Assembly: GCA_011364925.1 (NCBI GenBank) | Contig: RDOA01000003.1 | Location: 72,924-136,923 of the forward strand | Length of the DNA: 64,000 bases | Origin: Promethearchaeota archaeon | GTDB lineage: Archaea; Asgardarchaeota; Lokiarchaeia; Sigyniarchaeales; SOKP01 | Direction of reading: 5' to 3' | In this document: piece by piece, positions 1 through 64,000 of the stretch | Layout: the number at the start of each line of letters is the position of its first letter | How positions within the stretch are numbered: the stretch's first letter is position 1 | Program-made: the position numbers and the translations under genes | The notes under the pieces: generated by a model | The model's input: the letters and a program-made list of their open reading frames with translations, nothing else | Told to the model about the DNA's origin: nothing | Database searches by the model: none

Positions 1-180
1 TCTTACTATGCTCTTCAAAAAATGAGTAGTTTCATTAGTAACCTCCAAAAAAATACTGATATTTGGAATAAATTACTTAGACATTTTCGAGCAAATCAGA
101 CTATTCAATTGAAAGATTTTCCTTTAATCGATTCCTTAATTACAAATACTTTTCTCGCAGGACATACATCTTCGAAATAA
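1..180 (+). CDS. 3' end (last 59 codons) of a further TPR/longin-like family paralog, truncated by the window edge
   Basis: Frame 1 is open from base 1 to TAA at 178-180. The translation SYYALQKMSSFISNLQKNTDIWNKLLRHFRANQTIQLKDFPLIDSLITNTF... aligns with the C-termini of ORFs 932..2626 and 2782..4464. Confidence 0.75.
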   Translation, partial: SYYALQKMSSFISNLQKNTDIWNKLLRHFRANQTIQLKDFPLIDSLITNTFLAGHTSSK

Positions 181-240
181 TTTTTAACTATGTTTTATTG
201 CGTTCGAATTATTCCCAATTTTCAAGCTGTATCATAGAGA

Positions 241-321
241 ATTGAAACTATCGTGAAACTATCGCGAGCTCAATTATAAATGCAACAATACCTCAAAATC
301 TATTTAGTCATCGTAAAGATG
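241..321 (+). promoter_or_regulatory. Conserved promoter/leader cassette, copy A: tandem TGAAACTATCG x2 (243-264), TATA-like ATTATAAA (273-280), conserved leader GTCATCGTAAAGATGAT with ATG at 319
   Basis: Near-identical to 4502-4582 and related to 8064-8161. The spacing from TATA start to the conserved ATG is 46 nt in all three copies. Confidence 0.6.
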
Positions 322-359
322 ATAAAATTGAGATTTCAATAAAAAAGCGGATTCAGAAA

Positions 360-755
360 ATGACTGAAATTAAAAAATTTACAAAAATCGTGCTTATAGT
401 GGATGCTATTCTTTGGTTCATGTTTACGATATTCCTTATATTTATTTTTGATATGACTATGAATCCTGAGGGTTGGACAAACCCCTATCTCCCAAAATTA
501 TTTGGGGGTGTTATTTTTGTATCTGCTATTTTCGCAATTTTAATGCTTCGTAAAAAAGAATGGGAAGAAATTAAACTGTTATTTGCGTATTTTATAGGGT
601 TACTAATATCGACATTATTCTTTGAAGCTACTGTATTTGCTATTGTAGGATTTGCTTTTGGAACTCTAACGATTATGGTACATTCATTTAATATAACAGT
701 AGAGGCTGTACTTCTAGCGCTTGCAATTATCAGCTGGATAAAACAAAGAGTATAA
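360..755 (+). CDS. small integral membrane protein (about 4 hydrophobic helices), unknown function
   Basis: 131-aa ORF with four long hydrophobic segments. It lies downstream of cassette copy A. The antisense ORF 485..760 looks like a shadow ORF. Confidence 0.6.
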   Translation: MTEIKKFTKIVLIVDAILWFMFTIFLIFIFDMTMNPEGWTNPYLPKLFGGVIFVSAIFAILMLRKKEWEEIKLLFAYFIGLLISTLFFEATVFAIVGFAFGTLTIMVHSFNITVEAVLLALAIISWIKQRV

Positions 756-851
756 AGCAAAAATCAAAATTAAATTTAAAAAATTTTTTTCTTTTTTTGA
801 CATTGAATATCCATTCTAATAGGTATTAGAATTTTAATAGCAGATTGGTGA

Positions 852-931
852 ACATTATATTTAAAACCCAATTTAGCTTATATTAGTAATTATATCCAAA
901 AATGTCTTAAATTAAAATGATTTTTGAGTAG
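852..931 (+). promoter_or_regulatory. Promoter/5' region of the TPR-longin gene, duplicated at 2703-2781
   Basis: ACATTATATTTAAAAC...AATTAGCTTATATTAGTAATTATA...GATTTTTGA.TAGATG is shared almost base for base with 2703-2781. TATA-like AATTATAT sits at 888-895, about 44 nt before the ATG. Confidence 0.55.
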
Positions 932-2626
932 ATGTTTTTTCTTAATCCTGAGATTAAAGGTTTGAATTCAGTTAGGCAACTTATGGAAGATGGGAAAATG
1001 CAGAAAGCCTTCCAAATTGTTTTAGAATTAGAACAAGGAGACGATCTTTCTCCCAAAGAATTACTCTCGTGTAAGCTCGTAAAGGCTAATCTATTACGTG
1101 TAATAGGAAATTATCCAGACGCAATTGAAATTGCTAAGGAAATTTTTCGAGAATTTCAAAAACAAGGTGATTTAGTATCATCGTTAGACGCTTTACTTAT
1201 TCAAGCATATACCTATATGATAACGGTTAATTTAACTCAAAGTGAACATCTTATTCCACAGATAGAAAATTTATTCAAAGCAATTAAAGAACCATTATCA
1301 ATAGATCTCAAAGAAAGAGAATCTTTTTTCTTAAGAATAAAAGCTGCTATTCATTCTCTCAAAGGCGAATTTCAACGATCCTTAGAACTTAACAAAAAAG
1401 CTTATGATCTAGCTAAAGAGACTGGAAACACAGTATTGATTGTTGCGAGTCTTAATAATACTGCTAATGATTATTTCCATATGAAAGAATATGACATGGC
1501 AATAATGTATGGTAAACAAGCTATTAAGAATGATAGTCTAAATTTGGCAGTTGCGTACGCTACCTTAATTGAAACTTATGTCAGCAAGGGAGACATTAAA
1601 GAAGCGATAATTTATCTCGATCGTTTGCATGAATTTTCAGAGAATTACGATTCTAAATGGAATAGAACTTTATATTCCCTAAATAAAGCTTTGATATTAA
1701 AATCAAGTCTCCGAGCAAGAGATCGTATTAAAGCAGAAGATCTATTTAAAAAAATAGCTTTGGACAGTACTGTAGCTGGTACAATGCGGATTGATGCGAT
1801 TATATATTTATGCGATTTATACTTAACTGAACTTCGGATAACTCACGACCCAGAAATAATAAACGAGATTCACCCATATATTCAAGAGTTATTAAGTATT
1901 GCTAAAAAACAAGATTCACATTTATATTTAGCCGAAACTCTACTTTTGCAAGCAAAACTTTCACTATTGACTTTAGATATAAAAGAAGCTAAACGATTTT
2001 TAACTCGAGGCCAAAAAGTAGCAGAATCACATGGTATTAAACAACTAGCAATGAGAATCTCAAACGAACACGATTATTTACTCGGTCAAGAAAAACTCTG
2101 GAATAATTTCAAGCAATCAAAAGTTCCTTTCTCTGAACGCTTGGAACTCGCTGGTTTGAATCAACAGATGGATTATATGACAAAAAGGCAAATATTCACT
2201 ATTCCACAACAACCAGACGAGGAACCGGTGCTCCTTTTATTGCTTTCAGAGGGGGGAGTACCCTTTTTCTCCCACACTTTTGTAGAAGATCGATCCTTCA
2301 AATCGCATCTTTTTGGTGGATTTCTAACCACTATTGATTACTTTATTCGAGAAATGTTTTCTGAAGGATTAGATCGAGCAATCTTTGGAGATTACACACT
2401 TGTTATGAAGTCTCTAACACCTTTTTTTGTTTCCTATATATTTAAAGGTAATTCTTATTACGCTCTCCAAAAAACAGATTATTTTATTGAATGTATTAAG
2501 AAAGATGAGCATATATGGGCAAAACTACTAAAATATCTTCAAGCAAACCAGTCAATTCAATTAAAAGACATCCCTCAACTTGATTCTTTGATAATAGAAA
2601 TCTTTATCCCAGAAAAATCTGTATGA
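932..2626 (+). CDS. TPR-repeat protein with a conserved C-terminal longin/roadblock-like alpha/beta domain (family paralog 1)
   Basis: 564-aa ORF. The N-terminal two thirds are helical TPR-like repeats (e.g. LNNTANDYFHMKEYDMAIMYGKQAI). The C-terminal ~130 aa (nt ~2219-2626, EEPVLLLLLSEGGVPFFSHTF...LFGGFLTTIDYFIREMF...AIFGDYTLVMKSL.PFFVSYIFKG...) has a beta-beta-alpha-beta-beta-beta-alpha pattern. Confidence 0.85.
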   Translation: MFFLNPEIKGLNSVRQLMEDGKMQKAFQIVLELEQGDDLSPKELLSCKLVKANLLRVIGNYPDAIEIAKEIFREFQKQGDLVSSLDALLIQAYTYMITVNLTQSEHLIPQIENLFKAIKEPLSIDLKERESFFLRIKAAIHSLKGEFQRSLELNKKAYDLAKETGNTVLIVASLNNTANDYFHMKEYDMAIMYGKQAIKNDSLNLAVAYATLIETYVSKGDIKEAIIYLDRLHEFSENYDSKWNRTLYSLNKALILKSSLRARDRIKAEDLFKKIALDSTVAGTMRIDAIIYLCDLYLTELRITHDPEIINEIHPYIQELLSIAKKQDSHLYLAETLLLQAKLSLLTLDIKEAKRFLTRGQKVAESHGIKQLAMRISNEHDYLLGQEKLWNNFKQSKVPFSERLELAGLNQQMDYMTKRQIFTIPQQPDEEPVLLLLLSEGGVPFFSHTFVEDRSFKSHLFGGFLTTIDYFIREMFSEGLDRAIFGDYTLVMKSLTPFFVSYIFKGNSYYALQKTDYFIECIKKDEHIWAKLLKYLQANQSIQLKDIPQLDSLIIEIFIPEKSV

Positions 2627-2702
2627 TCTCAATTTGATAGAATCTCAAAAAATGTTTTAATAGGGATATGTTCTTTAAAAAATTGAATATAATCATAAGT
2701 TC

Positions 2703-2781
2703 ACATTATATTTAAAACACAAATTAGCTTATATTAGTAATTATAACCAAAAAGTTTTGGTTTAGCGAGATTTTTGATTAG
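2703..2781 (+). promoter_or_regulatory. Duplicated promoter/5' region of the second TPR-longin gene
   Basis: Near-identical to 852-931. AATTATAA sits at 2739-2746, about 43 nt before the ATG at 2782. Confidence 0.55.
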
Positions 2782-4464
2782 ATGATTCATTTTGATGATA
2801 AAGAACTGATTGAAATCAGTCAAATTATAGAAGAGGGCAAACTGAAGGAAGCTTACCAGGCTATTTTAGAATTGGAGCAAAAAGATGATCTATCTAATAA
2901 AGAAAAAATCTCATGTAAACTCATTAAAGCTAATCTTTTCCGAGTTATGGGACAATATTTGGAATCTATTGAATATGCTGAAACAGTTTTTCAAGAATCT
3001 CAAAAAGGAGGAGATATTCTTTCATCTTTCGATGCTTTAACCATTCAAGCGCATTGCTATACATATATGGTTGACATAATTAAAAGTGAAGAACTTTACA
3101 CTCAAGCACAAGAGATATTTAAAATAATAAAAGAAAGATTTTCCATAGATCTAAGGGAGAGAGAATCTTTCTTGGTAAGGATAAAAGCTGGAATTAACTT
3201 TTTTAAGGGAGATATTAAATCTTATATAAAATTAAATGAGGAGGCTTATGACCTCGCAAAAAATACAAAGAGTGAAAACCTAATTGCTTCTAGCCTTAAC
3301 AACCTTGCTCAAGGTTACTTTCATTTAAAAGAATATGACAAAGCCATACAGTATGCTAAAGAAGCCGTTAAGATTGGAAAATCTTTTACTTTAGCTTATG
3401 CATTAGGAACATTAATTGATATATATCTCGGGATGGGCGATATTAACGAAGCAAAAGCTAATCTTGGAATCTTTCATGATCATGCCAAAGAACTTGGTAC
3501 TGAAAGATACAAAACTCTCTATAATTACTCTAAAGCATCAGTTTTAAAAGCTAGTCTAAGAGCCAGAGACCGTATCAAATCTGAAGATATCTTCCTGAGT
3601 ATTGCATTGGATCATGCAAGACCTAGCGAACAAAGGATTGATGCGATTCTTAGTTTATGTGATTTATACATAACTGAACTTCGGATAACTAATGACCCCG
3701 AAATAATAAACGAGATTCACCCATATATTCAAGAATTGTTAAATATTGCTAAAAAACAACATTCACGTTTATATTTAGCCGAAACATTACTTTTGCAAGC
3801 AAAACTTTCACTACTAACTTTAGATATAAAAGAAACTAAACGATTTTTAAATCAAGGTCAAAAAATAGCAGAATTGTACGGTATTAAACAACTGGCAATG
3901 AGAATCTCAAATGAACATGATAATTTACTCAGTCAAGAAAAAATTTGGGAGAATTTCAAGCAATCAAAAGTACCCTTCTCCGAACGTTTGGAACTCGCCG
4001 GTTTGAATCAACAGATGGATTATATGACGAGAAGGCGAATATCTGTTATCCCACAACAACCCGGCGAGGAACCAGTGCTGCTTTTATTGCTTTCAGAGGG
4101 AGGAGTCCCTTTTTTCTCATACACATTTGGAGAAGATCGATCCTTTAAATCGCATCTTTTTGGTGGATTTTTAACCACTATCGATTACTTTATTCGAGAA
4201 ATGTTTTCTGAAGGATTAGATCGCGCAATCTTTGGAGATTACACTCTTGTCATGAAGTCTGTGACGCCATTTTTCGTTTCCTATATATTTAAAGGCAATT
4301 CTTATTACGCTCTCCAGAAAGCGGATAATTTTATTGATACTATTAAAAACAACGAGCAACTTTGGAAAAAGCTGCTTAAATATTTTCAAGCGAACCAAGC
4401 AATTCAATTAAATGACATCCCTCAACTTGATTCTCTAATAAATGAGGTCTTTATAACAAAATAA
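2782..4464 (+). CDS. TPR-repeat protein with C-terminal longin/roadblock-like domain (paralog 2, tandem duplicate of 932..2626)
   Basis: 560-aa ORF colinear with 932..2626. The 3' ~800 nt are about 90% identical at the nucleotide level by hand alignment, while the 5' half is much more diverged. Confidence 0.85.
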   Translation: MIHFDDKELIEISQIIEEGKLKEAYQAILELEQKDDLSNKEKISCKLIKANLFRVMGQYLESIEYAETVFQESQKGGDILSSFDALTIQAHCYTYMVDIIKSEELYTQAQEIFKIIKERFSIDLRERESFLVRIKAGINFFKGDIKSYIKLNEEAYDLAKNTKSENLIASSLNNLAQGYFHLKEYDKAIQYAKEAVKIGKSFTLAYALGTLIDIYLGMGDINEAKANLGIFHDHAKELGTERYKTLYNYSKASVLKASLRARDRIKSEDIFLSIALDHARPSEQRIDAILSLCDLYITELRITNDPEIINEIHPYIQELLNIAKKQHSRLYLAETLLLQAKLSLLTLDIKETKRFLNQGQKIAELYGIKQLAMRISNEHDNLLSQEKIWENFKQSKVPFSERLELAGLNQQMDYMTRRRISVIPQQPGEEPVLLLLLSEGGVPFFSYTFGEDRSFKSHLFGGFLTTIDYFIREMFSEGLDRAIFGDYTLVMKSVTPFFVSYIFKGNSYYALQKADNFIDTIKNNEQLWKKLLKYFQANQAIQLNDIPQLDSLINEVFITK

Positions 4465-4501
4465 CTTGTTTGATCTCTATTTAGGTAATTGATTAAAAAT
4501 A

Positions 4502-4582
4502 ATTGAAACTATCGCGAAACTATCGATAGCTCAATTATAAATGAGATTTTACCTCCAGATTTAATTAGTCATCGCAAAGATG
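4502..4582 (+). promoter_or_regulatory. Conserved promoter/leader cassette, copy B: GAAACTATCG x2 (4505-4514, 4516-4525), ATTATAAA (4534-4541), leader GTCATCGCAAAGATGAT with ATG at 4580
   Basis: Aligned with copies A and C. Here the conserved ATG is the start of ORF 4580..5332. Confidence 0.65.
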
Positions 4583-5332
4583 ATTACTTTAAATCTAAAC
4601 ACAAGAGAGTTGATAAAAATTAATAGATCAAAAATAGTTAAAAATATAACATTACTTGCGACTATCGGAATTTTACTTCTGGTGTTTTCCACATCAGTGC
4701 AAGGTTGGGGTGGATATAGGAGTCGAATCAATATTAGACCTATAGAGGATTGGAAAGGAGAAGATGTTGTAGGCTGGGCAGATCCAGAATCTGGGTTAGT
4801 TATCCATCCTCAAGCTGTCGAATGGGTCCCCGCTGATCCAGAGAGTCCTAACTTTCCATTTACTCTCTTAGATTGGGAGCGAAAACCCATATGGGAGTGC
4901 GAATATTGGGGAACGATTCTGGAACGAGAATTAGATGATCAAAACACATTAATCTCTATTTATATTTATGTAAAGGAAGTTCCCTTCATGATCTTCACTC
5001 TTACTGGAGCAGATTATATCTATTATCCCCCACTCTATTATGGTGTGATGCAATACTATTTCCAATGCAAGATGCAATTCAATACAGAGTCCCTTTATAA
5101 TATATTTGAAGCTGATGGAAAAATTCCTGCTCTCAATGAAATATTTGGTGCATCCTACGGTTTTTGGCCTTATCCCGAAGAACCAGTTCCACTTGTGACA
5201 TACATGCACATTTTAGGAGTGGGTGAAATAACTGAAGGAGGAGATGGAACTGTATATCTCCATCAACTTGGGATTTTTAACACAGAAATAGGAGATTATG
5301 ATTATCCGTACGAAACGGTAGTCGTTAAGTAG
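4580..5332 (+). CDS. secreted or membrane-anchored protein, unknown function (N-terminal signal/anchor, W/Y/P-rich body)
   Basis: 250-aa ORF. The N-terminus MITLNLNTRELIKINRSKIVKNITLLATIGILLLVFSTSVQG looks like a signal peptide. I recognise no family. Confidence 0.7.
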   Translation: MITLNLNTRELIKINRSKIVKNITLLATIGILLLVFSTSVQGWGGYRSRINIRPIEDWKGEDVVGWADPESGLVIHPQAVEWVPADPESPNFPFTLLDWERKPIWECEYWGTILERELDDQNTLISIYIYVKEVPFMIFTLTGADYIYYPPLYYGVMQYYFQCKMQFNTESLYNIFEADGKIPALNEIFGASYGFWPYPEEPVPLVTYMHILGVGEITEGGDGTVYLHQLGIFNTEIGDYDYPYETVVVK

Positions 5333-5373
5333 AGAGCTTTAGGGCGAGGTTTTATATATTTAAATTACATAAT

Positions 5374-5441
5374 AGAACATGGAGGAATTGGATTAGAAAT
5401 TAAATTTCTACCAATAAACCTCCGTTCTATTTTTTTTTTTT
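5374..5441 (+). terminator. Hairpin plus T11 tract downstream of ORF 4580..5332
   Basis: AGAACATGGAGG (5374-5385) pairs imperfectly with CCTCCGTTCT (5419-5428). An inner palindrome TAGAAATT/AATTTCTA is present, followed by 11 T at 5431-5441. Confidence 0.55.
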
Positions 5442-5534
5442 AATTCCTTAGAAAAGGTAAAATTAATTCAATTGAATAAATATCGAATTCAATTAACTAA
5501 AGTTTTATATTAGGCTATATCTAATTTTACATTA

Positions 5535-6089
5535 ATGACTAATTCTTCTGAATTTGGCTTTAAAATATCTATAATCGGTGATGGCGGGGTTGGTAAGACC
5601 TCCCTAATCAAAAAGTATACAATGGGAACTTTTGAGAAGGATTATGTTAAGACGATAGGTGCTCAATTCTCTAGATATGATCAAGAAATCGATGGAGATC
5701 TAATTAATTTAATATTTTGGGATATCGCAGGTCAGGATGATTTTAAATTCCTGCATCCTTTATTTTATAAAGAGAGCCGAGCTGCTATTATTGTATATAG
5801 TCTTGAAGAAAATGATTTAGGTAATGATAGCTACAAGCATATAATCAATTGGTATAACGAATTAAAGAAATATTGTGGAATTATTCCTGTGGTTATTATT
5901 GCCAATAAAATTGATTTAATTAATCAATCTGAGTTGGATGAGTTTGCAATTCAAAATTTAGTCAAAGAAAATAACTTTCTTGGATATTTTATTACTTCTG
6001 CAAAAACAGGCGAGGGAGTAATAGATGCTTTTAACGCAATTATCAAAAACTTATACTATAAGTATAAAGATTTATCTAGCTCTCAGTAG
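5535..6089 (+). CDS. Rab/Ras-like small GTPase
   Basis: G1 GDGGVGKTS, G2 YVKTIGAQF, G3 WDIAGQ, G4 NKID, G5 TSAKTG. 184 aa, with no C-terminal Cys (no prenylation box). Confidence 0.9.
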   Translation: MTNSSEFGFKISIIGDGGVGKTSLIKKYTMGTFEKDYVKTIGAQFSRYDQEIDGDLINLIFWDIAGQDDFKFLHPLFYKESRAAIIVYSLEENDLGNDSYKHIINWYNELKKYCGIIPVVIIANKIDLINQSELDEFAIQNLVKENNFLGYFITSAKTGEGVIDAFNAIIKNLYYKYKDLSSSQ

Positions 6090-8004
6090 CGTGATTTAAA
6101 GGTATCAAAGATCTATGTTCCTCTATCTCTGCGAGAAAAAGGTCTACAATTGCTAACCATTTATTTTTTGATTCCAAATCGCTTATAATTTTGCTTGTTA
6201 ATTCTTTTCCTCTCTTAAGATTTTGTACAGCTAATTCAAAATTTTCGAGAGCTGTATAACAAATTCCAATTTTGATATAAGTCTGATAGATAAACCAATC
6301 GTTAGAATCAATTTCTATGGCTTTTTGGAATTCATTTATCGCTTCTTCGTATTCTTTAAAGTTTATTAAAATTTCTCCGAATGTATCGTGGAAAATTCCA
6401 TTTTCTGGTTCTTTTTTTACGAGTTCCCGAAGAAGTTCCAATGCTTCTTGTTCTTTATCTAAATAAGATAACCAATACGCTTTATAATTATGAAGCAGAG
6501 TATTGTTTGGATATTTTTCGATTAAATCTTCAATAATTTTTAAGCCTTCTTCTAAGTTTTTATCTTTTTTAAGAGTATAAGCTTTTTTTATCGTAATATC
6601 TATCTCTTTTTTAGGAAATATCTCGAACATGTTTTCTAGTACCATTAAAACATCGTTATACTGATTAAAATAGAGTAAAATTCGTACTTTTGAATTGTAT
6701 AAATCGTAATTCTTTGGACTTAATTCAATTTCATTTTCTATTTCTTTAATTTTCTCTTTGTATTGAGATTCAAATGTTTCAGAATTCTGCGATTGCATTA
6801 TCTCCGTCATGTTCTGCCAAATAATTCCTTCTAGTTTATCGTATGTCTCTACTAATTCTTTTTTTATCTCAATTTTATATGCTAGATATTCCATATACTC
6901 TGGTAAAAATTCTCTTAATGGTTCCTCGAAATCCTTATGAAATAAAAATTGACATACTTCTTCGAGAATATCGTCAATCATCGAATTCATACTTCCTAAT
7001 TCAGCAAATTTTTCTAAATATTTGTTTGCTGCTATATGTTCTTCCGTAATAGCTCGAAGAATTTTCTCTAATTTTTCGTCAAAATGGAAATAGTACCGTT
7101 TCTTGGGGGAAATATCTAAAATAAAAAACTTTAAGTCGTAGAATTCGCTTTCTACAATCTCATGTACCCAATAATCAAGCATTCTCTTCTCTATTTTGTA
7201 AAATCTCGAAAAATCCTCAAAAGATAAGTAATCAGGATAAAAATCGGGATGATTTATTGAAATAAAGAGCAAAATTTTGTAAAAATCCTCCTCATCTTTT
7301 AAGATTGAGTTAACTTTTAAATAATCTAATTTTAAAACCTTATTGAGAAATCTAAATTTTACACGATCGTCAATAATATTGAACTTATCGAAGAAATGCG
7401 ACGCTTTTACAGTGATTTCGTCTATTCGCTTTCTTTCTTCTTCTAAAATTGTTTGTCTGTCTAAATTATAATTTTGTAGAATCCTCGAATATTCTATTTT
7501 CCCTAATTGAGTAATGATATATCTTTTGTTTTCTCTGACGATAAATCCCTTTTGAATTAATAAACTTAGAGTTTTTGATAAAGAGGACTGATTTATAGAG
7601 AAAGGTTTTTCAAGAAAATCAGACCTTTTACAAAACCCATTATTGTACACCATCCAAATAATCCAGTGGGCATAATTTCGCCCTCTCTTCAAAATGACAT
7701 CAGGGGGGAAACTTAGTTTTCGTTCCCTGGTTCTTTCTCTTGATAATTCTTGAAATTTTTGTTCCCCTTCTGGAGTTATCTGGTATTGTCCTCTAGAAAG
7801 TTTCTCTACGAAGCCTTTGAGGATTAATTTTGTTAAATGACGGGAAATTGTAGATATGGGAATTTCAAGCGGTTTTTGTTCGAAATAGGACCATTCACAA
7901 CTTTCATTATTCTTTAACATCCAAAGAATAATATGGTCATAGTTTGGCCTTTTCAGTTTAGAGGAATTAAGAATCTCATCGGAAGGATAATTTATTTTGC
8001 TCAT
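6076..8004 (-). CDS. protein with two N-terminal winged-helix DNA-binding-like domains and C-terminal TPR repeats
   Basis: An internally duplicated N-terminus (ILWMLKNNESCEWSYF...ISRHLTKLILKGFVEK and IIWMVYNNGFCKRSDF...LSKTLSLLIQKGFIVR) resembles MarR/PadR-type wHTH. The C-terminus has TPR-like repeats (AIEIDSNDWFIYQTYIKIGICYTALENFELAV). The 3' end overlaps the GTPase 3' end by 14 bp. Confidence 0.75.
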   Translation of the reverse strand: MSKINYPSDEILNSSKLKRPNYDHIILWMLKNNESCEWSYFEQKPLEIPISTISRHLTKLILKGFVEKLSRGQYQITPEGEQKFQELSRERTRERKLSFPPDVILKRGRNYAHWIIWMVYNNGFCKRSDFLEKPFSINQSSLSKTLSLLIQKGFIVRENKRYIITQLGKIEYSRILQNYNLDRQTILEEERKRIDEITVKASHFFDKFNIIDDRVKFRFLNKVLKLDYLKVNSILKDEEDFYKILLFISINHPDFYPDYLSFEDFSRFYKIEKRMLDYWVHEIVESEFYDLKFFILDISPKKRYYFHFDEKLEKILRAITEEHIAANKYLEKFAELGSMNSMIDDILEEVCQFLFHKDFEEPLREFLPEYMEYLAYKIEIKKELVETYDKLEGIIWQNMTEIMQSQNSETFESQYKEKIKEIENEIELSPKNYDLYNSKVRILLYFNQYNDVLMVLENMFEIFPKKEIDITIKKAYTLKKDKNLEEGLKIIEDLIEKYPNNTLLHNYKAYWLSYLDKEQEALELLRELVKKEPENGIFHDTFGEILINFKEYEEAINEFQKAIEIDSNDWFIYQTYIKIGICYTALENFELAVQNLKRGKELTSKIISDLESKNKWLAIVDLFLAEIEEHRSLIPLNHATES

Positions 8005-8063
8005 GATAGTTGAAAACTTAGTCTTATGATTAATTATGAATATTTATATTTATATCTATTTTT

Positions 8064-8161
8064 CGAAACTTCCACTTTTTTTCGGAATTTCCGTGGAATT
8101 ATCGGAAGCTTAATTATATATGCAAATTTATCTCAAGATTTAATTAATCATCGTAAAGATG
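8064..8161 (+). promoter_or_regulatory. Conserved promoter/leader cassette, copy C (diverged): GGAATTTCCG/GGAATTATCG (8084-8104), ATTATATA (8113-8120), leader ATCATCGTAAAGATGAT with ATG at 8159
   Basis: Same architecture and the same 46-nt TATA-to-ATG spacing as copies A and B. Confidence 0.55.
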
Positions 8162-8192
8162 ATAAAATCTAATATAACTGAAAAAAAAAGAG

Positions 8193-8741
8193 TTGATTAA
8201 AATTAATAGAACAAAATTAGTACCAAAATTAATACTAGTACTCTTAGTATTTACCACTATAACTGGCTTTGCATTTACTTTTGTTGTAGCTAAAGGAGAT
8301 CAAAGGGCAAGTAGATTATCTTTTACAGCTACAGAAACTATGATATGGCCAGATGGTTGGGTTCCTATAGGTGATCCATGGGGTGATGGTAAGTTCATAC
8401 ATCAGATGTACTATAAAAAAGCAATTCTTGATGGCACAATTGAGGAAATAGGGGACTTTTCAGGGTATGATGAATTATATTTGCATGTTAAAATGGACCC
8501 AAATACCTTTGAGGTTATAAGCATTGGTAAAGTAACGATGTATATCTTTTGCGATAACGGACTAGAAGGAACTTTTTATGGATCTGTTATTGCGAAGGGT
8601 ACAGCTGGCTTTGGTCCTTTCGACGGTAAATATACGTTGCAAGGAGCTGGAGGATTTGAAGGAATGAAGCTTTTTGGTATAGTCTGGCTTGAAAGTGGTC
8701 TAGTAAACGGACTTTCTGGTACAATCTTAATCCCAAATTAA
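8193..8741 (+). CDS. secreted protein, unknown function (TTG start as drawn; the conserved ATG at 8159 is out of frame by one base across an A9 tract)
   Basis: 182-aa ORF. The N-terminus (M)IKINRTKLVPKLILVLLVFTTITGFAFTFVVAKG is signal-like and matches ELIKINRSKIV of ORF 4580. Confidence 0.65.
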   Translation: MIKINRTKLVPKLILVLLVFTTITGFAFTFVVAKGDQRASRLSFTATETMIWPDGWVPIGDPWGDGKFIHQMYYKKAILDGTIEEIGDFSGYDELYLHVKMDPNTFEVISIGKVTMYIFCDNGLEGTFYGSVIAKGTAGFGPFDGKYTLQGAGGFEGMKLFGIVWLESGLVNGLSGTILIPN

Positions 8742-8765
8742 AATCAAGAATAAAGGTGAATTCAA

Positions 8766-9854
8766 ATGCAAAAATCAATGCAAAGAAAACTATTGTTGAT
8801 GTTTCTCCTTGGTTCAATATTTTTCGTAATTCCTATTGCGAGCTCTAATGGAACTACATTCACTCCAAAGAAGGTTGCAGAACAATCTCTGTCCGGTGCT
8901 ACAACTCACGTTTATTTGGATGGAGATTACGCATTCATGGGAGTTGGAACATCCGGTCTGGCCATCGTTGATATTTCCCACCCGAAAAATCCAGGAACCC
9001 CGGTCTATAGAGACACCTCCGGCAGGGCGTATAACCTTTGGGTAGAGGGAGGCTACGCCTATGTGGCAGATTTTGATAAGGGTTTAGCTGTCATTGATGT
9101 TTCCGACCCAACAAACCCAGGACCTGCTACGCACGTACTAACAACCCAAGCTTGTGGTGATGTATGTGTTAGTGGAAATTACGCTTATGTGGACGGTGGT
9201 GGCTTAGCGGTTATCGACATTTCTGACCCAGTGCATCCGAACCTGGTCGTAACCAAACCTTTAACTGGAATTCCGTATGGTCTTTGCGTGAGTGGAGAAT
9301 ACGCATACATAGCAACTGCTGATACTGGTTTGGCGATCGTCAATATTTCCGATCCGACCAATCCAGGAACTCCCATTTACGAAGATACGACCGGAACTGC
9401 GTGGGATGTGTGTGTAAGTGGCGGTTACGCCTATGTAACAACCGGTAGTACCGGTTTAGCGATTATCGATGTTTCCGACCCGACAAATCCGGGAACGCCT
9501 GTTTATAGAGACACGACAGGAACTGCATATTTTATTTTTCTAAACGGAAGTTACGCCTATATAGCGGCTGATACTGGAGGCGTGGCGATCATTGATGTAT
9601 CCGACCCGACAAATCCGGGAACGCCGACCTATATAGATGTGGAAGGTCAAGCAATTGATGTGTATGTCAGGGGAGACTATGCTTATGTGGCGGATGAACA
9701 TTACGGCTTGAAAGTCTACGATCTTTTCTATACTACTCCAGAACCTGGTATTCCATTCGATAATTTCTACTTATTATTTATTGGGTTTAGCGTACTATGC
9801 TTAGTATTCATCGTTTCAAAAAAACGCAAAATTACTAGTGAATCTCAAAAATAA
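8766..9854 (+). CDS. LVIVD-repeat (beta-propeller) surface protein with C-terminal TM anchor
   Basis: About 8 repeats of G(L/V)A(I/V)(I/V)D(I/V)SDPTNPG...Y.DT.G.A..V.V.G.YAYV. There is an N-terminal signal peptide, and the C-terminus is PEPGIPFDNFYLLFIGFSVLCLVFIVSKKRK. An AGGTGA Shine-Dalgarno motif precedes the ATG. Confidence 0.85.
   Translation: MQKSMQRKLLLMFLLGSIFFVIPIASSNGTTFTPKKVAEQSLSGATTHVYLDGDYAFMGVGTSGLAIVDISHPKNPGTPVYRDTSGRAYNLWVEGGYAYVADFDKGLAVIDVSDPTNPGPATHVLTTQACGDVCVSGNYAYVDGGGLAVIDISDPVHPNLVVTKPLTGIPYGLCVSGEYAYIATADTGLAIVNISDPTNPGTPIYEDTTGTAWDVCVSGGYAYVTTGSTGLAIIDVSDPTNPGTPVYRDTTGTAYFIFLNGSYAYIAADTGGVAIIDVSDPTNPGTPTYIDVEGQAIDVYVRGDYAYVADEHYGLKVYDLFYTTPEPGIPFDNFYLLFIGFSVLCLVFIVSKKRKITSESQK
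8950..9720 (+). repeat. Coding tandem repeats (~120 bp period) encoding the LVIVD blades
   Basis: Recurrent DNA strings, e.g. GATGTTTCCGACCCGACAAATCCGGGAACGCC at ~9469 and ~9589, with diverged copies near 9097 and 9343. Confidence 0.8.
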
Positions 9855-9875
9855 ATCAAAAATCTAATAATTAAT

Positions 9876-9909
9876 GTTAACACCTAATTGGTGTTAAACA
9901 AATTTTTTT
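9876..9909 (+). terminator. Perfect 9-bp hairpin plus T7
   Basis: GTTAACACC (9876-9884), loop TAATT, GGTGTTAAC (9890-9898), then T7 at 9903-9909. It lies 22 nt after the stop of ORF 8766..9854. Confidence 0.65.
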
Positions 9910-10170
9910 CTTATCTTTTACTGGATTTATAATGCATTTTATCATTTATTTTCAGATTTTATTAATCTTAGAATTCATTTACTAATTCAAGTGATATATA
10001 TGATTTTTAACGAAGTGAATAAATTGAACTTTATAGGGAAGATACATTAAGGTTATCTCTCTTTTCAAATCAAAAATCAATTACATTTAAAATTATAACA
10101 AACATAATATTTTAATTAAATATTATACAATAATGTATCTTTTTCAATCCAATAATTTAGGGACAGGGTC

Positions 10171-12246
10171 TTGTCTCATTCAAAACCTCAAGAATTGGTT
10201 CAGGTAAAACGACTCATTGATCTCGTAAGATTTGATGAAGCTAACCAATTAATTAAAGAGTTTGAGGAAAAACAAGGTCATGCTCTGTATGATGAAGTAC
10301 TATGTAATCTTTTCATGTGTGACATATTATATTACCAAGGATTATATGATGAGGTTATCAAGCTTGCGGAACAAACCTATAAAGAGAGTTTAAAATTAGG
10401 AAAAAACCTACTGTCAGTTGATGCCTTACTAAGAATGGCAGGTGCGTTATCTGGGCATCGTCAATGGGAAAAATTCTGCGATAGGATTAAGCAAGGAGAA
10501 GAGCTGTTAAAGTCATTGACACATGAATTACCAGAAGAATACAAACGAAGAAAGGCTTATTTAGCTCAACTGAAAGGAGATTATTACGAAGTAAAAAATA
10601 AGTTAGATAAGTCAATACAGCAGTTTGAAATCAGTATATCATTGTACGAAGAACTTGGCAATAAAATAGAGATTGTTTGGCCTATTTTAGGAATTGCCAC
10701 CGTGTTTTATTGGCATAAAGGCGATTTTGACGGTGCTTTAAAATATTTGGAGCGAGGGCTAGCAATCGCTAAGGAAAGCGGAAATATAAGGTGTATCGGG
10801 GCTTGTCTTAACCAGATGGCATATGTTCATTTTCTTAAAGGTGAGTTTGATCGCAGTATTATGCTTTTTGAGAAGAGCTTGACAATCTTCGAAGAAACTA
10901 ACCTTGACCTCTGGAGAGCAAGAATTTTTTGTCTTCTAGGGGAATGTTATGCAATGAAAGGGGAAATTAATCGTAGCATTAGATTTTTCGAACAAAGTTT
11001 AGAACTTTGGAAAAAAATAAAACATAAACCCATGATGGCTGATATCTTGAATAATGTATCTGAGTGTTATAGAATGAAAGGAGAATTTGAACATGCGTTA
11101 GAGTGTATAGAACAATCAATGGAGTTAAATCATGAGTTGGGAAACTTGGAAAGATTAGCTAATAATCACCTCTATTTTATTAAGATTTTAATTGATAGGG
11201 GTGAACTTACACGAGCATGGAGCTCTCTTCGTGATTTGGAGCAATTGAACAATCAATTAAAAGACAAAAAAATAAATTATTATTATCTATTTGTTAAAGC
11301 TTTACTATTGAAAACAAGTATGCGAGCCCGTAATAGAGTAAAAGCTGAAGAAATTTTCAATCAACTCCTCGAAGAGGAGTTATATATGGATTTAGATTAT
11401 GAATTGAATATGGGATCTCTTTTAAATTTATGCGAATTACTCCTTATTGAATTGCGCCTGATTAACGATGAAGAAATACTAGACGAAATTAATCCTCTAC
11501 TTGTTCAACTATTGAACAGCGCTGAAAAGTCAAATTCATACTGGATACTTGGTGAAACCTATCTGCTGAGAGCAAAACTCTCACTTTTAACCTTTGATGT
11601 TAAGAAGGCACAACTATTTTTAACCCAAGCTCAGAAGATCGCAGAATCGCACGGGATTAAACGACTAGCAATGCAAATTTCATATGAACACGATGAATTG
11701 CTTAAAAAAGCAAAAGTTTGGGAGAATTTAAAAGAGACAGAAGCACCATTATCAAAACGTTGGGAATTAGCTGGGTTAAACGAACAAATAGAGAAAATGG
11801 TTTGGAAACGAATAGTAGAATCTCCTGAAATCTCTGAAGAAGACCCCGTTATGATATTAATCTTAACTGAGGGTGGTAATCTTTTGTTCTCACAAAAATT
11901 TGTATCGGATTTTTCTTTTGAAGAAGATCTTCTGGGGAGCTTTTTAACTACGACACATTACTTTATTAATGCCGCCTTTTCTGAGGGCCTTGATAGAGCT
12001 GTTTTTGGTCAATATACTCTTCTTATGACGCCCCTTCAACCGTTTTTAATATGTTACATCTTTAAAGGGCACTCCTATTCTGCTCAATTTAAAATTACAA
12101 GTTTTATAGATTCTATACAAAAGGATAGAGATGTTTGGCAAACCTTACAAAAATTCTTCCAATTGAGCAGATCTGTTCACATAAACGATGTACCGATGCT
12201 AGATTCATTGATATCAAATATCTTTACTAAGAAAGTTTCTCAGTAG
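10171..12246 (+). CDS. TPR-repeat protein with C-terminal longin/roadblock-like domain (paralog 3, longer TPR array)
   Basis: 691-aa ORF with a TTG start. It has many TPR-like units (e.g. LNQMAYVHFLKGEFDRSIMLFEKSL). The C-terminal domain EDPVMILILTEGGNLLFSQKF...LLGSFLTTTHYFINAAFSEGLDRAVFGQYTLLMTPLQPFLICYIFKG is homologous to paralogs 1 and 2. Confidence 0.85.
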   Translation: MSHSKPQELVQVKRLIDLVRFDEANQLIKEFEEKQGHALYDEVLCNLFMCDILYYQGLYDEVIKLAEQTYKESLKLGKNLLSVDALLRMAGALSGHRQWEKFCDRIKQGEELLKSLTHELPEEYKRRKAYLAQLKGDYYEVKNKLDKSIQQFEISISLYEELGNKIEIVWPILGIATVFYWHKGDFDGALKYLERGLAIAKESGNIRCIGACLNQMAYVHFLKGEFDRSIMLFEKSLTIFEETNLDLWRARIFCLLGECYAMKGEINRSIRFFEQSLELWKKIKHKPMMADILNNVSECYRMKGEFEHALECIEQSMELNHELGNLERLANNHLYFIKILIDRGELTRAWSSLRDLEQLNNQLKDKKINYYYLFVKALLLKTSMRARNRVKAEEIFNQLLEEELYMDLDYELNMGSLLNLCELLLIELRLINDEEILDEINPLLVQLLNSAEKSNSYWILGETYLLRAKLSLLTFDVKKAQLFLTQAQKIAESHGIKRLAMQISYEHDELLKKAKVWENLKETEAPLSKRWELAGLNEQIEKMVWKRIVESPEISEEDPVMILILTEGGNLLFSQKFVSDFSFEEDLLGSFLTTTHYFINAAFSEGLDRAVFGQYTLLMTPLQPFLICYIFKGHSYSAQFKITSFIDSIQKDRDVWQTLQKFFQLSRSVHINDVPMLDSLISNIFTKKVSQ

Positions 12247-12346
12247 CATTATCTTTTTCTGTTAGTTTAATTTGCCAAAATTTTATATTAAACTAAAACC
12301 AATCTAACATTAAATACTTATAATTTGATTTAGATATAGAAATCTA

Positions 12347-12901
12347 ATGAAACCCTTTGAGGAATTTCGATTTAAAATTGTAATCTTAGGAGATGGTGCA
12401 GTAGGTAAAACATCCCTAATTCAGAAATTCACTAAAGGGGTATTTGAAAAAGAATATGTAAAAACAATCGGAGCTCAGTTTTCAAAATACAACAAAAAGA
12501 TTGATGGAGATATAATTAGATTAATATTTTGGGATATAGCAGGTCAGATAGATTTCAATTTTCTAAATCACTTATTTTATAAAGAAGCTAAAGCAGCAAT
12601 TATAGTATTTAGTCTCGAAACTAATGATTTGGGTCAAAAAAGTTTCATCCATATAACAAACTGGTATAAGGAATTAGAAAAGTATTGCGGTACTATTCCT
12701 GTTGTTACATTTGCGAATAAAGTTGATTTGGTGGATAAAAATAGATTAAATGAGTCTAAAATCCAAAAATTAGCCAAGGAAAATAACTTCCTTGGATATT
12801 ATATCACCTCTGCAAAAACAGGAGAGGGCGTAATAGAAGCTTTTAATGCTATTATTGATAAATTATATTTTAAATATAAAAAATTATCATCAATTGATTG
12901 A
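12347..12901 (+). CDS. Rab/Ras-like small GTPase (paralog of 5535..6089)
   Basis: GDGAVGKTS, YVKTIGAQF, WDIAGQ, NKVD, TSAKTG. 184 aa, colinear with the first GTPase, and 100 bp downstream of TPR-longin paralog 3. Confidence 0.9.
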   Translation: MKPFEEFRFKIVILGDGAVGKTSLIQKFTKGVFEKEYVKTIGAQFSKYNKKIDGDIIRLIFWDIAGQIDFNFLNHLFYKEAKAAIIVFSLETNDLGQKSFIHITNWYKELEKYCGTIPVVTFANKVDLVDKNRLNESKIQKLAKENNFLGYYITSAKTGEGVIEAFNAIIDKLYFKYKKLSSID

Positions 12902-13064
12902 TTTACAATTAATTCTCAAAGAATCTTAACTATGGGAATCTAAAAATAAAGCGAAGTAGAAATTAATTACATTTAATTTTATAAATTGTATATAATTTTA
13001 ATAAATAAGTTTAATCTGACTTACAAAGATCAAGTCAAATTTAACTCTTTTATGGTTGAATTAA

Positions 13065-14522
13065 ATGAGTGATTTAATATGCGTATTTGATATTGGCACC
13101 ACAGGTGCTAGAACAATTGTTTTTGATGTTTATGGTAAAGAAATTGCAAGAAGTTACGAAGAATATCCAACTATTAAACAGCCCGTAGGTGTTTCAGAGC
13201 AAGATCCTGAAGTATGGTGGAACAGTGTAAAAAATACTTGTAACCGAGTGATGAATAAAGTAAATGTCAACGATATTAGAGCAATAAGCGCCGGTATATT
13301 GCGTGTAAATTGTACCATATTAGACAGAGATAGAAAACCATTATATCCAATGATAATTGCAATGGATGAGAGGGGAGTAGATTTTGATAAAGAAGATGGA
13401 TTAAGGTTATCATTACCCAAAATCTTATGGATAAAGCAAGAAAGACCTGATTTATATGAAAAAATCTACAAAATTACTTTTCCAGATACTTATATTTATA
13501 TGAAACTATGTGAAAACGATCTCCTAATCACAGAACCAACAAATGGAATTTATGGTATAATGGATATCAAAACTCAAAAATGGGACCAAGAATTAGCCAG
13601 TAAGTACGATTTACCAATAGATTTATGGCCTGAAATCCGTACTCCTGGAGAAATACTAGGAGATATTTCCGCTAAAACTGCGAAAGAGCTTGGATTGAAA
13701 ACCAATATTCCCGTTATCTTAGGTGGAGGAGATCAACAATGTTCTGCTCTCGGAATGGGTGTAATAAATAAAGGTCAAGCTAAAATAACTATGGGAACGT
13801 ATACTTTTGCTAATTTGGTTACTGGAGATGAGCCAGCTGTCCCTCCAGGAGGAGACATTCCAATCTTCTCATTTCCCCATGTTATTAAAGGGAAATATAT
13901 GCTAGAAGGAGCAATGCCAGGAACTGGAATAGCCTTAAAATGGTTTAAGGATAACTTTTCACGTCTTCTTATTAGGAAATCTGAGGAGAGTAATCTAAAT
14001 ATTTACGATCTTCTGAGCCAGGAAGCCAAGGAAGTAAAACCAGGAAGCGAGGGTTTATTATTTATCCCATTACAGATGTTCAGGAAAGGAACAATCTATG
14101 GTATGGGGTGGAATCATACTCGAGCTCACATGGTTCGATCAATAATGGAAGCATCTGCTTTAAGCGCTCAAATGTATTTAGGGCTAATCGAAGCAGTAAA
14201 TCGCTCTAAAAGCACAGAAGTGGTAGCTGATGGTGGAGGAATGAACAGCGATGTTTGGGCTCAAATACTTGCTGATGTGACAAATAGAAAGATAATTATT
14301 CCTGAAAATAAAGACTGTTCTGCATTAGGTGCTGCTATTTTAGGATTTTGGGGCAATGGGATTTATAGTAATATTGAAGATGCCATACAAAATATGGTCA
14401 GATTCGAGAAAGAATTTAATCCTATTCAAGAAAATGTCAAGGTCTATAAGAAATTAAATAGATTATTCATGCCTACAGTTTTAGATCTCTACAACAAAAA
14501 TCGTATCACTAAAAATCTCTAA
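13065..14522 (+). CDS. FGGY-family carbohydrate kinase (xylulokinase/glycerol-kinase-like)
   Basis: N-terminal FDIGTTGARTIVFD, central GGGDQQCSALGMG, C-terminal ADGGGMNSDVWAQILADV. Confidence 0.8.
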   Translation: MSDLICVFDIGTTGARTIVFDVYGKEIARSYEEYPTIKQPVGVSEQDPEVWWNSVKNTCNRVMNKVNVNDIRAISAGILRVNCTILDRDRKPLYPMIIAMDERGVDFDKEDGLRLSLPKILWIKQERPDLYEKIYKITFPDTYIYMKLCENDLLITEPTNGIYGIMDIKTQKWDQELASKYDLPIDLWPEIRTPGEILGDISAKTAKELGLKTNIPVILGGGDQQCSALGMGVINKGQAKITMGTYTFANLVTGDEPAVPPGGDIPIFSFPHVIKGKYMLEGAMPGTGIALKWFKDNFSRLLIRKSEESNLNIYDLLSQEAKEVKPGSEGLLFIPLQMFRKGTIYGMGWNHTRAHMVRSIMEASALSAQMYLGLIEAVNRSKSTEVVADGGGMNSDVWAQILADVTNRKIIIPENKDCSALGAAILGFWGNGIYSNIEDAIQNMVRFEKEFNPIQENVKVYKKLNRLFMPTVLDLYNKNRITKNL

Positions 14523-14669
14523 ATACCCTAGAGAAAAAAAAGCAATTTAGCTTTAATTTTTTTTAATCCTTTTACTATTCTATCATACCATAAGTATAAA
14601 GGCAATAGCATCTTCAATTTTTAATGGTCATCTGTATTAATGACAAAAAAGTAAAAATGGTAGTAGATA

Positions 14670-15191
14670 ATGGAACAAAAAATGGAACAAGATATTTTTT
14701 TAAAATTTGATGAAGCTATTCAGAAACTGGAAAAGAATTTACCAAATGAAATGCCTAGTGGGTGTGCAGAAGCAACTATGAAAAACATTTTGAACATATT
14801 AGGAATGGAAGAAACATTGATAGATAATATTATGATCCCCTTATCTGGGGGATTTGGTGGCTACAAGTCAGAAGAGGGGAGGTTTGGACCATGTGGGGCT
14901 GTAGTTGGAGGCTGTGGAGCTGTTGGGTTAATCTTAGCTGGAAAAGAAAAAATGGATCAAAGTAAAGTGCTTCCTGCTTATTTAAAATCAGCACAATTTG
15001 CTAAAGAATTCGAGAAGGAATTCGGTTCAATAGTTTGTCCAAATCTATCTGGATATGATTTCAGTGATCCTAATAATATTATGAAATACATGGAAGAGGG
15101 AGTCTGGGGGAAAAAATGCTATAAATATGTGTTGTGGGCAATTGATAACATAAGAAAACTCATGAGAAAAGAACTGAAAAAGAATTGGTAA
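14670..15191 (+). CDS. C_GCAxxG_C_C-family putative redox-active protein
   Basis: GPCGAVVGGCGAVG core with flanking conserved Cys (SGCAEA..., IVCPNL, KKCYKY). Confidence 0.55.
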   Translation: MEQKMEQDIFLKFDEAIQKLEKNLPNEMPSGCAEATMKNILNILGMEETLIDNIMIPLSGGFGGYKSEEGRFGPCGAVVGGCGAVGLILAGKEKMDQSKVLPAYLKSAQFAKEFEKEFGSIVCPNLSGYDFSDPNNIMKYMEEGVWGKKCYKYVLWAIDNIRKLMRKELKKNW

Positions 15192-15427
15192 ATTGCTATT
15201 TTCATTTTAAATCATCTATTTTTTTTAATTTTATCTATGAATAATCACTTTAATGGTTAAAAGAAATCAACAAACGAGATCGTTTAAACGAAACTTTGAT
15301 CAACTAATTTTTTTGAATACATGAAAATAAATACATAAATTCTTATATTTAACTAATAATTCAATCTAATCAAAACAAATGTTTTTAATAATTCTTTGAT
15401 GATAAAAACTTTAGATCTGAAAATTCT

Positions 15428-15706
15428 ATGGGAAATGAATCTAAACCAGAATTAGTTAAAAGAATTAAATCCGAATATCATAAAAATCTGAAAGATTTAG
15501 AAGCAAACTTAGCGGAACAGCATAAAGAGTTAAGTCAAATTGAACAAAAATTGCAGCACGAATCAAAAAAGAGGTATACTTCAACTACTTCCATGCTTTC
15601 TAAACTTAAAGCTGAAAAACTCGATGTAAATTCTAAGATTAGGAGCTTAAAAAAAGAGATCAAACGCCTAAGAGCGGATTATCTCAAAAAGATAAAAAAA
15701 ATATAA
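15428..15706 (+). CDS. small coiled-coil protein, unknown function
   Basis: 92-aa K/E/L-rich ORF with a heptad-like pattern and no recognisable motif. Confidence 0.45.
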   Translation: MGNESKPELVKRIKSEYHKNLKDLEANLAEQHKELSQIEQKLQHESKKRYTSTTSMLSKLKAEKLDVNSKIRSLKKEIKRLRADYLKKIKKI

Positions 15707-15784
15707 TAAATTGATATTCCCTCTTTTCTTATAATTAGGAAAAAACATAAATATTGATCACATAATTAGGTCTATTGAATAACC

Positions 15785-15937
15785 GTGAAAAAGAACAATA
15801 ACTCAATCCATATCACAAAAGCAGACGTAGAAAGAGCATTTAAAAAAGCAGAACAATTCAAACGCTTGCTTAAGCAAGGAAGAACTAAGGAGCATATATT
15901 TAAAGAAATGCTGAGGTTGATTGAAGGTGGAGAGTAA
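15785..15937 (+). CDS. possible small ORF (50 aa, GTG start) overlapping the start of the nucleotidyltransferase-like gene
   Basis: My own translation gives VKKNNNSIHITKADVERAFKKAEQFKRLLKQGRTKEHIFKEMLRLIEGGE*. It is below the ORF-track size cutoff and overlaps ORF 15921 by 17 nt. Confidence 0.25.
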   Translation: MKKNNNSIHITKADVERAFKKAEQFKRLLKQGRTKEHIFKEMLRLIEGGE

Positions 15938-16520
15938 TTTAACTCAAACTATTTTTGGCATCACAACCCACCTCAAAATTCCAGCGATTATTCTTGGCGG
16001 TTTAGCTCTTCCAGCATATAATGTGTTCAGAACAACTTTGGATGTTGATATATGCGTTTTTATAAAAACTCAAGAGAGATTAGATGAATTAATTAACGCT
16101 TTAAAGAAAAAAAATATAATAACTCTACAACAACCTAAAATCCATCACGATTTGTTTACTGTTTTCAAAGATAATTCTGAGGCTGAAATATGGTTAAAAC
16201 CATGTGATGCGTTTTCATGGGATCAACAGATGGTTGAAAAAATTCAGCATTATACTGATGATGTCTTTGTCTTAGCTATAGAAGATTATATCTTAACAAA
16301 GTTAGCAAGAAGCGATCGCAGCTCGATTGATATTGACGACATCCTCCAGATCTTAATCAATAATCATAATGAGATTGACTGGAAATATCTACACTTTAGA
16401 ATAGAATGGGTAAATTTCGTGCAAGACTTTAAAGAAATTTTACGAGCTTTTGAAATTGGTATAGATAAAAAGTTCCAAAAAATTGCTAAAGAAATCATTG
16501 AAAAATTTAATGAAAAGTAA
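15921..16520 (+). CDS. minimal nucleotidyltransferase-fold protein (DUF6036/MNT-like)
   Basis: LGGLALPAYNVFRTTLDVDICV fits the G[GS]...DxD NTase motif. 199 aa with a helical C-terminal half. Confidence 0.5.
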   Translation: MKVESNLTQTIFGITTHLKIPAIILGGLALPAYNVFRTTLDVDICVFIKTQERLDELINALKKKNIITLQQPKIHHDLFTVFKDNSEAEIWLKPCDAFSWDQQMVEKIQHYTDDVFVLAIEDYILTKLARSDRSSIDIDDILQILINNHNEIDWKYLHFRIEWVNFVQDFKEILRAFEIGIDKKFQKIAKEIIEKFNEK

Positions 16521-16594
16521 AAATGGGCTATCCCCTGTAAGAGGAAACTGATTAAACCAGCTAAGTCATTAAATAGTTTTTTCGTCGTTTTAAT

Positions 16595-17701
16595 TTAAAA
16601 CAAGAAGTTTATGGGGAGTCTTTTAGGATGGTCATTTTTTACTTTAACCATTTTAATTGCGTTATTAGGACAATTCGCAGCGCAAACACCACATCCTACG
16701 CAGAATTCTTCTCTGACTTTCATTCTTTCGTCTGATAGATCGGGTTTACTTGGCCAAAGATGATAAATCGCTTCATTTTGGCATTTGTTCATACAAATTT
16801 CGCATTTTGTGCAGAGGTCCATGTCAAATCTAGGAACAAAATTTGTCTCAACTACACCCTTATAGTCGTATTTCTTTGCTGGAAGTAATACTCCACAATG
16901 ACAACTGCAACAGTTACAAATAAACCGTGAGCTTTCTTTACTCGTATCCGCAATTGTATTATGAATAAGACCAGCTTTCTCAGTTTTTCTAAGAAAGTCA
17001 ATAGCCTCCTCTTTAGTTAACCTTCTTGCCTTCCCTCGATTAATCCATTTTTCTGCGCCTTCTCCAACAACAAAACATCCCAATTCGGAACTCGCGACTT
17101 TACAAGGTTCTCCCGTTAATTCTCCAATTAACCGGCATTGGCACGGAATGACTGCAAAAGTATCGTTTTTATCAATCATATCTTTTACTACCTCAAAAGG
17201 GAGAACCTGATTCTCGACCTCAAAGGATTCCTCCACTTTAATTAGCTTTTCTTCAGAATCGTATGGAAGTAATGGACGGAATCCTTTTCGAATGCTATTA
17301 ACATTCTCCAAATCGGGTGCCTTATTTTTAAAAATGTATCGGTATAATTCAGCTACTTTTAGTTGATTTTCTTCGGTATCTTGACGTTTTATAAAATATG
17401 ATTCAAATATACCAGGGACAAGAGGCATTAACCTATAGTCTGAATCGGTCTTTATTATCGTTCCAATATTTACTGATCTCTCTAATATTTCTTCTATTTC
17501 TTGTTCTGGAATACCAGTCTTTTTGCTTAAATTTTTTAGTGAATTTTTTTTGCCAACACTGTCAAAATGGGAAAGTAATTTTATCTCTTCTTCATTCCAG
17601 AGGATCTTCATCAATTTGAAAATTTCCTTGCGGTTAGGTGCTGTAATTCTTCCAATTTGCAGTTTTTGCCTTACGTTTTCGTAATTATCAACTTCAGTCA
17701 T
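16595..17701 (-). CDS. 4Fe-4S dicluster domain protein
   Basis: C-terminal CTKCEICMNKCQNEAI and CVGCGVCAANCPNNAI ferredoxin motifs, plus additional Cys clusters (CQCRL, CNCCSCHC). Confidence 0.7.
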   Translation of the reverse strand: MTEVDNYENVRQKLQIGRITAPNRKEIFKLMKILWNEEEIKLLSHFDSVGKKNSLKNLSKKTGIPEQEIEEILERSVNIGTIIKTDSDYRLMPLVPGIFESYFIKRQDTEENQLKVAELYRYIFKNKAPDLENVNSIRKGFRPLLPYDSEEKLIKVEESFEVENQVLPFEVVKDMIDKNDTFAVIPCQCRLIGELTGEPCKVASSELGCFVVGEGAEKWINRGKARRLTKEEAIDFLRKTEKAGLIHNTIADTSKESSRFICNCCSCHCGVLLPAKKYDYKGVVETNFVPRFDMDLCTKCEICMNKCQNEAIYHLWPSKPDLSDERMKVREEFCVGCGVCAANCPNNAIKMVKVKNDHPKRLPINFLF

Positions 17702-17895
17702 ATTATAAAGAACAGTAAGATTGATTTAAAGCTTAACGGTTTTGACATTATTGACAAAAATGTGAATTGTAAGAATTCTATTGAAACGCATTATTATACG
17801 TTTAAATATTTTTTCTTTTCTTGAAAAATCTTGAATCAAAATACCTCCTCATAACCAGTTTTTTCTTTTATAAGTAGAAACCTGAAGATAAATTT

Positions 17896-19362
17896 ATGAA
17901 AGGAATGGAATTAGAAAGAGAATTAAATTCCAAATATGGGTTATGTCTATTTTGTGGGTATTTTGAAAATGATTTTTGCTATAAATATTTATTACCTAGA
18001 AGTCCTATAGAAGGAAAATGTTGGAAATTTAAGAAAAGTATTCTGTTTTTGCGTAAAAAAGTTAAATCTCGTAACTTTCTTTTAATTTTCTCGCTTTATT
18101 TTATGATTTATTTCTGTGTAGGGATTATACCTCCAAATATTGAAGGTATTATAAACTCTTTACCGTCAATATCTGAGTTTTCAATAAGCACGGCAATATT
18201 ATTTTATCTAATATGTAATTCGGTAAGTGTTCTGTTTTTTGGTTATTTTAGAGAGAGGATTTTGCATACTCTAAGTAGTAAAATCTTATTTTTGTTAACA
18301 AATTTGCTCTGGATTACAAGTTTTGGACTTATATCCATTTCTTTTAGTTATCCTTTTTTCTTCAGCTTGCTTATGATTAGTGCTATCGGGACCGGCGGAT
18401 ATATCCCCTTAGGCTTTTCTAAAATCGGAGAAATGTTTCCAGCCCAAGAACGAGGATCAAGATTCGGGCTAATGCAGTTTGCTCTTATTTTAGGAAATGG
18501 AATTGGTATCATAACAGGTTCAATTTTACATTGGCGTATTGCTTTTAATTTAGGATTTTATATTAGTATGATAGTTATCATTATTTATTTTGTACTCGCA
18601 TTGGATTCATCACATAACACTTTAAATAGAGGAGATCAACTAAATCCTAATAGCTACAATTACAAGTTATCGCGTCATGATCTAGTCTCTTTATTCAAAA
18701 TAAGATCGGTTATAAGCATTCTATTTTATGTACTCACCGGTGGACTTGTCGTCTCTGTTCTTGGTAATTGGGGGATCTATATCTTGAGTTCTAACTTTAA
18801 GAATTCAGATCTAGCTACATTAATTTATCTAATAATTGGTATTGCAGCCCTTCCAGGAGCAATTATCGGAGGAAAAATAAATGATCGTTTGTTTCGAAAA
18901 AGAAAACACCAATTACGCTTTTTAGTTGCTATGATAGGAGTTTTAGGAGGATCGCTCTCCTTATTAATTTTTTATGTCTTTCCATTCGCTATCATGGTTT
19001 TCACGCTCATGCTTGGATTCATAGGATATTTCTTTACCTCTTTTACTACAGGTACCCAATTTGCCGTGTATTCTGAAGTATGCCTTCCAGAAACCCGTAG
19101 TACTGCTAATGCCTTGAATGGTTTAATGGTGAATATAGGAGGAATATGTGGGAACTTTATTCTTTCCATTATTATCTTCCATGAAGGCTTGTCTATCCAA
19201 AATGCAGTGTTTCTAATACTTTTAGTGTGGTTAGCTGGTTCACTTCTTTGGCTATTCCCTATTTTTTATTATCATAAGGATATATTAAAACAACGAGATC
19301 GTCAGATAAAAAGAAGAATTGAAAAAAGTATATATCCAATAGTTCTGGATAACAGTACTTAA
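17896..19362 (+). CDS. MFS-type transporter
   Basis: About 12 hydrophobic helices in a 6+6 arrangement with a central loop. A Cys-containing N-terminal extension makes the start uncertain. Confidence 0.7.
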   Translation: MKGMELERELNSKYGLCLFCGYFENDFCYKYLLPRSPIEGKCWKFKKSILFLRKKVKSRNFLLIFSLYFMIYFCVGIIPPNIEGIINSLPSISEFSISTAILFYLICNSVSVLFFGYFRERILHTLSSKILFLLTNLLWITSFGLISISFSYPFFFSLLMISAIGTGGYIPLGFSKIGEMFPAQERGSRFGLMQFALILGNGIGIITGSILHWRIAFNLGFYISMIVIIIYFVLALDSSHNTLNRGDQLNPNSYNYKLSRHDLVSLFKIRSVISILFYVLTGGLVVSVLGNWGIYILSSNFKNSDLATLIYLIIGIAALPGAIIGGKINDRLFRKRKHQLRFLVAMIGVLGGSLSLLIFYVFPFAIMVFTLMLGFIGYFFTSFTTGTQFAVYSEVCLPETRSTANALNGLMVNIGGICGNFILSIIIFHEGLSIQNAVFLILLVWLAGSLLWLFPIFYYHKDILKQRDRQIKRRIEKSIYPIVLDNST

Positions 19363-19412
19363 TCAGACTTTTTAAAAAAAAGAATTTGTAAATTTATATT
19401 TGAAAAAGGAAC

Positions 19413-21071
19413 TCACATTTTCCGCTTTTTAAGGTAACGATATGCTATGGCAATCACGGCAATTCCACCTATTATAGAAACAACTACAATTACTATAACT
19501 ATAGTTGGATCAAATTCTCCGGGAAGATTCTTCCCTATCGTTACTTCAGCAGTTCCAATATTTCCTGCTATATCTATTGCGTAAAACTTAATTGTAATAG
19601 CACCATCAGACATAGCACTCCAAGCAGATTGCGAGATGGTATCATCTTCTCCGGTAAACGTGTAATTATGCAAGCCATCGTCAAGCGTGTACCACATCGA
19701 AACTACGTAAATATCACTGGCTGTTATAGAGAAAGTTGGCGCCGTATTCCCATATTTGCTGCCGTCTTGCGGAGAATGAATAGTAAGAACTGGCGCTCCA
19801 TCTTCCGCTAAAGGAAAATAATCAATGCTTCCGGCAGATCCACCTATATAAGTATAGGGATCGTCAACGATACCATCTACCGGACTAAAATCCGGATCAG
19901 TATGATTGTCCCAGTAATTACCGATAAAAGTGCTGCTCCATGCATTATCAATTCCATCATCGAACGCATGCACTCCATTCTTTGAAAAGACATTTCGTTC
20001 ATATATCGTGTTATTATCACTGTTATCAATATAGACACCAATAGTGTCATTATAGAGTAAATTTCTACGAACAGTATTACGATCCGAAAAATCGTATATC
20101 CCTATTCCGTTTAATCCATTATAGCTTACGATATTATACGAAACTTTGTTGCCCTCACAATAATCGTACAATTCTATTCCAATTTCTCCGTTGTAATTTG
20201 CAACATTGTTGTTAATGGAATTATCTTGACTATACCAATGTAATGATATTCCATAATCTTGAGTATCGTTTATGAAATTATTCGAAATCTCATTATCCTC
20301 ACAATAATAATATAAATATATACCATTATAGTTATTCTCTTTTATTATGTTTCCCGAGATAATGTTATCATTACTATATTCTTCCAGATATATCCCAGAA
20401 TCTCCGTTTTCATTAAATGTATTGTTTAAAATCTTATTATTATCACAATTATACATATAAACCCCATTACCACCATTATTGCTGACGCTGTTTCCCGAAA
20501 TTGTGGTTAAATTACTATCTACTAAATAAATACCATCTAGTTGGTCATATATTGTATTGCCCGTGATGTTTATATTATTGCAATCTTCTAACCTGATTCC
20601 ATACCCTAAATGATGCATCATATTATCGGTTATTTGACCATGAGTTGTATTTCGTAAGTAAATCCCTGTCATGACTATTGTATTAGTTAATTCGTTCCAT
20701 TTGAAAGTACAATTTCTTATGATGAAATGTTTACTTTGAGAGTTATTAATTTTCAATCCGTCTATTCTCATAGACATATTCCAAATATTACTTTCAATGA
20801 TATAGGGATCCAATAAGGTTCCTGACCCCGAACACCACTCTTGTGTCTCTGCCCACGCCCAATTACCTTCAGTTGTAGTATTAGAGATAAGAAGATCATC
20901 AATTATTATACTAGTATAAACTCCAGAAGTCTTAGGTTTTTTTACATTATTTACCTCATTCGATTGACCTGGTTTCAATTCAGTATTGAAAAAAGAGTAA
21001 TAATTAATAGTTAAAGAAAATACCAATCCGATTAAAAATAAGATTGCTAGCCTTTTTGTTTTAAATTTCAT
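19413..21071 (-). CDS. right-handed parallel beta-helix (PbH1/NosD-like) repeat surface protein with C-terminal TM anchor
   Basis: Signal anchor, then CSGSGTLLDPYIIE, then many ~22-aa repeats (N.I.GN.I..N...GIYL). The C-terminus is PGEFDPTIVIVIVVVSIIGGIAVIAIAYRYLKKRKM. Confidence 0.8.
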   Translation of the reverse strand: MKFKTKRLAILFLIGLVFSLTINYYSFFNTELKPGQSNEVNNVKKPKTSGVYTSIIIDDLLISNTTTEGNWAWAETQEWCSGSGTLLDPYIIESNIWNMSMRIDGLKINNSQSKHFIIRNCTFKWNELTNTIVMTGIYLRNTTHGQITDNMMHHLGYGIRLEDCNNINITGNTIYDQLDGIYLVDSNLTTISGNSVSNNGGNGVYMYNCDNNKILNNTFNENGDSGIYLEEYSNDNIISGNIIKENNYNGIYLYYYCEDNEISNNFINDTQDYGISLHWYSQDNSINNNVANYNGEIGIELYDYCEGNKVSYNIVSYNGLNGIGIYDFSDRNTVRRNLLYNDTIGVYIDNSDNNTIYERNVFSKNGVHAFDDGIDNAWSSTFIGNYWDNHTDPDFSPVDGIVDDPYTYIGGSAGSIDYFPLAEDGAPVLTIHSPQDGSKYGNTAPTFSITASDIYVVSMWYTLDDGLHNYTFTGEDDTISQSAWSAMSDGAITIKFYAIDIAGNIGTAEVTIGKNLPGEFDPTIVIVIVVVSIIGGIAVIAIAYRYLKKRKM

Positions 21072-21278
21072 AATCTTATTCCTATAGAGTGTTGAAGTAC
21101 ATTTATGTCAAGGATGTATATAAAAGTATGTAGAAGTATAAGTAAGATAAATATGTAGTAGTATCTTCCTTGATTCTATCGAGAACGATCGATCAAAAAA
21201 GGATGCTATAAAACAACGGGATCGCTTGAAAAAGGGAAAATTTGAAAAGTATATCTTTCCACTAGCTCTGAATAATAA

Positions 21279-21842
21279 TTAGGTAGGCTTTCGTTTCCAA
21301 ATTTTCATCGATTCAAAAATGAATACACAGGTGCAATAACTTATAAAAAACAAAAAAAGTAGGCTAGCTGGATTTGTTATAAACACATCACCATACAGGA
21401 TTGCAAGATATGCGTACAATATTACACCTAAAATATTAATAACTAAGTATAAAGAATATCGGGGAATCATAAGAGGTCCTATGCGAAAGTAAAAACCTAA
21501 TATGCCTTTTTTAACTCCTTCCTTTACAAAATATTTACCATCTTTATCTTTTTTTGAAATAATCCCTGCTTTCATTAATTTATCTAATTGATATGCTACC
21601 GTTCCAGAAGAGACCATCTTTAATGCCTTCTGAATTTCCCTTACTCCCGCGCTATGATGAGTCAAAATGTACCAATAGATTTGTAGAGTCTTTCCTTGTA
21701 ATATTTTTTTATGATTATTCTTTAGAGCTTCTGCTTCTACCTCAAGATCTGACATCGCAAGGAAGGTTTCATTGTTTGATTTAGATGATATAGGTGTTAT
21801 TGCAGGACTTTCGTTTATATACTTTCGTCTTCTTGGGGTCAT
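21279..21842 (-). CDS. membrane-tethered winged-helix (ArsR/PadR-like) protein
   Basis: wHTH-like YWYILTHHSAGVREIQKALKMVSSGTVAYQLDKLMKAGIISK followed by 2-3 hydrophobic helices. Its ATG overlaps the stop of the upstream beta-helix gene (ATGA at 21839-21842). Confidence 0.65.
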   Translation of the reverse strand: MTPRRRKYINESPAITPISSKSNNETFLAMSDLEVEAEALKNNHKKILQGKTLQIYWYILTHHSAGVREIQKALKMVSSGTVAYQLDKLMKAGIISKKDKDGKYFVKEGVKKGILGFYFRIGPLMIPRYSLYLVINILGVILYAYLAILYGDVFITNPASLLFLFFISYCTCVFIFESMKIWKRKPT

Positions 21843-23452
21843 AAAAACTCTATGTCCTCTTGAGGTTTTCTAAATCTTTTACGATTTTGATATATTATAA
21901 AAACAGAAACTGCAATGATTGTACTACTAATAACGAGAATAGTTGGCAAGTAATTTAACGATGGTGTAATGGGTGGGAGTGTACAATCATTATCTTCGAT
22001 TACATTTCCTTGACAATTAAATTCAACGATGCATTCATCATTTCCTATTAAACTATTACCCGAAATAGTGTTATAACTACTAGTGTAAAGAACTAATCCC
22101 CACTGGTTGTAATTTGCGGTGTTTCCCGAAATGGTGTTATAAATGCTTTCGATTAGAATTATCCCACATTCTATATTATTAAGTGCGGTGTTTCCTGAGA
22201 GGGTGTTATAACTGCAACCTACTAAACATATCCCACTCCAATTATTGTTATTTACAATGTTTCCTGAAATGATATTATTTTTACTATTTTCAAAACAAAT
22301 CCCATGAAACCTTTTAATGTTATTCGCCGTGTTTTCTGAAATAGTATTATTGTCACAATTGATTAAATATAGCCCACCATAATAGTAATTGTAATTAGCA
22401 ACGTTTCCCGAAATAGTATTATTATTGCTATCCCATATCATTAACCCCGAGCAATTATTAGTATTTGCGGCATTTTCTGAAATATAATTGTTATTACTAT
22501 TGTCTAAGAATATCCCATAATAGGTGTTGTTATTCACGGTGTTTCCCGAAATAACACTATTATTACAATAATGTAATGAAATACCAATAGTAGTATAAGA
22601 TATGTTCAAGTTTGATATTAATGACCCACTGCAGTTGACTAAAATCAATTGTCCAGCATTTGGAAAATCGGTTGATCTTAGATTTTCTTGGTTAGTACAA
22701 TAATATACTGGTTTGCCATTCACTAGATTTGTTGTATCTATCTCAGTTGAAAGTAATATCTCAAGATTTCCAATTATTCTAAACCCACATTCATACATTA
22801 AATTTTCCGTAAAAACATTATTAAAACCTTTAGTTTGGTCCGATAGCCATCCCTGCAACGCAATTCCAGAATAGGTATTACTTATCGTGTTTCCTGAAAT
22901 GGTATTGTTACCACTACCGTATAAAGCTATCCCATAACCATAATTATCTTTTACGATATTTCCTGAAATGATGCTATTATTACAATTCCATAAACGGATT
23001 CCCTTATTGTTATTATTGGAACAATTATTGTTAAGTAGTTGTCCATTATTTACATCAACTAATTTTATTCCAGCATCGTCAAAACCTTCTCCAGAATTAA
23101 AAAGAGTACAATTTTCAATTCGAAAATAAACTTCGGAATTATCAATCCAGATGCAACTTCCCGAATTTTCACCATCTATTTCTAAATCTTCAATAATATA
23201 AGGATCAGAATAAATCCCATTCCCCGTACATATTCCATCTTCTTTAGCAACCGTCCAATTAATACTTGGATTGTCATCATCTATATGAATTTTTCCTGAT
23301 ACTGCTGGGGTTTTTGGTTTTTCGTTGTCAGAATCAATTACCTCATTGTCATCAGGAATAAAACTTGAATTAATATTAATCATTCCCACTAAAGCGAAAA
23401 TGATTCCTAAAGTGATTAAAACTGTTATTATTAATTTTGCATTTGATTTCAT
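21839..23452 (-). CDS. parallel beta-helix (PbH1/NosD-like) repeat surface protein with C-terminal TM anchor
   Basis: Signal anchor, then CTGNGIYSDPYIIEDL, then more than 10 repeats of ISGN.(V/A).NN. The DNA shows a ~66-69-bp periodic string GTGTTTCC(C/T)GAAAT. The C-terminal TM is followed by RKRFRK. Confidence 0.8.
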   Translation of the reverse strand: MKSNAKLIITVLITLGIIFALVGMININSSFIPDDNEVIDSDNEKPKTPAVSGKIHIDDDNPSINWTVAKEDGICTGNGIYSDPYIIEDLEIDGENSGSCIWIDNSEVYFRIENCTLFNSGEGFDDAGIKLVDVNNGQLLNNNCSNNNNKGIRLWNCNNSIISGNIVKDNYGYGIALYGSGNNTISGNTISNTYSGIALQGWLSDQTKGFNNVFTENLMYECGFRIIGNLEILLSTEIDTTNLVNGKPVYYCTNQENLRSTDFPNAGQLILVNCSGSLISNLNISYTTIGISLHYCNNSVISGNTVNNNTYYGIFLDNSNNNYISENAANTNNCSGLMIWDSNNNTISGNVANYNYYYGGLYLINCDNNTISENTANNIKRFHGICFENSKNNIISGNIVNNNNWSGICLVGCSYNTLSGNTALNNIECGIILIESIYNTISGNTANYNQWGLVLYTSSYNTISGNSLIGNDECIVEFNCQGNVIEDNDCTLPPITPSLNYLPTILVISSTIIAVSVFIIYQNRKRFRKPQEDIEFL

Positions 23453-23679
23453 TTTGGTTTCACCATTATTATTTAGTGTTTCTAAAATTTGATTTTTAAG
23501 ACATATTTGTCAAATAATTAATTAATTTATTATTTTAAAAAAGTATTTTTTGAACACTCTGTTCTGAGATTTGAATAATTCAATACTATCATTTGATTAT
23601 TTTTTTTGAATCTCTTTAACCAAAATTGAATTTTATAAGTCTATGGCAAATCTTGTCTAAAGTACGGTTGTGCTGAACA

Positions 23680-24186
23680 CTACTTGATAGATGGATGATG
23701 TGGATCTCTTGTAATGTTAAAAGTAACTGTTACTGGATCTTGTAAATCATACCCGATCCATATCTTATATGTCTCTACCATATCAAAAATTACAAAAACA
23801 ATTTTCGTCTTTGGGTCCCTATGAACTTCACCGCCTCTTATTTCAATAAAATATTCCGTACCATCCACATCCCACCAAAATTGAAACTTATATTCCCATG
23901 GCATATTGCGCCCAAAACTGTTCATAAATATCTTGCCAGTATGTTCTCCGCGAAATTCAGGTGAAAATTCATCAGACAAAGTCATCGTGTATTCTGGATT
24001 TGGACCTGCATTCGGACAACAGCCTGCTATTTCCTGTGAGCCTTCCAAGTCCCCGGTGAAGGTTATCAACTCGGTATTTGTTCCTCGTTTACTTAAACCA
24101 GAACTTACGAAAATCATAGTAATTGAAAGAATTAAGGTAATTGAAAGAATTACTAGTGAAATTCTTTTAGATTCCATAAAGACCAC
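23680..24186 (-). CDS. small secreted or anchored protein, unknown function
   Basis: 168-aa ORF with N-terminal hydrophobic segment ISLVILSITLILSITMIFV. No known motif. Confidence 0.6.
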   Translation of the reverse strand: MVFMESKRISLVILSITLILSITMIFVSSGLSKRGTNTELITFTGDLEGSQEIAGCCPNAGPNPEYTMTLSDEFSPEFRGEHTGKIFMNSFGRNMPWEYKFQFWWDVDGTEYFIEIRGGEVHRDPKTKIVFVIFDMVETYKIWIGYDLQDPVTVTFNITRDPHHPSIK

Positions 24187-24290
24187 CTCCTTGTTTATTA
24201 GGTTTGAATGTGATTTTAAACTTTTTTTTCCATTATTGTATAAAATTGCTTATTATACAATTATGTCTTTTATGTAATAATACTATTTTT

Positions 24291-24399
24291 TGAACAACAT
24301 CTAAATCACTGTTCAGTAATTAGAACAACTCAAAAATTCCCCTTCAATTGTTTTAAAAACGAGTGTTTTTTGCGAACAGTGTTAAACTCTTTTCTGTTC
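24291..24399. promoter_or_regulatory. Two GAACA-type inverted repeats upstream of ORF 23680..24186
   Basis: TGAACA-N13-TGTTCA (24291-24315) and GAACAG-N14-CTGTTC (24374-24399), each preceded by a T-run. A related TGAACA-CTC-TGTTC lies at 23551-23564. Confidence 0.4.
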
Positions 24400-24516
24400 A
24401 TTTAAGCTATAAGGAATTTCTCATAATATTAAGGTAAAAGTAACTAATAAAATTGAAGAAGTTATTATTAAAAATAAAGCCTTCAATCAAGTTTGAGATT
24501 AAATGTTAATAAGACT

Positions 24517-25017
24517 CTATTCAGGTATGATTATTGATGTATCTTCCTTAATTCTATCAAGGACAATTTGAGTCTTTACTTCTTCCACTCCCGGAAGGTT
24601 TCGCAACTGTTTAATCAGTTCCATTGAATCTTCGTGATCCATACATTTAGCCATAACAAACAGAGGATATTCACCAGTTACTATGTATCCATATTTTATT
24701 TTTTCCATTTTTTCAATTTTACTCTTAATATCCTCAATTGGTTGCTTAGAGTTCACTCTCAAGGAAGCCATAACCATTTCCCGATATCCTAAATAACGAC
24801 AATCTATTAAAGCAACGTATTTTTTAATTAAAAGTTCTTCTAATTTTTGGACTCGAGCTCTAATAGCTGTCGCACTTTTAGGTTTGTCTAAGCCTAACTT
24901 TTCTGACACTTTTTCGGCAATCTTATTTATAGTTATTTTTCCATCCTGTTGTAATAAGTCTAGGATCTCTCTATCAATCTCATCGATTTCAATTGGTTTA
25001 AAATTATCAGCTGCCAT
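24517..25017 (-). CDS. Lrp/AsnC-family transcriptional regulator
   Basis: N-terminal HTH (IDREILDLLQQDGKITINKIAEKV) plus a C-terminal ligand-binding-like alpha/beta domain. 166 aa. Confidence 0.8.
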   Translation of the reverse strand: MAADNFKPIEIDEIDREILDLLQQDGKITINKIAEKVSEKLGLDKPKSATAIRARVQKLEELLIKKYVALIDCRYLGYREMVMASLRVNSKQPIEDIKSKIEKMEKIKYGYIVTGEYPLFVMAKCMDHEDSMELIKQLRNLPGVEEVKTQIVLDRIKEDTSIIIPE

Positions 25018-25257
25018 TATAAAACTCCCAATTTTTGTTATTCAATAATAAAATAGTGCACACTTATTTATAACTTTTTTCACTATGATCTGTGATCAAC
25101 TTAGTTTTTTTTTGTGAATTTTGTGGGATTTATAAATAGAAAAACTATTATTTAAATAGTGGGAAGCATTTTTGATCCACAAGGAATATCAAATTTAAAC
25201 TTTATTTGGTATTAAAACTGAAAAAAATAGAAAAAATATCTAGAGAAGTTGAAAAAA

Positions 25258-25482
25258 ATGGCAGATAAAACACTTAATGCAATAGGTAAAAAATGCCCTA
25301 TGCCTGTTCTCATGACCAAAAAAGAGCTAAAAAACATGAGTTCAGGACAAACTCTTGAATTGGTTGTCGATGATAAAGGAGCATTAAAAGATGTTCCGGC
25401 ACTTATCAGTAAAACCGGTGATTCAATACTCGAGACGAAAGAAGGCGAAAACCAGATAACATTTATGATTAAAAAGGCTTAA
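25258..25482 (+). CDS. tusA: TusA/SirA-like sulfur carrier protein
   Basis: CPMPVLMTKKELK (CPxP motif), ~75 aa. The ATG at 25258 is preferred over the TTG at 25249. Confidence 0.8.
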   Translation: MADKTLNAIGKKCPMPVLMTKKELKNMSSGQTLELVVDDKGALKDVPALISKTGDSILETKEGENQITFMIKKA

Positions 25483-25511
25483 ACCAGAGATTAAAACACG
25501 CGTGATGTACA

Positions 25512-25880
25512 ATGACAACCTATTCTTTTTTTATTAGTACGGAACCTTACAAATTTGAAGCAAGCGATTCGTTAATCGAAATGGGTAAAGCTTTAATAAA
25601 GAAGGGACACAGTATAAAGGGTTTATTTTTCTTTGGAACTGGCGTATATAACATCAAGGGCGATATTAGTAGTGGAAGCTCAATAAGAAACATTCCAAAA
25701 AAGCTTGAAGAGTTTGCGACTGAGAACAAGATTCCAGTGGTTGGATGTTCCACTTGGGTAAGTTTGACTGGGTTAAAAGAACCAGAGTTTATTGAAGGGG
25801 CAACGGAAGAGGGATTAGGCGACTTTTCAAATTGGGCTGTAGAATCAGACAAATTAATTGTATTTGGAGCGGGGTGTTAA
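25512..25880 (+). CDS. DsrE/TusD-like sulfur-relay subunit
   Basis: 122 aa with a DsrE-like pattern (FFISTEPY...LFFFGTGVY...VVGCSTW). Confidence 0.65.
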   Translation: MTTYSFFISTEPYKFEASDSLIEMGKALIKKGHSIKGLFFFGTGVYNIKGDISSGSSIRNIPKKLEEFATENKIPVVGCSTWVSLTGLKEPEFIEGATEEGLGDFSNWAVESDKLIVFGAGC

Positions 25881-26254
25881 AAATAACAATAGAATCTGTA
25901 GTAATAATAACTGACCAAGGACCGATTGGTAAAAATTCAGCTTTAGAAGCAGTCCGTATTGGTTCCGGATTCGTAGCACTCGGTGAATTTGTGGACTGCA
26001 AAATGGTATTTACAGGAGACGCAGTTTACTTGCTCAATAAAAACGCAAAACCAGAAGCGGTTGGAATGGATCCATACGACGAGGTTATGGAAATTGCAGA
26101 CTTATCAGACTTAGAATTATACGTTCTTGATCAAGCGTTACAAGACGCTGGAATGAGTGCTGAAGATTTAGTTGAGTACGAAAATTTGAGCATAATTACA
26201 TACGACGAACTAGTCGATTTAATTGAAAATGCAACTACGAGTTTTAGATTTTAA
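25874..26254 (+). CDS. DsrF/TusC-like sulfur-relay subunit (GTG start at 25874, in frame with track ORF 25832..26254)
   Basis: VLKITIESVVIITDQGPIGKNSALEAVRIGSGF... has a typical DsrE/F fold pattern. A start at 25874 gives a 7-nt overlap (GTGTTAA) with the upstream gene instead of 49 nt. Confidence 0.6.
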   Translation: MLKITIESVVIITDQGPIGKNSALEAVRIGSGFVALGEFVDCKMVFTGDAVYLLNKNAKPEAVGMDPYDEVMEIADLSDLELYVLDQALQDAGMSAEDLVEYENLSIITYDELVDLIENATTSFRF

Positions 26255-26270
26255 ACGAGGAGAATAAATA

Positions 26271-26612
26271 ATGGCTGAAAACAGAAAAATATTGTATTTA
26301 TTTGGATATAGTGAAATAACAGGAACACATTTGAAGCGGTTATTACCCATTTTAAAAGCACAGATTGCCAAAGGGTCTCAAATTGGACTCGTGTTGATTC
26401 ACGACGGCGTAATCGGGATTAACAAAAAAGGGAATATCCCCGAGATGATGGGCGAACTACTTAGCTTGAATGTAGCAATTTACGCAATGATACCTGATTT
26501 GCAAGCTCGAGGGATTGCTCAAGAAAGTATTCACGACAAGGTTAAGCCGATTGGATATGACGAACTAATCGATATTATTGATGTAACACCAAAAATAATA
26601 TCTTGGATGTAA
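26271..26612 (+). CDS. DsrH/TusB-like sulfur-relay subunit
   Basis: 113 aa: KILYLFGYS...GLVLIHDGVIG. It is third in DsrE-F-H order, and a GAGGAG Shine-Dalgarno motif precedes the ATG. Confidence 0.6.
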   Translation: MAENRKILYLFGYSEITGTHLKRLLPILKAQIAKGSQIGLVLIHDGVIGINKKGNIPEMMGELLSLNVAIYAMIPDLQARGIAQESIHDKVKPIGYDELIDIIDVTPKIISWM

Positions 26613-26726
26613 AAAGTCCAAGAAATCAAAATAGATTTTTTGAAAATTAAGGTAATAAAATATTACAAAATTTTGGAATATAAAATAATTAGAAATTAAA
26701 AAAACAAAAAAAAGAAGTGAAAAAAT

Positions 26727-27143
26727 ATGGGAGAAACTATTAACTTTATAGTTAAGGACAAGTCATTCGAAAAATTCGCAATGATGATGCTCCTAGGTAC
26801 CACAGCAGACGCGATGGACACTAAAACCAACTTTTTCTTTACATTTTGGGGTTTAAAATTATTAACTAAGAAATTTAAACCGAAAGTCGCTGGTATGCCT
26901 TTTCCAATGAAGGGAATGGCTGCAGGCATGTTCAAGAAAAAGATGGCTACATTTGGAATCGAAGATCCATGGGGTATGATTAAAGACGCTGTCGAGAATG
27001 GAAACATGAAATTATTTCCATGCCAAATGACAATGGATTTAATGGGGATTAAGAGAGAAGATCTGATTGACATTGTTGAAGAGCCTGTGGGTGCCGCAAC
27101 TTTCTTAGAGATGAGTGAAGGTGGAAAAATAGTCTCACTATAA
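26727..27143 (+). CDS. DsrE/DsrF-like family protein (DsrE2/DrsE_2 type)
   Basis: FAMMMLLGTTADAMDTKTNFFFTFWGLKLL resembles the FFTFWG signature of the DrsE_2 group. 138 aa. Confidence 0.5.
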   Translation: MGETINFIVKDKSFEKFAMMMLLGTTADAMDTKTNFFFTFWGLKLLTKKFKPKVAGMPFPMKGMAAGMFKKKMATFGIEDPWGMIKDAVENGNMKLFPCQMTMDLMGIKREDLIDIVEEPVGAATFLEMSEGGKIVSL

Positions 27144-27157
27144 AATATACATTAAAA

Positions 27158-27171
27158 TTTTTTTTTTTTTT
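27158..27171 (+). terminator. T14 tract between the DsrE2-like gene and hdrC
   Basis: 14 consecutive T, starting 15 nt after the stop at 27143. Oligo-T tracts act as archaeal termination signals. Confidence 0.4.
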
Positions 27172-27196
27172 CAAGATAATAAATTGGTGAATGTAA

Positions 27197-27757
27197 ATGT
27201 CTGATGTAGAAGAACAACAAAAAAATAGAGAATTCAAGACGGATGATGATTTCGATACTGAATTCTTTAAGAGAATAGAAAATAGGTCAAACATTATGAA
27301 ATGTATCCAATGTGGAACGTGTACCGCGAGTTGTGAAAGTGGTAGATGGACTGCATTAAAAACTCGTTCGATTGTACGAAAAGTTGTTCTCGGAGATTTA
27401 TCAGTACTGGATGACCCGGATATTTGGCTCTGTACGACCTGTTATCAGTGTTATGAGCGATGTCCACGGGATGTAAAACCAACAGATGTTATTATGGAAT
27501 TGCGAAATTACGCAACCAAACGAGGAAATATCTCACCTAACCATAGAGCTGTTGTTGGTTACTTAAAAAATTTTGGCCACGCAGTACCGATAAATGATGA
27601 AGTAAGAAAAAGACGAGTCGAATTAGGTTTAGAAGAATTACCTCCAACTGCTTTTAAATACAAGCAAGAAGGAGATGATAAAGACTTAAAAAAGATTGAA
27701 AAATATATGTTTGATTTACCTCCCGTTAAGGAGGAAAAAAAAGGAGAGGAGAAATAA
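27197..27757 (+). CDS. hdrC: heterodisulfide reductase subunit C-like (2x[4Fe-4S])
   Basis: CIQCGTCTASCESGR and CTTCYQCYERCPRDV. It sits immediately upstream of hdrB. Confidence 0.8.
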   Translation: MSDVEEQQKNREFKTDDDFDTEFFKRIENRSNIMKCIQCGTCTASCESGRWTALKTRSIVRKVVLGDLSVLDDPDIWLCTTCYQCYERCPRDVKPTDVIMELRNYATKRGNISPNHRAVVGYLKNFGHAVPINDEVRKRRVELGLEELPPTAFKYKQEGDDKDLKKIEKYMFDLPPVKEEKKGEEK

Positions 27758-27760
27758 ATA

Positions 27761-28675
27761 ATGGTTAAAGAACATACATTTGCTTTTTTCCTCGGATGTA
27801 TCATGCCCAATAGATATCCTGCGATTGAGAAAGCAACTAAATTCGTGATGGAGAAGCTTGGATATGAAATATTGGAAATGGAGAGGGCTACTTGCTGTCC
27901 AGCTCCAGGAGTATTCCGTTCATTCAATAAATTTGATTGGATGGTTGCGGGAGCTAGAAATTTATGCATTGCTGAACAATTAGATGCTGATATTCTTACT
28001 GTTTGTAATGGATGTTTTGGTACACTCCAAGAAATTAACAAACATCTTAAAGAAAACGAGGAACATCGAATACAAGTAAATGAGAAACTGAAACTCCTCG
28101 GAGACTACGAATTCAAGGGGATAATTGACGTTCGTCATGTTGCCGAAGTACTTGGATACGAAGTTGGACCTTGGGGGATAGAAGACCATATAGTAAGAAA
28201 GCTGAATTTGAAAGCTGCAATTCATTACGGGTGCCACTTTCTAAAACCAACCAGAATTAGAGAAATTGAGAGTTCAGAAGGACCTACAATAATCGAAGAT
28301 TTCGTTGAAGCGTTAGGAATAGAGTCCGTTCGGTTCAAAGAGCAACTTACTTGCTGTGGAGCGGGTGGTGGCGTAAAAGCTTATTCTGGCGATGCGAGCA
28401 TGACCATATTCGGGGAGAAAATGAAAAATATTGATGAAGTTAAACCTGATATTATATTAGATATCTGTCCATTCTGTCACTTACAGTTTGAGACAGGTCA
28501 AGATTATCTCAACAAAAATAAGGAATGTAATTACGATTATCCAGTGTTCCATCTTTCGCAAGTTTTAGCATATTGTATGGGAATGGATGTAGACTTTATT
28601 GGCCTTCAGTATCAAATGATGGGCAGGGACTTTATTTTTGGTGGAGAAGATGTTAAAAAAGAGGAGGCAATTTAA
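27761..28675 (+). CDS. hdrB: heterodisulfide reductase subunit B-like (two CCG domains)
   Basis: ATCCPAPG and LTCCGAGGG CCG motifs plus CPFCHLQF. 304 aa. Confidence 0.85.
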   Translation: MVKEHTFAFFLGCIMPNRYPAIEKATKFVMEKLGYEILEMERATCCPAPGVFRSFNKFDWMVAGARNLCIAEQLDADILTVCNGCFGTLQEINKHLKENEEHRIQVNEKLKLLGDYEFKGIIDVRHVAEVLGYEVGPWGIEDHIVRKLNLKAAIHYGCHFLKPTRIREIESSEGPTIIEDFVEALGIESVRFKEQLTCCGAGGGVKAYSGDASMTIFGEKMKNIDEVKPDIILDICPFCHLQFETGQDYLNKNKECNYDYPVFHLSQVLAYCMGMDVDFIGLQYQMMGRDFIFGGEDVKKEEAI

Positions 28676-30715
28676 ATGACTGTTGAAGAAAAAGTCAAAA
28701 AAACTGACGAAATTAAGGGCGGGGCAGATTCTAAAGAAGCAGAAGAAGAGCCTAGAATTGGTGTTTTTATTTGCCACTGTGGACACAATATTGCTGGTAC
28801 GGTTGATGTTGCCAAAGTGGCAGAATACGCCAAAACTTTACCTAACGTGGTTAAGGCCGAACATTATATGTTCATGTGTAGCAAACCGGGAGTTCAAATG
28901 CTTAAAGATTCGATTGAAGAACTTGGAGTTAATAGAACAGTTGTGGCTTCATGCTCAAAAAATCAACATGGGAGAACCTTTGCTAACGCGATCCAAGAAG
29001 AGGGATTAAATAAACATAGACACCAACAAGTTAACATAAGAGAATTTAATAGTTGGGTTCATCAAAAAGAGAAAGATAAAGCCACAGAAAAAGCGAAAAA
29101 GTTAGTAGAAGCGGGCGTTAACCGAGCAAGGAAATTAGAGGATGTTGAAACTCGCAGAATTGCGACTACTAAAGCTGCTCTGGTTATTGGTGCTGGAATT
29201 GCGGGACTTCGCGCTAGTTATGATTTAGCTGAATTAGGGATACCAGTTTACTTAATAGAGAGGTTATCTACAATTGGAGGGCACATGACTCAATTAAATA
29301 AAACGTTCCCGACACTTGAATGCCCTCAGTGTTCCATAAGTCCATTAACTAATGGAGTTGCGAACCATCCGCTAGTAGAACTTTATACAAACGCTCAGAT
29401 TAAAAATGTTGGTGGCTCTATGGGGAATTTCGAAGTGGAAGTCGAGATTAAACCTCGATATGTTAAGGATAATTGTACTTCATGCGGTGAATGTTCAGCT
29501 CATTGTCCTGTTGAAGTGCCAAGCGAGTGGGATAGTGGAATGTCTATACGTAAAGCGATATATAAGGCTTATCCACAAGCGATACCTGCGACTTTTGTCA
29601 GAGATAAGAAGAACTGTATTGAATGCAACACCTGTGTTAACATATGTCCGGTCAAAGCCGTTGATTTTTCGATGGAGACTGAGACCAAAACGTTCAAAGT
29701 CGGCTCTATTGTTGTAGCTGCGGGTTATGACGAATACGATCCTTCAGAAATCGAACCTTATCACTACGGACAAAAAGGATTCGAAGATGTCATTACACAG
29801 TTGAAATTGGAACGAATGTTAGCTCCAGGATCACTTACAAACAGTCAAGTTTTAAGACCTTCAGATGCAAAAATTCCGAAGAGTGTTGTAATGATCCAGT
29901 GTGTTGGGAGTCGAAATGACCAAGTTGGAAACGAATATTGCACAGGAGTCTGTTGTAAGTTTGCGATTAAGAACGCAAGAATTGTTAAAGAGATGTATCC
30001 TGACACTGACGTGACTATTTGTTATATTGATGTGCGAACTCCAGGGCTCAACTTTGAGGAGTTATATAAATCGGCTCAGGAAGTTGGAGTGAGATTTATC
30101 AGAGGGCGCCCATCAGAGATTGTGAGAGATCCGATATCTGGGAATCTAAAGGTAATCGTTGAAGATACTTTAAGTATGACTCCATTACAGTTGAAAGCTG
30201 ACATGGTGGTATTAAGTGCTGCGATGGTTCCACCTGAAGGAATTGGACCACTTGGGTCAAAACTTCAAGTATTAAGGTCAAAAGAAGGATTTTTGAAGGA
30301 ATTTCATATCAAAATGAACCCTACATTAAGTAGCAAAGGTGGAATTTTTATAGCTGGTGCGATTCAAGGTCCTAAGGATATTTCTGAATCGGTGGCTCAA
30401 GCAGGGAATGCCGCTGCGATCGCTGCTGCACCGTTGGTAAAAGGTTATATCGAAAAAGAAATGCTTATTCCTTCAGTTGATCTTGACCTATGCGTTAGAT
30501 GTGGATTATGCAAAACTGTTTGCGCTCCAGCTGCAATACAAATTAACGACGATGGAACGCCGATGGTGAACGAAGTCGCTTGCAAGTCATGTGGTATGTG
30601 TATGCCTGCATGTCCTACAGGAGCAATACAATTATTAAACTTTAGCGATAAACAACTATTAGATGAAATTATACCAATAGCAGGCGGAGGTGCTGTATGC
30701 GAAGATGAGCTGTGA
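28676..30715 (+). CDS. hdrA: heterodisulfide reductase subunit A (FAD, multiple [4Fe-4S])
   Basis: N-terminal IGVFICHCGHNIAG, FAD fold ALVIGAGIAGLRASYDLAELG, and ferredoxin motifs CTSCGECSAHCP, CIECNTCVNICP, CVRCGLCKTVC and CKSCGMCMPACP. Confidence 0.9.
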   Translation: MTVEEKVKKTDEIKGGADSKEAEEEPRIGVFICHCGHNIAGTVDVAKVAEYAKTLPNVVKAEHYMFMCSKPGVQMLKDSIEELGVNRTVVASCSKNQHGRTFANAIQEEGLNKHRHQQVNIREFNSWVHQKEKDKATEKAKKLVEAGVNRARKLEDVETRRIATTKAALVIGAGIAGLRASYDLAELGIPVYLIERLSTIGGHMTQLNKTFPTLECPQCSISPLTNGVANHPLVELYTNAQIKNVGGSMGNFEVEVEIKPRYVKDNCTSCGECSAHCPVEVPSEWDSGMSIRKAIYKAYPQAIPATFVRDKKNCIECNTCVNICPVKAVDFSMETETKTFKVGSIVVAAGYDEYDPSEIEPYHYGQKGFEDVITQLKLERMLAPGSLTNSQVLRPSDAKIPKSVVMIQCVGSRNDQVGNEYCTGVCCKFAIKNARIVKEMYPDTDVTICYIDVRTPGLNFEELYKSAQEVGVRFIRGRPSEIVRDPISGNLKVIVEDTLSMTPLQLKADMVVLSAAMVPPEGIGPLGSKLQVLRSKEGFLKEFHIKMNPTLSSKGGIFIAGAIQGPKDISESVAQAGNAAAIAAAPLVKGYIEKEMLIPSVDLDLCVRCGLCKTVCAPAAIQINDDGTPMVNEVACKSCGMCMPACPTGAIQLLNFSDKQLLDEIIPIAGGGAVCEDEL

Positions 30716-31154
30716 AGATATAGAGCCAGAAGTAATGGAAAAGATCCAAGATATTGTTGTTTTTATGTGTAACGAATGTGGACAAGGATCGGCAAATACT
30801 GCTGGTGTAGCAAGAATGGCGTATAATCCCGCAATCCGAATCGTTCGAGTCCAATGCACGGGTCAAGTAGGACCTATTCAAATAATGGATGCTTTGAATA
30901 ACGGTGCTGATGCGGTTGCTTGCGTTGGTTGTTGTCTTGGAGCGTGTCATTTCTTTAACGGAAATATTTTATCGATGCATAGAATCAAACTGCTGAAGAA
31001 AGTATTTAAAGAATTAGGGTATAGCGATCAGTTTGTTAATCAATACACATCACGAGCCGCGGAAGGAGAAACAGCTGTAGGAGATTTTGAGGATTTAGTG
31101 ATACGATTGTCTAATGCAATTAGAGAGGAGGGGACAATAAAAGATGGATGTTAG
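30705..31154 (+). CDS. mvhD: MvhD-like (methyl-viologen-reducing hydrogenase delta subunit family) [2Fe-2S] protein
   Basis: VVFMCNECGQGSANTAG...VRVQCTGQV...GADAVACVGC. The ATG at 30705 follows GGAGGTG (30687-30693) and overlaps the hdrA stop. Confidence 0.8.
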   Translation: MSCEDIEPEVMEKIQDIVVFMCNECGQGSANTAGVARMAYNPAIRIVRVQCTGQVGPIQIMDALNNGADAVACVGCCLGACHFFNGNILSMHRIKLLKKVFKELGYSDQFVNQYTSRAAEGETAVGDFEDLVIRLSNAIREEGTIKDGC

Positions 31155-32379
31155 AATTTTTCAATTTAATGGCTGCAATAAATGTTTCAACGAGACGATT
31201 CTCCTTAACGGTGAATCAAAATACAAGATTGAATTCATTGAAGATCCGAAGAATTGGAAAGAGATGAAAACTGATGTTTCTGTTATAACAGGATACCTTT
31301 TACCTGAAGATAAAGATACTTTAGAAAAAATTAAATCAAATTCGAAACGAGTCGTTGGTTACGGAAATTGTACTACGATGGGAGGAATATTTGCTTTAGC
31401 TAATCAAAGAGGCTATGAAGTATCCCCATTGAGTAGTTTCATCGAAGAAACAGAGAAAGTAAATGGTTGTCTGGGAGAAATTGAAGAATTGAGTGTAGCG
31501 ATTAACAGTGAGGCGGCTCCTAAATTACAGAATTTATGTGCGGTTTGCGCAAGAGAAACGACTTGCGATTACTTAGAAAGTGTTCATCGTCAAATAGAAT
31601 TAGAAGACGAGACAACATGTTTTAACGATCTCGGATATCTTTGTAATGGTTTTGTTGCTAAAGAATGTAAAGAGCGATGTATCGATTATAACGCACCTTG
31701 TAGAGGATGTAAACCAATTATAGATCGTTCAGGGATTAGAATGTTAGGAATGTTCGGTACTCTAATGGGCAACATTGAGGTTGCGACAGAGCATTCGGAA
31801 TTAGGCGCTACTGATAAGCTTGCAGATCGAGACGATGATATTACAGATAGTTTACCTGATGTTTTAGGCAATTTCTTTAGATTTACTCTATCGACTTCAG
31901 GACTTCCCAGAGGTAGAATTCCTTCGTCAGGAAATATACTTAACGATGTCTTTACTGGAAGATTAATAGAAGAGTTACCTCTGATTTCTGGGTTATTAGG
32001 TGGGAATCGTTCAATTTCCCTAACGCTAAAAATTATAGAAACATACGAGACCGCGAATAGCATTGAAGTAAGTGAACAAACAAAAAAATATCGTAAAGAA
32101 TTGTTAGATTTGGAAAGCCAGTTGCAGGAAGCTATTAAAAGCAAAGATCCTAAGCAGTATAAAAAGATTACAGACGAAATCAGAAAAATAGGCGGAAATA
32201 TGAATTTATCAAACGTATATTTCGGAGGATTCAAAGCTCAGATCGACGATAAAGACAATTTTGAAGATTATAAAGCCCACGTTTTTGATGTGGTTGAAGG
32301 AACCTATAAGAATGGTTCAGTAGAATTTACGATTGATCCAATCGGTATTGTAAAAGAAATAAAAATTAAAGAGGGATAA
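31144..32379 (+). CDS. MvhG-like [NiFe]-hydrogenase small-subunit homolog with a ~135-aa extra C-terminal region
   Basis: FNGCNKC, GYGNCTTMGGIFALAN, NLCAVCARE, YLCNGFVAKECKERCIDYNAPCRGC and GNFFRFTLS parallel my recollection of MvhG cluster-binding motifs, in the same order. No large-subunit gene is adjacent. Confidence 0.65.
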   Translation: MDVRIFQFNGCNKCFNETILLNGESKYKIEFIEDPKNWKEMKTDVSVITGYLLPEDKDTLEKIKSNSKRVVGYGNCTTMGGIFALANQRGYEVSPLSSFIEETEKVNGCLGEIEELSVAINSEAAPKLQNLCAVCARETTCDYLESVHRQIELEDETTCFNDLGYLCNGFVAKECKERCIDYNAPCRGCKPIIDRSGIRMLGMFGTLMGNIEVATEHSELGATDKLADRDDDITDSLPDVLGNFFRFTLSTSGLPRGRIPSSGNILNDVFTGRLIEELPLISGLLGGNRSISLTLKIIETYETANSIEVSEQTKKYRKELLDLESQLQEAIKSKDPKQYKKITDEIRKIGGNMNLSNVYFGGFKAQIDDKDNFEDYKAHVFDVVEGTYKNGSVEFTIDPIGIVKEIKIKEG

Positions 32380-32381
32380 AC

Positions 32382-34844
32382 ATGAGTTTCGAATTATTAA
32401 GGAGCGAAATTATTGACGCAGGTTTATGTCAAGGTTGCGGTTTATGTGCTGGTTCGTGCAAACACATTAATATGGAAATTGCCAGGCCGGTATTAAAAGA
32501 CTATTGCATCCTTGAAAGAGATGGTGAAGATTGTGGAAAATGTTACCAATCTTGTCCACAAGTGATCCAGAAAAAGTTTAAGGAAAAACAACCATTAGCC
32601 ATATATTCGTTAAGAACAAAAAATCCTGAAATTTTAGCTAAAGCTTCTAATGGAGGATTTGTCACAACTATCGCTAAAGAACTGTTAGAAAGTGAATCTC
32701 TGAAAGAGATTGTGATGGTTCAAGAAGATGACGAAAAACCAAAAGCAGAGATAGTAACGAATCCCGATGAAGTTATTAAAAAAGCAGGAGTCGTCTATGG
32801 TCGTTCTGGGGTACTTGAGCGTTTAATAGATGTTACTGGAGAAACCTTTGACCCTATTGGAATAGTGGGAGTACCCTGTGAAATGAGAGGAGCTGCGGAG
32901 ATCGAAGAAGAAATGAATAGAGAAATCTTGAAGATCGGGCTTTTCTGTAGTTCCCAAATGCGAACAGCTGAGACTGATAAAGGTTTAGTCTGTTCTCCAT
33001 GCTGTAACGGTTGCCCCTCAGGTGTTAATGCTCAAGGGTACGTGTCATTAATTCGTCAGGGAAAATACCAAGAAGCCGTGGATTTAATACGAGAAAATAA
33101 TCCCTTACCGTCCATCTGTGGAAGAATTTGTACAAACGAATGTGAATACGGATGCACATTAATTGGAGACGATCATCCTGTTGCAATCAGAGAACTAAAA
33201 AAATTCGTAACAGAATGGGAAATGGAACATGGGAAGAAGAAGAAGAAAAAGGTTGCTAAAAAGAATGGTAAAAAAGTGGCTATAATTGGAGCGGGACCAG
33301 CGGGATTAACCGCTGCGCATTACTTAGCAAATAGAGGATATTCACCAACTATTTTTGAAAAGACAGATCAAACAGGAGGTATGCTTCGATTTGGAGTCCC
33401 ACAATTCAGATTACCTAATTATGTATTAGATTACGATGTAGAATCAATAACAGATGCAGGTGTTGAGCTCGTTCTTAACAAACCTTTAGGACCTGATATG
33501 ACGATCAATGATTTAAAAAAGGAAGGTTTTGAAGCAATTTTTATTGCAACTGGTCAGTATAAACCAAGAACTTTGCACTTAGAAGGAGAAGACTTACCTA
33601 ATGTTTACGTAGCTATTAACTTCCTTATGGACAGGAAGTATAGATATTGGGAAAATAAAGAAGAATTTAATGGTAAAACAATTGGCATCATTGGGGGAGG
33701 TCCGGTTGCTGTAGATGTTGCTCAAACTGCGCTGAGACTTGGAGCGGAAAAAGTTCACCTCGTTGACATCATGAACGAAAAAGAACTCGAATTAGTCCTA
33801 AAAGATATCCCTGAAAATGAATACGAATATATGAAGTATCATTTTGCCACATCCACTTCTAAAATAACGCAAAACAAAGACGGAAAGTTAGTTTTGAACT
33901 GCTACAATATCGAATGGGGTGCTCCTGACAAGACGGGTAGACGACCTCTAAATAAAGTTGAGGGTTCTGATTACGAGATACCCATTGATGTTATTATAAT
34001 GGCAGTAGGACAAGCTGTTGACTTTGATTTAATCGATGTAGCAACCGAAAATAAGATTGAAAAAGAGCGAAATAGGATCAAGATAAATCCGGTAACGTTT
34101 GAAACAAGTATTCCCGGAGTGTTTGCTGGAGGTGATATCGTTTCAAACTCTAAAGCTGTCGCGATTGCTGGTATTGCTCATGGGAAAGAAGCTGCGATTT
34201 CAATAGACAGATATTTGAACGGTGAGGATTTAGAAGAAGGCAGAAATTATCGAAGTCAAATGTTTTTTACTGGTCCTCGTAAACCACCTAAAGATTACTC
34301 TTTAAAACCAGAAAATTTAGAGGATGCTACTGAAGAAATACAGTGGACATTCGATGAAATTGATGAAATGTTCAACGAAGATATGGCTTTAAGGGAGGCA
34401 AGGAGATGTTTGAGTTGTAACCACTTCTGTTCCCATTGTCAAGATTTTCCTGCCATATATTCTGACGTTACGGCAGGTGAAGTTGGTTCAGAAAAAGGTT
34501 ATACAACGGTAGTTGCTTGGACAGAAAAAGGTAAAGAACTTGTTGATAACGCGATCGCGAAGGGATTATTTGACCAAGGAAAGGTTAACGAAGGAGAGTT
34601 AAAAACGGCAATAAACCTTAAATCGAAACGAGAACTTATGAATTTCGAAAAAACTCCACGAACTCAGGTATTAGACTACGTAAAAATCCAAGGACCAAGT
34701 ACTATTAGCGATATAGCTCGAAATACTGGACTTGAGCAGAAAAAGGTCAGGTATGAAGCACTTCGATTAGTTCAGTTAATGGAATTTGAAATGAAAGCAG
34801 ATCCTGATATGACCGAACCGCTGTTTTCTATTGTATGTGATTAA
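32382..34844 (+). CDS. fusion oxidoreductase: 2x[4Fe-4S] + FrhB/FdhB-like domain interrupted by a GltD-like FAD/NAD(P) module + C-terminal wHTH-like tail
   Basis: CQGCGLCAGSC/CGKCYQSCP; FrhB-like NGGFVTTIAKELL and GVPCEMRGA...IGLFCS; GltD-like NPLPSICGRICTNECEYGC, KVAIIGAGPAGLTAAHYLANRGY and IGIIGGGPVAVDVAQTA; a return to FrhB-like SDVTAGEVGSEKGYTTVVAWTEKGKELV; tail STISDIARNTGLEQKKVRYEALRLVQL. Confidence 0.7.
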   Translation: MSFELLRSEIIDAGLCQGCGLCAGSCKHINMEIARPVLKDYCILERDGEDCGKCYQSCPQVIQKKFKEKQPLAIYSLRTKNPEILAKASNGGFVTTIAKELLESESLKEIVMVQEDDEKPKAEIVTNPDEVIKKAGVVYGRSGVLERLIDVTGETFDPIGIVGVPCEMRGAAEIEEEMNREILKIGLFCSSQMRTAETDKGLVCSPCCNGCPSGVNAQGYVSLIRQGKYQEAVDLIRENNPLPSICGRICTNECEYGCTLIGDDHPVAIRELKKFVTEWEMEHGKKKKKKVAKKNGKKVAIIGAGPAGLTAAHYLANRGYSPTIFEKTDQTGGMLRFGVPQFRLPNYVLDYDVESITDAGVELVLNKPLGPDMTINDLKKEGFEAIFIATGQYKPRTLHLEGEDLPNVYVAINFLMDRKYRYWENKEEFNGKTIGIIGGGPVAVDVAQTALRLGAEKVHLVDIMNEKELELVLKDIPENEYEYMKYHFATSTSKITQNKDGKLVLNCYNIEWGAPDKTGRRPLNKVEGSDYEIPIDVIIMAVGQAVDFDLIDVATENKIEKERNRIKINPVTFETSIPGVFAGGDIVSNSKAVAIAGIAHGKEAAISIDRYLNGEDLEEGRNYRSQMFFTGPRKPPKDYSLKPENLEDATEEIQWTFDEIDEMFNEDMALREARRCLSCNHFCSHCQDFPAIYSDVTAGEVGSEKGYTTVVAWTEKGKELVDNAIAKGLFDQGKVNEGELKTAINLKSKRELMNFEKTPRTQVLDYVKIQGPSTISDIARNTGLEQKKVRYEALRLVQLMEFEMKADPDMTEPLFSIVCD

Positions 34845-34879
34845 ATTTAAACCAAAATAAAATCAAGGAGAGAAAAAAT

Positions 34880-35119
34880 ATGAATTTTGACCAAGAATTA
34901 AATGTCTGCGGATTAGTCTGTCCCGTTCCAGCGCTTAAAACCAAAAAACAATTAATGAAGATGCGCCCTGGAACCGTGTTAAAGGTAATAACAGACTATA
35001 AACCTGCAAGTGAATCTGTTCCAAGAGATTTAGCTAAACAAACTAAGCACAAACACTTAGGAACAGAATTTCTCGAAGACGAAGAACAGTGGTATATGTA
35101 TTTTGAAGCTGTAAAATAG
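34880..35119 (+). CDS. second TusA/SirA-like sulfur carrier protein
   Basis: CGLVCPVPALKTKKQLMKM (CPxP motif). 79 aa, and a GGAGAG Shine-Dalgarno motif lies upstream. Confidence 0.75.
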   Translation: MNFDQELNVCGLVCPVPALKTKKQLMKMRPGTVLKVITDYKPASESVPRDLAKQTKHKHLGTEFLEDEEQWYMYFEAVK

Positions 35120-35335
35120 GTTCACAGAAAGTTAAAATTATAATATTTTATAATTCTTTTTTTATTAATATTGCTATAGAATTCACCATGTAATGTAGTG
35201 TATTATGAGTTTTAGATTGGAACCATATTAACGCTCTAACTTTTATGAATTTCAATCTCAGATGTAAATATTGATATTATTAACATCGTTATATGGATTA
35301 ATAGAGAATCATCAGAAACTATTAATTTGAAAAAC

Positions 35336-36928
35336 ATGGCAAAACCTAATATTATCTTAATATTAAATGACGACATGGGATATTCAGATTTAGGTTGCTA
35401 TGGAGGAGAAGTTCAAACTCCTAATTTAGATAATTTAGCAAAAAACGGGATTAGATTTACTAATTTCTATAATACGGCTCGGTGTTCTCCTTCACGGGCT
35501 TCGCTATTGACAGGACTACATCCTCATCAGACGGGTATAGGAGTTTTGGTTAACAATGATGGTCCAGAAGGATATGCCGGTTCGTTAAACAATAAATGTG
35601 TTACTATCGCAGAAGTCTTGAGAGAAGATGGATACAAGACATATGTAAGTGGTAAATGGCACGTCTCGAATTCTCCTTACAAAGAAGCTGATAGCTGGCC
35701 AACTAAACGCGGATTTGACCATCATTATGGCATCCTCCAAGGAGCTACTGATTATTTCTATCCTATTAAGTTAAGAAGAGATGGAAAAAACATTGAAGAG
35801 GAAGCGAGAAACGATCCTAATTATTATCTAACAGATGCCATTAGCGACCAAGCCGTAGCTTTCCTTAAGGAGCACCATCAAAATTTTCCAGAAGACCCAT
35901 ACTTCCTATATATTGCGTACACTGCCCCTCATTGGCCGCTTCACGCTAAAGAATCGGATATCAAAAAATATGAAGGACGGTTTATCGTAGGATGGGACAT
36001 TCTTCGCGAAGAAAGACTCCAAAGAATGAAAAAATTAGGTCTTTGTGATGAAAATTTAAAGCTTTCTGAACGCGATCCCACCCAACGAGCATGGGATTTA
36101 ACTAAAAACAAAGAGTGGGAAGCTCGTAGAATGGCTGTATATACTGCTCAAATTGACAATATGGACCAAGGCATAGGTCGAATTATTGCGGAAGTTAAAA
36201 AACAAAATCAGTTGGAGAATACTGTGATCGTTTTTCTTTCGGATAATGGTGGTTGTGCGGAACCTATGGGTCGTGCCATGAAAAAATTGACAAATTTAGA
36301 TGAGTGGAAGAGTGGTCGTATAAAAACCAAGGATGGTCGTGATATTCTTTATGGGAATAGGAAGTCCGTTATTCCAGGACCCGCTAACACTTACGCAAGC
36401 TATGGTACAGCTTGGGCAAATCTTTCAAATACCCCTTTCCGGAAGTATAAACATTGGGTACATGAAGGTGGAATTGCCACTCCATTAATTATTCATTGGC
36501 CTAATGGCATAAAGTTTAAAGGGAAGATCTGTCATCAACCAGGTCAACTCCCCGATATCATGGCGACAATTATTGAAATTACACATTCTCCTTATCCTGA
36601 GAAATACAATGGAGACAAAATTCTACCTTTGGAAGGACAAAGCTTAGCTTTAAGCTTTTCTAGTACCACCTCTATTGAACGAACACTATTTTTTGAGCAC
36701 GAAGGGAACGCAGCGGTAATACAAGGAAACTGGAAATTAGTTAAAGAATATCCCTATTCATGGGAATTGTATGATAGAGAATCTGACCGAACTGAACTAG
36801 ATAATATTATCTCGAGATATCCCGTAAAAGCTCGAGAATTGGAATTAGCATTTCACCAATGGGCTAAACGCTGTGGCGTTATTCCATGGGATTTATACCT
36901 TACAAATAACAGATTTATCCAATATTAA
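35336..36928 (+). CDS. arylsulfatase (Cys-type formylglycine sulfatase family)
   Basis: LNDDMGYSDLGCYG and the CSPSRASLLTG (C-x-P-x-R) motif. The ATG at 35336 is preferred over the TTG at 35327. Confidence 0.85.
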   Translation: MAKPNIILILNDDMGYSDLGCYGGEVQTPNLDNLAKNGIRFTNFYNTARCSPSRASLLTGLHPHQTGIGVLVNNDGPEGYAGSLNNKCVTIAEVLREDGYKTYVSGKWHVSNSPYKEADSWPTKRGFDHHYGILQGATDYFYPIKLRRDGKNIEEEARNDPNYYLTDAISDQAVAFLKEHHQNFPEDPYFLYIAYTAPHWPLHAKESDIKKYEGRFIVGWDILREERLQRMKKLGLCDENLKLSERDPTQRAWDLTKNKEWEARRMAVYTAQIDNMDQGIGRIIAEVKKQNQLENTVIVFLSDNGGCAEPMGRAMKKLTNLDEWKSGRIKTKDGRDILYGNRKSVIPGPANTYASYGTAWANLSNTPFRKYKHWVHEGGIATPLIIHWPNGIKFKGKICHQPGQLPDIMATIIEITHSPYPEKYNGDKILPLEGQSLALSFSSTTSIERTLFFEHEGNAAVIQGNWKLVKEYPYSWELYDRESDRTELDNIISRYPVKARELELAFHQWAKRCGVIPWDLYLTNNRFIQY

Positions 36929-37034
36929 TTAGGTACTAAAATTGTAAATAACACTAAATTCATTATTTATTCACATTCTTAAATTATAAATTCAAATGTA
37001 ATTTTATAAAATTAATAGCGCTAATGTGATAAAC

Positions 37035-37889
37035 ATGAATTTTGAGACCATTAAGTTTGAATTGCAAGAAAACGGAATTGGAATACTGACGCTTAATCGT
37101 CCTGAGAAACTAAACGCTATGTCCTTTCAAATGATTAAGGATTTACACGCGTTATTCGACTCTTTAATGGTAAATTTAGACTGTCGCGTTCTTATCTTAA
37201 AAGCAGAAGGGAGAGCGTTTTGTGCTGGATTAGATTTGAAAGAATCGACAATTTTACAATCGAAAAAGAAACCTCCAGAGTTAAAAGAGAAGTTTCATTT
37301 TCTAAACGCTCCCGATAAAGATATAATAAAGGCAAAATTGTACGCTCAATGGTATACCAGCAACATTATTGTGAAAATGCGTAAAATTAATCAACCAATC
37401 ATTGCCTTAGTTCAAGGGGCAGCATCTGGAGCCGGATTCGCTTTCTCTTTAGCAGCAGACATTAGAATTGCCAGTAAAAACGCAAGGTTCAATAACGCAT
37501 TTATCAATGTTGGGTTTTCCGGCTCAGACTTAGGATCTAGCTATTATCTTCCGCGACTTATAGGGATGTCAAGAGCGGCAGAGATTCTATACACGGGAAG
37601 ATTTGTAGACGCTTATGAAGCTGAAAGGATTGGGCTCGTATTGAATGTCGTAGAAGAAGCGGAATTGCTCGATACTGCAATTAAATTAGCAGAAAACATG
37701 TTACATAAAAGCCCATTAGGGTTGCGTATGACTAAGCAAACGCTCAATTTATCCCTTGATTCTCCAAGCCTAGAAACCATTCTTCAGTTAGAAAACCGAG
37801 CACAGATGCTTTGCTCTGCGTCTGATGATATTATGGAAGGAATTCAATCTTTTTTTGAAAAAAGAGAGCCAAAATATCCGTTAACCTGA
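37035..37889 (+). CDS. enoyl-CoA hydratase/isomerase (crotonase) family protein
   Basis: LNRPEKLNA, GRAFCAGLDL, VQGAASGAGFAFSLAADIRIA. The ATG at 37035 is preferred over the GTG at 37026. Confidence 0.85.
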   Translation: MNFETIKFELQENGIGILTLNRPEKLNAMSFQMIKDLHALFDSLMVNLDCRVLILKAEGRAFCAGLDLKESTILQSKKKPPELKEKFHFLNAPDKDIIKAKLYAQWYTSNIIVKMRKINQPIIALVQGAASGAGFAFSLAADIRIASKNARFNNAFINVGFSGSDLGSSYYLPRLIGMSRAAEILYTGRFVDAYEAERIGLVLNVVEEAELLDTAIKLAENMLHKSPLGLRMTKQTLNLSLDSPSLETILQLENRAQMLCSASDDIMEGIQSFFEKREPKYPLT

Positions 37890-37934
37890 AAATCTAGATT
37901 ATAGTAAAGAAATAGAAAAATAAAAGTGAGAAAG

Positions 37935-38780
37935 ATGGAATATCAGACTATTAAATTTGAACTGAAAGAGAATGGGATTGGAATTTTGTCCCTCAATCGT
38001 CCTGAAAAATTAAACGCGATTAACTTCCAAATGGAACAAGAATTACACGAGGCATTGGACCATTTAATGATAAATTTAGACTGTCGCATATTGATTTTAC
38101 GGGCGGAAGGAAGAGCTTTTTGCGCTGGAACTGATTTACAAGAGGGTTTAATATTACACCAGAAAAAATTTCCAGAGGGATACGAGAAATATTATTTTCT
38201 GGAAGTTCCAGAACCGATTAAAAAGAAGATGTATCATCAATGGCGTATTAGCTCAATTTTCGTAAAAATGCGGAAAATAAGCCAACCGATAATTGCGTTG
38301 GTTCAAGGTGCGGCTGCCGGGGGAGGATTTGGTTTCGCGATGGCCTCGGACTTTCGGATAGTGGCTTCGGATGTTAATTTTATGAACGCCTCAATTAATA
38401 TAGGCTTGTCAGGAGCAGATGTGGGAGGAAGCTATTTTCTTCCTAGATTAATTGGATCAGCTCGAGCGTCTGAAATTATGTATACTGGAAGATCTGTAGG
38501 AGCTGAAGAAGCGGTGAATATTGGATTAGCACTAAAATCAGTTGATTCGGAAGAACTATTGAATTCAGCTCTGGAATTAGCGAATGGACTACTGAAAAAG
38601 AGCCCTTTAGGTCTTCGAATGACAAAACAAGCCCTGAATTTAACACTGGACTCTCCAAGTTTAGAGACTATTTGTCAATTAGAAAATTCCAGCATTGTTC
38701 TTACATTTAGTTCTAAAGATGTTAACGAAGCTTCAGCGGCTTTTTTTAGTAAACGAGATCCTAAATATCCACTTCGATAA
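37935..38780 (+). CDS. enoyl-CoA hydratase/isomerase (crotonase) family protein, tandem paralog
   Basis: LNRPEKLNA, GRAFCAGTDL, VQGAAAGGGFGFAMASDFRIV. Colinear with 37035..37889. Confidence 0.85.
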   Translation: MEYQTIKFELKENGIGILSLNRPEKLNAINFQMEQELHEALDHLMINLDCRILILRAEGRAFCAGTDLQEGLILHQKKFPEGYEKYYFLEVPEPIKKKMYHQWRISSIFVKMRKISQPIIALVQGAAAGGGFGFAMASDFRIVASDVNFMNASINIGLSGADVGGSYFLPRLIGSARASEIMYTGRSVGAEEAVNIGLALKSVDSEELLNSALELANGLLKKSPLGLRMTKQALNLTLDSPSLETICQLENSSIVLTFSSKDVNEASAAFFSKRDPKYPLR

Positions 38781-39010
38781 TTAATTACTTTACTACTTTA
38801 AGAGGATAATTAACGTTTTTGGTAAAAGATTTTATATAAATGAAATAAATTAAATCTTAATTATCCTAAATTAATGCATATTCTAATTATAAGGCGAAGT
38901 TTTTAAAGAATACATAAAAATCTAAGTAAAAAAGCTTCAATCTATTCAAGTGGAATTATTGATAATTCTGGAAATCCAAATATAAAATAAAATAAAATTA
39001 AATAGAGAAT

Positions 39011-39520
39011 TTAATCTCTAATTTGTAATTTTGGAGTAATAGGTGAAGCTCCACCCATATTTGTAATAATTGGACAGTGCGTAAAAACTTTTTCCATCAT
39101 TTCTTCAATTTTTTCTTTCGGAGCATTTGCTTTAATTCTAATAACAGGCTCGAGATTGTCGTATCCCGCGAGTTTACTATCGTCGATACCAAAGATCGCT
39201 CCAAGATTAATGTGCCCACGAGAAAACACTTTTAATTCTATAATTTCAATGTCCATGATTTTAGCCCAAAAACGGGTTACTGCCACTATGCATGCCCCTA
39301 CTGAGGCTAAAATTAGTAATAAAGGTGAGGGTCCTTCATTGGTTCCGTCTAAACCTGGAGGTGCGTCAATTAATATTTCAAAAGGTTTCGCTCCCATAGT
39401 ACATTTAACTTGCATACCTTCTGGTAACATTTCGCACTCAACGTTGAAGTTTTTTTCGCCGTTGGCCCAATCTACTTTAATTGCTTCATACGTTTCTTTA
39501 AAACTTGGCATTTTTATCAT
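39011..39520 (-). CDS. OsmC/Ohr-family protein
   Basis: DGTNEGPSPLLLILASVGACIV and a C-terminal THCPI motif are typical of the OsmC fold. 169 aa. Confidence 0.7.
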   Translation of the reverse strand: MIKMPSFKETYEAIKVDWANGEKNFNVECEMLPEGMQVKCTMGAKPFEILIDAPPGLDGTNEGPSPLLLILASVGACIVAVTRFWAKIMDIEIIELKVFSRGHINLGAIFGIDDSKLAGYDNLEPVIRIKANAPKEKIEEMMEKVFTHCPIITNMGGASPITPKLQIRD

Positions 39521-39854
39521 ATTTTAATATTGTTTTACTATAATGAATAATCATCCATTATTCAAAATATATACTTTAGAATTAAGAATCTTATATAAAT
39601 TTCTCTAATTTGAGAACGACTTCCGAGAGTTGTATTTTCTTGTGTTTTACCATAATATCGGATTCTTTCTAGCTTTACTTCTTGGTTTCCAATTGAAACT
39701 TTTTTTGATGATCTCGTAGTAGATTGAAACTTGAAGGTATTCCATTGTTTAAGTTGATCTATAAGCGATATATTTAAATACTAGTAAAGAGAAATAAATT
39801 TTAGATAAATAGAAATTCAAAGGTGATGTAAAAAAAGTAGAAATTGAAAAAGCA

Positions 39855-40589
39855 ATGGAAATAGATGACAGCAATAAGAGATCTTTTATGATCTTTGCTG
39901 GGATTCTGGTTTTTACTTTATTGTCTATTTTCATGATAATCTTATTGGGAGTTGGGAGCGCAAGAGTTTACAATCAAAACAGTATCACGATGTTAGGTGG
40001 AGACCTTCAGCAAAACATCACATTAAGTAACGGAAATAAGGGCACAGGAAGCAAAGAAATCGAACTAATAGCTTATAGAGGTTTGGTCGATGGCCTAGAC
40101 ACAGAACAGGGTTATATTAAGGTTCTTGATTATAATTTTGATTATCCATTACCTTTGCATCTATCACAAGAAGAAGTCTCTGATTGGTTTGTAACATTGG
40201 AAGTAAGAGGTGGCTACGAACCATTAGAAGGCTATATTGATATATGCCAGAAAGGAGAAGACAAAGGAAGGCTTTGGATGGATTGGACCTACCTTGGATT
40301 AAGACCAAGCTGGTACGAATATTGGAATGTAACCTTCAAGCCTGAAGGAAATATCTATCTTGACAGCAATCAATTCCCTGCAGTGGATCATGATTGGTTC
40401 TGGATCGATAAAGATGGGGAAATCCCCGGTAAAGACGTCAAATTTGATGTTTATACCCTGTGGACTGGATGTGGCCAAGAAGATCAGAACTTCGAGATAA
40501 TATTGGTTCAAACGTTTTGTTTCCAGAGTCCTCAACACCCGAATGTGAAATTTAAATCACCGTTTGAATTTCTATTTATCGGTATTTAA
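39855..40589 (+). CDS. membrane-anchored/secreted protein, unknown function
   Basis: 244-aa ORF with N-terminal TM SFMIFAGILVFTLLSIFMIILLGV. The body is W/Y/D-rich and I recognise no family. Confidence 0.6.
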   Translation: MEIDDSNKRSFMIFAGILVFTLLSIFMIILLGVGSARVYNQNSITMLGGDLQQNITLSNGNKGTGSKEIELIAYRGLVDGLDTEQGYIKVLDYNFDYPLPLHLSQEEVSDWFVTLEVRGGYEPLEGYIDICQKGEDKGRLWMDWTYLGLRPSWYEYWNVTFKPEGNIYLDSNQFPAVDHDWFWIDKDGEIPGKDVKFDVYTLWTGCGQEDQNFEIILVQTFCFQSPQHPNVKFKSPFEFLFIGI

Positions 40590-40800
40590 GATTGCTTAGT
40601 GATCGACCTCGATCTTGGATTGATTGACCTCGATTATCGGTTATCTTAAAACTTTTATTTAATAATTACTCTTTGTTAATATTTTAACGAATTATAAATA
40701 AGAGCCTGTATCTTCCTTCTTCCTCTTAGAATGTAAAAATAGAATAGTCTTACTATAACTTTTTATTAAGCGAAACATAGAATAATGTATATTTTAATAG

Positions 40801-42144
40801 GTGTATGTGTTGGAAGAAGGAGAAAAAAAAGCTCAATTAAAACGAAGAGTAACCCTATTCGGAGCAACTGCCTACGGAGTTGGTAATATCTTAGGAGCGG
40901 GGATATATGCCTTAATTGGAATTGTTATAGGAGACACAGGAAACTATTCGTGGATAATTTTTGTTATTGCTGCAATTATCGGAGCTTTTACTGGGTTATC
41001 TTACGCTGAGCTTTCTGCTATGTACCCTAAAAGCGCTGCTGAATTTGTCTATACCGAAGAAGCTTTTAGAATTCGGATTTTATCGTTTCTTTTAGGATGG
41101 ATAATAATTTTTTCGGGAGTTCTCTCTGCGGCTACGGTTGCATTAGGTTTTGCGGGGTACTTATCAAACTTACTTGGAATTTCTATGGAGATACTTATAT
41201 CAATAATGGCTGTCATTCTGATCGTGATTTTAGGTCTTATAAATTTCTTTGGTATAAGAGCATCTACATGGACAAATGTTTTGTTTACATTAATTGAAGC
41301 TTCAGGACTTATTTTAATTATCATAATCGGGATTCCCAAATTTGGTACCGTCAATTATTTCGTTTTACCTCCCTCTAGTTCTGTTTTTTCAGTTTTTTCA
41401 ACGGTTGGTTTAGTGTTTTTCGCGTATATTGGGTTCGAAGATGTCGCAAACATCGCGGAGGAGGTGAAAAGACCAGCAAAAAATCTGCCGCGAGCAATTA
41501 TTATTTCGATCGTTATAACAACTCTTTTGTATTGTTTTACTGCTATATCCGTAGTGAGTATAAAACCTTTTGATACAATTGATCCTTCAGCCCCATTAAG
41601 CGATGTCGCCATAACAATACTTGGTCCAATCGGTGGCGTAATTATGTCGCTTATCGCTCTTTTTGCCACTGCTAATACCGTTTTGATAATGTTAATTGTT
41701 ACCTCTAGAATGATGTACGGTATGGCGAGGGATAAAGCGTTACCAGAAGGAATAGGAAAAATTTCTCCAAAGTTTAAAACTCCTGCTTTAGCTGTTCTAT
41801 TAACAACAATTTTTACCATTATTCCGTTGTTTTTTGGAGATATCCGCCTTGTAGCTGATGCCACTGTTTTTGGTGTATTAGTTACTTTTTTCCTCGTAAA
41901 TCTAAGTTTAATTGTTTTACGCAAGAAAAAACCCGAGCTAGAACGACCATTTAAACAAAAGCCAAACATTAAATGGATGCCGATTATTGCATTCCTCGGT
42001 TGCCTTGCGTGTTTAGGATTGCTCTTTACTTTTGCGGATTTAAACGGCTTATGGACTGTACTTATTCAAGGAATAATAATCGTGTGCGGTATAATAGTAT
42101 TTTACGCAATGAAATCAAAAATCCAAACAAGTGTTAGAAAGTAA
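40801..42144 (+). CDS. APC-superfamily amino acid permease
   Basis: About 12 TM helices. N-terminal GATAYGVGNILGAGIYALIG and a mid-protein FAYIGFEDVANIAEEVKRP motif are typical of APC transporters. Confidence 0.8.
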   Translation: MYVLEEGEKKAQLKRRVTLFGATAYGVGNILGAGIYALIGIVIGDTGNYSWIIFVIAAIIGAFTGLSYAELSAMYPKSAAEFVYTEEAFRIRILSFLLGWIIIFSGVLSAATVALGFAGYLSNLLGISMEILISIMAVILIVILGLINFFGIRASTWTNVLFTLIEASGLILIIIIGIPKFGTVNYFVLPPSSSVFSVFSTVGLVFFAYIGFEDVANIAEEVKRPAKNLPRAIIISIVITTLLYCFTAISVVSIKPFDTIDPSAPLSDVAITILGPIGGVIMSLIALFATANTVLIMLIVTSRMMYGMARDKALPEGIGKISPKFKTPALAVLLTTIFTIIPLFFGDIRLVADATVFGVLVTFFLVNLSLIVLRKKKPELERPFKQKPNIKWMPIIAFLGCLACLGLLFTFADLNGLWTVLIQGIIIVCGIIVFYAMKSKIQTSVRK

Positions 42145-42335
42145 CTAGTAAATATTTATCCATACTTATCTTTCCATTTTTTTTGTCGTTCTTCTACGTC
42201 TCCTTTCATTTTACACGATTTATGTATCTGATCTTGCATTTCCCACTGTTTTTCTAATTCATCCTCAAGATCATCCTTTTTCTCATTATTCTTGTTCTTA
42301 TGTCCTTTATTTTTCTCGCTTATTTCACTCACCTT

Positions 42336-43094
42336 TTATTCGTCTAAATACTCGTATAGTTCGTTTATCTTACAATATCCAATTATATTATCTCTTAAAT
42401 AGATCTGGAATGACAATTCCTTATTTCTATAAGGTTTTAGGATGTTAAGTAGCGTGATGTGTTCTGGCTGTTGGAATATTTCTTTATAATCCTCTCCAAC
42501 ACCTTCAGAGTATTGATATTGTTGGAGGACAAAATCACCCTTGAACCGATTTTTCTTTAGAAATGCGATTATCTTATCGATATCACTTGGTTCTATTAAA
42601 TTTTCCACATAAGTTGTCCTAATTTCAAAATCAATATCTTCATAACTATTTACAATATTAAATGTCTGAAGAATCAAGTCAGAATTAACTTGGTTTCCCG
42701 TAATTTTCGCTAATCTTTTATTATTAAGAGGACCTTTCAAATCTAAAGCTATTCTGTTAATATGTGGCAATAACTCCTTAATAGCGCTTGGTTTTGTTCC
42801 GTTAGTATCAATACTAACATATTTTCCAAATTGATTAATCTCCCTACATAACTCCAATAGATCTTTTTGGAGGGTAGGTTCTCCTCCTGAAATACTAACT
42901 GCGCTAACTAGCATGTTACTTTTGATTTGTTCCATGAGTTCAGGAACACCGATGTCCCTTCCAACATCTTTATATAATAGATACTTATTGTGGCAGAATC
43001 CACAACTTAGGTTGCACCCAACAGTGAATATAACCATTGTTGATCTATTAGGGATGTCTTTCGTCGAAATATCTACAATTCCACCGACTCTCAT
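42336..43094 (-). CDS. radical SAM activating enzyme (NrdG/PflA-like)
   Basis: GCNLSCGFCHN (CxxxCxxC) near the N-terminus, and SISGGEPTLQ. 252 aa. Confidence 0.75.
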   Translation of the reverse strand: MRVGGIVDISTKDIPNRSTMVIFTVGCNLSCGFCHNKYLLYKDVGRDIGVPELMEQIKSNMLVSAVSISGGEPTLQKDLLELCREINQFGKYVSIDTNGTKPSAIKELLPHINRIALDLKGPLNNKRLAKITGNQVNSDLILQTFNIVNSYEDIDFEIRTTYVENLIEPSDIDKIIAFLKKNRFKGDFVLQQYQYSEGVGEDYKEIFQQPEHITLLNILKPYRNKELSFQIYLRDNIIGYCKINELYEYLDE

Positions 43095-43221
43095 GATAAA
43101 GATTAATTTTATGATTTTACGAGTTTCTTCGCTACTGTATGGTTTCTAAAAAGTATGTCAAATTTAAAAAATAATCCTTTATTTTAGATGTTATTAAATT
43201 TTAAATAAATTAAATCGTAAA

Positions 43222-44451
43222 GTGATGTTATTGGACGGACATGTTCATTTTGAGGATTTAAATATTGAATATGGTTATTCGTGCATGCCAGATAGGTTGC
43301 ACTTCTATACAAAAGAAGAAAACGATTTCAGAATGGAAGTGCGAGAGTGGTGCAGAGATAATATCGAGCCCTATGCTGAGAAAATAGATCGAGAGAGAAA
43401 TTACGACTTAGCGGTGGAAATCTTGCGTAAGATGAAACCATACTTAAATATTATTATCCCTGAAGAAGCAGGAGGGCTTGGGAAAGGAATTTTGTATCGA
43501 ACAATATTTGGAGAAGAACTTACCGCTTTTAATTATGCTCTTGCAGGCATTTTTGGAGCTTCTTCGTGCTTATTTGCCGGACCTGTTATTGAATTCGGAA
43601 CATTAGAACAAAAGAAGAAGTATCTCTCCGGTATAGCAGATGGCTCAAAAATCGGTGCGATTGGAATAACTGAGCCTACTGGGGGTTCTGACGCAATAGG
43701 CGGGATGAGACTGAAAGCTGTAAGAGAGGGTGATTATTACGTGCTCAACGGAGAAAAATGTTTCATCACCAACGGAAGCGTAGCAGATTACATCTGTCTA
43801 TACACAAAAACAAACGATCAAGTAAAAGCACATCAGGGTATCACCGCGTTTATCTTTGAGACTGACACACCTGGCTTTGAAGTGATAAAAAATTACAACC
43901 ATATGGGGCGTAGAGGAATGCCTAACTCTCACCTACGTTTTACCAACTGTAAAGTTCCAGTTGAAAATATGCTTCATCGAGAGAATGAAGGTGCAGACGT
44001 TTTATTGTTTGGTCTTGATGGTGAAAGAACATTCACTGCGTCTCAGTACGTTGGACTCGCTCGAAGCGCTATGGAAGTCGCTTATAGATATGCTCACAAA
44101 CGCGTACAGTTTAAGCAACCGCTATACAACTTTGAAGGAATTTCCTTCAAGATAGCTGAAATGTTTATGGATATTGAGTTAAATAGAATGGCTATTGCTC
44201 AAATCGCCAGAATGCTTGACGAAGGCCATAATTGTAGAGCCTCAGTTGCAGCTGTTAAAACGAGGATCGCTGACGCGACCGTGAGAATCACCCAAGACGC
44301 AGTTCAAATAGCTGGAGGTCTCGGATACTCTGAAGAATATCCCTTAGAACGATACTATCGAGATTCAAAGATTGGACAGATCTCGGCAGGCACTTCCGAA
44401 ATTATGAGGTATATCGTAACAAGGGAAATGATAAGAATGTGGGGTAAATAA
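43222..44451 (+). CDS. acyl-CoA dehydrogenase
   Basis: GITEPTGGSDA, FITNGSVADY, GGLGYSEEYPLERYYRDSKI. Confidence 0.85.
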   Translation: MMLLDGHVHFEDLNIEYGYSCMPDRLHFYTKEENDFRMEVREWCRDNIEPYAEKIDRERNYDLAVEILRKMKPYLNIIIPEEAGGLGKGILYRTIFGEELTAFNYALAGIFGASSCLFAGPVIEFGTLEQKKKYLSGIADGSKIGAIGITEPTGGSDAIGGMRLKAVREGDYYVLNGEKCFITNGSVADYICLYTKTNDQVKAHQGITAFIFETDTPGFEVIKNYNHMGRRGMPNSHLRFTNCKVPVENMLHRENEGADVLLFGLDGERTFTASQYVGLARSAMEVAYRYAHKRVQFKQPLYNFEGISFKIAEMFMDIELNRMAIAQIARMLDEGHNCRASVAAVKTRIADATVRITQDAVQIAGGLGYSEEYPLERYYRDSKIGQISAGTSEIMRYIVTREMIRMWGK

Positions 44452-44531
44452 GTTTAAAACGAATTTCTATTTTATTACCTTTTTAATTATTACTCAAAAA
44501 AAAAGAAAATATAAAAATATGTAAATAAAAA

Positions 44532-44798
44532 CTACTCGTAGATCAAAAGCGGATTTTCTTTTGCATCTTCATTGAGAATACTATCTAATATTCTCTCTTC
44601 AATTTTATATATACTTGAAGCTTCTGTTATAAAACAATTCCAATCGTAACACTTACGGTCGTCTTCAAAAACAACTCCATGACCTATTGTAATTTTATCG
44701 CAATCAGCATATAAAGCGTGAATTCTACCGCACTTTTCACAATTTATCACTTTTTTTTTCACATCACCTTTTTTTTTTGAATGGGAAAAAGTTCCCAA
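44532..44798 (-). CDS. small Cys-containing protein, unknown function
   Basis: 88-aa ORF with CEKCGRIH...CDK and CYDWNC. It may bind zinc. Confidence 0.4.
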   Translation of the reverse strand: MGTFSHSKKKGDVKKKVINCEKCGRIHALYADCDKITIGHGVVFEDDRKCYDWNCFITEASSIYKIEERILDSILNEDAKENPLLIYE

Positions 44799-45092
44799 TT
44801 AATATAATAATAGACAAAATGATTTATAAATATTACTCCTTTTTTCAGTTTTTTTCAGCAATAGTTAAAAAAAAGAATTGCTACATTAGCATTATATTAA
44901 ACATTTTTTAATAGAAAATTTGTTCTGATATACAAATCAACAAATTTTGATCGAGAAAATAATGTAATTTGAACAGATTTCAGATAAAATCAGAGTAAAA
45001 CGACAAAAATATAATTTTTTGATATATTACATCCATAAATCATATCAAAATTGTGAAAAATTCTTAAAGAGAGTCATACATTTAAGTGATTA

Positions 45093-45305
45093 ATGAAGAA
45101 AGAACGGAAAAAAGCATTTTTTATTTACCTGTTGCTTTTTGTTGTTTTTTTAATTGGAACCGTATTCTCGATAATGTATCTTGTCGTGAAACAATTTGAG
45201 AATTGGGTGCAATATCAAATTGCTGTTATAGTAATGGTTAGCATAATCTTTTTCATGGGATTTTTTTTCTTTTCGGCGCTCCATTATGTAATCCGGAAGG
45301 GTTAA
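45093..45305 (+). CDS. small two-TM membrane protein
   Basis: 70-aa ORF with two hydrophobic helices. Confidence 0.45.
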   Translation: MKKERKKAFFIYLLLFVVFLIGTVFSIMYLVVKQFENWVQYQIAVIVMVSIIFFMGFFFFSALHYVIRKG

Positions 45306-45319
45306 AGTGATTGGATTGG

Positions 45320-46045
45320 TCATTTTCCATTAATGGACTTGAGAATTGCGTCAACAAATGCTTTAACTAGTTTTTTCGTTTGTAAAGCATCAGTACGAAT
45401 GTATTTTGCTACTTCTATTTGAATCGTGTTAACTTGCTTAACATTATAAAACTGGTGAGTAATGTATCCTCCAGAATACGCTAAACTATATTCCGATTCG
45501 GCGAATCCGTTATCGATACTAAAGTGTTTTGAAATTTCCGCTTCTAACTGATAACAACCCCAAAATTTCTCGCAAGCTTTACTTGTATTATCGTGAACGA
45601 GATCAAGAGTTTGACCGAAGATGTGTCCAAAAATAACATCGGGATAGGATTCATACGGGCGTGTAAAGCCGTGAAAGTCTATTACAAGAGCTTTTTCAAA
45701 TTGAGCAATACAGTCTTGAGAGAATTCTATTAATTGGTCGTGAAAAGCGTGGAACACACCATTTGCTTCCGTAGAAGTTTTATCAAAAGCCATGGAAGAA
45801 TGAGGTGGCCTATTCAAATCTATTTTACTCCTGTGAATTTTACTAAGAATATAGTAGATTTTGATTCCTTTTGCTTTGAGTAGATTGGTAATTAATTTTG
45901 CAATAAAATATGTGTTTTTATCAGCAATTCTTGGACCAAGGGGTTTATCTGGTATCCTTATAGGTTTTTTGTAACCACCGTGTGGGCATGATAGGATTAC
46001 TGGCGCGTTACCTTCAGCGAAATCGAAATATTTGTGAAAATCCAT
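45320..46045 (-). CDS. N-formylglutamate amidohydrolase-family protein
   Basis: PVILSCPHGG near the N-terminus, DLNR and DFHG motifs. 241 aa. Confidence 0.65.
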   Translation of the reverse strand: MDFHKYFDFAEGNAPVILSCPHGGYKKPIRIPDKPLGPRIADKNTYFIAKLITNLLKAKGIKIYYILSKIHRSKIDLNRPPHSSMAFDKTSTEANGVFHAFHDQLIEFSQDCIAQFEKALVIDFHGFTRPYESYPDVIFGHIFGQTLDLVHDNTSKACEKFWGCYQLEAEISKHFSIDNGFAESEYSLAYSGGYITHQFYNVKQVNTIQIEVAKYIRTDALQTKKLVKAFVDAILKSINGK

Positions 46046-46281
46046 TAAGATAAAAAATTAATTTCGCATTATAAAGTTTGATAAATAACTTTGAAGTTGA
46101 TAAGGATAACGATTTTGAGGGTTTTTTAAAGTTAGAACGATTGAATATAAATTTGTCGGTAAATGTCTTAAGTTGTTAATTATGGACTTAATAAATATTT
46201 CCAAAATGTTTAATAAATCTAAATTATTTATTACAAATAAGTAAATTATAAAGTTACCATTTAATTGAGGTATTAGATAGA

Positions 46282-46569
46282 TTGACAATTGACGACTTAA
46301 TAAGTTTCTTGAAAAAGAAAGGTTTTAGAGATACTTTAGAAGTGTTAATGAACACTAAAGGCCATAAAATTGACAAGCATGCGTTCTATAGCGAGTTGAA
46401 CAAGTTTAGTTACTACAATTCGTATTTCAGAGTAAAAGAAGATTTAATCGACCGTGGCTTAATAGCTATTGAGCAGAATAACAAAAAGAAATTCGTTAAA
46501 CTAACACCGAAAGGTTTAGATGTGTATAATAGGCTTGTTGAAATCAATAAGCTAATTAATAACAAGTAA
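46282..46569 (+). CDS. small winged-helix-like protein
   Basis: 95 aa with a TTG start. The pattern ...LIDRGLIAIEQNNKKKFVKLTPKGLDVYNRL resembles a wHTH wing. Confidence 0.45.
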   Translation: MTIDDLISFLKKKGFRDTLEVLMNTKGHKIDKHAFYSELNKFSYYNSYFRVKEDLIDRGLIAIEQNNKKKFVKLTPKGLDVYNRLVEINKLINNK

Positions 46570-46668
46570 AACGAACTTTTTGCTCTTTTCTTAAAACTTA
46601 GTAATAATTTTTTATTCATTCTTTCTTTTTTTATTATATAAACCTATTTATTTAGGAGTTGGGAACTG

Positions 46669-47301
46669 TTGATTTTTAGGAAATTAATTGTTGGACCTCT
46701 AGGGACAAATTGCTATATTTTCGGATCTGATGAGACTGGTGAAGTTGTTGTAATAGATCCTGGAGGTAACGCAGATAAAATTATCGCATCTATAGAGGAA
46801 TTGGGGGGTAAACCAATAGCTGTTTTATTAACTCATGGACACTTCGATCACACAACAAAAGTTGGAAGGATGCTGCGACACTTCCAAATCCCGCTGATGT
46901 ATAGCAGAAAGGAGTACGATTTTGGTACGTTTACGCAAAAAGAAGCTGATAGATGGTTAGTTGAGGGGGACATTATCAGTGTTGGTGAAATTACACTTCA
47001 CACTTTAGAGACTCCAGGACATAGCCCGGGTTCTCTTTGTTTTTATTCCACAGATGTTAAAGAGTTTAACGGTAAAGCAATAGATGGAATAGTGTTTTCG
47101 GGGGATTTAATCTTCAGGGGGAGCATTGGTCGTTCAGACTTTCAAGGTGGCGATCAAAAAGCTCTATTTTCAAGCATTAAAACTAAAATTATGTATAATA
47201 AAAATCTGACCGATAACATGATACTTTGTTCTGGTCACATGGAGTTAACAACGATAGGAATAGAAAGAGCGTCAAATATGTTTAGAAAATATTTCCTCTA
47301 A
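46669..47301 (+). CDS. metallo-beta-lactamase-fold hydrolase (glyoxalase II-like)
   Basis: LLTHGHFDH, TPGHSPGS, SGDLIFRGSIGRSDF. Confidence 0.8.
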   Translation: MIFRKLIVGPLGTNCYIFGSDETGEVVVIDPGGNADKIIASIEELGGKPIAVLLTHGHFDHTTKVGRMLRHFQIPLMYSRKEYDFGTFTQKEADRWLVEGDIISVGEITLHTLETPGHSPGSLCFYSTDVKEFNGKAIDGIVFSGDLIFRGSIGRSDFQGGDQKALFSSIKTKIMYNKNLTDNMILCSGHMELTTIGIERASNMFRKYFL

Positions 47302-47362
47302 TGATTAATATCAACTCTGGATATTAAGGAGCAAGAGAGAGTTAAAATCCAAGAAGAAGATC

Positions 47363-47647
47363 TTACTTTAGGATAATTAGAATTAGTTGTTCTTCTAAAG
47401 CAATCATAGTTTCTCCTTTCGATGTCTCCAAGCGAATAAATTTCAGACCACCTTCTTTCAGAGCATCGACCACTTGTTTACCTTTACCGATGAGTGAGGT
47501 TACGTAAGCTGATATCTCTTCACTAATTTCAATATCCATGTTAGAATCGATTGGTAAACCGCTTGAATCACAAATTATCACACCGCGAATACCTTCTCGT
47601 TCTTCAAAGCGACGAATGATGGCTTTTACTTCTTGACGATTAATCAA
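47363..47647 (-). CDS. Roadblock/LC7-domain protein
   Basis: 94 aa: ...GIRGVIICDSSGLPIDS...ISAYVTSLIGKGKQVV...LKFIRLETSKGETMIA, with the alpha-beta-beta-alpha-beta-beta layout typical of Roadblock/MglB. Confidence 0.7.
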   Translation of the reverse strand: MINRQEVKAIIRRFEEREGIRGVIICDSSGLPIDSNMDIEISEEISAYVTSLIGKGKQVVDALKEGGLKFIRLETSKGETMIALEEQLILIILK

Positions 47648-47929
47648 ATTCTAATTTTCACCATTTAGACAATAAATAGATTAAAATTTCAATTATATGA
47701 TATAAATATAATATATTTAGTATTTAAAAAACTATCATCTTCTTTTAATGCTTTTAATAAGACGCAAATAATTTAAGGAAGTTTTAGTACTCAATATTTT
47801 AACGAAATGTCCTAAAATAAATTTAAATTACTTTAAAATATATATATATTTAAGAATTTATCAGTTCAAATTTGAATAAGCTAATTCAGAAATCAAACTG
47901 ATAAAAATACAGTAAAGAGTAGCGTTACA

Positions 47930-48283
47930 ATGGTAGACAAAAATGTAATCGAACAGAAATTGGCAGAATTGATGGATATTGTACCAGAATGTGAAGGATT
48001 AATCGCTGCAGATCTTGAAGGTAAAGTGATTGTAGGTCAGACTATTACTGAAATGAACCACGGTGAAATCGCAAAAAAATGCAGCACAATAGTAAGAGAT
48101 TCCAATGGATTAGGTAACCACACGGGAAAAGGGTCTTTAAAATCTGCTACTATAGAGTTAGAAAGTGGATACGCTGTAATCGTTGGTTCTGACACTGGGA
48201 TTTTGATCGCATTAGCAGGGGTAGATGGAAAATCCTCACTCTCGCTTCTAAAGAGAAATTTAGTTTCAATCTCAAACTTATAA
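47930..48283 (+). CDS. Roadblock/LC7-domain protein
   Basis: 117 aa: LAELMDIVPECEGLIAADLEGKVIVGQT...EIAKKCSTIVRDS...LKSATIELESGYAVIVGSDTGILIALAG. Confidence 0.7.
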   Translation: MVDKNVIEQKLAELMDIVPECEGLIAADLEGKVIVGQTITEMNHGEIAKKCSTIVRDSNGLGNHTGKGSLKSATIELESGYAVIVGSDTGILIALAGVDGKSSLSLLKRNLVSISNL

Positions 48284-48332
48284 TTTTATTTCCTCTTTTT
48301 AAAAAATAAGGATGAAAAGTTAAGTTAGAATC

Positions 48333-51300
48333 TTAATCTTTAAGACCCTTTTCTTCTAATAAGGAGTCTAAATCTGTTTTTTCTTCTTCTTCTTCCTCAA
48401 CTTTCTCTTTTTTAGCTTTCTTCTTTTTAATTTTTTTAAGTTTTACTTCGCGAATTTCTTCTGTCTTTTCTTCTTGCACTTTGAGAGGTAATTCTCTCAC
48501 TGAAACGTATTTTCCTCTCCTTGGTCGTGGTTTAATTGGTTCCTCAAGAGGAGTTTCAATTTTCCTGATTGTTCTTCTTATATAAAGCAAAGAGATCGCC
48601 CACACTATTACGAAAATGCCAATCATTATCAAAGCGAAATAGGATATAAGCAACGAATCAAGTGGAGCATCGTAAATTGTAAAATCTACAGTTTTTTGGA
48701 ACACTACATTCTCCTGTGTTTGTTCGTTTCTTGCATCAATCGTCATGGAGAATGATATTTGGTCAACTGAAGATATATCTATTTTAACTATTATTGTTGT
48801 TATGTCATTTGGTTTGAATTCAGCTAATTTCATGAAGTTAATTTGCTCAATACTGTACGATAAAGTTGGAGAAATTTGAATAGTAATATTTTGGATTAAT
48901 ACTTTAAGTTCAGAATCACCAATATTACTTAATGTAATGCTAATCGCCGACGGAGTGTTTTTAAACAACTGATCCACATCCTTAGTGATCCTCAACGAGA
49001 TATTATTACGTGCTCGGAACATTGTTACAGTTATGTTTTGCGAATTGGCGAGGGTGTATTGATCTCCTTGCCAACTTAATCGAAATGTAAACTCATCCTC
49101 ATGAGGCAACAAGAGAGTGTCGATCTCAAAATTTGTTGTTCCATTTTCGTCAGTCATCTGAGTCGAAAAGTTTTGCCACGCATTGTTATCAAAATAAAGG
49201 AGCGAGACATTCTTAGCGGGGAATCTATCTCCAAATTCAGTGCTTAACACGGAACTTATGTTAAATTTTTGACCATATATCGGTGTGTGAGGGATAGTTG
49301 AAATCTCTGAAAATTTGCTATTAATTTTCAATGAGAATGAGCTAATGAAATCGTTATAACTGCTAACATAATTCTTATCGTAAATGTTAACGATGAATGT
49401 AGTTTTGTTAGGTAAGTATAAGCATTCGTCTCTTTTGAATGGCTTTAGGATCGATGCGCTTGTGACCTGTTTATCTTTTTTTAAGGCAATAAGGTATCCT
49501 TCAAATTCTGATTGAGTGCTATTTACGAGTAAGGATGTATCTGCACTTTTATAAGTTCCAACTTCATGACTTTTCCCGCCGTATTCAAAGTAAATAGTAA
49601 ATTTTGTCGTCACCCCTCCTTTTCTTACAGGTGCATTCACGCCCTTCCAAATTCCGTTTCCGAGAAGGTCTGGAATTGTGAGATCGACAAAGAAATCTTT
49701 CGTATCGTCCCCATTTGGATCGATACTTGGTTTTAACGTTTGAATTCCTGTAGTTTTTTCAGCAATTATCCATTTTTCGTTAGCAAAAGAAACCAATTGA
49801 ACTTTAACTTTGACCTTTAAATCAAGAAAATCGTGTAGATTATGAATTCTAGTGCCTATCCTTATGTCCTCATTCGGATTTAAGATGGTCTCGTTTTGCA
49901 CAAAAGTTTCAACGAGAATAGGGATTTCTTCATTGTTTACCTTATGAATAAATTCTTTATTAATGTTAGTTTTATTGATTGCGAAAAATCCGGGTCTATA
50001 TCGATCGTCTGTCACATTAACAGTGCCAATTAAAATTGAATAGCTTTCATAGACTCTATCAACTATTCCAACCAAAATATTGCGATCTAGATTTTCTTCG
50101 TAGAAACAATCTTGTAAATTAACATCGTAAGAATCAATATATAATTTAAGTTTTTGACAACCTATAGCAGATCCGTTCTCCCAAAAGAACCCTAAATAGT
50201 AGTTTCCGAGAAGAGGTGTAGCTTGATTAACATCTAAAATTGTAAGGTTGTTAAAGTCGTACTTAAGGTAATCGTCTACAATAACTCCCACTCCTGAATT
50301 CATTTCTGCTCCTGGAACTTTTGTTTTATTGTTTGGATAGAATAAAACTACATTAGCATTTCCATTGGTTGGGGGTTCCCCATCTGGTCTTTGAACATCG
50401 AGGCTAACAGAAATATTATCACCATACATAAATCCATTTGTTTCCCATAAAATGTCGTTATAGTTGATATAACTGTGCATATTGTAAATTAAATTACTGC
50501 TATTTAAAGCTAGAGAATATTGACCACTTATACCATTGATAATATAATAAGGAACAGCCGTATAATCAAATGATGGTCTGGAAACCAACGAACGTTCTCC
50601 TCCTGTGTTGTTTATTACTTCTCTATAAATATCATCGTAATTAGGATTTGTTAAATTATGTGCAGCATAATCGTTGGGGTACACAAACCAAACTTCTTGA
50701 AATGTCCACTCGTTCAAGTTCGGATCGGCAAGATTTAAAGTGAAATTTAGTTGCCATTCAGGAGTAGTATCATACGATACTTTATAATAGCTGTTCGCGT
50801 TTTCTATCCAATAAGCTCTTACCGTATATGATACATTAAATTCAAATCCTTTAATGACACTTTTATTCCAAGTGAGAACTATAGGAAAATTGTAAGAACC
50901 GTCATTGACTATCTCTGGTGTGAAGTGACTCGTCCATTGTCCTAAACCCCATGTTAAAGAGGAACTTACATCGTAAGGAGGAGCAGCAATAACGCTATTG
51001 TTTAATGGAATATTCTGAATCTTCAATGTATCTTCACTATCGTATGGATTTATAAAATCCGACGGCATGTAAGCCCTCGTCACGTTCAATTTAAACGCTG
51101 CTGCGTCTAGTTGTTCCGAGAGATATAGTGGCACTGAAGGGACTTGTTTTTTAGCTATGTTCCATGTAGATCCACTATCTTCGGATAAAAGTAATTTATG
51201 GTCTATTCGATTATCGGGATCACCATATGTCTGTCGGGGTAACGTGACCAAACTGTAGACCAAATCTGTCCGATTAGATTTGATCACGATAAAATAATTA

Positions 51301-52532
51301 TAAAGATTTAATTTTTGAGTGTTGCCAAGATTGAATCCAAAATATGTAAGTGAATCACCATGATATTCATTAAAACCAATTATTTTTGAATCAATAAGTT
51401 GAGAATTATTAGGTTTAAGATTGTTTGCAATTAAATAGGATTGAGTTCGAGGGATTGTAGAATTTGCTTTGTATAACGAGATATTTAATTCTGCGTTTGC
51501 AGCTTTGGCTAAATCTAAAGTTCTTATCCACGCGTAAAATCCATTTACTGTTGTACTTATTCCTTTTAGATCAAATTCCAACGCTAGTTGTTTGTTTTCG
51601 GTTATAGGTAAATCGAATCCGTATGTTGATACTAATTTAAATTCTCTTAAGGTGAGAATAAAATCACTAGAATCGTATTTCTGCACATAAAATTGAAGTT
51701 GGTTAACATCAGAACCATTAATGTAGTTTAAATTTTCGTTAATAATGCGATCTTCAAACTGTTGCGTGCCCAGACTGCTATTGATGAACAATCTGTCAGT
51801 TACATTGACCCACATAGAATCATAGATATTATACATCTTCAGAGTTAAAAACACATCATTGTTAAGACTACCAGAAAAGGTCGATATCAACCCTAATATC
51901 AAGGATCTATTAAAGTCTACATTAAACACTGGTCCGTCAAAAATCGTGTTAGTAAAGCTGGAATCGATTGTGAAATTCAATATTCCACCTGAAGAACTCA
52001 ACCTTATGTATGTAGATGGATTATTATCAACTAACTTATTGAAATTAATGGCATCTAAGTTTGTACCTGTATTGATGTTCATAAGCGATGCGTCTTCATC
52101 GTATGTAAACTTTATAAAATCATTTGCATATAGCGCACCCGTATTTTCAATAATATAATCGGTTGTAAAGTTATTTTGAAAAGTGAAATTGAAATTCCCA
52201 TATGAAAGGTATGTCGTGTCTGTAGTTGACATAGATGGAATGTTAAAAGAACCAACATTATTAGCATTAGAATTAGAGTTATTCAGCGCGTAAATTCTAA
52301 CATCTTGATTGGATCCCGAGCCGGTTATGTAGTAATCTGTTAAATATGGATCAGCAGCAGAAGATTCGGGATTCTCTTCACGATCGGACCAATATTGTTC
52401 TAAGGTATTGTTTGTATTGTGATTAAAATTACTGAAAATCTGAATATTGGCTAACAACATAAAAATAATAAACATACTTGCCACAATTATTCTTGTAACA
52501 TCATTTTTTCGGCGTTGAATCAAATAAACCAA
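48333..52532 (-). CDS. giant (1399 aa) single-pass surface protein with a K/E-rich cytoplasmic tail
   Basis: N-terminal hydrophobic anchor, then a ~1250-aa N/S/T/Y-rich body with many N-x-S/T sequons, then TM LLISYFALIMIGIFVIVWAISLLYI, then a ~95-aa tail ending KKIKKKKAKKEKVEEEEEEKTD... Confidence 0.8.
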   Translation of the reverse strand: MVYLIQRRKNDVTRIIVASMFIIFMLLANIQIFSNFNHNTNNTLEQYWSDREENPESSAADPYLTDYYITGSGSNQDVRIYALNNSNSNANNVGSFNIPSMSTTDTTYLSYGNFNFTFQNNFTTDYIIENTGALYANDFIKFTYDEDASLMNINTGTNLDAINFNKLVDNNPSTYIRLSSSGGILNFTIDSSFTNTIFDGPVFNVDFNRSLILGLISTFSGSLNNDVFLTLKMYNIYDSMWVNVTDRLFINSSLGTQQFEDRIINENLNYINGSDVNQLQFYVQKYDSSDFILTLREFKLVSTYGFDLPITENKQLALEFDLKGISTTVNGFYAWIRTLDLAKAANAELNISLYKANSTIPRTQSYLIANNLKPNNSQLIDSKIIGFNEYHGDSLTYFGFNLGNTQKLNLYNYFIVIKSNRTDLVYSLVTLPRQTYGDPDNRIDHKLLLSEDSGSTWNIAKKQVPSVPLYLSEQLDAAAFKLNVTRAYMPSDFINPYDSEDTLKIQNIPLNNSVIAAPPYDVSSSLTWGLGQWTSHFTPEIVNDGSYNFPIVLTWNKSVIKGFEFNVSYTVRAYWIENANSYYKVSYDTTPEWQLNFTLNLADPNLNEWTFQEVWFVYPNDYAAHNLTNPNYDDIYREVINNTGGERSLVSRPSFDYTAVPYYIINGISGQYSLALNSSNLIYNMHSYINYNDILWETNGFMYGDNISVSLDVQRPDGEPPTNGNANVVLFYPNNKTKVPGAEMNSGVGVIVDDYLKYDFNNLTILDVNQATPLLGNYYLGFFWENGSAIGCQKLKLYIDSYDVNLQDCFYEENLDRNILVGIVDRVYESYSILIGTVNVTDDRYRPGFFAINKTNINKEFIHKVNNEEIPILVETFVQNETILNPNEDIRIGTRIHNLHDFLDLKVKVKVQLVSFANEKWIIAEKTTGIQTLKPSIDPNGDDTKDFFVDLTIPDLLGNGIWKGVNAPVRKGGVTTKFTIYFEYGGKSHEVGTYKSADTSLLVNSTQSEFEGYLIALKKDKQVTSASILKPFKRDECLYLPNKTTFIVNIYDKNYVSSYNDFISSFSLKINSKFSEISTIPHTPIYGQKFNISSVLSTEFGDRFPAKNVSLLYFDNNAWQNFSTQMTDENGTTNFEIDTLLLPHEDEFTFRLSWQGDQYTLANSQNITVTMFRARNNISLRITKDVDQLFKNTPSAISITLSNIGDSELKVLIQNITIQISPTLSYSIEQINFMKLAEFKPNDITTIIVKIDISSVDQISFSMTIDARNEQTQENVVFQKTVDFTIYDAPLDSLLISYFALIMIGIFVIVWAISLLYIRRTIRKIETPLEEPIKPRPRRGKYVSVRELPLKVQEEKTEEIREVKLKKIKKKKAKKEKVEEEEEEKTDLDSLLEEKGLKD

Positions 52533-52682
52533 CCGTATTTCTCTATTTTTTAGTTATTAAATAATTTAAGAATATTAAAATTTGCTAATTTATATTAAAT
52601 TTATTCGATAGATTACTAAATGACAAGATATTCAAATAACTTAACGATAAAAAATTAAATGAAACCATAGTTTAATAAAATT

Positions 52683-54041
52683 ATGACAGAAGAATTAATT
52701 ATCAGGAAAATCGATGAAGAAAAAGAAAAATACATCGAATTCTTTAGAAAACTTGTCCAATGCGATTCAATTAATCCTCCTGGAAATGAAATGAATGTAG
52801 CGCTCGTAGTGGAAGCGTTTTTAAAGGAGGTTGGAATTAAAACTGAATTATTCCCTTTTGGGAATAATCGAGCAAATTTAGTGGCATATTTAACTAATAC
52901 TTTCAACGGAAAAAATTTACTATTTAATGGTCATATGGATACTGTTCCTCCTGGTACAGAAAATGATTGGAAATATCCTCCTTTAAGTGCTACAATTAAG
53001 CGAAATAAGTTAATTTTTGGGAGAGGGACCACTGACATGAAAGGGGGATTAGCAGCTATGGTCATTACTTTAAAAATTCTAAAGGAGTTAGATGTTCACA
53101 TTGATGGAAACTTGATTTTAAACGCTGTAGCAGATGAAGAAATAGGGGGAGAATTCGGAACGGGTTGGAGTGTAGAAAATCCACTTAAGAATATAAAGTG
53201 CAATTTTGCGATTATAGGTGAAGCCTCGGCTCTTAGTCCACTTCCAAAAGCGATATTAGTTGGAGAAAAAGGACATCTTCAAATTAAAATTACTACCAAC
53301 GGAATATCTGGTCATTCAGGAATGCCATCTATTAGTAAGAATGCAATTTACATGATGAGTGAAATAATTGAAAAGCTGGATAAACTTGATGAGCTGATTC
53401 CAACGCCTAAACCTCCAATGAGTTTAGAAAAAGTCAAAAGTTTAATAGGGGTAGTCTTTCCTAGTAGGGAAATATTCGAAAGGATAATGAAGGAACAACC
53501 TGAATTGGAGGGAGTTATGCTATCGATAACATCATATTCAAAAGCACTTACCATGATTCGAGGGGGAGTCAAAGAGAATGTAATCCCAGACTCCTGTGAA
53601 GGAGTACTTGACGTTAGACTTCTACCTAATCAGAAGAGTGAACCGATTGTGGATGCTTTGAAGAAATTGATCGAAGAAGATGTTGGTTATGAAGTAAGAG
53701 ATAAGGACTCTACCAGTCCAACTAAAATTTTTGTTGAACTTGAAGTAATATGTGACTCTGAAGGGTCTTACTGGGATGAGTGGGAGGATTCGGAAGACTT
53801 AAAGTTATTATACAGTATCGTTGAAGACATTTACGAAAAAAAACCTTTTTACTTCCTACTGCCAGGTTCTGCCGACGCCCGTTATTTACGTAATAAAGGT
53901 TACTGTCCCCAAACTGTCCTTTTTGGCCCTGGTGAAGGAAGATCTGCCCACGCCGTAGATGAACACGTTGAAATTCAAGATTTTCTGAGATCGATTAAAG
54001 TTTATTCGATTTTTGCTTACAGATTTCTATCAAAAAATTAA
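52683..54041 (+). CDS. M20-family metallopeptidase (ArgE/DapE-like deacylase)
   Basis: FNGHMDTVPPG, GRGTTDMKGG, ADEEIGGEFG. Confidence 0.8.
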   Translation: MTEELIIRKIDEEKEKYIEFFRKLVQCDSINPPGNEMNVALVVEAFLKEVGIKTELFPFGNNRANLVAYLTNTFNGKNLLFNGHMDTVPPGTENDWKYPPLSATIKRNKLIFGRGTTDMKGGLAAMVITLKILKELDVHIDGNLILNAVADEEIGGEFGTGWSVENPLKNIKCNFAIIGEASALSPLPKAILVGEKGHLQIKITTNGISGHSGMPSISKNAIYMMSEIIEKLDKLDELIPTPKPPMSLEKVKSLIGVVFPSREIFERIMKEQPELEGVMLSITSYSKALTMIRGGVKENVIPDSCEGVLDVRLLPNQKSEPIVDALKKLIEEDVGYEVRDKDSTSPTKIFVELEVICDSEGSYWDEWEDSEDLKLLYSIVEDIYEKKPFYFLLPGSADARYLRNKGYCPQTVLFGPGEGRSAHAVDEHVEIQDFLRSIKVYSIFAYRFLSKN

Positions 54042-54147
54042 AAAGGTTGAGAAAAAGTTAAGTATAAAGAATCAGATTAGATTTTTATTAAGAGCCCTCC
54101 TATACTGAAACTTTTATTTTTAAGGTAGATATTATAGAGACAAGAAA

Positions 54148-55335
54148 GTGCAAGATTTAGTAAAGATTGAGGATTGTGTTATTCTTATAGATTCTTCAAG
54201 ATCTATGGTTAGGAAAGATTTTAAACCAAGTCGATTAGCAATTGCCTTAGAAACTGCAAAAAAATTTATTCACGAGAAATTCCTAATAGATCCTAAGGAT
54301 CGGATCGCGATTCTTTCGTTTGGAGCAAATGTTACTAAATTATGCCCATTCAGTTTCGACGAAGAAAAACTCTTGAATGCATTAAATCGAATTCAGGTAT
54401 CTGGGAGCGGTACGCTTAATGAAGGTCTCGCGTTTTCAGTTCAATATTTAGTAGGAGAAATGCGTAAACTTGGAGGTAAGACAAATAGAATTTTTGTCAT
54501 CTCCGATAATAAAGTAGAATATACTGATAAGATAAGAAAAATCATCAATATCGCTAATGGATTAGGCATTTACATTGACGCATGTCAATTAGGAAAGACC
54601 GAGGACCATTCTGAAAGTATTTTAAAGAAAATTGCCAAAACTACAGGCGGAAATTTTGGTTTTTTCAATAATTCGAAAGCGATGTTAAATGCTGGAGCTT
54701 TATACGCATCAAAAAAAGAACTAAAAGAATCCATTGACTACTTTGGTCCAGAACAAAAGAGTGAGAATGCTCCACTTATCAGCGAGATCGCATTACAATT
54801 GAGAAGACCAAATGTTCTGGATATTCGTTTATTGATGAGTAGTAAAGAACGAGGTCAGGAAAAGTGTCAGATCTGTCACTCCACGAAATCTCAAATAACT
54901 GGCGCTGATTTTTACAGTGAGGGCCGATATTGCCCCTCATGTGAAAGACCTATGCATTTATCTTGCGTTGCTATGTGGGCTAAGAAAACTGAATACAAGG
55001 AAAATGTGTTCAGATGCCCGTTCTGCTTCTTCTTATTAGAACTCCCTCCTAGTGCGGTAAAATTGGTTGAAGAAAAAGTCCCAACGGAAGAACCAAAAAT
55101 TAAATTAATCGATGAGAGTGGAATTAATATGGTCTATGTCAATCAAGTTCCAGAAGTGGAAATTGATGAAATTAACGCGTCTTGTACTTATTGTCACAGT
55201 ATATTCTTAGGTGATTATAAGGTCTATCAATGCGAGAAATGTAAAGCATATTACCACGAACCATGTCTAAAAAAGATGTATAATGAAATCAGTGCGTGTA
55301 GAAATTGTGGAGCACAGATAATTATTAATGATTAA
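54148..55335 (+). CDS. vWA-domain protein with two C-terminal C4HC3 (PHD/RING-variant-like) zinc fingers
   Basis: MIDAS motif DSSRSM in VILIDSSRSMVRKDFKPSRL. Finger 1 is CQIC-x18-CPSC-x4-H-x2-C-x16-CPFC, and finger 2 is CTYC-x12-CEKC-x4-H-x2-C-x10-CRNC. Confidence 0.75.
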   Translation: MQDLVKIEDCVILIDSSRSMVRKDFKPSRLAIALETAKKFIHEKFLIDPKDRIAILSFGANVTKLCPFSFDEEKLLNALNRIQVSGSGTLNEGLAFSVQYLVGEMRKLGGKTNRIFVISDNKVEYTDKIRKIINIANGLGIYIDACQLGKTEDHSESILKKIAKTTGGNFGFFNNSKAMLNAGALYASKKELKESIDYFGPEQKSENAPLISEIALQLRRPNVLDIRLLMSSKERGQEKCQICHSTKSQITGADFYSEGRYCPSCERPMHLSCVAMWAKKTEYKENVFRCPFCFFLLELPPSAVKLVEEKVPTEEPKIKLIDESGINMVYVNQVPEVEIDEINASCTYCHSIFLGDYKVYQCEKCKAYYHEPCLKKMYNEISACRNCGAQIIIND

Positions 55336-55517
55336 AAATATTCCGAGTTTCATTCATATTTAGATTCTATTTATTGTAAAAAAATTAATTCCACTCTAAC
55401 ACATAAATTTGAAATAATAAAGTAGATTACTTTAATTACTTTCATAATCATTGATAAATGTTAAAAACATTATCGTAAGCTCACGCTGCTCCAATCAAAT
55501 AAAGGAGGTAATGCACG

Positions 55518-57566
55518 ATGACGAAGAATGAAAAAAATAAATGGGTAATTACTTCAGCATGGCCCTATGTCAACGCTATACCACATTTAGGCAATATGAT
55601 AGGAAGTGTGTTATCTTCTGATGTATTTGCTAGGTTTTGTAGACTAATTGGAGACGAAGTTGTTTTTGTTTCCGGCTCTGACTCTCATGGAACTCCGGTG
55701 GCTGTAGCTGCAAAGCAACAAAATGTACCTGTAAAAGATTTAGCGTTCAAAAATCACGTTATTATTAAAGAATTATTTGAAAAATGGCAAATTTCTTACG
55801 ATAACTATACTATTACACATACTCCAACTCATATCGATTTTGTGCAGAAATTCTATTTAGATGTTCAGAAAAACGGTTATATATTTGAAAAAGAGATCGA
55901 ATCGTTATATTGTGAACCAGATAATCTTTATTTACCCGATAGATTCGTAGAAGGAACATGTCCTCACTGTGGTGATGAGGGAGCAAGGGGGGATCAATGT
56001 GACACGTGTCAAAGACTTCTTACTCCCTTAGAATTGATTAATCCACGTTGTGCGATTTGTGGTACTACTCCTTCGATAAAGAATACGAAGCATTGGTATC
56101 TGGATTTACCAAAACTCCAAAATCAATTAAAAGTTCTAATTGAAAAAAATGAGATCATTCCTTCTAATGCTAAACAAATGCTGCTAAATAGTATTGCTGA
56201 AGGATTACCTGCGAGAGCAATTACTCGAGATTTGGAATGGGGAATACCAGCCAAATTTAAAGGAGCAGAGGGAAAAACAATTTATGTATGGTTCGAAGCA
56301 GTACTCGGATATATTTCTGCTTGTCAGGAGTGGGCCGAAAAGATTATAAACAACCCAAAAAAATTTGATTATTTTTGGAAAGATCAAAAAACTAAGACAG
56401 TTTTCTTTATAGGAAAAGATAACATTATATTTCATTTAATCGTGTTTCCTGGGTTACTGTTAGGCTATAATGCAGATAAAATTGAAGGAGACAAATTTGT
56501 TCTCCCTTATAATGTATCATCGACAGAATGGTTAATGTATGAAAATCAAAAATTCTCAAAATCAAGGGGAATCGGAATCTGGATCGACGAAGCGTTAAAG
56601 ATAGCACCTTTAGATTATTGGCGATTTACTTTAGTATATAATCGACCAGAAACTAGCGATACTAGTTTTTTATGGTCAGAATTTGAGAATAACATTAAAA
56701 CATTAAACGATAACATTGGAAATTTTATTCACAGAACATTAACTTTTATCGACAAGCAATTTAAAGGAATCGTTCCTAAAAAACTAGAGTACGATGAGAC
56801 AGATAAAAAGTTCGTTGATCTTATAAATAATATCGGCTTTGAAATTGGAGAAAGTATAAGAAATTTTAAGTTAAGAAAAGCTATAAGAGACATCGTTAAT
56901 TTTGGAAAGGAAGGGAACGTTTATCTTAATAGTAAAGCTCCCTGGCATTTGATTAAAAAGGATAAGAGTGCTGCTGGTCACGTATTCAATATTTGTACTC
57001 AAGCAGTTTACGCGTTTGGAGTACTCTTAAGTCCATTTATTCCGGGAACTGCTGAAAAAATATTGTCGTATTTGAATCATCCTAATTTGAGCGAATTAAG
57101 ATGGGATTCAATTAACGAAAATTCTGTAAAAGAGGGTCAAAAAATAAAACACCCAGAACCCCTTTTTCAAAAACTTGATATTAATGAGATAAAAATTAAA
57201 CTTCAAAAAATAAGGGAAGGAACGGAACATATTGGTGGTAAAGAATTGGTTTCTTACGAGGATTTTAAAAAGTTAGACATAAGAGTTGCTCTTATTGAGA
57301 ACGTAGAAAAGGTACCTAAAGCAGATAAGTTGTATAAACTATCTATTGATCTTGGAGATGAGAAGCGGATATTAGTCGCAGGGTTAGCCGAACATTATAA
57401 AGAAGAAGATTTAAAAGGTAAAAAGATCGTAATCCTCGCTAATCTGGAACCAAGGAAATTGAGAGGGATTCTAAGCCAAGGGATGCTGCTAGCAGCAGTT
57501 GAAGGCGATACTGTATCGGTATTAACACCTGAGAAAGATATTCCATCAGGAGCAAAAGTAGAATAG
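55518..57566 (+). CDS. metG: methionyl-tRNA synthetase with C-terminal tRNA-binding (EMAPII/Trbp111-like) domain
   Basis: PHLGNMIG (HIGH-type), KFSKSRG (KMSKS), zinc knuckles CPHCG...CDTCQ...CAICG, and C-terminal DIRVALIENVEKVPKADKLYKLSIDLG. An AAGGAGGT Shine-Dalgarno motif lies upstream. Confidence 0.9.
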   Translation: MTKNEKNKWVITSAWPYVNAIPHLGNMIGSVLSSDVFARFCRLIGDEVVFVSGSDSHGTPVAVAAKQQNVPVKDLAFKNHVIIKELFEKWQISYDNYTITHTPTHIDFVQKFYLDVQKNGYIFEKEIESLYCEPDNLYLPDRFVEGTCPHCGDEGARGDQCDTCQRLLTPLELINPRCAICGTTPSIKNTKHWYLDLPKLQNQLKVLIEKNEIIPSNAKQMLLNSIAEGLPARAITRDLEWGIPAKFKGAEGKTIYVWFEAVLGYISACQEWAEKIINNPKKFDYFWKDQKTKTVFFIGKDNIIFHLIVFPGLLLGYNADKIEGDKFVLPYNVSSTEWLMYENQKFSKSRGIGIWIDEALKIAPLDYWRFTLVYNRPETSDTSFLWSEFENNIKTLNDNIGNFIHRTLTFIDKQFKGIVPKKLEYDETDKKFVDLINNIGFEIGESIRNFKLRKAIRDIVNFGKEGNVYLNSKAPWHLIKKDKSAAGHVFNICTQAVYAFGVLLSPFIPGTAEKILSYLNHPNLSELRWDSINENSVKEGQKIKHPEPLFQKLDINEIKIKLQKIREGTEHIGGKELVSYEDFKKLDIRVALIENVEKVPKADKLYKLSIDLGDEKRILVAGLAEHYKEEDLKGKKIVILANLEPRKLRGILSQGMLLAAVEGDTVSVLTPEKDIPSGAKVE

Positions 57567-57567
57567 A

Positions 57568-58800
57568 TTATAATTTAAGGGAAAATATTGGATTCAATCG
57601 AGCGATAATCTCACCAAGGTCCAATTGAAGCGTTTTGAGGATCACATCTCTTCCTCTGTACTCGAATTGCAATTCTTTGACATTCCGGACGATTTTTAAT
57701 TTATTCCTGTCTTTCATTAATTCACAAGCGAAGTATCTTTGATCTTTGTATTCTAGTACTTTTTGCACTTGACTAATGTCCGGTAACCTATATCCCCCTC
57801 CATGAGGCAACAAATTAGCGTTTAATAATAGGTCTAACATTTCAAGTCGGTTGGCTCTTTCCAAAAAGTCGTTATTTTTGAGCGTTGTTTCTGAAAAATT
57901 ATTTTTCCCTCTAAACAAGTAACTTGATAGATCCGCTCGGAGTGTTGTCGGAAAAATATTAGATGAATCACTTTCAGTACAGTTGCTCCCTATATACATG
58001 TTGTTGTAATCCTTTAGGAATTGGTGCGCTGAATTACAAATAACTGTAAATTTGGAGCTGAATAAATTCATAGCAACTATTTCTCTTTTTACATTTGAAA
58101 AGATTAATGCTTTTTTATTGAACTCGAGATATTCTTTTGCGTCTGAATCTAACAAAACAAACTGGGTTCCAAATTCAGTCGTCTCTTTAATTGCTCGGCT
58201 CATTAGAGATTTGGAACCATCGATATATAGTCCTATACCATACTTATCGTCGCGAAATTCTGGAGCAGAACCATGGATCATGAACATATACGGAGGAAAA
58301 TCCAGATTAGAAAGATTTTTCGTTTCGTAACAGTTGATAAAGTGATTAGAAATTCCATAATCCCAATTTATCAATATATCTCCACTATATAGTTCTGTAC
58401 TCTTTACACTGTCTATTTTTTTAATGATCTCGTAGGGATCTGGTAGTTCTTCTAACCCGCCCACTAAAATACCGCAGCAATTTGGTTTAATATTTAAGAA
58501 AACTAATTTATCTTTCCCAGAACCCCAATTTAATCTCCCACCATAACCAAGACCAGAGTTCCATCGAAAATTATTTTTTGAAATCGTTTCATCTGGGGAT
58601 GAGATGAAGGTAGCTTTTGGTTCAAATCCATATTTCTCTTGAATCAAGTGGAATTGCGCCAAACCGTATTTCATGTTCGCTCTGCATAATTTAGAAGCTC
58701 CATCGTTTAATCCCGTTGAGAAAATGAAATCATTTGCTCTTTGAAGTAAATCTGTCTTAGATAGTTCAGATACTTTATTGGATAACTCAAATGAACCCAT
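57568..58800 (-). CDS. highly divergent RtcB-like protein (tentative)
   Basis: Colinear degenerate matches to RtcB signatures as I recall them: NIKPNCCG (cf. DIGCGM), ISNHF (GNHF), MIHGSAPE (HSGSRG), NSAHQ (HHN), IFPTTLRADLSSYLFRG (IPGSMGAKSFIVRG), LPHGGGY (HGAGR). 410 aa. Confidence 0.45.
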   Translation of the reverse strand: MGSFELSNKVSELSKTDLLQRANDFIFSTGLNDGASKLCRANMKYGLAQFHLIQEKYGFEPKATFISSPDETISKNNFRWNSGLGYGGRLNWGSGKDKLVFLNIKPNCCGILVGGLEELPDPYEIIKKIDSVKSTELYSGDILINWDYGISNHFINCYETKNLSNLDFPPYMFMIHGSAPEFRDDKYGIGLYIDGSKSLMSRAIKETTEFGTQFVLLDSDAKEYLEFNKKALIFSNVKREIVAMNLFSSKFTVICNSAHQFLKDYNNMYIGSNCTESDSSNIFPTTLRADLSSYLFRGKNNFSETTLKNNDFLERANRLEMLDLLLNANLLPHGGGYRLPDISQVQKVLEYKDQRYFACELMKDRNKLKIVRNVKELQFEYRGRDVILKTLQLDLGEIIARLNPIFSLKL

Positions 58801-58887
58801 TCTACTTAATAATTAGATATTATTATATTTATATATACGATAGTATGTTTGTAAGTTAGGAAAAAGTAATCTCAATTTAGCATAATT

Positions 58888-59526
58888 ATGAGCGATCCAG
58901 ACAACACAATTTTATTCGACTCGGTGAAAGGAATACAATTAGAGGGAGAGTTTGAAGGGTCCATAATTACCCGATGCAAAGACGATAACAATTCTATTAT
59001 TTTTTCGGACAATCTTAAAATCTCTAACTCAGAAGGTATTTTTATCGTCAACGGATTCAGAGTCGGCTTTGAATTAGATTATAATAAAAAGTCTGCTTTT
59101 TCTCGAAAAATTGAAGCGCAATGGTACGAGGATTTTGAATCCATTGAATATTCAATACTCATTTCAGAAGATATAATGCAAATCTATGGAGAAGGCCAGT
59201 TTTCAGATGCTTACCCATATACTTTAAACAAGCTTAATACAGCTACCCTTTATTTTGATGATTATGGACATAAAATTAACCATTTGGACTTCTTCAAGGG
59301 AGAAATGCTTAAGAATCCCATAGCTCTTGTGGGAAATGGCGTTATAGTTGCAGACAGAGTTGTTATAGATGAAAGAATCGATCCTGTATTTTACGATTGT
59401 TTAATCGTTGGACGAGATGAAAATGAAAATCTTTCGGTGTCATTTGAACCATATATGAATGTGAAAAAATCTTTAACACATGTTAAATACATCATTATCT
59501 TAGGAATAGAAGAATTGAAACTTTAG
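58888..59526 (+). CDS. hypothetical protein
   Basis: 212-aa ORF with normal composition and no recognisable motif. Confidence 0.5.
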   Translation: MSDPDNTILFDSVKGIQLEGEFEGSIITRCKDDNNSIIFSDNLKISNSEGIFIVNGFRVGFELDYNKKSAFSRKIEAQWYEDFESIEYSILISEDIMQIYGEGQFSDAYPYTLNKLNTATLYFDDYGHKINHLDFFKGEMLKNPIALVGNGVIVADRVVIDERIDPVFYDCLIVGRDENENLSVSFEPYMNVKKSLTHVKYIIILGIEELKL

Positions 59527-59652
59527 GTAACTCAGCAACTTATATATTCTTGGAATTCTTGCAACTTTATCATCAATTTTATATTGATTAACTTGTAATT
59601 AAAGTATAATAGAGCGTAGTTAATTAAGATTTGATTATAAAGATCTAAAAAG

Positions 59653-60888
59653 ATGATACTATACGAAAATAATAGCGCTAGATTGCTTAATATAATAAAG
59701 TGGGGAAATAATCCTTTCAAAAAGTTTGTAAGTACCAGTGAAATTAAAGAAGAATTAGATTTTGTAAAATCACGGGAGGGTCTCATTAATAGAATTAAGA
59801 CAATCGTGAAAGAAGACCGCAATTTTATCCTTCCCGTTATCGGGGAAGTAGGTTCAGGAAAGACTCATCTCTATTGGGCTCTAAAAAATAGTCTTTATTA
59901 TTATAATACGTTCTATATCTCTCTAGAATCCGTATACAAAAAGTTTTTTTATAATATTTACTCTGAATTCATAGAAAAACTTGAAATAGCGCCCTTGAAA
60001 TTCGTAGTGAACCAATTATGCGAAAATTGGGGTGCTTTAGAGAGGAAGTATGGATTTTTTCAAGTAGTTGACATTGAAAAAATTAAAAAGACGGCAATCA
60101 ATCAGTTATCTGCTAAATACAGCGAAATCGAACCAGAAATTCTAAAGGACGCAATCACGGGGATTACAACCCATCAATTAGACCCATATAAAAAAATTGA
60201 GGCTGAAAGATGGTTATTAGGCAAATTATTGGACGCAAAAGAATTGTCCATTCTAAATATTACTCACGATCTTCATAAGGGTAAAAATGCTTACGTTCTT
60301 TTAAGGCTCTTTATTGAAAATTCCAAGCTAGGAACGATTCTTTTTATCGACGATTTTGAAAAAATTGTTGGAATCTCGAATCCACAAGATGATTTAGTCG
60401 AAGAAGTGTTCGATCCTAGTTGGCTCTACGGAGCTGAAAGGTCTCCTAACGATATCGCTTCTGAAAAGATTTTTTCAAAAATAACCCAACTACAAAATAT
60501 TGATGGATTACGCGTAATTATTACTTTAAAATCAATAGACTCACTAGAACAAATCAAAAAAAAATATCAAGATATTGATTCCGAATTGTTACCACCAATA
60601 AAAGAACCCATTTTTCTTGAAAATTTTAGCGAAGAGGATATCTTCGAGTTATATAAGAGTACGATGAGGAATTTCTTCAACAATATTGAATGTAATGAAT
60701 TTACAAAAGAGTTCGAGAACAACTACTTTCCATTAAATTCAACGATATTGAAAAATGTCTTTAGACAGGCTCACGGAAATCCTAGGGTCATTATAAAGAC
60801 ATTAATTAGGATTTTCAACGAGATCATTGAAGATGAGGAAGATCTTGAGACAATTTTAAAAAATTATGAAAATTTAACAACCAATTAA
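59653..60888 (+). CDS. P-loop NTPase (archaeal-ATPase/AAA+-like)
   Basis: Walker A GEVGSGKTHL and Walker B ILFIDDFE. The N-terminal FV....E...L.F context resembles the archaeal ATPase family. Confidence 0.65.
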   Translation: MILYENNSARLLNIIKWGNNPFKKFVSTSEIKEELDFVKSREGLINRIKTIVKEDRNFILPVIGEVGSGKTHLYWALKNSLYYYNTFYISLESVYKKFFYNIYSEFIEKLEIAPLKFVVNQLCENWGALERKYGFFQVVDIEKIKKTAINQLSAKYSEIEPEILKDAITGITTHQLDPYKKIEAERWLLGKLLDAKELSILNITHDLHKGKNAYVLLRLFIENSKLGTILFIDDFEKIVGISNPQDDLVEEVFDPSWLYGAERSPNDIASEKIFSKITQLQNIDGLRVIITLKSIDSLEQIKKKYQDIDSELLPPIKEPIFLENFSEEDIFELYKSTMRNFFNNIECNEFTKEFENNYFPLNSTILKNVFRQAHGNPRVIIKTLIRIFNEIIEDEEDLETILKNYENLTTN

Positions 60889-60908
60889 TACTTTAGATAT
60901 AAATAGCC

Positions 60909-62318
60909 TTAAGAATCCTTTGTTTCTGTAGAATCATCTAAATCCAATGGGACATTAGAAATGTCTAAGTCTTTTCTTTCTTGTTCACCAGAATTTTCTC
61001 CTTGTTCACCAATTAACTTTTTACTTCTTAGGTAATTTTGGAATTCCCAGTCGCTAATTTTGTTGGATTCAAGTGCGCCGCTATTAATAAGGTAATTTTT
61101 AAAATCAGAAACGATGTGAATGACTTCTTCTTGTTTAAATAGCTTTTTCACGATTAAACCTTTCTTCTCTAAAATATACTGCGAATAGATCCAGTAGAAA
61201 ACGATGGTAATCAACAAGACCATGAAATTATTCGTTAGATTTACTTGGCTGCGACTTGTGTACGTTCCCGAAATTGAGCCAGCTCCCGTTATCATAACTA
61301 TCTGACCTTCAATATAGATTAATGTAAATGCAAATAAGAAAAAGGCTAAATTATTAGAATTAAATATTTTAAATCTAAATGTTCTATTACCTAAACCTCT
61401 GATGACCAGAATTGCAGTAAAGATCATTAATAACACATCAATAACTGCCCGAAAAGCATCAATACCAACAGCCTGAGTAACGCTTCTAAAAGAATTTATA
61501 AAACTAAAGGATCGATACCAAATAATAATCCAAACTAAGATATAAAAAATTGAGGAAAAGACATTGTACGTATCGTTTTTCATACTTTTTATGTAAAGAA
61601 AAATTAGTCGATAAGAAATCAAAAATATAATAATGTACATAGCGATGTTCCAACCATTAAACCACCAAAGAGATTCTAAAGAATAATCTGGAGGTTGAGG
61701 TTCAAAAAATGAAATGAACGAAAAATAGGTTCCTAACTGAGCTAAAACTGGGACTAGAACCGCGAGAATTAAAAAAACCATGCTAAAAATCTTAATTCTA
61801 TTTGATCCTCTATGCGACAAAACCTTATTATCTAGACTTTCGGAAATATTTACGAAACTAGTCCTTAAAAAGAATATTTGCGCCATATTCCACCCAAAGT
61901 ATAAAACGATAAAAAATCCTGGGAGGATATAATCCCATCCTAAAAATTGAATAGGAATTTGTGTAGAACTACCGAATAGAAAATATAAAAGAACGATAAG
62001 AGCACTTATACCTAACGAACCAACAAAAATCAACACTTTGTGTTGATCTAAGCTTTTAGTAAAAAGGAATCGATCAAATTTAGAATTGATGCCGAGAAAC
62101 ATTAGTACGATAAAGGATAGAGAGAAAGTAGTCGCTAAATACAAACCAACATTGCCTAAACTTGTAGCACCTAAAAAGAAAAATAGAATCAAGGCCAGTA
62201 CCTCAATGAAAAAGAAAATTGTATACGCTATATGACTCGGATTAAATATCTTGTGGAAATATTTATCCAGTTTAGCTCCTATTTTGGAACGTGCTATTGA
62301 CTCAGACATAAAACTCAC
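60909..62318 (-). CDS. polytopic membrane protein (~11 TM) with an acidic C-terminal tail, unknown function
   Basis: 469-aa ORF with many hydrophobic helices. The tail is ...GEQGENSGEQERKDLDISNVPLDLDDSTETKDS. Confidence 0.65.
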   Translation of the reverse strand: MSFMSESIARSKIGAKLDKYFHKIFNPSHIAYTIFFFIEVLALILFFFLGATSLGNVGLYLATTFSLSFIVLMFLGINSKFDRFLFTKSLDQHKVLIFVGSLGISALIVLLYFLFGSSTQIPIQFLGWDYILPGFFIVLYFGWNMAQIFFLRTSFVNISESLDNKVLSHRGSNRIKIFSMVFLILAVLVPVLAQLGTYFSFISFFEPQPPDYSLESLWWFNGWNIAMYIIIFLISYRLIFLYIKSMKNDTYNVFSSIFYILVWIIIWYRSFSFINSFRSVTQAVGIDAFRAVIDVLLMIFTAILVIRGLGNRTFRFKIFNSNNLAFFLFAFTLIYIEGQIVMITGAGSISGTYTSRSQVNLTNNFMVLLITIVFYWIYSQYILEKKGLIVKKLFKQEEVIHIVSDFKNYLINSGALESNKISDWEFQNYLRSKKLIGEQGENSGEQERKDLDISNVPLDLDDSTETKDS

Positions 62319-62493
62319 AGATCAAATATCACTAATATAATCTTGAATCTTCTAAATTAACTAATTAATGATATAAAATACTTATTCTTAAGCTTTAATG
62401 TTAACATAAAAAAGGGGACATAAATTTAAATAAGAAGTTCGTTCTTAAAGTCTTAGTAAATCCAAAATAATTTAATTAAAAGAAGTGTAAAAA

Positions 62494-64000
62494 TTGAGAA
62501 AATATAAGCAATTCATTACTGTTTTATTTACATTAGTTCTCTCTATCACTGCAATAAACATCGGATTCTATTTATCTAATTTGAATTCAATAACTCCTAT
62601 AACACAATTTGATGATTTTAACAGTCCAAAGACTTCAATGGTGCATCATATTACAATTTTCATCGATGATACAAATCCTGCTCAAAACTGGGCAGCTGTA
62701 AAAGCAGCAGGAAATTGCACTGGTTCAGGGACATCGGGTGATCCATATATTATAAGCAATGATGTATTTAACACAACTATCGGCAGTATTTGTTTGGATA
62801 TTCGTAATTCTAGAAAGTATTTTCGAGTTCTTGACTGTGAATTTATAATATCTGGGATTGCAGCAGGAATTTACCTTAATAATGTTACCAATGGTTTAAT
62901 TCGAGGTAATCAATTGCCGAGAAACGTTTTCTATGGTATCTTTGTTGACAATTGTAGCCAAATAACACTCAGGGACAACAATTGTTCAACATGTCTTGCT
63001 GGTATTATTGTCGCGAATTCTAGAGACAGCACTCTAGATTCCAACACGGTTAACAATAATGCTGGTCAAGGGATAAATCTAGACAATTGCAAAGATGTCG
63101 TAATTGAGAATAACGATGTTATAGAAAACTCAAATGAAGGAATATACTATAGTGATTGTGTGTCTTTAACAATTAGAGATAATATCATAATAAATAATAC
63201 TATTGGGATTAATACTTACATCTCAAACGATTCGCGAATATTAACTAATACCCTTTCAGGAAACACTAACCATGGTATTCGAATTTTCCTAAGTCATAGG
63301 TGTGAAATTAAAGGTAATAATATCTTATTGAGTGTTAATGATGGTATCCGAGTTGAACAAAGTACTCATAATTTAATTGATTCCAATAAAGCAAACGAAA
63401 ACTCGTATGGAATTCACTTAATGACAACCTCAAATTTTAATACTGTTTCAAAAAATACGGCTAACGATAACCTATTGGTTGGGATATACTTAAATGGTGT
63501 TTATTATAATAGTGTAGTTCATAATACTGGAAATTATAACTCAGCCGAAGGCTTTTGGACTAATAATGCTGATCATAATATAATATCAGATAACATCGCT
63601 TACCATAACGGGGGTTTTGGTTTCCGCTTCAATGCTGGTGTTAATATAACTATTAACGATAACGAGGCAAGTGAAAATAGTGATGCTGGGATTCGATTAT
63701 ATAATATAGACGATTCAATAATTACGAATAATTACGCACATCATAATGGATGGGACGGGTTTCGATTACGATCAGGAAGCGAACGGAATGTTGTTCAAGG
63801 GAATACTGCCATGTTTAATAATTTAAGTGGATTCTACATCTTTGAAAGTAGTAATCCATCTGTAATTGTCCAAAATGTTGCATCTAAAAACGAAGAGCAC
63901 GGTATTTTTCTCGAAACTATAACAAATTCCCTCATCATGGGTAATATTGCCGAGGACAATAATTTGAACGGAATTTACTTAAACACATGTGATGGAAATT
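62494..64000 (+). CDS. parallel beta-helix (PbH1/NosD-like) surface protein, 5' part (runs off the window end; absent from the ORF track)
   Basis: My own translation from TTG 62494 gives (M)RKYKQFITVLFTLVLSITAINIG...CTGSGTSGDPYIISNDVF...N.I.GN... repeats. It is open to base 64000 and homologous to 19413..21071 and 21839..23452. Confidence 0.75.
   Translation, partial: MRKYKQFITVLFTLVLSITAINIGFYLSNLNSITPITQFDDFNSPKTSMVHHITIFIDDTNPAQNWAAVKAAGNCTGSGTSGDPYIISNDVFNTTIGSICLDIRNSRKYFRVLDCEFIISGIAAGIYLNNVTNGLIRGNQLPRNVFYGIFVDNCSQITLRDNNCSTCLAGIIVANSRDSTLDSNTVNNNAGQGINLDNCKDVVIENNDVIENSNEGIYYSDCVSLTIRDNIIINNTIGINTYISNDSRILTNTLSGNTNHGIRIFLSHRCEIKGNNILLSVNDGIRVEQSTHNLIDSNKANENSYGIHLMTTSNFNTVSKNTANDNLLVGIYLNGVYYNSVVHNTGNYNSAEGFWTNNADHNIISDNIAYHNGGFGFRFNAGVNITINDNEASENSDAGIRLYNIDDSIITNNYAHHNGWDGFRLRSGSERNVVQGNTAMFNNLSGFYIFESSNPSVIVQNVASKNEEHGIFLETITNSLIMGNIAEDNNLNGIYLNTCDGN

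Follow-up and report, generated by a model that had tools for sequence, protein, structure and literature searches.

Gene content of the locus

The window, meaning the whole 64,000-nt stretch of contig RDOA01000003.1 that was analysed, contains paralogous genes for tetratricopeptide repeat (TPR) proteins with a longin-like C-terminal domain (hereinafter TPR-longin), together with genes for two Rab-like GTPases and several further features, as follows.

1..180, + strand: 3'-terminal part of a fourth TPR-longin paralogue (final 59 codons and stop; the rest lies beyond the window edge)
360..755, + strand: m, 131 aa, four predicted transmembrane helices (four hydrophobic segments)
932..2626, + strand: TPR-longin ORF1, 564 aa, of a short ~563-aa subfamily (Pfam TPR_12/TPR_MalT; AlphaFold2; Foldseek)
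2782..4464, + strand: TPR-longin ORF2, 560 aa, tandem duplicate of 932..2626
4580..5332, + strand: p, 250 aa, N-terminal membrane anchor and β-rich domain; facultative, between TPR-longin gene and GTPase gene
5497..5533, + strand: BRE/TATA-like element, CTAAAGTTTTATATTA ... CTAATTTTACAT, directly upstream of GTPase 1
5535..6089, + strand: GTPase 1, Rab-like, 184 aa (Pfam Ras 9e-40; cassette-specific clade)
6076..8004, − strand: W, 642 aa, two winged-helix DNA-binding domains and C-terminal TPRs (Pfam HTH_45/MarR/TrmB/HTH_34 and TPR)
10171..12246, + strand: TPR-longin ORF3, 691 aa, of a ~656-aa subfamily
12275..12311, + strand: BRE/TATA-like element, CCAAAATTTTATATTA ... CCAATCTAACAT, 57 bp upstream of the GTPase 2 start codon
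12347..12901, + strand: GTPase 2, Rab-like, 184 aa (Pfam Ras 7e-40; clade shared with GTPase 1)

All ORFs of the original prediction, the four TPR-longin ORFs included, are present at its coordinates and in its frames. The prediction had taken these four for paralogues, and they align over their entire length. The paralogues consist of a variable TPR array, a conserved helical linker and a C-terminal domain of ~140 aa (residues ~430-564 in ORF1). The peptide encoded by 1..180 corresponds to the C-terminal helices of ORF1, ORF2 and ORF3, and 15 columns of that alignment are invariant. Identity over the full-length alignment is 68% between ORF1 and ORF2 and 39% between ORF1 and ORF3, whose subfamily mostly has no neighbouring GTPase in other loci. 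In the Pfam scan, the paralogues match TPR families only (TPR_12, TPR_MalT), all N-terminal, with zero matches in the C-terminal domain.

Predicted fold of the C-terminal domain

The longin fold is used by eukaryotes to turn Rab GTPases on and off. ORF1 residues 337-564 were modelled by AlphaFold2 with pLDDT of 89.6 and pTM of 0.86, and in this confident model the C-terminal domain adopts a longin/roadblock-superfamily fold with longin topology. Specifically, the elements E95-103, E108-113 and H118-142 form the β-β-α part and are followed by E146-149, E152-159, E162-169, H172-188, H190-201 and H212-222, giving the order β-β-α-β-β-β-α-α-α, in line with the β-β-α-β-β-β-α pattern originally read from the sequence. 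In the Foldseek comparison with the PDB, nearly all matches listed are longin/roadblock proteins or domains with probabilities near 1, including LAMTOR2/3, AP-1/2/3 σ, sedlin, ζ-COP, the VAMP7 longin domain, Mon1-Ccz1 and a Loki RagA-like roadblock domain. The best E-values belong to Ragulator scaffolding subunits, while TM by target reaches 0.72 for AP-1/2/3 σ and is 0.66 for sedlin.

Pfam, NCBIfam and PDB sequence models are all below threshold for the C-terminal domain, and profile searches of PDB sequences with the TPR-longin family found nothing. The only recurrent Pfam signal, also sub-threshold, comes from Fuz_longin_1, which models the first longin domain of FUZ/MON1/HPS1. It appears in 28 of 119 members (best E 0.002), and the family consensus matches it with E of 0.009 in a colinear alignment that covers profile positions 3-84 of 125 from β1 onward; longin-family sequence matches score 16-17 bits, whereas the Pfam cut-off is 26.1. 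The weak Fuz_longin_1 signal is consistent with the original guess of a Mon1/Ccz1-type longin domain. The protein has one longin domain rather than the tri-longin arrangement of Mon1/Ccz1.

Family size and sequence conservation

The TPR-longin proteins constitute a large unnamed Asgard-archaeal family, with 1232 clusters at 50% identity and the same architecture in nearly all of them; rare members have the C-domain fused to TIR or RING domains. Database names are only 'hypothetical protein' or 'tetratricopeptide repeat protein', and the papers searched contain no description of the family, consistent with the earlier impression that it has no name. The contrast drawn originally between a variable TPR array and a conserved C-terminus extends to 110 full-length relatives: the TPR part, where whole TPR units are inserted or deleted, averages 0.30-0.45 in pairwise identity, against 0.50-0.72 for the last ~270 residues. 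Three places hold the near-invariant residues, namely the β1-β2 loop (E-G-G, 114-117 of 117 members), α1 (FE.H.FGGF ... FSEGLDR) and the junction of β5 with α2 (KG.SY.A). The FSEGLDRA Arg occurs in 116 of 117 members; the Pro of G-G-x-P is present in 65 of 117 (56%) and replaced by Leu in ORF3. In Mon1-Ccz1 and TRAPP, α1 is the Rab-binding face (PMC5216073).

The Rab-like GTPases and their linkage to TPR-longin arrays

GTPase 1 and GTPase 2 share 70% identity. The nearest solved structures of both are Rab23, Thor-Rab and Rab5, and the closest PDB sequences of GTPase 2 are Rab23 (2e-31) and Thor-Rab (6e-29). Direct reading of both sequences bears out the claim of intact motifs, namely GDG[GA]VGKT, KTIGAQF, WDIAGQ, NK[IV]D and TSAK, with the catalytic Gln kept, a Ras-like Gly where Ras has Gly12, and no C-terminal Cys.

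The gene order in the window is TPR-longin, TPR-longin, the 250-aa gene and GTPase in one place, and TPR-longin and GTPase in the other, where GTPase 2 starts 100 bp 3' of 10171..12246. This is the pairing originally proposed (2782..4464 with 5535..6089, one gene between them, and 10171..12246 with 12347..12901). Gene neighbourhoods were compared across 74 related Asgard loci containing 89 TPR-longin arrays. A GTPase starts ≤500 bp downstream on the same strand in 44 of the 89 arrays, compared with 1 of 59 on the upstream side, which served as control (Fisher p = 1.8e-11), and a chance expectation of 0.7% per slot, so the supposed enrichment of GTPase genes beside the family is observed and strong; 42 arrays, about half, have no adjacent GTPase. 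The modal array-to-GTPase gap is 100-118 bp. All 44 partner GTPases, whether they follow TPR-longin or p genes, belong to one ~183-aa clade with >50% identity. Order, strand and the ~100-118-bp spacing are preserved where the proteins have diverged to ~50% identity, in MAGs labelled Promethearchaeota, Hod-, Hermod- and Thorarchaeota.

Distances between C-terminal regions co-vary with distances between the adjacent GTPases (r = 0.73, Mantel p = 0.001), a co-variation that could also come merely from joint duplication and inheritance of neighbouring genes. Tandem TPR-longin copies form no conserved A/B pair and have no position-specific orthologues, which argues against an obligate heterodimer of the Mon1/Ccz1 type.

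Promoter-like elements and the wider cassette

A conserved BRE/TATA-like motif accompanies each of the partner GTPase genes and is found before GTPase genes only, and T-runs precede these genes. The element at 5497..5533 matches the consensus of 37 spacers between TPR-longin and GTPase genes, while that at 12275..12311 is an exact match to the core motif. With a conserved promoter-like element of its own, the GTPase gene probably does not depend on being co-transcribed with TPR-longin.

The cassette is larger than the originally described module of TPR-longin and GTPase. Its order is W< m> C(1–5)> [p]> G>, where C is the TPR-longin gene, G the GTPase, W a double-wHTH/TPR protein, m a 4-TM protein and p a membrane-anchored β-rich protein. 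The recurrent first gene is m, with 32 homologues in 23 of 75 loci, usually directly upstream of the C array. Homologues of p number 17, in 16 loci, every one within a cassette; the p of the window is 100% identical to EAX91_02085 of a Candidatus Lokiarchaeota MAG, and its AlphaFold2 model (pLDDT 87) has no significant fold match in the PDB. W, with 45 homologues in 36 loci, is convergent on GTPase 1 in the window; across the loci it lies upstream in divergent orientation for 21 of 46 arrays and follows 11 of 38 slot GTPases in convergent orientation. It is likely a transcription regulator of the cassettes.

A proposed GTPase-control module

The observations as a whole are best explained by an Asgard-specific small-GTPase module in which the longin domain binds and controls its cognate GTPase (probability about 0.68). 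The most likely predicted function of TPR-longin is to bind the GTPase as a regulatory platform, with the variable TPR array as adaptor. Longin or roadblock dimers are the GTPase platforms of Mon1-Ccz1, TRAPP, Ragulator and MglB. In the proposed mechanism, the fast-evolving TPR solenoid would act as adaptor or sensor for variable partners, and the helical linker and single longin domain would form the constant output half. The longin domain probably dimerises by its β-sheet edge, with itself or a neighbouring paralogue, and its highly conserved α1 face would bind the ~183-aa Rab-like GTPase encoded just downstream and thereby control its nucleotide state. Several tandem TPR variants would feed one GTPase, transcribed from its own conserved promoter, with the divergently encoded W as likely regulator of the module; the 4-TM m and the anchored, β-rich p suggest a location at the cell membrane. 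GEF-like nucleotide exchange is the preferred activity, given that the closest family by sequence is the catalytic first longin domain of MON1/FUZ/HPS1, with GAP activity or GTP-state-specific effector binding nearly as likely. The module offers a concrete pair of putative regulator and GTPase that could be tested in the prokaryotes most closely related to eukaryotes.

Comparison with known systems

TPR-longin resembles Mon1-Ccz1 and the MON1/FUZ/HPS1 proteins in its longin fold and Rab-like GTPase partner, in its only recurrent profile similarity, which is to their catalytic first longin domain, in having α1 as its most conserved element and in the conserved preceding helix, an α0-like linker. 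Unlike Mon1-Ccz1, it has one longin domain instead of three, an N-terminal TPR solenoid, no conserved A/B heterodimer pair and only sub-threshold sequence similarity, and it is archaeal and lineage-specific.

MglB-MglA is a bacterial and archaeal operon of a roadblock GAP and a small GTPase. Similarly, a gene for a putative longin/roadblock-superfamily regulator lies immediately upstream of a small-GTPase gene on the same strand in the cassette. Unlike MglB (~160 aa), TPR-longin has longin topology, with C-terminal helices, within a 560-690-aa TPR fusion; unlike MglA, the cassette GTPase is Rab-like, with the catalytic Gln and its own promoter-like element. The best structural superpositions are with AP σ, ζ-COP and TRAPP sedlin/Bet5/Trs23 (TM by target 0.62-0.72), which share the order β-β-α-β-β-β-α-α but are stand-alone ~140-aa proteins of eukaryotic coat/tether complexes with no detectable sequence similarity to TPR-longin. 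The Asgard operon of LAMTOR1-like roadblock, Rab-like GTPase and DENN proteins (Liu et al. 2021, bioRxiv 10.1101/2020.10.19.343400) is likewise a conserved neighbourhood that joins a Rab-like GTPase to candidate longin/roadblock-superfamily regulators, whereas the TPR-longin module has neither DENN nor LAMTOR1-like protein, and the TPR fusion, tandem amplification and W/m/p partners are specific to it.

Alternative explanations

A GAP function of the longin domain is possible, though doubtful; it would parallel the longin GAPs FLCN, NPRL2 and SMCR8 or, in its end result, MglB-MglA, with the FSEGLDRA Arg as a putative arginine finger beside the E-G-G-x-P β1-β2 loop. This sequence-based reading draws on the near-invariance of the Arg and E-G-G, on a partner GTPase with GDG[GA]VGKT and DIAGQ, and on the slow intrinsic hydrolysis of Thor-Rab (PMC10933270). 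The defining marks of longin GAPs are a Gly-Pro before β2 and an Arg finger, and Asgard archaea are known to have related longins (PMC12290439); like FLCN-FNIP, GATOR1 NPRL2-NPRL3, C9orf72-SMCR8 and these Asgard look-alikes, TPR-longin has a β1-β2 loop rich in Gly and, close to it in sequence, an invariant Arg. However, it has GGxP, with an incompletely conserved Pro, instead of the strict adjacent G-P motif, it has no DENN domain, and its partner is Rab-like rather than Rag/Arf. Its weak Pfam matches include GEF-type Fuz_longin_1 and none of the FLCN, NPRL2 and SMCR8 families.

TPR-longin proteins might instead be effectors or scaffolds, comparable to the SRX longin domain of SRα, which binds SRβ-GTP, or to Ragulator, which binds Rags. 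They would bind the GTP-form GTPase and recruit TPR-bound clients, leaving the nucleotide state unchanged. The longin fold and the GTPase linkage serve this reading equally, many variable TPR adaptors on one GTPase fit a multi-effector hub, and the top Foldseek E-values point to scaffolding subunits; we nevertheless regard it as rather unlikely. The present data fit it as well as they fit a regulator role, but the polar residues E, R, S and K on the face presumed to bind the GTPase are conserved to an extreme degree that would sooner be expected at a catalytic interface.

An immune-like, diversifying sensor or conflict system, with variable TPR receptors for foreign or changing ligands, a constant C-domain for signalling and a GTPase switch, is improbable. 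The 1-5 tandem copies, variable repeats with TPR-unit insertions and deletions, MalT-like TPRs as in STAND sensors and rare TIR or RING fusions would fit such a system, but no PADLOC defence model matched except generic TPR and wHTH, and the standard cassette has no nuclease, NADase or other effector. Moreover, the surroundings are housekeeping genes, cassette synteny is stable in many Asgard lineages and GC content carries no island signature.

It is very improbable that adjacency is meaningless, the C-domain being an oligomerisation module and the GTPase an independent neighbour carried by segmental duplications: although the GTPase has its own promoter-like element and is preceded by T-runs, half of the arrays have no GTPase and Asgard GTPases generally lie outside operons with longin or roadblock genes (Tran et al.), the conservation of order, strand, spacing and partner clade described above would be unexpected unless selection maintained it.

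Architecture of the TPR-longin proteins

All genes named in the original prediction are present in the ORF listing of the window. Three TPR-longin genes are complete, and the fragment proposed as a fourth paralogue translates into the last 59 residues of such a protein.

TPR-longin and Rab-like GTPase genes of the window
1..180, + strand: fragment of a TPR-longin gene, last 59 residues
932..2626, + strand: ORF1, TPR-longin protein, 564 aa
2782..4464, + strand: ORF2, TPR-longin protein, 560 aa
10171..12246, + strand: ORF3, TPR-longin protein, 691 aa
5535..6089, + strand: GTPase 1, 184 aa
12347..12901, + strand: GTPase 2, 184 aa

The three complete paralogues can be aligned end to end, with an identity of 68% between ORF1 and ORF2 and 39% between ORF1 and ORF3, and they differ chiefly in the number of TPR units. 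In Pfam, the N-terminal two thirds match TPR families only (TPR_12 and MalT-like TPR), and the last ~140 residues have no match. NCBIfam gives nothing specific for the C-terminal part, and comparison of the C-terminal domain with PDB sequences returned chance-level matches only, both with the single sequence and with a 119-sequence profile. Exact look-up of the ORF1 and ORF3 proteins found no database record.

A search with the linker and C-terminal domain retrieved 122 relatives. Their organisms, where given, are Asgard archaea or unassigned marine-sediment metagenome, and their database names are ‘hypothetical’ or ‘tetratricopeptide repeat protein’. These names are generic and no description of the family or the cassette was found in the papers searched, in line with the earlier remark that the architecture is not a named family; an asCOG may nevertheless already cover it. 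The predicted division into a variable TPR array and a conserved linker and C-terminal domain is borne out by mean pairwise identities of 0.30–0.45 for the TPR part, where whole units are gained or lost, versus 0.50–0.72 for the linker and longin domain.

Among 1.8 billion representatives, the C-terminal domain profile matched 1232 clusters (50% identity) at E ≤ 1e-3 and 850 at E ≤ 1e-10, nearly all of them proteins of 550–720 aa with the domain at the C terminus. The family comprises three subfamilies: the main one of ~649 aa, mostly with a GTPase gene downstream; one of ~563 aa, containing ORF1 and ORF2; and one of ~656 aa, containing ORF3, whose usual site is behind a TusA gene that closes an Hdr/Mvh-like cluster, without a GTPase. 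When the two most divergent members were used for a bridging search, it reached eight further unnamed Asgard proteins and no annotated longin family; one of the eight is a divergent, fragmented Heimdall copy with no GTPase neighbour.

Rare members carry an added domain, namely a TIR domain following the longin domain, a RING finger at the C terminus or a MIT domain at the N terminus (P0265, L063:1533–3920, L016:3–941, P0216 and P0171). Two apparent stand-alone short forms of the C-terminal domain (P0019 and P0101) were rejected, being 3' halves of split TPR genes.

The C-terminal domain is predicted to adopt a longin fold

The longin fold has five antiparallel strands in one sheet, the order β1-β2-α1-β3-β4-β5-α2-α3 and no N-terminal helix within the domain. 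Roadblock/LC7 domains (MglB and LAMTOR2/3) have the order α1-β1-β2-α2-β3-β4-β5(-α3), with the N-terminal helix packed on the sheet. Residues 337–564 of ORF1 were modelled with AlphaFold2 on the alignment of the 122-relative search (mean pLDDT 89.6, mostly >85 in the secondary-structure elements; pTM 0.86). The model contains six linker helices followed by β-β-α-β-β-β-α-α-α. Specifically, in model numbering, strands span 95–103, 108–113, 146–149, 152–159 and 162–169, and helices span 118–142, 172–188, 190–201 and 212–222. The β-β-α-β-β-β-α order is the same as that first read from the hydrophobic pattern.

Longin domains differ from roadblock domains in having their extra helices C-terminal rather than N-terminal (PMC10933270). 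The modelled domain follows the longin order, because its extra helices, two or three as in longins, are C-terminal and not N-terminal; the linker helix at 73–82 may, however, pack like roadblock α1.

Foldseek matches in the PDB are mainly longin/roadblock proteins and domains: LAMTOR2/3 (Ragulator), the σ subunits of AP-1, AP-2 and AP-3, sedlin, ζ-COP, the VAMP7 longin, Mon1-Ccz1 and a Loki RagA-like roadblock domain. Target-normalised TM scores reach 0.72 for the AP σ subunits and 0.66 for sedlin. LAMTOR2/3 have the lowest E-values, yet their alignments are shorter and their TM scores lower (0.49–0.58) than those of the longins. At the level of the predicted structure, we regard the longin/roadblock fold class as established, as had been proposed from the sequence.

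The sole recurrent non-TPR Pfam family among the members is PF19036 (Fuz_longin_1), the model for the first longin of FUZ, MON1 and HPS1. It matches 16 of 123 members, and 28 of 119 in an alignment of the C-terminal domain only, with a best E of 0.002. The family consensus matches it at E 0.009–0.016, colinearly from query position 18 (the first strand) to profile position 84 of 125. No curated longin profile matched significantly; Fuz_longin_1 was the best, at 16–17 bits versus a Pfam cut-off of 26.1. Because these scores are below threshold, a particular kinship to Mon1/Fuz/HPS1 is only a lead.

TPR-longin arrays are linked to one clade of Rab-like GTPases

Both 184-aa proteins belong to the Ras family (Pfam Ras, about 1e-40) and are 70% identical to each other. 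As originally described, the G1–G5 motifs are intact (GDG[GA]VGKT, KTIGAQF, WDIAGQ with the catalytic Gln, NK[IV]D and TSAK). The C termini, ...YKYKDLSSSQ and ...FKYKKLSSID, contain no Cys and hence no prenylation motif, for which reason the proteins are called Rab-like and not Rab. Their nearest PDB sequences are Rab23 (2e-31), Thor-Rab (6e-29) and Rab5 (1.5e-27); Ran is also matched (3e-23).

Scanning a single genome from each species gave 99 encoding places, of which the best 80 resolve into 74 distinct loci. The 73 loci with a named taxon are all from Asgard MAGs, mostly Promethearchaeota/Lokiarchaeia, with some Hod-, Hermod- and Thorarchaeota. ORFs were called in all loci and then searched with the window proteins. 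The TPR-longin genes form same-strand tandem arrays of 1–5 genes. A Ras-family GTPase lies on the same strand ≤500 bp downstream in 44 of the 89 distinct arrays with downstream sequence, at a very regular gap of mostly 100–118 bp, versus 1 of 59 arrays in the upstream control (≤500 bp; Fisher p = 1.8e-11). Judged by how densely the remaining GTPase genes occur in the loci, a slot would hold a GTPase by chance in 0.7% of cases. The pairing seen in the window therefore extends to other genomes.

The 40 GTPases that follow a TPR-longin gene, and four that follow a 250-aa protein gene (p, below), form one clade (~183 aa, >50% identity), and the other GTPases of the loci fall into separate groups. 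Distances between TPR-longin C-terminal regions correlate with those between the adjacent GTPases (r = 0.73, Mantel p = 0.001). The correlation fits cognate pairs, and joint duplication of neighbours would yield the same.

Organisation of the cassette

Clustering all ORFs of the loci against one another revealed recurrent neighbours. With C for a TPR-longin gene, G for the cassette GTPase and arrowheads for gene direction, the common order is W< m> C(1–5)> [p]> G>, often repeated head to tail. The window has the order m> C> C> p> G> W< ... C> G>.

Recurrent neighbours in the window
6076..8004, − strand: W, 642 aa, two winged-helix DNA-binding domains and C-terminal TPRs (Pfam)
360..755, + strand: m, 131 aa, four hydrophobic helices, predicted transmembrane
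4580..5332, + strand: p (p250), 250 aa, N-terminal membrane anchor and β-rich domain

W has 45 copies in 36 of 75 loci, lying divergently upstream of 21 of 46 arrays and convergently after 11 of 38 slot GTPases; in the window its 3' end overlaps GTPase 1 by 14 bp. W is a candidate regulator of the cassette. The m gene (32 copies, 23 loci) lies directly upstream of TPR-longin arrays and has a weak DUF2975 match only. The p gene (17 copies in 16 related loci) always lies within TPR-longin/GTPase cassettes. AlphaFold2 models p with confidence (pLDDT 87, rising to about 95 within the domain); a known fold was rejected, as the best PDB match has a probability of 0.14 despite this confidence, and the modelled β-rich domain may be a new fold.

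In many loci, the cassette GTPase gene has a gene of a distinct second GTPase family (~197–220 aa) immediately behind it (G>G>; for example L021:6593–7186, L066:9408–10061, L071:9466–10086 and L074:9425–10018); this second family is absent from the window. At several of these loci, a conserved trio of ORF clusters 6, 8 and 9 comes next, arranged 6< 8> 9<.

A promoter-like element precedes the GTPase gene

The 37 aligned spacers between TPR-longin and GTPase genes share a highly conserved non-coding block, c-AAAATTTTATATTA, followed by ~8 variable bases and CTAAT[CT]TTACAT. The window contains two copies that match the 37 spacers of the related loci (L001–L074).

Promoter-like elements of the window (cAAAATTTTATATTA, ~8 nt, CTAATyTTACAT)
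5497–5533, + strand: upstream of GTPase 1
12275–12311, + strand: upstream of GTPase 2

Judged by the known archaeal promoter consensus, the block looks like a BRE/TATA box plus initiation region, and the CTAATyTTACAT box could be an operator. A relaxed core motif occurs 100 times in ~0.9 Mb; 53 occurrences precede GTPase genes, mostly 59–60 bp from the ATG, and none precedes a C, W, m or p gene. The conserved block itself precedes the genes of no other family. The window has only two core matches, at 5499–5512 and 12277–12290, upstream of GTPases 1 and 2. The ATG of GTPase 1 directly follows the element, which suggests a leaderless transcript. The GTPase is probably a separate transcription unit kept beside the array, not merely the last gene of an operon, because it has its own promoter-like element and because T-runs lie 3' of the genes upstream of it. 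A scan of bacterial σ70/terminator motifs was uninformative (65 matches versus 60 expected), and an Rfam scan of the window found nothing.

Proposed function and comparison with known systems

Longin and roadblock domains are recurrent platforms for GTPases, as in MglB-MglA, Ragulator-Rag, TRAPP, Mon1-Ccz1 and the longin GAPs. The best-supported reading of the TPR-longin protein is a putative two-part regulator of the neighbouring Rab-like GTPase, an interpretation that has support as regards fold and genomic association. The constant longin module would bind and regulate the adjoining GTPase as the output, and the variable TPR module would link this output to differing partners, so that several TPR-longin variants would converge on one GTPase.

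Four segments of the longin domain are near-invariant. The β1-β2 loop carries [ST]-E-G-G, the first part of α1 carries F-E-x-H-x-F-G-G-F, the α1/β3 junction F-S-E-G-L-D-R-A-x-F-G, and β5/α2 K-G-x-S-Y-x-A. The Rab-binding surface of Mon1-Ccz1 and TRAPP is formed by the α1 helices of a longin dimer, with a contribution from the preceding helix α0 (PMC5216073).

Within the two-part regulator reading, GEF activity is slightly favoured because of the Fuz_longin_1 signal. The TPR-longin proteins may equally be effectors or scaffolds that bind the GTPase, a role equally compatible with the data. GAP activity of the longin domain is suggested by an invariant Arg (the Arg of FSEGLDRA, in 116 of 117 members), a possible counterpart of the catalytic arginine finger of longin GAPs, beside the β1-β2 loop with its Gly residues. 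It is also suggested by the GTPase itself, which has the catalytic Gln and, where Ras has Gly12, likewise a Gly. However, the known longin GAPs (FLCN, NPRL2, SMCR8 and C9orf72) are marked by a strict Gly-Pro motif, the two residues adjoining, where β2 begins (PMC12290439), and this motif is not present in the family: the loop reads E-G-G-x-[P/L], and the Pro, which 65 of 117 members (56%) have, never adjoins the Gly. A conflict system, to which tandem variable sensors and rare TIR fusions might point, has no support, with nothing specific in PADLOC and a stable housekeeping context.

The likeness to Mon1/Ccz1-type longins in the original prediction holds in part: Fuz_longin_1 is the recurrent, sub-threshold match, but there is one longin domain per protein and no A/B pair. 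Tri-longin RabGEFs (Mon1, Ccz1, Fuzzy, Inturned, HPS1 and HPS4) have three consecutive longins per subunit, whereas the TPR-longin protein has a single C-terminal one and is otherwise TPRs and helical linker. The RabGEFs are also obligate heterodimers of distinct paralogous subunits, and the tandem TPR-longin copies are not so sorted: copies at positions −1, −2 and −3 share sequence clusters. An A/B pair of the Mon1/Ccz1 kind was rejected, since position-specific clades are absent. Similar to MglA/MglB, the gene of a roadblock-superfamily regulator lies directly upstream on the same strand (44/89 arrays); unlike MglA, the cassette GTPase is outside the MglA family and has its own promoter-like element.

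Asgard archaea have dozens of Ras-superfamily GTPases and dozens of longin/roadblock proteins, and to our knowledge nobody knows which serves which. In Asgard genomes, the roadblock/longin superfamily accounts for 130 asCOGs; an operon of the LAMTOR1-like/Rab-like/DENN kind has been proposed. In the cultured strain MK-D1, GTPase genes are generally outside operons with roadblock, longin and TRAPPC3 genes (Tran et al. 2024; PMC10933270), and matching regulators to GTPases from the genome is therefore difficult. The cassette is a clear exception to this pattern, being tied by conserved synteny to one clade of Rab-like GTPases. Brought together in this module are a cryptic longin domain missed by current profiles, the new TPR-linker-longin architecture in tandemly amplified copies, a GTPase partner drawn from one clade and with its own promoter-like element, and the recurrent partners W, m and p. 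The module yields a defined protein pair together with candidates for membrane partners and for a transcription factor, all directly testable.

It is possible, and in our view rather unlikely, that the family is an archaeal sister of the catalytic first longin of the tri-longin RabGEFs and a genuine exchange factor for the neighbouring GTPase. If so, a dedicated longin-type RabGEF-Rab pair, equipped with membrane partners and with exchangeable TPR adaptors for cargo or signals, would have been present in Asgard archaea ahead of eukaryogenesis. Should the activity be of the Mon1-Ccz1 type, a major class of eukaryotic Rab activators would have its origin in archaea.

Other features of the region

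Two further genes lie between the two cassettes.

Genes between the cassettes
8193..8741, + strand: p182, 182-aa anchored protein without Pfam match
8766..9854, + strand: LVIVD-repeat β-propeller protein, 362 aa, signal sequence and C-terminal anchor

The N termini of p182 and p250 both have an ‘(M/L)IKINR.K.V’ motif ahead of a hydrophobic helix. p250, p182 and family 5 are all small anchored proteins, but kinship between them was rejected by hhalign.

At 28676..35119 and 35327..36928, the window has an Hdr/Mvh/FrhB-like oxidoreductase cluster with TusA at its end, and a sulfatase next. In at least five other genomes (L025, L030, L034, L039 and L052), TusA is followed by a TPR-longin gene of the ORF3 subfamily, without a GTPase. 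The genes downstream of that block (MetRS and others) are at 55–61 kb in the window. Given the sulfatase after TusA and the position of the MetRS block, the region has been rearranged.

EAX91_02085, from a MAG of Candidatus Lokiarchaeota, is 100% identical to p of the window. The G+C content of the window is ~32%. A 1399-aa ORF at 48333..52532 (− strand) has no Pfam match at E ≤ 1e-4. Right-handed β-helix/NosD-like proteins (Pfam) are encoded at 19413..21071 and 21839..23452 (− strand), and the ORF at 62494..64000 (+ strand) belongs to the same sequence cluster.

Follow-up and report, generated by a model that had tools for sequence, protein, structure and literature searches.

The window analyzed here, 64,000 nt of a Promethearchaeota archaeon contig, holds three direct copies of one cassette, at 231-323 (copy A), 4492-4584 (copy B), and 8071-8163 (copy C). 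They align without gaps over 93 nt, with copies B and C being 82% and 70% identical to copy A, respectively, in agreement with the shared architecture that an initial annotation had described at three sites. None of the three is expected by chance. The aligned block has sharp boundaries and unrelated flanks, and its orientation relative to the downstream gene is identical in all copies. Features of a MITE or other mobile element were not found in the three-copy alignment: the cassette ends are not complementary and there is no flanking duplication. Copies A and B follow the stop codons of two TPR genes that are tandem duplicates. The initial annotation had placed these genes correctly, but its "longin" label finds no confirmation, as Pfam returns nothing and the AF2 model has a pLDDT of 47. 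A weak, degenerate fourth copy (14591-14644, forward strand; nhmmer E = 0.2) consists of a TATA-like box, 25 nt, and GTCAT..ATGAC, and lacks the tandem units described below. It lies upstream of the C_GCAxxG_C_C gene at 14670-15191, whose orthologue at L033 has a full cassette.

Each of the three copies carries two tandem 11-bp units on the forward strand, as reported previously. Copy A contains TGAAACTATCG twice (243-264), copy B contains TGAAACTATCG followed by CGAAACTATCG (4504-4525), and copy C contains CGGAATTTCCG and TGGAATTATCG (8083-8104). In a motif count, T/CGAAACTATCG was found twice at 4504-4525, with 0.00 expected. The units fall into two variants, GRAACTATCG in copies A and B (AAC class) versus GGAATTWYCG in copy C (AAT class). 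Copy C features an extra upstream unit 0, CGAAACTTCCA (8064-8074, forward strand), which adjoins the promoter of a divergent regulator gene and is kept as AGAACTTCCA at other loci. The tandem units end 8 bp upstream of the TATA 8-mer (274-281 in copy A). This 8-mer belongs to a BRE/TATA-like box, AGCTCAATTATAAATG in copies A (267-282) and B (4528-4543) and AGCTTAATTATATATG in copy C (8107-8122), all on the forward strand, with the consensus AGCTYAATTATAWATG. The cassette thus presents an AT-rich 8-bp TATA box and an adjacent upstream BRE, as expected of an archaeal promoter. In all three copies, AATTATAWATG is separated from TCATC by 25 nt, and the constant TATA-to-ATG spacing noted earlier extends to the related copies found later. 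Archaeal transcription typically starts ~22-27 nt downstream of the TATA box. From this general promoter geometry, the start sites would lie at ~302-307 (A), ~4563-4568 (B), and ~8142-8147 (C).

The leader core, TCATCGYAAAGATGAT, is located at 308-323, 4569-4584, and 8148-8163; these three matches compare with 0.19 expected, and three were reached in 0 of 100 shuffles. Both the box, present in three of three copies, and the conserved leader of the initial annotation are therefore real, but the latter is not a plain leader. Its core is a putative start-site hairpin or palindrome of 6 bp, ATCATC-N5-GATGAT, that contains an NTG codon and had been missed. On the forward strand, it reads GTCATC-GTAAA-GATGAT in copy A (307-323), GTCATC-GCAAA-GATGAT in copy B (4568-4584), and ATCATC-GTAAA-GATGAT in copy C (8147-8163). 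The hairpin ATG of copy A (319-321) opens a seven-codon upstream open reading frame (uORF), MIKLRFQ*. Neither this ATG nor that of copy C at 8159 is the start of the respective ORF (360-755 and 8193-8741), being out of frame or stopped, and only in copy B (4580) is the hairpin ATG in frame with the downstream ORF. Since it is usually out of frame, the conservation is one of nucleotides. Beyond the hairpin, the leader is variable and A-rich, with an SD-like GAG(G/T)TGAT box before the target gene. In copy C (8164-8200, forward strand), it comprises an A9 run at 8181-8189 and the SD-like GAGTTGAT box with the TTG at 8193 that is the ORF start.

The genes downstream of the cassettes, all on the forward strand, encode small secreted or membrane proteins. 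Target gene A (360-755) encodes a 131-residue four-TM protein, a type that is the commonest cassette target in other genomes. Target gene B (4580-5332) encodes a secreted, β-rich protein of 250 residues from an Asgard-only family without a Pfam family; its conserved start is probably the TTG at 4610. Target gene C (8193-8741) encodes a secreted or anchored 182-residue protein and is followed by an LVIVD-repeat protein gene (8766-9854). The similarity between proteins B and C is confined to an N-terminal stretch, LIKINR(S/T)K(I/L)V (13/28 identities by BLASTP), and in these types the cassette similarity extends into the first ~12 signal-peptide codons. The N-terminal signal region that had been attributed to all three proteins is thus confirmed for B versus C; the likeness of A to B and C is mostly nucleotide-level conservation of the cassette, read in different frames. 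The proposed set of co-regulated proteins does not consist of exported proteins throughout, given the cassette before the C_GCAxxG_C_C gene at L033. Co-regulation with the GTPase modules finds no support here; the TPR and GTPase genes each have their own TATA-like boxes.

Copy C is divergent from a wHTH/TPR gene, as annotated; this is gene 6076-8004 on the reverse strand, the candidate cognate regulator, which belongs to paralogue group 1. The DNA-binding-protein gene therefore both adjoins and diverges from the cassette promoter. The intervening region (8005-8063) contains a TATA-like TATTTATATTTATATC, the regulator's divergent promoter, and is conserved at related loci. The 640-residue protein has tandem winged-helix domains at residues ~26-86 and ~115-169, which derive from an internal duplication, together with TPR repeats. 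Its Pfam matches are HTH_45, MarR, HTH_34, and HVO_A0261_N only, which argues against an OmpR-type regulator (Trans_reg_C). A TrmB-family identity is likewise not supported: the TrmB-type HTH match is weak (E = 3e-4, 20.9 bits against a cut-off of 25.6), and TPR repeats take the place of the sugar-binding domain.

The cassette was searched for in public species genomes and metagenome contigs. Together with follow-up searches, the scans yielded ~40 further copies in register on ~35 Asgard (Lokiarchaeota/Promethearchaeota) contigs. A leader-anchored scan of species genomes, with the units left out of the query, recovered the full cassette including the unscanned units in five Promethearchaeota MAGs. 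A second scan of metagenome contigs, anchored on unit 2 and the TATA box, identified 22 contigs in which the unscanned unit 1 and hairpin are present. Because the pattern of this second scan contained the TATA box, independent support for the box comes from the leader-anchored matches and from loci fetched by protein similarity. Finally, nhmmer added second copies at four loci. Across many Lokiarchaeal genomes, the cassette measures ~95-130 bp, with a TATA promoter and a putative start-site hairpin behind its two or three 11-bp repeats, and it occurs next to Ras-like GTPase genes, in front of several genes for small secreted or membrane proteins. The box AGCTYAATTATAWATG (AACTATAWATG in group 1) is kept in all ~40 copies. 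Indels are absent between the start of unit 1 and the end of the hairpin (~75 nt) and numerous just downstream in the leader, and 38 of 40 copies place the palindrome at the constant distance of 25 nt from the TATA box. At L012, the units and TATA box are accompanied by a different leader, which points to modularity. Averaged over pairs of copies, identity reaches 0.92 and 0.90 in the two hairpin arms and 0.85 in the units, compared with 0.68 in the TATA-to-start spacer and 0.59 in the 5-nt loop, so that the arms are almost invariant and the loop is free. Taken as a whole (95 nt), the cassette shows only roughly the conservation of the coding DNA next to it (0.7-0.8); the case for selection thus rests on the block pattern and on comparisons between deep paralogues.

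Linkage to the regulator is nearly constant. Of 42 copies, 27 have a divergent double-wHTH/TPR gene on their upstream side, with a cassette-to-start-codon distance of 79-81 nt. Conversely, when five regulator homologues were selected solely on protein similarity, each turned out to be preceded by a cassette, and so is a second regulator paralogue at L038. The AAT class, that of copy C, occurs in all six group-1 lineages and the AAC class at no fewer than 20 group-2 loci. Unit class tracks paralogue group without exception, a match confounded by physical linkage because a gene and its upstream region are inherited together. Group-specific residues map to each of the two predicted recognition helices. 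For copies A and B, a group-2 regulator would be predicted, and none is present in the window. Copy B matches L011 at variable positions, and both follow a TPR gene and precede B-type genes whose products are only 42% identical; orthologous pairs of cassette and B-type gene occur at L011 and L023, and copy A resembles L016 and L031. Orthologues of copies A and B in other genomes mark the duplication as old and maintained.

Given its wide occurrence and near-constant link to one double winged-helix/TPR gene, the cassette looks less like a duplication scar than like the regulatory DNA of a small, so far unstudied regulon in Asgard archaea. With reasonable confidence, we read the three copies as a lineage-specific, regulon-type promoter cassette of Lokiarchaeal archaea that combines a regulator operator with a start-site hairpin. 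From 5′ to 3′, it consists of an optional unit 0, two units, BRE/TATA, a 25-nt spacer, the hairpin, an A-rich leader, and the target gene. The tandem units would be bound by the divergently encoded double-wHTH/TPR protein, plausibly with one winged helix per unit; comparative data on register and regulator linkage give strong support to the earlier proposal that a dedicated transcription factor has its operator here. Seated directly upstream of the BRE, the regulator could control TBP/TFB recruitment and, through unit 0, also its own divergent promoter, with two paralogous regulators reading the two unit variants. If transcription starts ~23-27 nt past the TATA box, the hairpin would form the extreme 5′ end of the mRNA, where it would most likely stabilize the transcript and/or occlude the 5′-proximal start codon. 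Within the same reading, the palindrome could instead be a second DNA operator. The satellite copies may have arisen through old duplications of operator, promoter, and leader (in the B and C types, together with the signal-peptide n-region) that recruited other small secreted or membrane genes of the GTPase/TPR neighborhood into the regulon. The earlier notion of a portable expression/secretion module would apply in part, to the satellite copies before unrelated genes and to the B/C signal-peptide stretch.

How the palindrome acts is the main point at which other explanations compete. It is possible, though we think it unlikely, that TCATC-N5-GATGA is a DNA operator over the start site at which a dimeric winged-helix repressor blocks RNA polymerase, in the manner of TrmBL1/Tgr at TATCAC-N5-GTGATA sites downstream of TATA, the upstream units being a separate site. 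Nearly invariant arms around a free 5-nt spacer are what such an operator would look like, as is the strict phasing to the TATA box, which persists even in group-1 cassettes with diverged spacer sequence; there is also a Thermococcales precedent, an N5-spaced palindrome downstream of TATA, and the weak TrmB-type match of the regulator. A pure RNA stem accounts for the invariant arms no better than sequence-specific recognition does, be it of a DNA operator or of a start codon. In the folded leaders, the hairpin is without exception the MFE feature, and its positions are paired in 99.4% of cells. Four of the six pairs never vary, one shows a compensatory change, and the outer pair alternates between A-U and G-U. 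Against a DNA operator, this alternation is strand-specific, and the variants, namely the compensatory ATCACC/GGTGAT at L027b and L038 and the re-registered stems ATCAA-ATTG-TTGAT (L020) and TGATC-ATCATA-GATCA (L021b), keep the pairing and not the half-site sequence or the N5 spacing. We note that the covariation amounts to one or two events, its score being reached by 15 of 500 shuffles. Furthermore, a second conserved DNA-binding gene was not found in the loci compared. More doubtful is the idea that what functions in the leader is a short uORF, M-I-K/N..., read from the hairpin NTG and controlling the main ORF by coupling, re-initiation, or slippage on the A-run. An ATG, GTG, or TTG followed by ATW does occupy the same position in 39 of 40 copies, the uORF is open into the main ORF in 5 of 40, at several L5sec-type loci it terminates at the TGA of the GAGGTGA box, leaving 3-4 nt to the main ATG, and A-run length differs even between the near-identical L028 and L030. 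Yet the uORF has 3-20 codons, neither its frame, its length, its stop position, nor its peptide beyond M-I-K/N is conserved, L021b has no start codon at that position, and chance could account for both first-base changes (one to G, one to T).

Two further explanations are still less likely. An independent small noncoding RNA or riboswitch-like sensor with its own promoter, upstream of genes by coincidence, is very improbable, although the idea is invited by ~60 nt of conserved, putatively transcribed sequence containing a stable hairpin. The Rfam 15 covariance models produced no match at gathering thresholds over the 64 kb, and the single match at E < 5 within positions 1-9000 is a chance U4. 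Only one 6-bp helix is conserved, the proposed second helix doing no better than shuffles (0.43 versus 0.36); no terminator-like T-run is present downstream, and in every case an ORF begins 40-110 nt further on, in the direction in which the element points. That the similarity is a decaying, functionless remnant of segmental duplications can be given hardly any weight, even if copies A and B both follow duplicated TPR paralogues and overall identity is close to that of coding DNA. The comparative data contradict it: the related contigs are not near-clonal (third-codon identity 0.34-0.76), and orthologous copies persist in many genomes despite diverged target proteins. The cassette is also retained between regulator paralogues that share just ~58% identity. 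Sharp boundaries between unrelated flanks, and block-wise conservation with free positions between and no indels, point the same way.

The preferred reading, a regulon-type promoter cassette, has partial parallels in known systems. One is the arrangement of archaeal promoters such as those with the Ptr2/Lrp-type UAS and TFB-RF1, in which activator or repressor sites immediately precede BRE/TATA. Here too, repeated short sites abut the BRE and a winged-helix regulator would act on TBP/TFB recruitment; in contrast to Ptr2/Lrp, the cassette has 11-bp direct repeats, and its candidate regulator combines two wHTH domains and TPR repeats in one polypeptide, unlike the dimer or octamer of that type. 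Direct repeats one helical turn apart also characterize bacterial OmpR/PhoB and SARP (AfsR-type) promoters, and AfsR-type SARPs combine a wHTH with TPR repeats. The 11-bp period immediately upstream of the core promoter is similar, but the promoter is of the archaeal TBP/TFB type and the two wHTH domains reside in one chain rather than in a head-to-tail dimer. As in divergent, autoregulated MarR/IclR-type pairs, one short intergenic region holds the putative operator sites at fixed spacing; the differences are the satellite operator-promoter copies across the neighborhood and a regulator of 640 residues with a TPR module. The Thermococcales glycolytic motif TATCAC-N5-GTGATA is a TrmBL1/Tgr site that defines a regulon and lies over the start site when downstream of TATA. 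The cassette shares the hexamer inverted repeat, the N5 spacer, the proximity to the core promoter, and a winged-helix candidate regulator. Its half-sites, however, are ATCATC/GATGAT, its variants preserve pairing rather than half-sites, and the local regulator has TPR repeats in place of the TrmB sugar-binding domain. Finally, 5′-terminal stabilizer stem-loops are known from bacterial mRNAs, for example, the ompA 5′ UTR. Like these, the cassette would have a short stem-loop only a few nucleotides from the predicted 5′ end and at strictly constant spacing from the promoter; unlike in ompA, the stem holds a start codon, and the 5′ end itself is a prediction.

The cassette is present as three direct copies of a ~93-nt stretch (copy A, 231-323; copy B, 4492-4584; copy C, 8071-8163), in which tandem 11-bp units are followed by a BRE/TATA-like box, a 25-nt spacer, the palindrome ATCATC-N5-GATGAT, and a leader. 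Copies B and C are 82% and 70% identical to copy A without gaps, and the flanks of the three are unrelated. The leader core occurs three times in the window against 0.19 expected and the double unit twice against 0.00. Given the ungapped identity, the unrelated flanks, and these counts far above expectation, the thrice-repeated cassette described in the initial annotation is correct. An nhmmer profile retrieves only the three copies and a weak match at 14591-14635, and relaxed unit and palindrome patterns yield no further credible copies in the window. The weak match lies in a degenerate remnant (14591-14644) that retains a TATA-like box, 25 nt, and a hairpin-like GTCAT..ATGAC, but no units. 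The remnant precedes the C_GCAxxG_C_C gene 14670..15191, whose counterpart by orthology on another Asgard contig, L033, has a full cassette. A MITE or other mobile element is ruled out by the lack of terminal repeats, and Rfam contains no match for the cassette at gathering or permissive thresholds.

The window has a GC content of ~31%. It opens with the end of a TPR gene (1-179), followed by a four-TM gene (360..755, 131 aa; target A), two tandem TPR paralogues (932..2626 and 2782..4464), a signal-peptide gene (4580..5332, 250 aa; target B), and a Ras-family GTPase gene (5535..6089, plus strand). The candidate regulator gene (6076..8004, minus strand; locus tag EAX91_02095) encodes 642 residues with two winged-helix domains and TPR repeats, and its overlap with the GTPase gene is convergent and 14 nt long (6076-6089). 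Beyond it lie a second signal-peptide gene (8193..8741, 182 aa; target C), an LVIVD-repeat gene, and, still within the first 13 kb, a further TPR gene and a second GTPase. A 51-nt promoter-like repeat (ACATTATATTTAAAAC..., 94% identical, 852-902 and 2703-2753) precedes the two TPR paralogues, which thus have their own TATA-like box, separate from the cassette. The TPR proteins share a conserved C-terminal domain of ~130 aa (2237-2623, 4075-4461, and 11848-12243). Its earlier designation as longin is unconfirmed, as the domain has no Pfam match and an AF2 model built from 3 sequences is unusable (pLDDT 47). Protein B belongs to an Asgard-only family with 28 homologues and no Pfam entry; its AF2 model is confident (pLDDT 85.5) and beta-rich, with no significant neighbor in the PDB. 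Elsewhere in the window, ORF 21839..23452 (minus strand, 537 aa) contains eight periodic repeats of ~69-72 nt at 22104-22939 and probably encodes a repeat protein.

The cassette is not private to this genome. A scan of one genome per species with the pattern TTATA-N27-31-TCATCGYAAAGATGAT gave ten loci. Five, from different Promethearchaeota MAGs, also have the tandem units, which lie outside the pattern, and a downstream box, AAAGAGTTGAW; the five bacterial loci share no other feature with it and match the short pattern by chance. An independent scan of metagenome contigs, anchored on unit 2 and the TATA box (TATCGNNAGMTYAATTATAWATG), gave 24 contigs, 22 of which carry unit 1 and the hairpin leader in register, though neither was part of the query. 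One contig is a chance match within coding DNA, and another, L012, has the units and TATA box with a different leader. A profile built from the copies found adds second copies in L012, L021, L027, and L035; copy numbers per genome derive from contig fragments only. Satellite copies precede B-type genes, the four-TM gene, genes of unknown type, and the C_GCAxxG_C_C gene of L033. Copy B and the copy in L011 have variable positions in common (AGATTTTAYCTCCAGA, the loop GCAAA, and ATGATTA). Each has a TPR gene on one side and a B-type gene on the other, despite an identity of only 42% between the B proteins. Copy A likewise resembles those of L016 and L031. It follows that the duplications are older than the split between these genomes and that every copy has been retained from then on. 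We found no description of this motif or of the regulator in the literature.

About 40 copies align in register with zero indels from unit 1 through the hairpin (~75 nt), whereas the leader just 3′ of the hairpin has accumulated many changes in length, chiefly within an A-run of 5-11 bases. Conservation falls into blocks, with a mean pairwise identity of 0.85 in the units, 0.92 in the 5′ arm with the preceding TTAATTA, and 0.90 in the 3′ arm with the following AAA, against 0.59 for the five loop positions and 0.68 for the TATA-to-start spacer. The pattern is unchanged among 18 representatives less than 85% identical to each other. Taken over its full 95 nt, the cassette is conserved to only about the same degree as the coding DNA beside it, so the case for selection depends on the division into blocks, on the lack of indels, and on the persistence of the cassette across deep paralogues.

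The cassette is linked to the regulator gene. A divergent homologue of 6076..8004 has its start codon 79-81 nt from the cassette in 27 of the 42 copies, and the usual locus runs from this gene through a divergent cassette, a 230-aa secreted protein and/or the four-TM protein, and a TPR protein to a Ras-like GTPase. Conversely, all five regulator homologues picked by protein similarity alone have a cassette upstream, and the second paralogue of L038 has one too. More than 900 proteins, every one labeled as Asgard archaeal, make up the family, which splits into proteins 70-84% (group 1) and 55-65% (group 2) identical to the window gene; both groups occur within one genome in L038 and L040. The units facing group-1 genes are always of the CGGAATTTCCG/TGGAATTATCG type (copy C, L036, L038a, L039, L040a, and L041), and those facing group-2 genes are always of the GRAACTATCG type (at least 20 loci). 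Both predicted recognition helices contain group-specific residues. The pattern fits two regulators with two specificities, but linkage alone would give the same pattern. Copies A and B carry group-2-type units and no group-2 gene was found within the 64-kb window, so we predict one just upstream of it. A PDB sequence search with the regulator N-terminus gave only generic wHTH matches above E=0.1. L040 also holds a third, more distant paralogue of 632 aa. Upstream of it (14180-14441) lie the further unit variants TCGGAACTATCA/TAGGACTACGA and TCGGAACTCTCA/TGAAACCGCTA, the second pair preceding a TATA box, which is suggestive of a larger family in which regulators and operators are paired.

The palindrome is paired in 99.4% of cells, and four of its six pairs never vary. 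It is the MFE feature of every leader folded. In archaeal promoters the TATA 8-mer is centered at about −26/−27, which should place the transcription start 0-5 nt before the 5′ arm, and the hairpin would then form the extreme 5′ end of the mRNA. Such a location would explain why the TATA-hairpin distance of 25 nt is invariant, even in group-1 cassettes with diverged spacer sequence. The chief alternative is that the palindrome acts as a DNA operator overlying the start site, analogous to the TATCAC-N5-GTGATA operator of the Thermococcales, and the invariant arm sequences do favor recognition of sequence. Variants that preserve pairing favor RNA: the outer pair alternates between A-U and G-U, another has undergone a compensatory change (ATCACC...GGTGAT, found in L027b and L038 and probably a single event), and a shifted-register hairpin is retained in L020 and L021b. 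A C/D-box or K-turn reading of GATGAT was rejected by eye, the arms being fully complementary without a consistent D box. Folding predicts a second helix between AAATTTAA and GTTGAAT in some leaders, which would hide the SD-like box, but across 33 copies this helix does no better than shuffles (0.43 vs 0.36; 19 of 33).

A start codon lies in the 3′ arm of all but one of 40 copies (39); it is ATG except in three, which have GTG or TTG. The ORF opened by this codon runs for 3-20 codons and is open into the main gene in only five of 40 copies, including copy B. Neither its frame nor its stop is conserved, so a coding uORF or an N-terminal extension is rejected, and the variation in length, frame, and stop places the conservation at the nucleotide level. 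The N-terminal motif reported as common to the downstream proteins accordingly stands only in part, some of it being cassette nucleotides read in different frames. B- and C-type genes likely start at a TTG (GTG in L027b) inside the GAGTTGAT box. In copy C (8159-8200), an A9 run (8181-8189) places the hairpin ATG in a different frame from ORF 8193..8741, which starts at a TTG; loss of a single A would join the two into MIKSNITEKKELIKINR..., as in copy B. A-run length (5 to 11 among loci) is unequal even between the near-identical L028 and L030. In L005, L010, L013, L016, L022, L025, L026, L031, L035, and L038-L041, the genes for the ~230-aa secreted proteins have a canonical Shine-Dalgarno box, GAGGTGA, 3 nt ahead of their ATG, and the hairpin uORF often ends at the TGA within it. 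This lineage reportedly uses SD sequences rarely, which makes both this box and the SD-like GAGTTGAT box noteworthy.

From these sequence patterns we commit to a regulon-type promoter. The tandem units, which end 8 bp before the TATA 8-mer, would be the operator of the adjacent regulator, plausibly with one winged helix per 11-bp unit, and the extra upstream unit 0 would serve the regulator's own divergent promoter. A site directly upstream of the BRE favors control of TBP/TFB recruitment, compatible with either activation or repression. The hairpin is most likely a 5′-terminal RNA stem-loop acting on stability or on access to the 5′-proximal start codon.

To our knowledge, almost nothing is known of Asgard gene regulation or of the targets of the many Ras-like GTPase/TPR modules in these archaea. 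The cassette is a concrete, conserved handle on both, comprising a DNA motif with two variants, candidate regulators from two groups of paralogues, and a short target list (the four-TM protein and several Asgard-only secreted proteins), all within one conserved neighborhood with GTPases. No genetic system is needed to study binding and specificity, for which recombinant protein and oligonucleotides suffice, and metatranscriptomes or enrichment cultures offer a check on the hairpin. A bolder reading, which we consider improbable, is that the cassette is the transcriptional output of an Asgard small-GTPase module. The TPR part of the regulator would sense the state of neighboring Ras-like GTPase/TPR proteins, and each of the two paralogues would use its own unit class to switch one set of surface or secreted proteins. 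A further layer of post-transcriptional and possibly phase-variable control would come from the hairpin, with its hidden start codon, and the variable A-run. A functional GTPase link would give the system wider relevance to eukaryogenesis; otherwise it is an ordinary, well-delimited archaeal regulon promoter.

In kind, the cassette resembles known archaeal promoters with an operator and a divergent regulator. It is unusual in the match of a single-chain regulator with two wHTH domains to tandem direct repeats, in having a start codon within a rigid hairpin at the predicted start site, and in its placement in Asgard GTPase/TPR neighborhoods.

Follow-up and report, generated by a model that had tools for sequence, protein, structure and literature searches.

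The locus described here is made up of two operons that lie together and are inherited together, an arrangement specific to Lokiarchaeia; its sulfur-carrier genes adjoin genes for a heterodisulfide reductase (Hdr). On the basis of gene linkage, we tentatively favor a reading, with a sizeable share of the probability left to other explanations, in which a hydrogenase-free bifurcating Hdr would act on carrier-bound sulfane sulfur. A Lokiarchaeal sulfur-carrier set beside such an Hdr points to protein-bound sulfur as the long-unknown substrate of Hdr in non-methanogenic archaea. A similar idea is already sketched in one 2025 preprint on a cultured Promethearchaeaceae member, in which, independently of this work, Hdr is drawn with persulfides on TusA and DsrE as its substrates (10.1101/2025.07.22.663070).

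Gene order and its conservation across Lokiarchaeia

In the window (the whole 64,000-nucleotide stretch of DNA analyzed), the cluster consists of 12 consecutive plus-strand genes at 25258-35119. Each gene listed in a preliminary description was confirmed at its coordinates, and the domain assignments across all 12 passed the Pfam gathering thresholds. The Pfam order is TusA, DsrE, DsrE, DsrH, DrsE_2, 4Fe-4S dicluster (HdrC), CCG twice (HdrB), HdrA, and FlpD (MvhD), followed by Oxidored_q6, the combination FrhB_N, Fer4_20, Pyr_redox_2, and FrhB_C, and again TusA. An Lrp/AsnC-family transcription regulator (24517-25017, minus strand; Pfam HTH_AsnC-type and AsnC_trans_reg) lies divergently upstream, as had been described. 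Intergenic gaps range from -7 to +29 nt between TusA1 and DsrH and from -11 to +35 nt between HdrC and TusA2. The three junction strings quoted earlier are real: GTGTTAA is a 7-nt overlap of DsrE and DsrF, TAAATG marks a 0-nt gap from HdrB to HdrA, and ATGAGCTGTGA is an 11-nt overlap of HdrA and MvhD. Two gaps are wider, 114 nt 5' of the DsrE2-like gene and 53 nt, including a T14 tract, 5' of HdrC. GGAGG-like motifs precede most of the cluster genes.

Identical gene order was observed in L001, L004, L005, L006 (whose contig stops inside the FrhG-like gene), and L007, and likewise in the divergent loci L013 (Ca. L. ossiferum), L014 (Ca. Sigynarchaeum), L015, and L025, where DsrE/F/H are 28 to 50% identical and Hdr 64 to 71% identical. 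One of the lineages sharing the order, Ca. Lokiarchaeum ossiferum, is in culture. Since the gene order recurs in every related locus examined, the arrangement is not due to chance, and since flanking genes vary between loci, the conserved unit is the block itself. HdrC was present in all 11 loci in which DsrEFH precedes the DsrE2-like gene and the sequence continues past it. The neighborhood comparison proposed in the preliminary description returned carrier genes stably linked to Hdr across deep Lokiarchaeia divergence. Neither of the outcomes named there as refuting, a lack of synteny elsewhere or Cys-less DsrE-like proteins that group with TusBCD only, was what the comparisons gave. Most relatives also have an Lrp/AsnC gene with the cluster, and in L001 and L004 to L007 it is divergent upstream. 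A neighboring sulfatase, earlier counted as part of the sulfur theme, dropped out of it, as it was not adjacent to the cluster in any related locus with a recovered downstream flank.

Sulfur carriers and the operon boundary

TusA1 (25258-25482; Pfam TusA, 79.5 bits) is a predicted single-Cys sulfur carrier (GKKCPMP) that falls short of the NCBIfam TusA equivalog cutoff; its CPxP Cys is invariant across orthologues. The three genes that follow had been described as a DsrEFH-like trio, and each product indeed best matches the corresponding A. vinosum subunit. For the DsrE/TusD-like subunit (25512-25880; Pfam DsrE), the top solved relative is A. vinosum DsrE (2HY5_A, 5.5e-9), with E. coli TusD scoring lower; its active-site Cys79 aligns with the Cys in the VVCVAAA segment of 2HY5_A and is invariant, including in orthologues of 39 to 48% identity. 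The DsrF/TusC-like subunit (25874-26254; Pfam DsrE, NCBIfam TusC/DsrF below cutoff) has a GTG start that overlaps the DsrE stop, its exact start being uncertain; it has DsrF (2HY5_B) as its top solved relative, and its sole Cys varies among orthologues. The DsrH/TusB-like subunit (26271-26612; Pfam DsrH, 38.3 bits) is without cysteine, its top solved relative is a weak match to 2HY5_C (E = 0.019), and the orthologue comparison revealed no conserved Cys. In this it differs from DsrH of sulfur oxidizers, which has a conserved Cys.

The fifth gene encodes a DsrE2B-like soluble sulfur transferase (26727-27143; Pfam DrsE_2 [PF13686], 81 bits) that scores 59 bits against the NCBIfam DsrE2 equivalog, for which the cutoff is 210. 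Its top structure, with the Cys aligned, is 2QS7 (1.9e-18), named DsrE2B in previous work (PMC11094781), and all 21 diverse relatives compared keep its Cys98. Close subfamily members are few, with 2 representatives below 1e-30 among the 1.84 billion searched. The nearest non-Asgard relatives occur in Bathyarchaeia beside TusA, IscS, IscU, and ferredoxin, and in some Lokiarchaeia (L020) a TusA-DsrE2 pair is found without nearby Hdr, showing that the carrier pair serves other, probably biosynthetic, contexts too. The locus gene tables contain no called DsrC/TusE acceptor in the cluster or in the examined flanking sequence.

A T14 tract (27158-27171, plus strand) in the interval between the DsrE2-like gene and HdrC reads as a probable archaeal oligo-T terminator and operon boundary. 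The same junction is T rich in L004 (T9 and T5) and L005 (T13 and T4), and it carries an inserted Lrp gene in L013 and L015 and an inserted PIN gene in L025. The conserved poly-T tract and the inserted genes argue for two adjacent transcription units; the tract may act as a terminator, and the two halves are probably separate transcripts. Of the "one supercluster" proposed initially, the adjacency holds, but the single unit gives way to two operons.

The Hdr core and its electron-input arm

HdrC (27197-27757) contains two [4Fe-4S] motifs and matches the Pfam Fer4 dicluster families and NCBIfam TIGR03290 (181.7 bits, cutoff 160). The catalytic subunit HdrB (27761-28675) has two Pfam CCG stretches, with both CCG motifs (noncubane [4Fe-4S] sites) intact; it scores 362.2 bits against TIGR03288 (cutoff 345) and aligns with the HdrB chains of methanogens (2e-89 to 2e-70). 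HdrA (28676-30715) is of the full-length bifurcating flavoprotein type, with an alignment to 5ODC_A over residues 24 to 665 (1.2e-192); it retains residues equivalent to K409 and E356, which are key in HdrA (PMC12054007), and its top NCBIfam model is HdrA2, below cutoff. Judged from these matches, the Hdr of the cluster is methanogen type, as first described, and not the sHdr type of sulfur oxidizers. Both HdrB and HdrC exceed the NCBIfam cutoffs for the CoB-CoM heterodisulfide reductase equivalogs, and a small-molecule heterodisulfide therefore stays a natural substrate candidate.

The [2Fe-2S] connector MvhD (30705-31154; Pfam FlpD, 107.5 bits; NCBIfam VhuD and the C-terminal part of HdrA2) has its ATG 11 nt inside the end of HdrA. 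The next gene encodes a [NiFe]-hydrogenase small-subunit-like FeS protein (31144-32379; Pfam Oxidored_q6), composed of an MvhG/FrhG-like part, residues 1 to about 256, and a C-terminal extension of ~155 aa unique to the family; alignment to the MvhG/VhuG chains 9SW2_E and 5ODC_E reaches residue 256. The protein resembles MvhG only weakly (PDB search, 1e-11; 41 bits versus a VhuG cutoff of 450), and yet every proximal, medial, and distal cluster cysteine is kept, with 13 Cys invariant in 40 homologues. The homologue search found 362 proteins, the best 120 of which are at least 70% identical, and all named ones are Asgard labeled. The original label "MvhG-like" stands, but none of the locus gene tables lists a hydrogenase large subunit within the cluster.

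The gene always found next after the small-subunit homologue (32382-34844) encodes an FrhB/FpoF-like flavo-FeS protein with an inserted GltD/NfnB-type NAD(P)H module at about residues 190 to 680 (FrhB::GltD). Its Pfam domains are FrhB_N (75-146), Fer4_20, Pyr_redox_2, and FrhB_C (666-733), and the NCBIfam models FpoF and FrhB cover residues 9 to 192 and 682 to 749; the structures matched in the PDB are NfnA/NfnB/GltD for the center (1e-90 to 1e-52), and FrhB and the N-terminal half of Fsr for the ends. The C-terminal tail is possibly a winged helix, with HTH matches that are sub-threshold only. The second Rossmann motif, GGGPVA (GxGxxA), would indicate a preference for NADPH by a published rule (PMC12054007). 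With no large subunit called at any of these loci, the donor module (the FrhG/MvhG-like FeS protein plus FrhB::GltD) is hydrogenase free, and the electron donor is probably NADPH and/or F420H2.

TusA2 (34880-35119; Pfam TusA, 62.6 bits) starts 35 nt after the preceding gene, within the tight Hdr operon. Its identity across loci is 66 to 94%, where that of DsrH is 28 to 79%, and in the most divergent loci it is conserved like the Hdr core (66 to 73%). Of 115 full-length homologues, 113 carry the CPxP Cys and only 56 the additional Cys at position -4. With the YedF (selenium metabolism) models, both TusA proteins reach scores similar to those with the TusA models, and all selenium-family matches are below cutoffs.

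Substrate and direction of the Hdr reaction

In the reading that we favor, operon 1 (tusA1-dsrE-dsrF-dsrH, then the dsrE2-like gene) would provide a cytoplasmic relay of sulfane sulfur, held as cysteine persulfide on the CPxP Cys of TusA1, Cys79 of the DsrE subunit in a DsrEFH-like assembly, and Cys98 of the DsrE2B-like protein. Operon 2 (hdrC-hdrB-hdrA-mvhD, the frhG/mvhG-like gene, frhB::gltD, and tusA2) would encode a soluble Hdr of the methanogen type that bifurcates electrons by means of flavin and has a hydrogenase-free input arm. NADPH would enter at the inserted GltD/NfnB module, and/or F420H2 at the FrhB part; one electron would pass uphill to ferredoxin and the other via HdrC to the two noncubane clusters of HdrB, where the oxidant would be sulfane sulfur on the carriers, with TusA2 as the likeliest direct partner. 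This would free sulfide and restore the carrier thiol, and the same machinery could reverse, loading carriers from sulfide. The sequences themselves show the gene content, the cofactor-binding motifs and active-site cysteines, the conserved linkage, the boundary between the operons, and the missing hydrogenase large subunit; we infer that the proteins form a complex, which donor and which HdrB substrate it uses, and in which direction it runs. The cysteine check suggested at the outset favors this model, the residues being invariant in TusA1, DsrE, and DsrE2 and nearly so in TusA2, as do the stable linkage and the slow evolution of TusA2. Counting against it are the probable separate transcripts, the CoB-CoM equivalog scores of HdrB and HdrC, the Cys-free DsrH, the lack of a DsrC/TusE call, the Hdr-free TusA-DsrE2 pairs, and the IscS and IscU neighbors in Bathyarchaeia. 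The step from S0 or polysulfide to sulfide has a potential near -270 mV, far more negative than that of CoM-S-S-CoB (~-140 mV). If a persulfide is the acceptor, bifurcation from NADPH to ferredoxin would be thermodynamically marginal, barring a higher protein-persulfide potential or helpful concentrations, and from standard potentials the sulfide-to-carrier direction would be easier.

It is possible, if doubtful, that Hdr instead reduces a small-molecule (hetero)disulfide, either CoM-S-S-CoB from an alkane- or methane-metabolizing ancestor or another low-molecular-weight thiol pair, with TusA/DsrE forming an independent or merely co-regulated biosynthetic relay whose sulfur could feed a thiol cofactor, Fe-S clusters, or thiolated molecules. 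The equivalog scores of HdrB and HdrC, the methanogen chain matches of HdrA and HdrB, the marked operon boundary, the Hdr-free settings of DsrE2-like relatives, and the presence of MCR in Helarchaeota (Asgard archaea) are all in keeping with this. However, the linkage outlasts both DsrE/F/H divergence and the junction insertions, and a second TusA sits inside the Hdr operon; moreover, among the remaining ORFs of the window with 120 aa or more, Pfam scanning detected no methanogenesis genes, as had been stated, and no MCR or methanogenesis genes were found in the flanks of orthologous clusters. An assimilatory direction is unlikely: HdrB would oxidize sulfide to carrier persulfide and, with reduced ferredoxin, NADP+ or F420 would be reduced (electron confurcation), making the locus a "persulfide synthase" that takes the role of a cysteine desulfurase, activating sulfide from the environment for biosynthesis. 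The easier thermodynamics, the IscS-IscU-ferredoxin neighbors in Bathyarchaeia, an Lrp/AsnC regulator typical of amino acid or nutrient control, and the fact that characterized TusA, DsrEFH, and DsrE2 pass sulfur on to acceptors (PMC11094781) speak for it. Nevertheless, sequence does not reveal direction, the gene tables contain no ThiI, MoaD/ThiS, or Fe-S scaffold acceptor in or beside the Loki cluster, and fermentative Lokiarchaeia want electron sinks, not more reductant (PMC10667645).

We consider it quite improbable that the Hdr module does no more than balance redox among ferredoxin, F420, and NADP, with vestigial HdrBC and unrelated sulfur carriers, or that the carriers traffic selenium. 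An FrhB-HdrA-MvhD model was proposed for Korarchaeia (PMC10667645), Asgard archaea use selenocysteine (PMC13188914), and the TusA proteins fit YedF as well as TusA models; still, HdrB and HdrC share 64 to 70% identity between the most divergent loci, and both CCG motifs are intact in HdrB of the window, a pattern unlike that of vestigial genes, while the selenium-family matches fail their cutoffs. Hardly credible is the H2-driven scheme drawn in the Nerearchaeum preprint (10.1101/2025.07.22.663070), in which a group 3c [NiFe] large subunit encoded elsewhere docks on the MvhG-like protein, giving an ordinary Mvh-Hdr for the reduction of sulfite or thiosulfate-derived persulfides. The retained cluster cysteines speak for such a scheme, but the uncalled large subunit, the invariable FrhB::GltD neighbor, the family-specific extension, and the weak MvhG similarity argue against it.

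The reading of a carrier-linked, hydrogenase-free Hdr has counterparts in known systems. TusA and DsrE carriers always accompany sHdr systems (PMC11094781), and GltD insertions are documented NAD(P)H entry points in Hdr systems (PMC12054007). In Elp-Hdr and Fdh-Hdr, MvhD, an FrhB/FdhB-type flavoprotein, and a catalytically dead scaffold substitute for hydrogenase as the donor to HdrABC (PMC12350162). The Hdr of this cluster can be likened to Elp-Hdr and Flx-Hdr, which are hydrogenase-free bifurcating Hdr complexes.

Gene content and Hdr core of the cluster

All twelve plus-strand open reading frames reported between 25258 and 35119 are present, every junction string cited in the preliminary description was found in the sequence, and every domain assignment in the cluster passed its Pfam gathering threshold. 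The series begins with TusA1 (25258-25482), continues with DsrE-like (25512-25880), DsrF-like (25874-26254) and DsrH-like (26271-26612) proteins, and reaches a DsrE2-like protein of family PF13686 (26727-27143). These genes are followed by HdrC (27197-27757), HdrB (27761-28675), HdrA (28676-30715), MvhD (30705-31154), a 411-aa Oxidored_q6 protein resembling MvhG (31144-32379), an 820-aa protein that combines FrhB_N, Fer4_20, Pyr_redox_2 and FrhB_C domains (FrhB::GltD; 32382-34844), and TusA2 (34880-35119). An Lrp/AsnC regulator gene (24517-25017) lies divergently upstream. Intergenic gaps range from -7 to +29 nt between TusA1 and DsrH and from -11 to +35 nt between HdrC and TusA2; the gap ahead of the DsrE2-like gene is 114 nt, and that ahead of HdrC is 53 nt and contains a run of 14 T residues (T14; 27158-27171). 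An Rfam scan of the cluster gave zero matches. In scans with bacterial models, which are not applicable to archaea, terminator-like sites were about as frequent as in shuffled sequence, or rarer, and promoter-like sites exceeded the shuffled expectation by ~2 SD.

The Hdr genes, together with MvhD, had been called methanogen-type, and the homology searches bear this out. HdrA (679 aa) aligns end to end with HdrA of the M. thermolithotrophicus/M. wolfeii type (5ODC_A; 1.2e-192) and is therefore of full length, a form that comprises an N-terminal FeS domain, an FAD domain, and inserted and C-terminal ferredoxin domains. The counterparts of K409 and E356, named as key residues of bifurcating type I HdrA (PMC12054007), are both kept in this alignment. 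HdrB, encoded once, carries two Pfam CCG stretches (123 bits), the two CCG motifs for two noncubane [4Fe-4S] clusters; its matches to methanogen HdrB chains range from 2e-89 to 2e-70, and it scores 362 bits against TIGR03288, above the cut-off of 345. The sole HdrC exceeds the cut-off of TIGR03290, which, like TIGR03288, is a curated NCBIfam model for a CoB-CoM heterodisulfide reductase subunit. MvhD has an FlpD domain (107 bits), and HdrA and MvhD jointly span the Methanosarcina HdrA2 model, covering positions 1-637 and 644-770 of 777. Scores stayed below the cut-offs of the stricter equivalog models NF041778 for HdrA (625 vs 1400), NF041780 for HdrB (152 vs 450), NF041779 for HdrC (78 vs 350) and NF040770 for HdrA2 (742 vs 1100).

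Conservation and layout of the locus

Homologues of the cluster proteins are labelled Promethearchaeota or Lokiarchaeota, which assigns the window to a Lokiarchaeon. Synteny was assessed by exact-protein contig look-ups and by one metagenome scan, which used an alignment of the DsrE2-like protein and was followed by tblastn with all window proteins; a contig search with the MvhG-like protein returned only three loci. Four loci from close relatives (L001, L004, L005 from Loki_b32, and L007) contain the same twelve genes in identical order at 63-94% identity, and at a fifth (L006) the order matches up to the contig end, which falls inside the FrhG-like (MvhG-like) gene. Gene order is also kept at four deeply diverged loci: L013, in the complete genome of the cultured Ca. 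Lokiarchaeum ossiferum (CP163304.1); L014, where one protein is named Ca. Sigynarchaeum springense; L015; and L025. Identity to the window proteins at these four loci is 64-71% for HdrA/B/C, 66-73% for TusA2 and 28-50% for DsrE/F/H. The arrangement is more than chance: the gene-neighbourhood comparison suggested in the preliminary description finds carrier and Hdr genes syntenic in other Lokiarchaeia, and HdrC adjoins the DsrE2-like gene in 11 of the 11 loci where DsrEFH precedes that gene and some downstream sequence exists. Two short JGI contigs, L016 (1-1315) and L017 (1-812), carry a TusA2 homologue at 70% identity, with the TusA protein labelled Hodarchaeales. Ahead of this gene lies no more than the C-terminal portion of an FrhG-like protein, joined in L016 alone by an HdrA fragment, and FrhB::GltD is absent from both contigs, which represent either a decayed or rearranged cluster or else an assembly artefact.

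The preliminary description treated the locus as one supercluster. The adjacency of carrier and Hdr genes stands, since it recurs in relatives; their fusion into a single operon probably does not. The T-tract at the junction between the DsrE2-like gene and HdrC is positionally conserved, with T9 plus T5 in L004 and T13 plus T4 in L005, and oligo-T tracts serve as archaeal terminators. At the same junction, an Lrp/AsnC gene is inserted on the same strand in Ca. L. ossiferum and in L015, and a PIN-domain gene occupies the position in L025. Because of the conserved tract and the inserted genes, the locus probably consists of two adjacent transcription units, and it is best described as a maintained adjacency of these two units in association with an Lrp/AsnC regulator. 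We also note that an A-rich tract (26696-26716) just upstream and the T14 run just downstream bracket the DsrE2-like gene, with complementarity of up to 93% over 14 nt; the same bracketing is seen in L004 and L005, and it could reflect long-range RNA pairing or merely the composition of an untranslated region and a terminator.

The DsrE2-like protein belongs to a narrow subfamily (81 bits against PF13686, gathering score 25): among 1.84 billion, only 2 cluster representatives fell below 1e-30 and 31 below 1e-10. It scores 59 bits against NF047629, "sulfur carrier protein DsrE2", below the cut-off of 210; its closest structure is 2QS7 (1.9e-18), which is classed as DsrE2B (PMC11094781), and Cys98 does not vary across 21 diverse relatives. 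Four Lokiarchaeal contigs (L020, L021, L022 and L024) carry only a TusA-DsrE2 pair, with TusA 61-82% identical to TusA1 and DsrE2 66-74% identical, which may be a paralogous second locus or a replacement; next to the L020 pair (2479-3206), DsrEFH is absent, a TPR protein follows, and no Hdr occurs within 3.2 kb downstream. The metagenome scan added 71 more distant loci (28-39% identity to the DsrE2-like protein), 35 of which have a TusA gene within 1 kb. TusA-DsrE2 is therefore a widespread pair. None of the 71 has an HdrB homologue, and two resemble bacterial sHdr clusters. The nearest relatives beyond Lokiarchaeia are a solitary Helarchaeota gene (43-46% identity) and a Bathyarchaeia DsrE2-TusA-IscS-IscU cluster, and across these and the 71 distant loci no DsrE2-Hdr link was found beyond Lokiarchaeia at this sensitivity. 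Among the loci examined, the insertion of DsrEFH into the TusA-DsrE2 pair and its coupling to a methanogen-type Hdr were seen only in Lokiarchaeia.

Two of these relatives deserve mention in their own right. The Helarchaeota gene (L009, 10001-10417) stands alone, ~8 kb from genes for the alpha and gamma subunits of methyl-coenzyme M reductase (MCR; 18205-20417). The Bathyarchaeia locus (L011, 10001-12712), where the closest relatives of the DsrE2-like protein outside Asgard archaea occur (33-35% identity), has the order DrsE_2-TusA-cysteine desulfurase-NifU_N-ferredoxin, with ThiS, ThiI and Thi4 genes nearby, and looks like a biosynthetic sulfur relay.

The genes flanking the cluster vary between loci. 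A sulfatase (35336-36928), counted in the preliminary description as a further sulfur-related neighbour, is absent beside the cluster in every related locus whose downstream flank was recovered, and we rejected it as a member of the system. On the minus strand upstream of the Lrp gene, two NosD/beta-helix proteins are encoded with a family-less 187-aa ORF between them (19413-23452); L004, L005 and L006, but not L007, likewise have a NosD-like gene upstream of Lrp. Downstream, tandem enoyl-CoA hydratase paralogues and an acyl-CoA dehydrogenase (37026-38780 and 43222-44451) suggest a neighbourhood of fatty-acid or amino-acid degradation, unrelated to the cluster. Among the other products of the window, whose G+C content is ~33%, are Ras-family GTPases, TPR proteins and NosD-like beta-helix proteins. 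In two copies (2782-6089 and 10171-12901), a gene for a TPR protein comes before one for a 184-aa Ras/Roc-family small GTPase (5535-6089 and 12347-12901), a pairing typical of Asgard genomes; in the first copy, a 250-aa ORF (4580-5332) with no family assigned lies between the two genes. A 1399-aa ORF on the minus strand (48333-52532) had no Pfam match at E <= 0.001, and several other ORFs of 168-469 aa, among them 57568-58800, 59653-60888 and 60909-62318, had no family match.

Carriers, electron input and the proposed reaction

The trio following TusA1 had been described as DsrEFH-like, and it does comprise three paralogous subunits encoded together, each of which matches its own counterpart in Allochromatium vinosum (2HY5) best among solved structures (chain A, 5.5e-9; chain B, 1e-4; chain C, 0.019). 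The best Pfam and NCBIfam matches are TusD, TusC and TusB, in that order. The DsrE-like protein scores worse against E. coli TusD (6e-4) than against A. vinosum DsrE, so the trio does not group with TusBCD only. All three proteins fall below the NCBIfam equivalog cut-offs (TIGR03012, 48.6 vs 89; TIGR03010, 37 vs 94; TIGR03011, 47.7 vs 49.2). Examination of the active-site cysteines, another suggestion of the preliminary description, showed that the DsrE residue aligns with Cys78 of A. vinosum and is invariant in seven orthologues, down to 39% identity, and that TusA1 keeps the canonical single Cys. The DsrF-like protein has a single Cys that is not invariant. The DsrH-like protein has none in the window copy and no conserved Cys among its orthologues; the conserved Cys of A. 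vinosum DsrH is Cys20. As for a DsrC/TusE acceptor, no DsrC family appeared in the gene tables of related loci.

TusA2 is as conserved as the Hdr core, far above TusA1 or DsrEFH, which fits a protein that may dock on the Hdr complex. The window protein has a second Cys four residues upstream of the canonical one (CGLVCP), and this motif is apparently invariant in five close orthologues. We considered TusA2 as a two-cysteine, DsrC-like redox substrate and rejected the idea, since the extra Cys is found in only 56 of 115 full-length homologues, the position being otherwise S, Q, T, R, K or A.

The electron-input arm begins with the gene labelled MvhG-like, a designation that holds for part of its length: homology to MvhG/VhuG extends to about residue 256 (Oxidored_q6, 41 bits; VhuG, 41 bits vs a cut-off of 450; MvhG chains, 1e-11) and is followed by a family-specific extension of ~155 aa. 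Thirteen invariant Cys residues would suffice for three [4Fe-4S] clusters. An AlphaFold2 model, built from a shallow alignment of 40 sequences that were all at least 70% identical, was too poor for use (mean pLDDT 47, pTM 0.39). Neither the cluster nor the gene tables of related loci contain the hydrogenase large subunit MvhA, and the cluster has no molybdopterin or FdhA-like domain. The ends of the 820-aa protein are FrhB/FpoF-like (NCBIfam FpoF covers residues 9-192 and FrhB residues 682-749) and also match FrhB and the N-terminal halves of Fsr in the PDB; the centre matches NfnA/NfnB/GltD at 1e-90 to 1e-52. Its second Rossmann motif, GGGPVA, has the form GxGxxA, which under the motif rule cited in PMC12054007 suggests a preference for NADPH. 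F420 is plausible in Lokiarchaeia, since their archaeal Wood-Ljungdahl pathway includes F420-dependent steps (PMC10667645). The last ~80 residues (34599-34844) gave sub-threshold winged-helix matches (HTH_5, E = 0.02; HVO_A0114, E = 0.012); a DNA-binding or docking tail would be unusual on a redox enzyme, and this one is an unproven candidate.

Gene content, motifs, conservation, linkage and the lack of a hydrogenase large subunit are seen directly; from them we infer complex formation, donor, substrate and direction as follows. The complex would be a bifurcating Hdr without a hydrogenase. NADPH and/or F420H2 would reduce FrhB::GltD, from which electrons would pass through the small-subunit-like protein and MvhD to the HdrA flavin; the first electron would then go to ferredoxin, and the second would reach the noncubane clusters of HdrB via HdrC. 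The oxidant there would be sulfane sulfur on a carrier cysteine, most likely that of TusA2, reaching HdrB by way of TusA1, DsrEFH and the DsrE2-like protein, and sulfide would be released. In the most far-reaching version, a methanogen-type HdrABC would have been re-purposed in Lokiarchaeia, with a protein-bound persulfide or polysulfide on TusA2 as its "heterodisulfide" and a TusA1-DsrEFH-DsrE2 relay to supply it, a tentative proposal that we hold with low confidence.

The main competing view is that the Hdr still reduces a small heterodisulfide and that the carriers form a co-located biosynthetic relay. CoM-S-S-CoB itself would not be expected as the substrate here. Pfam scans found no methanogenesis genes in the window, in agreement with the preliminary description. 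A separate rival keeps the carriers and the Hdr together and runs the reaction in reverse, with sulfide activated to a carrier persulfide, coupled to the oxidation of reduced ferredoxin. The direction of the persulfide-linked reaction is uncertain. By standard potentials, CoM-S-S-CoB is a better oxidant than a persulfide or polysulfide, and the reverse reaction would be energetically easier.

The conservation of soluble HdrABC-MvhD in archaea without MCR has been called "puzzling" (PMC10667645). The cluster offers a testable substrate-delivery system of four cysteine carriers and a defined hydrogenase-free donor arm, and the lineage now has cultured members, of which Ca. L. ossiferum carries the cluster, so that the question of why MCR-less archaea keep Hdr becomes one of specific experiments in cultured organisms. 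If the persulfide proposal is true, flavin-based electron bifurcation (or confurcation) that depends on a persulfide would be on record for the first time, driven by NADPH or F420H2 by way of an arm that is hydrogenase-derived yet hydrogenase-free; it would account for the Hdr kept in MCR-lacking Asgard archaea and connect their energy metabolism directly with the sulfur chemistry of sediments. Should the coupling be real, a sulfur-dependent bifurcating reaction would be added to Asgard energy metabolism, with a bearing on hydrogen-sulfur syntrophy models of eukaryote origin, and the known donor arms of Hdr (Mvh, Fdh, Elp and Flx) would gain a further type, a hydrogenase small subunit with FrhB::GltD.

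Comparison with known systems

The Hdr proteins are close homologues of those in MvhADG-HdrABC of hydrogenotrophic methanogens (5ODC; HdrA 1e-192, HdrB ~1e-89, plus HdrC and MvhD), and the order hdrCBA-mvhD followed by a small-subunit homologue is shared; unlike that system, the cluster lacks MvhA, and its MvhG homologue is strongly diverged and extended. FlxABCD-HdrABC of Desulfovibrio and other anaerobic bacteria is reportedly NADH-dependent, with DsrC proposed as its protein disulfide substrate by Ramos et al. in 2015. It resembles the present system in that a pyridine nucleotide feeds HdrABC, in its MvhD-like subunit and in the proposal that the substrate is protein-bound sulfur, whereas the architecture of its donor subunits is unrelated, and here the proposed partner is TusA/DsrE rather than DsrC and the lineage is archaeal. 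With DsrEFH of A. vinosum (2HY5) and TusBCD of E. coli (2D1P), the trio shares three paralogous subunits, the E-F-H order and the conserved DsrE Cys; it differs in its scores below the equivalog cut-offs and in a DsrH without Cys, and no DsrC/TusE acceptor, DsrAB or MnmA context was found here.

In the sulfur-oxidising sHdr-LbpA system with TusA, DsrE2 and DsrE3 (PMC11094781; DsrE3A-DsrE2B-TusA in Metallosphaera cuprina, PMC4175335), genes for TusA and DsrE-family carriers are likewise linked to an Hdr-type CCG enzyme, and the Sulfolobales DsrE2B structure 2QS7 is the one closest to the DsrE2-like protein. However, sHdr has duplicated HdrB and HdrC (shdrC1B1AHC2B2 or B3), a short non-bifurcating HdrA and sHdrH, all absent here, and its LbpA and lipoate-ligase genes are obligatory; neither domain appeared in Pfam results anywhere in the window, cluster included, or in the gene tables of related loci. 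The present cluster has instead a full-length HdrA, MvhD, the DsrEFH trio and a reductant-input arm. Membership in sHdr was rejected on the single HdrB and HdrC, the long HdrA and the lack of LbpA.

The closest characterised analogue of the input arm is Elp-Hdr of Methanothermobacter marburgensis, in which the place of the Mvh hydrogenase is taken by MvhD-like ElpC, FdhB/FrhB-like ElpB and ElpA, a scaffold that is catalytically dead; through them HdrABC receives electrons from F420H2 (PMC12350162). As in Elp-Hdr (ElpABC-HdrABC) and Fdh-Hdr (FdhAB-MvhD-HdrABC; PDB 7BKB), an HdrABC core is joined to an MvhD-type connector, an FrhB/FdhB-type flavoprotein would serve as hydride entry, and a silent FeS scaffold would replace the hydrogenase, so that bifurcation would be hydrogenase-free; the flavoprotein and MvhD genes adjoin hdrABC, as expected of an Elp/Fdh-type donor arm. 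The scaffold here appears to derive not from a truncated FdhA, as in ElpA, but from the small subunit of a [NiFe] hydrogenase, and the FrhB homologue has gained an inserted GltD/NfnB NAD(P)H module. In addition, no MCR is in view here, and the partners of the cluster are TusA/DsrE carriers, not CO2-reducing Fmd/Fwd.

In full-text searches that combined TusA and DsrE with Asgard or Lokiarchaeota, the connection was made only in a 2025 preprint on Nerearchaeum marumarumayae (Promethearchaeaceae; 10.1101/2025.07.22.663070), where a figure legend has Hdr reduce persulfides bound to TusA and DsrE with electrons from H2 via a group 3c hydrogenase. The H2 donor assumed in that scheme is not encoded here, and the available passages of the preprint give no account of the cluster, its conservation, its two-operon structure or its FrhG-like/FrhB::GltD arm. 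Every component family, and the idea of sulfur carriers feeding an Hdr-type enzyme, is already known; what is new is their combination, together with the donor arm.
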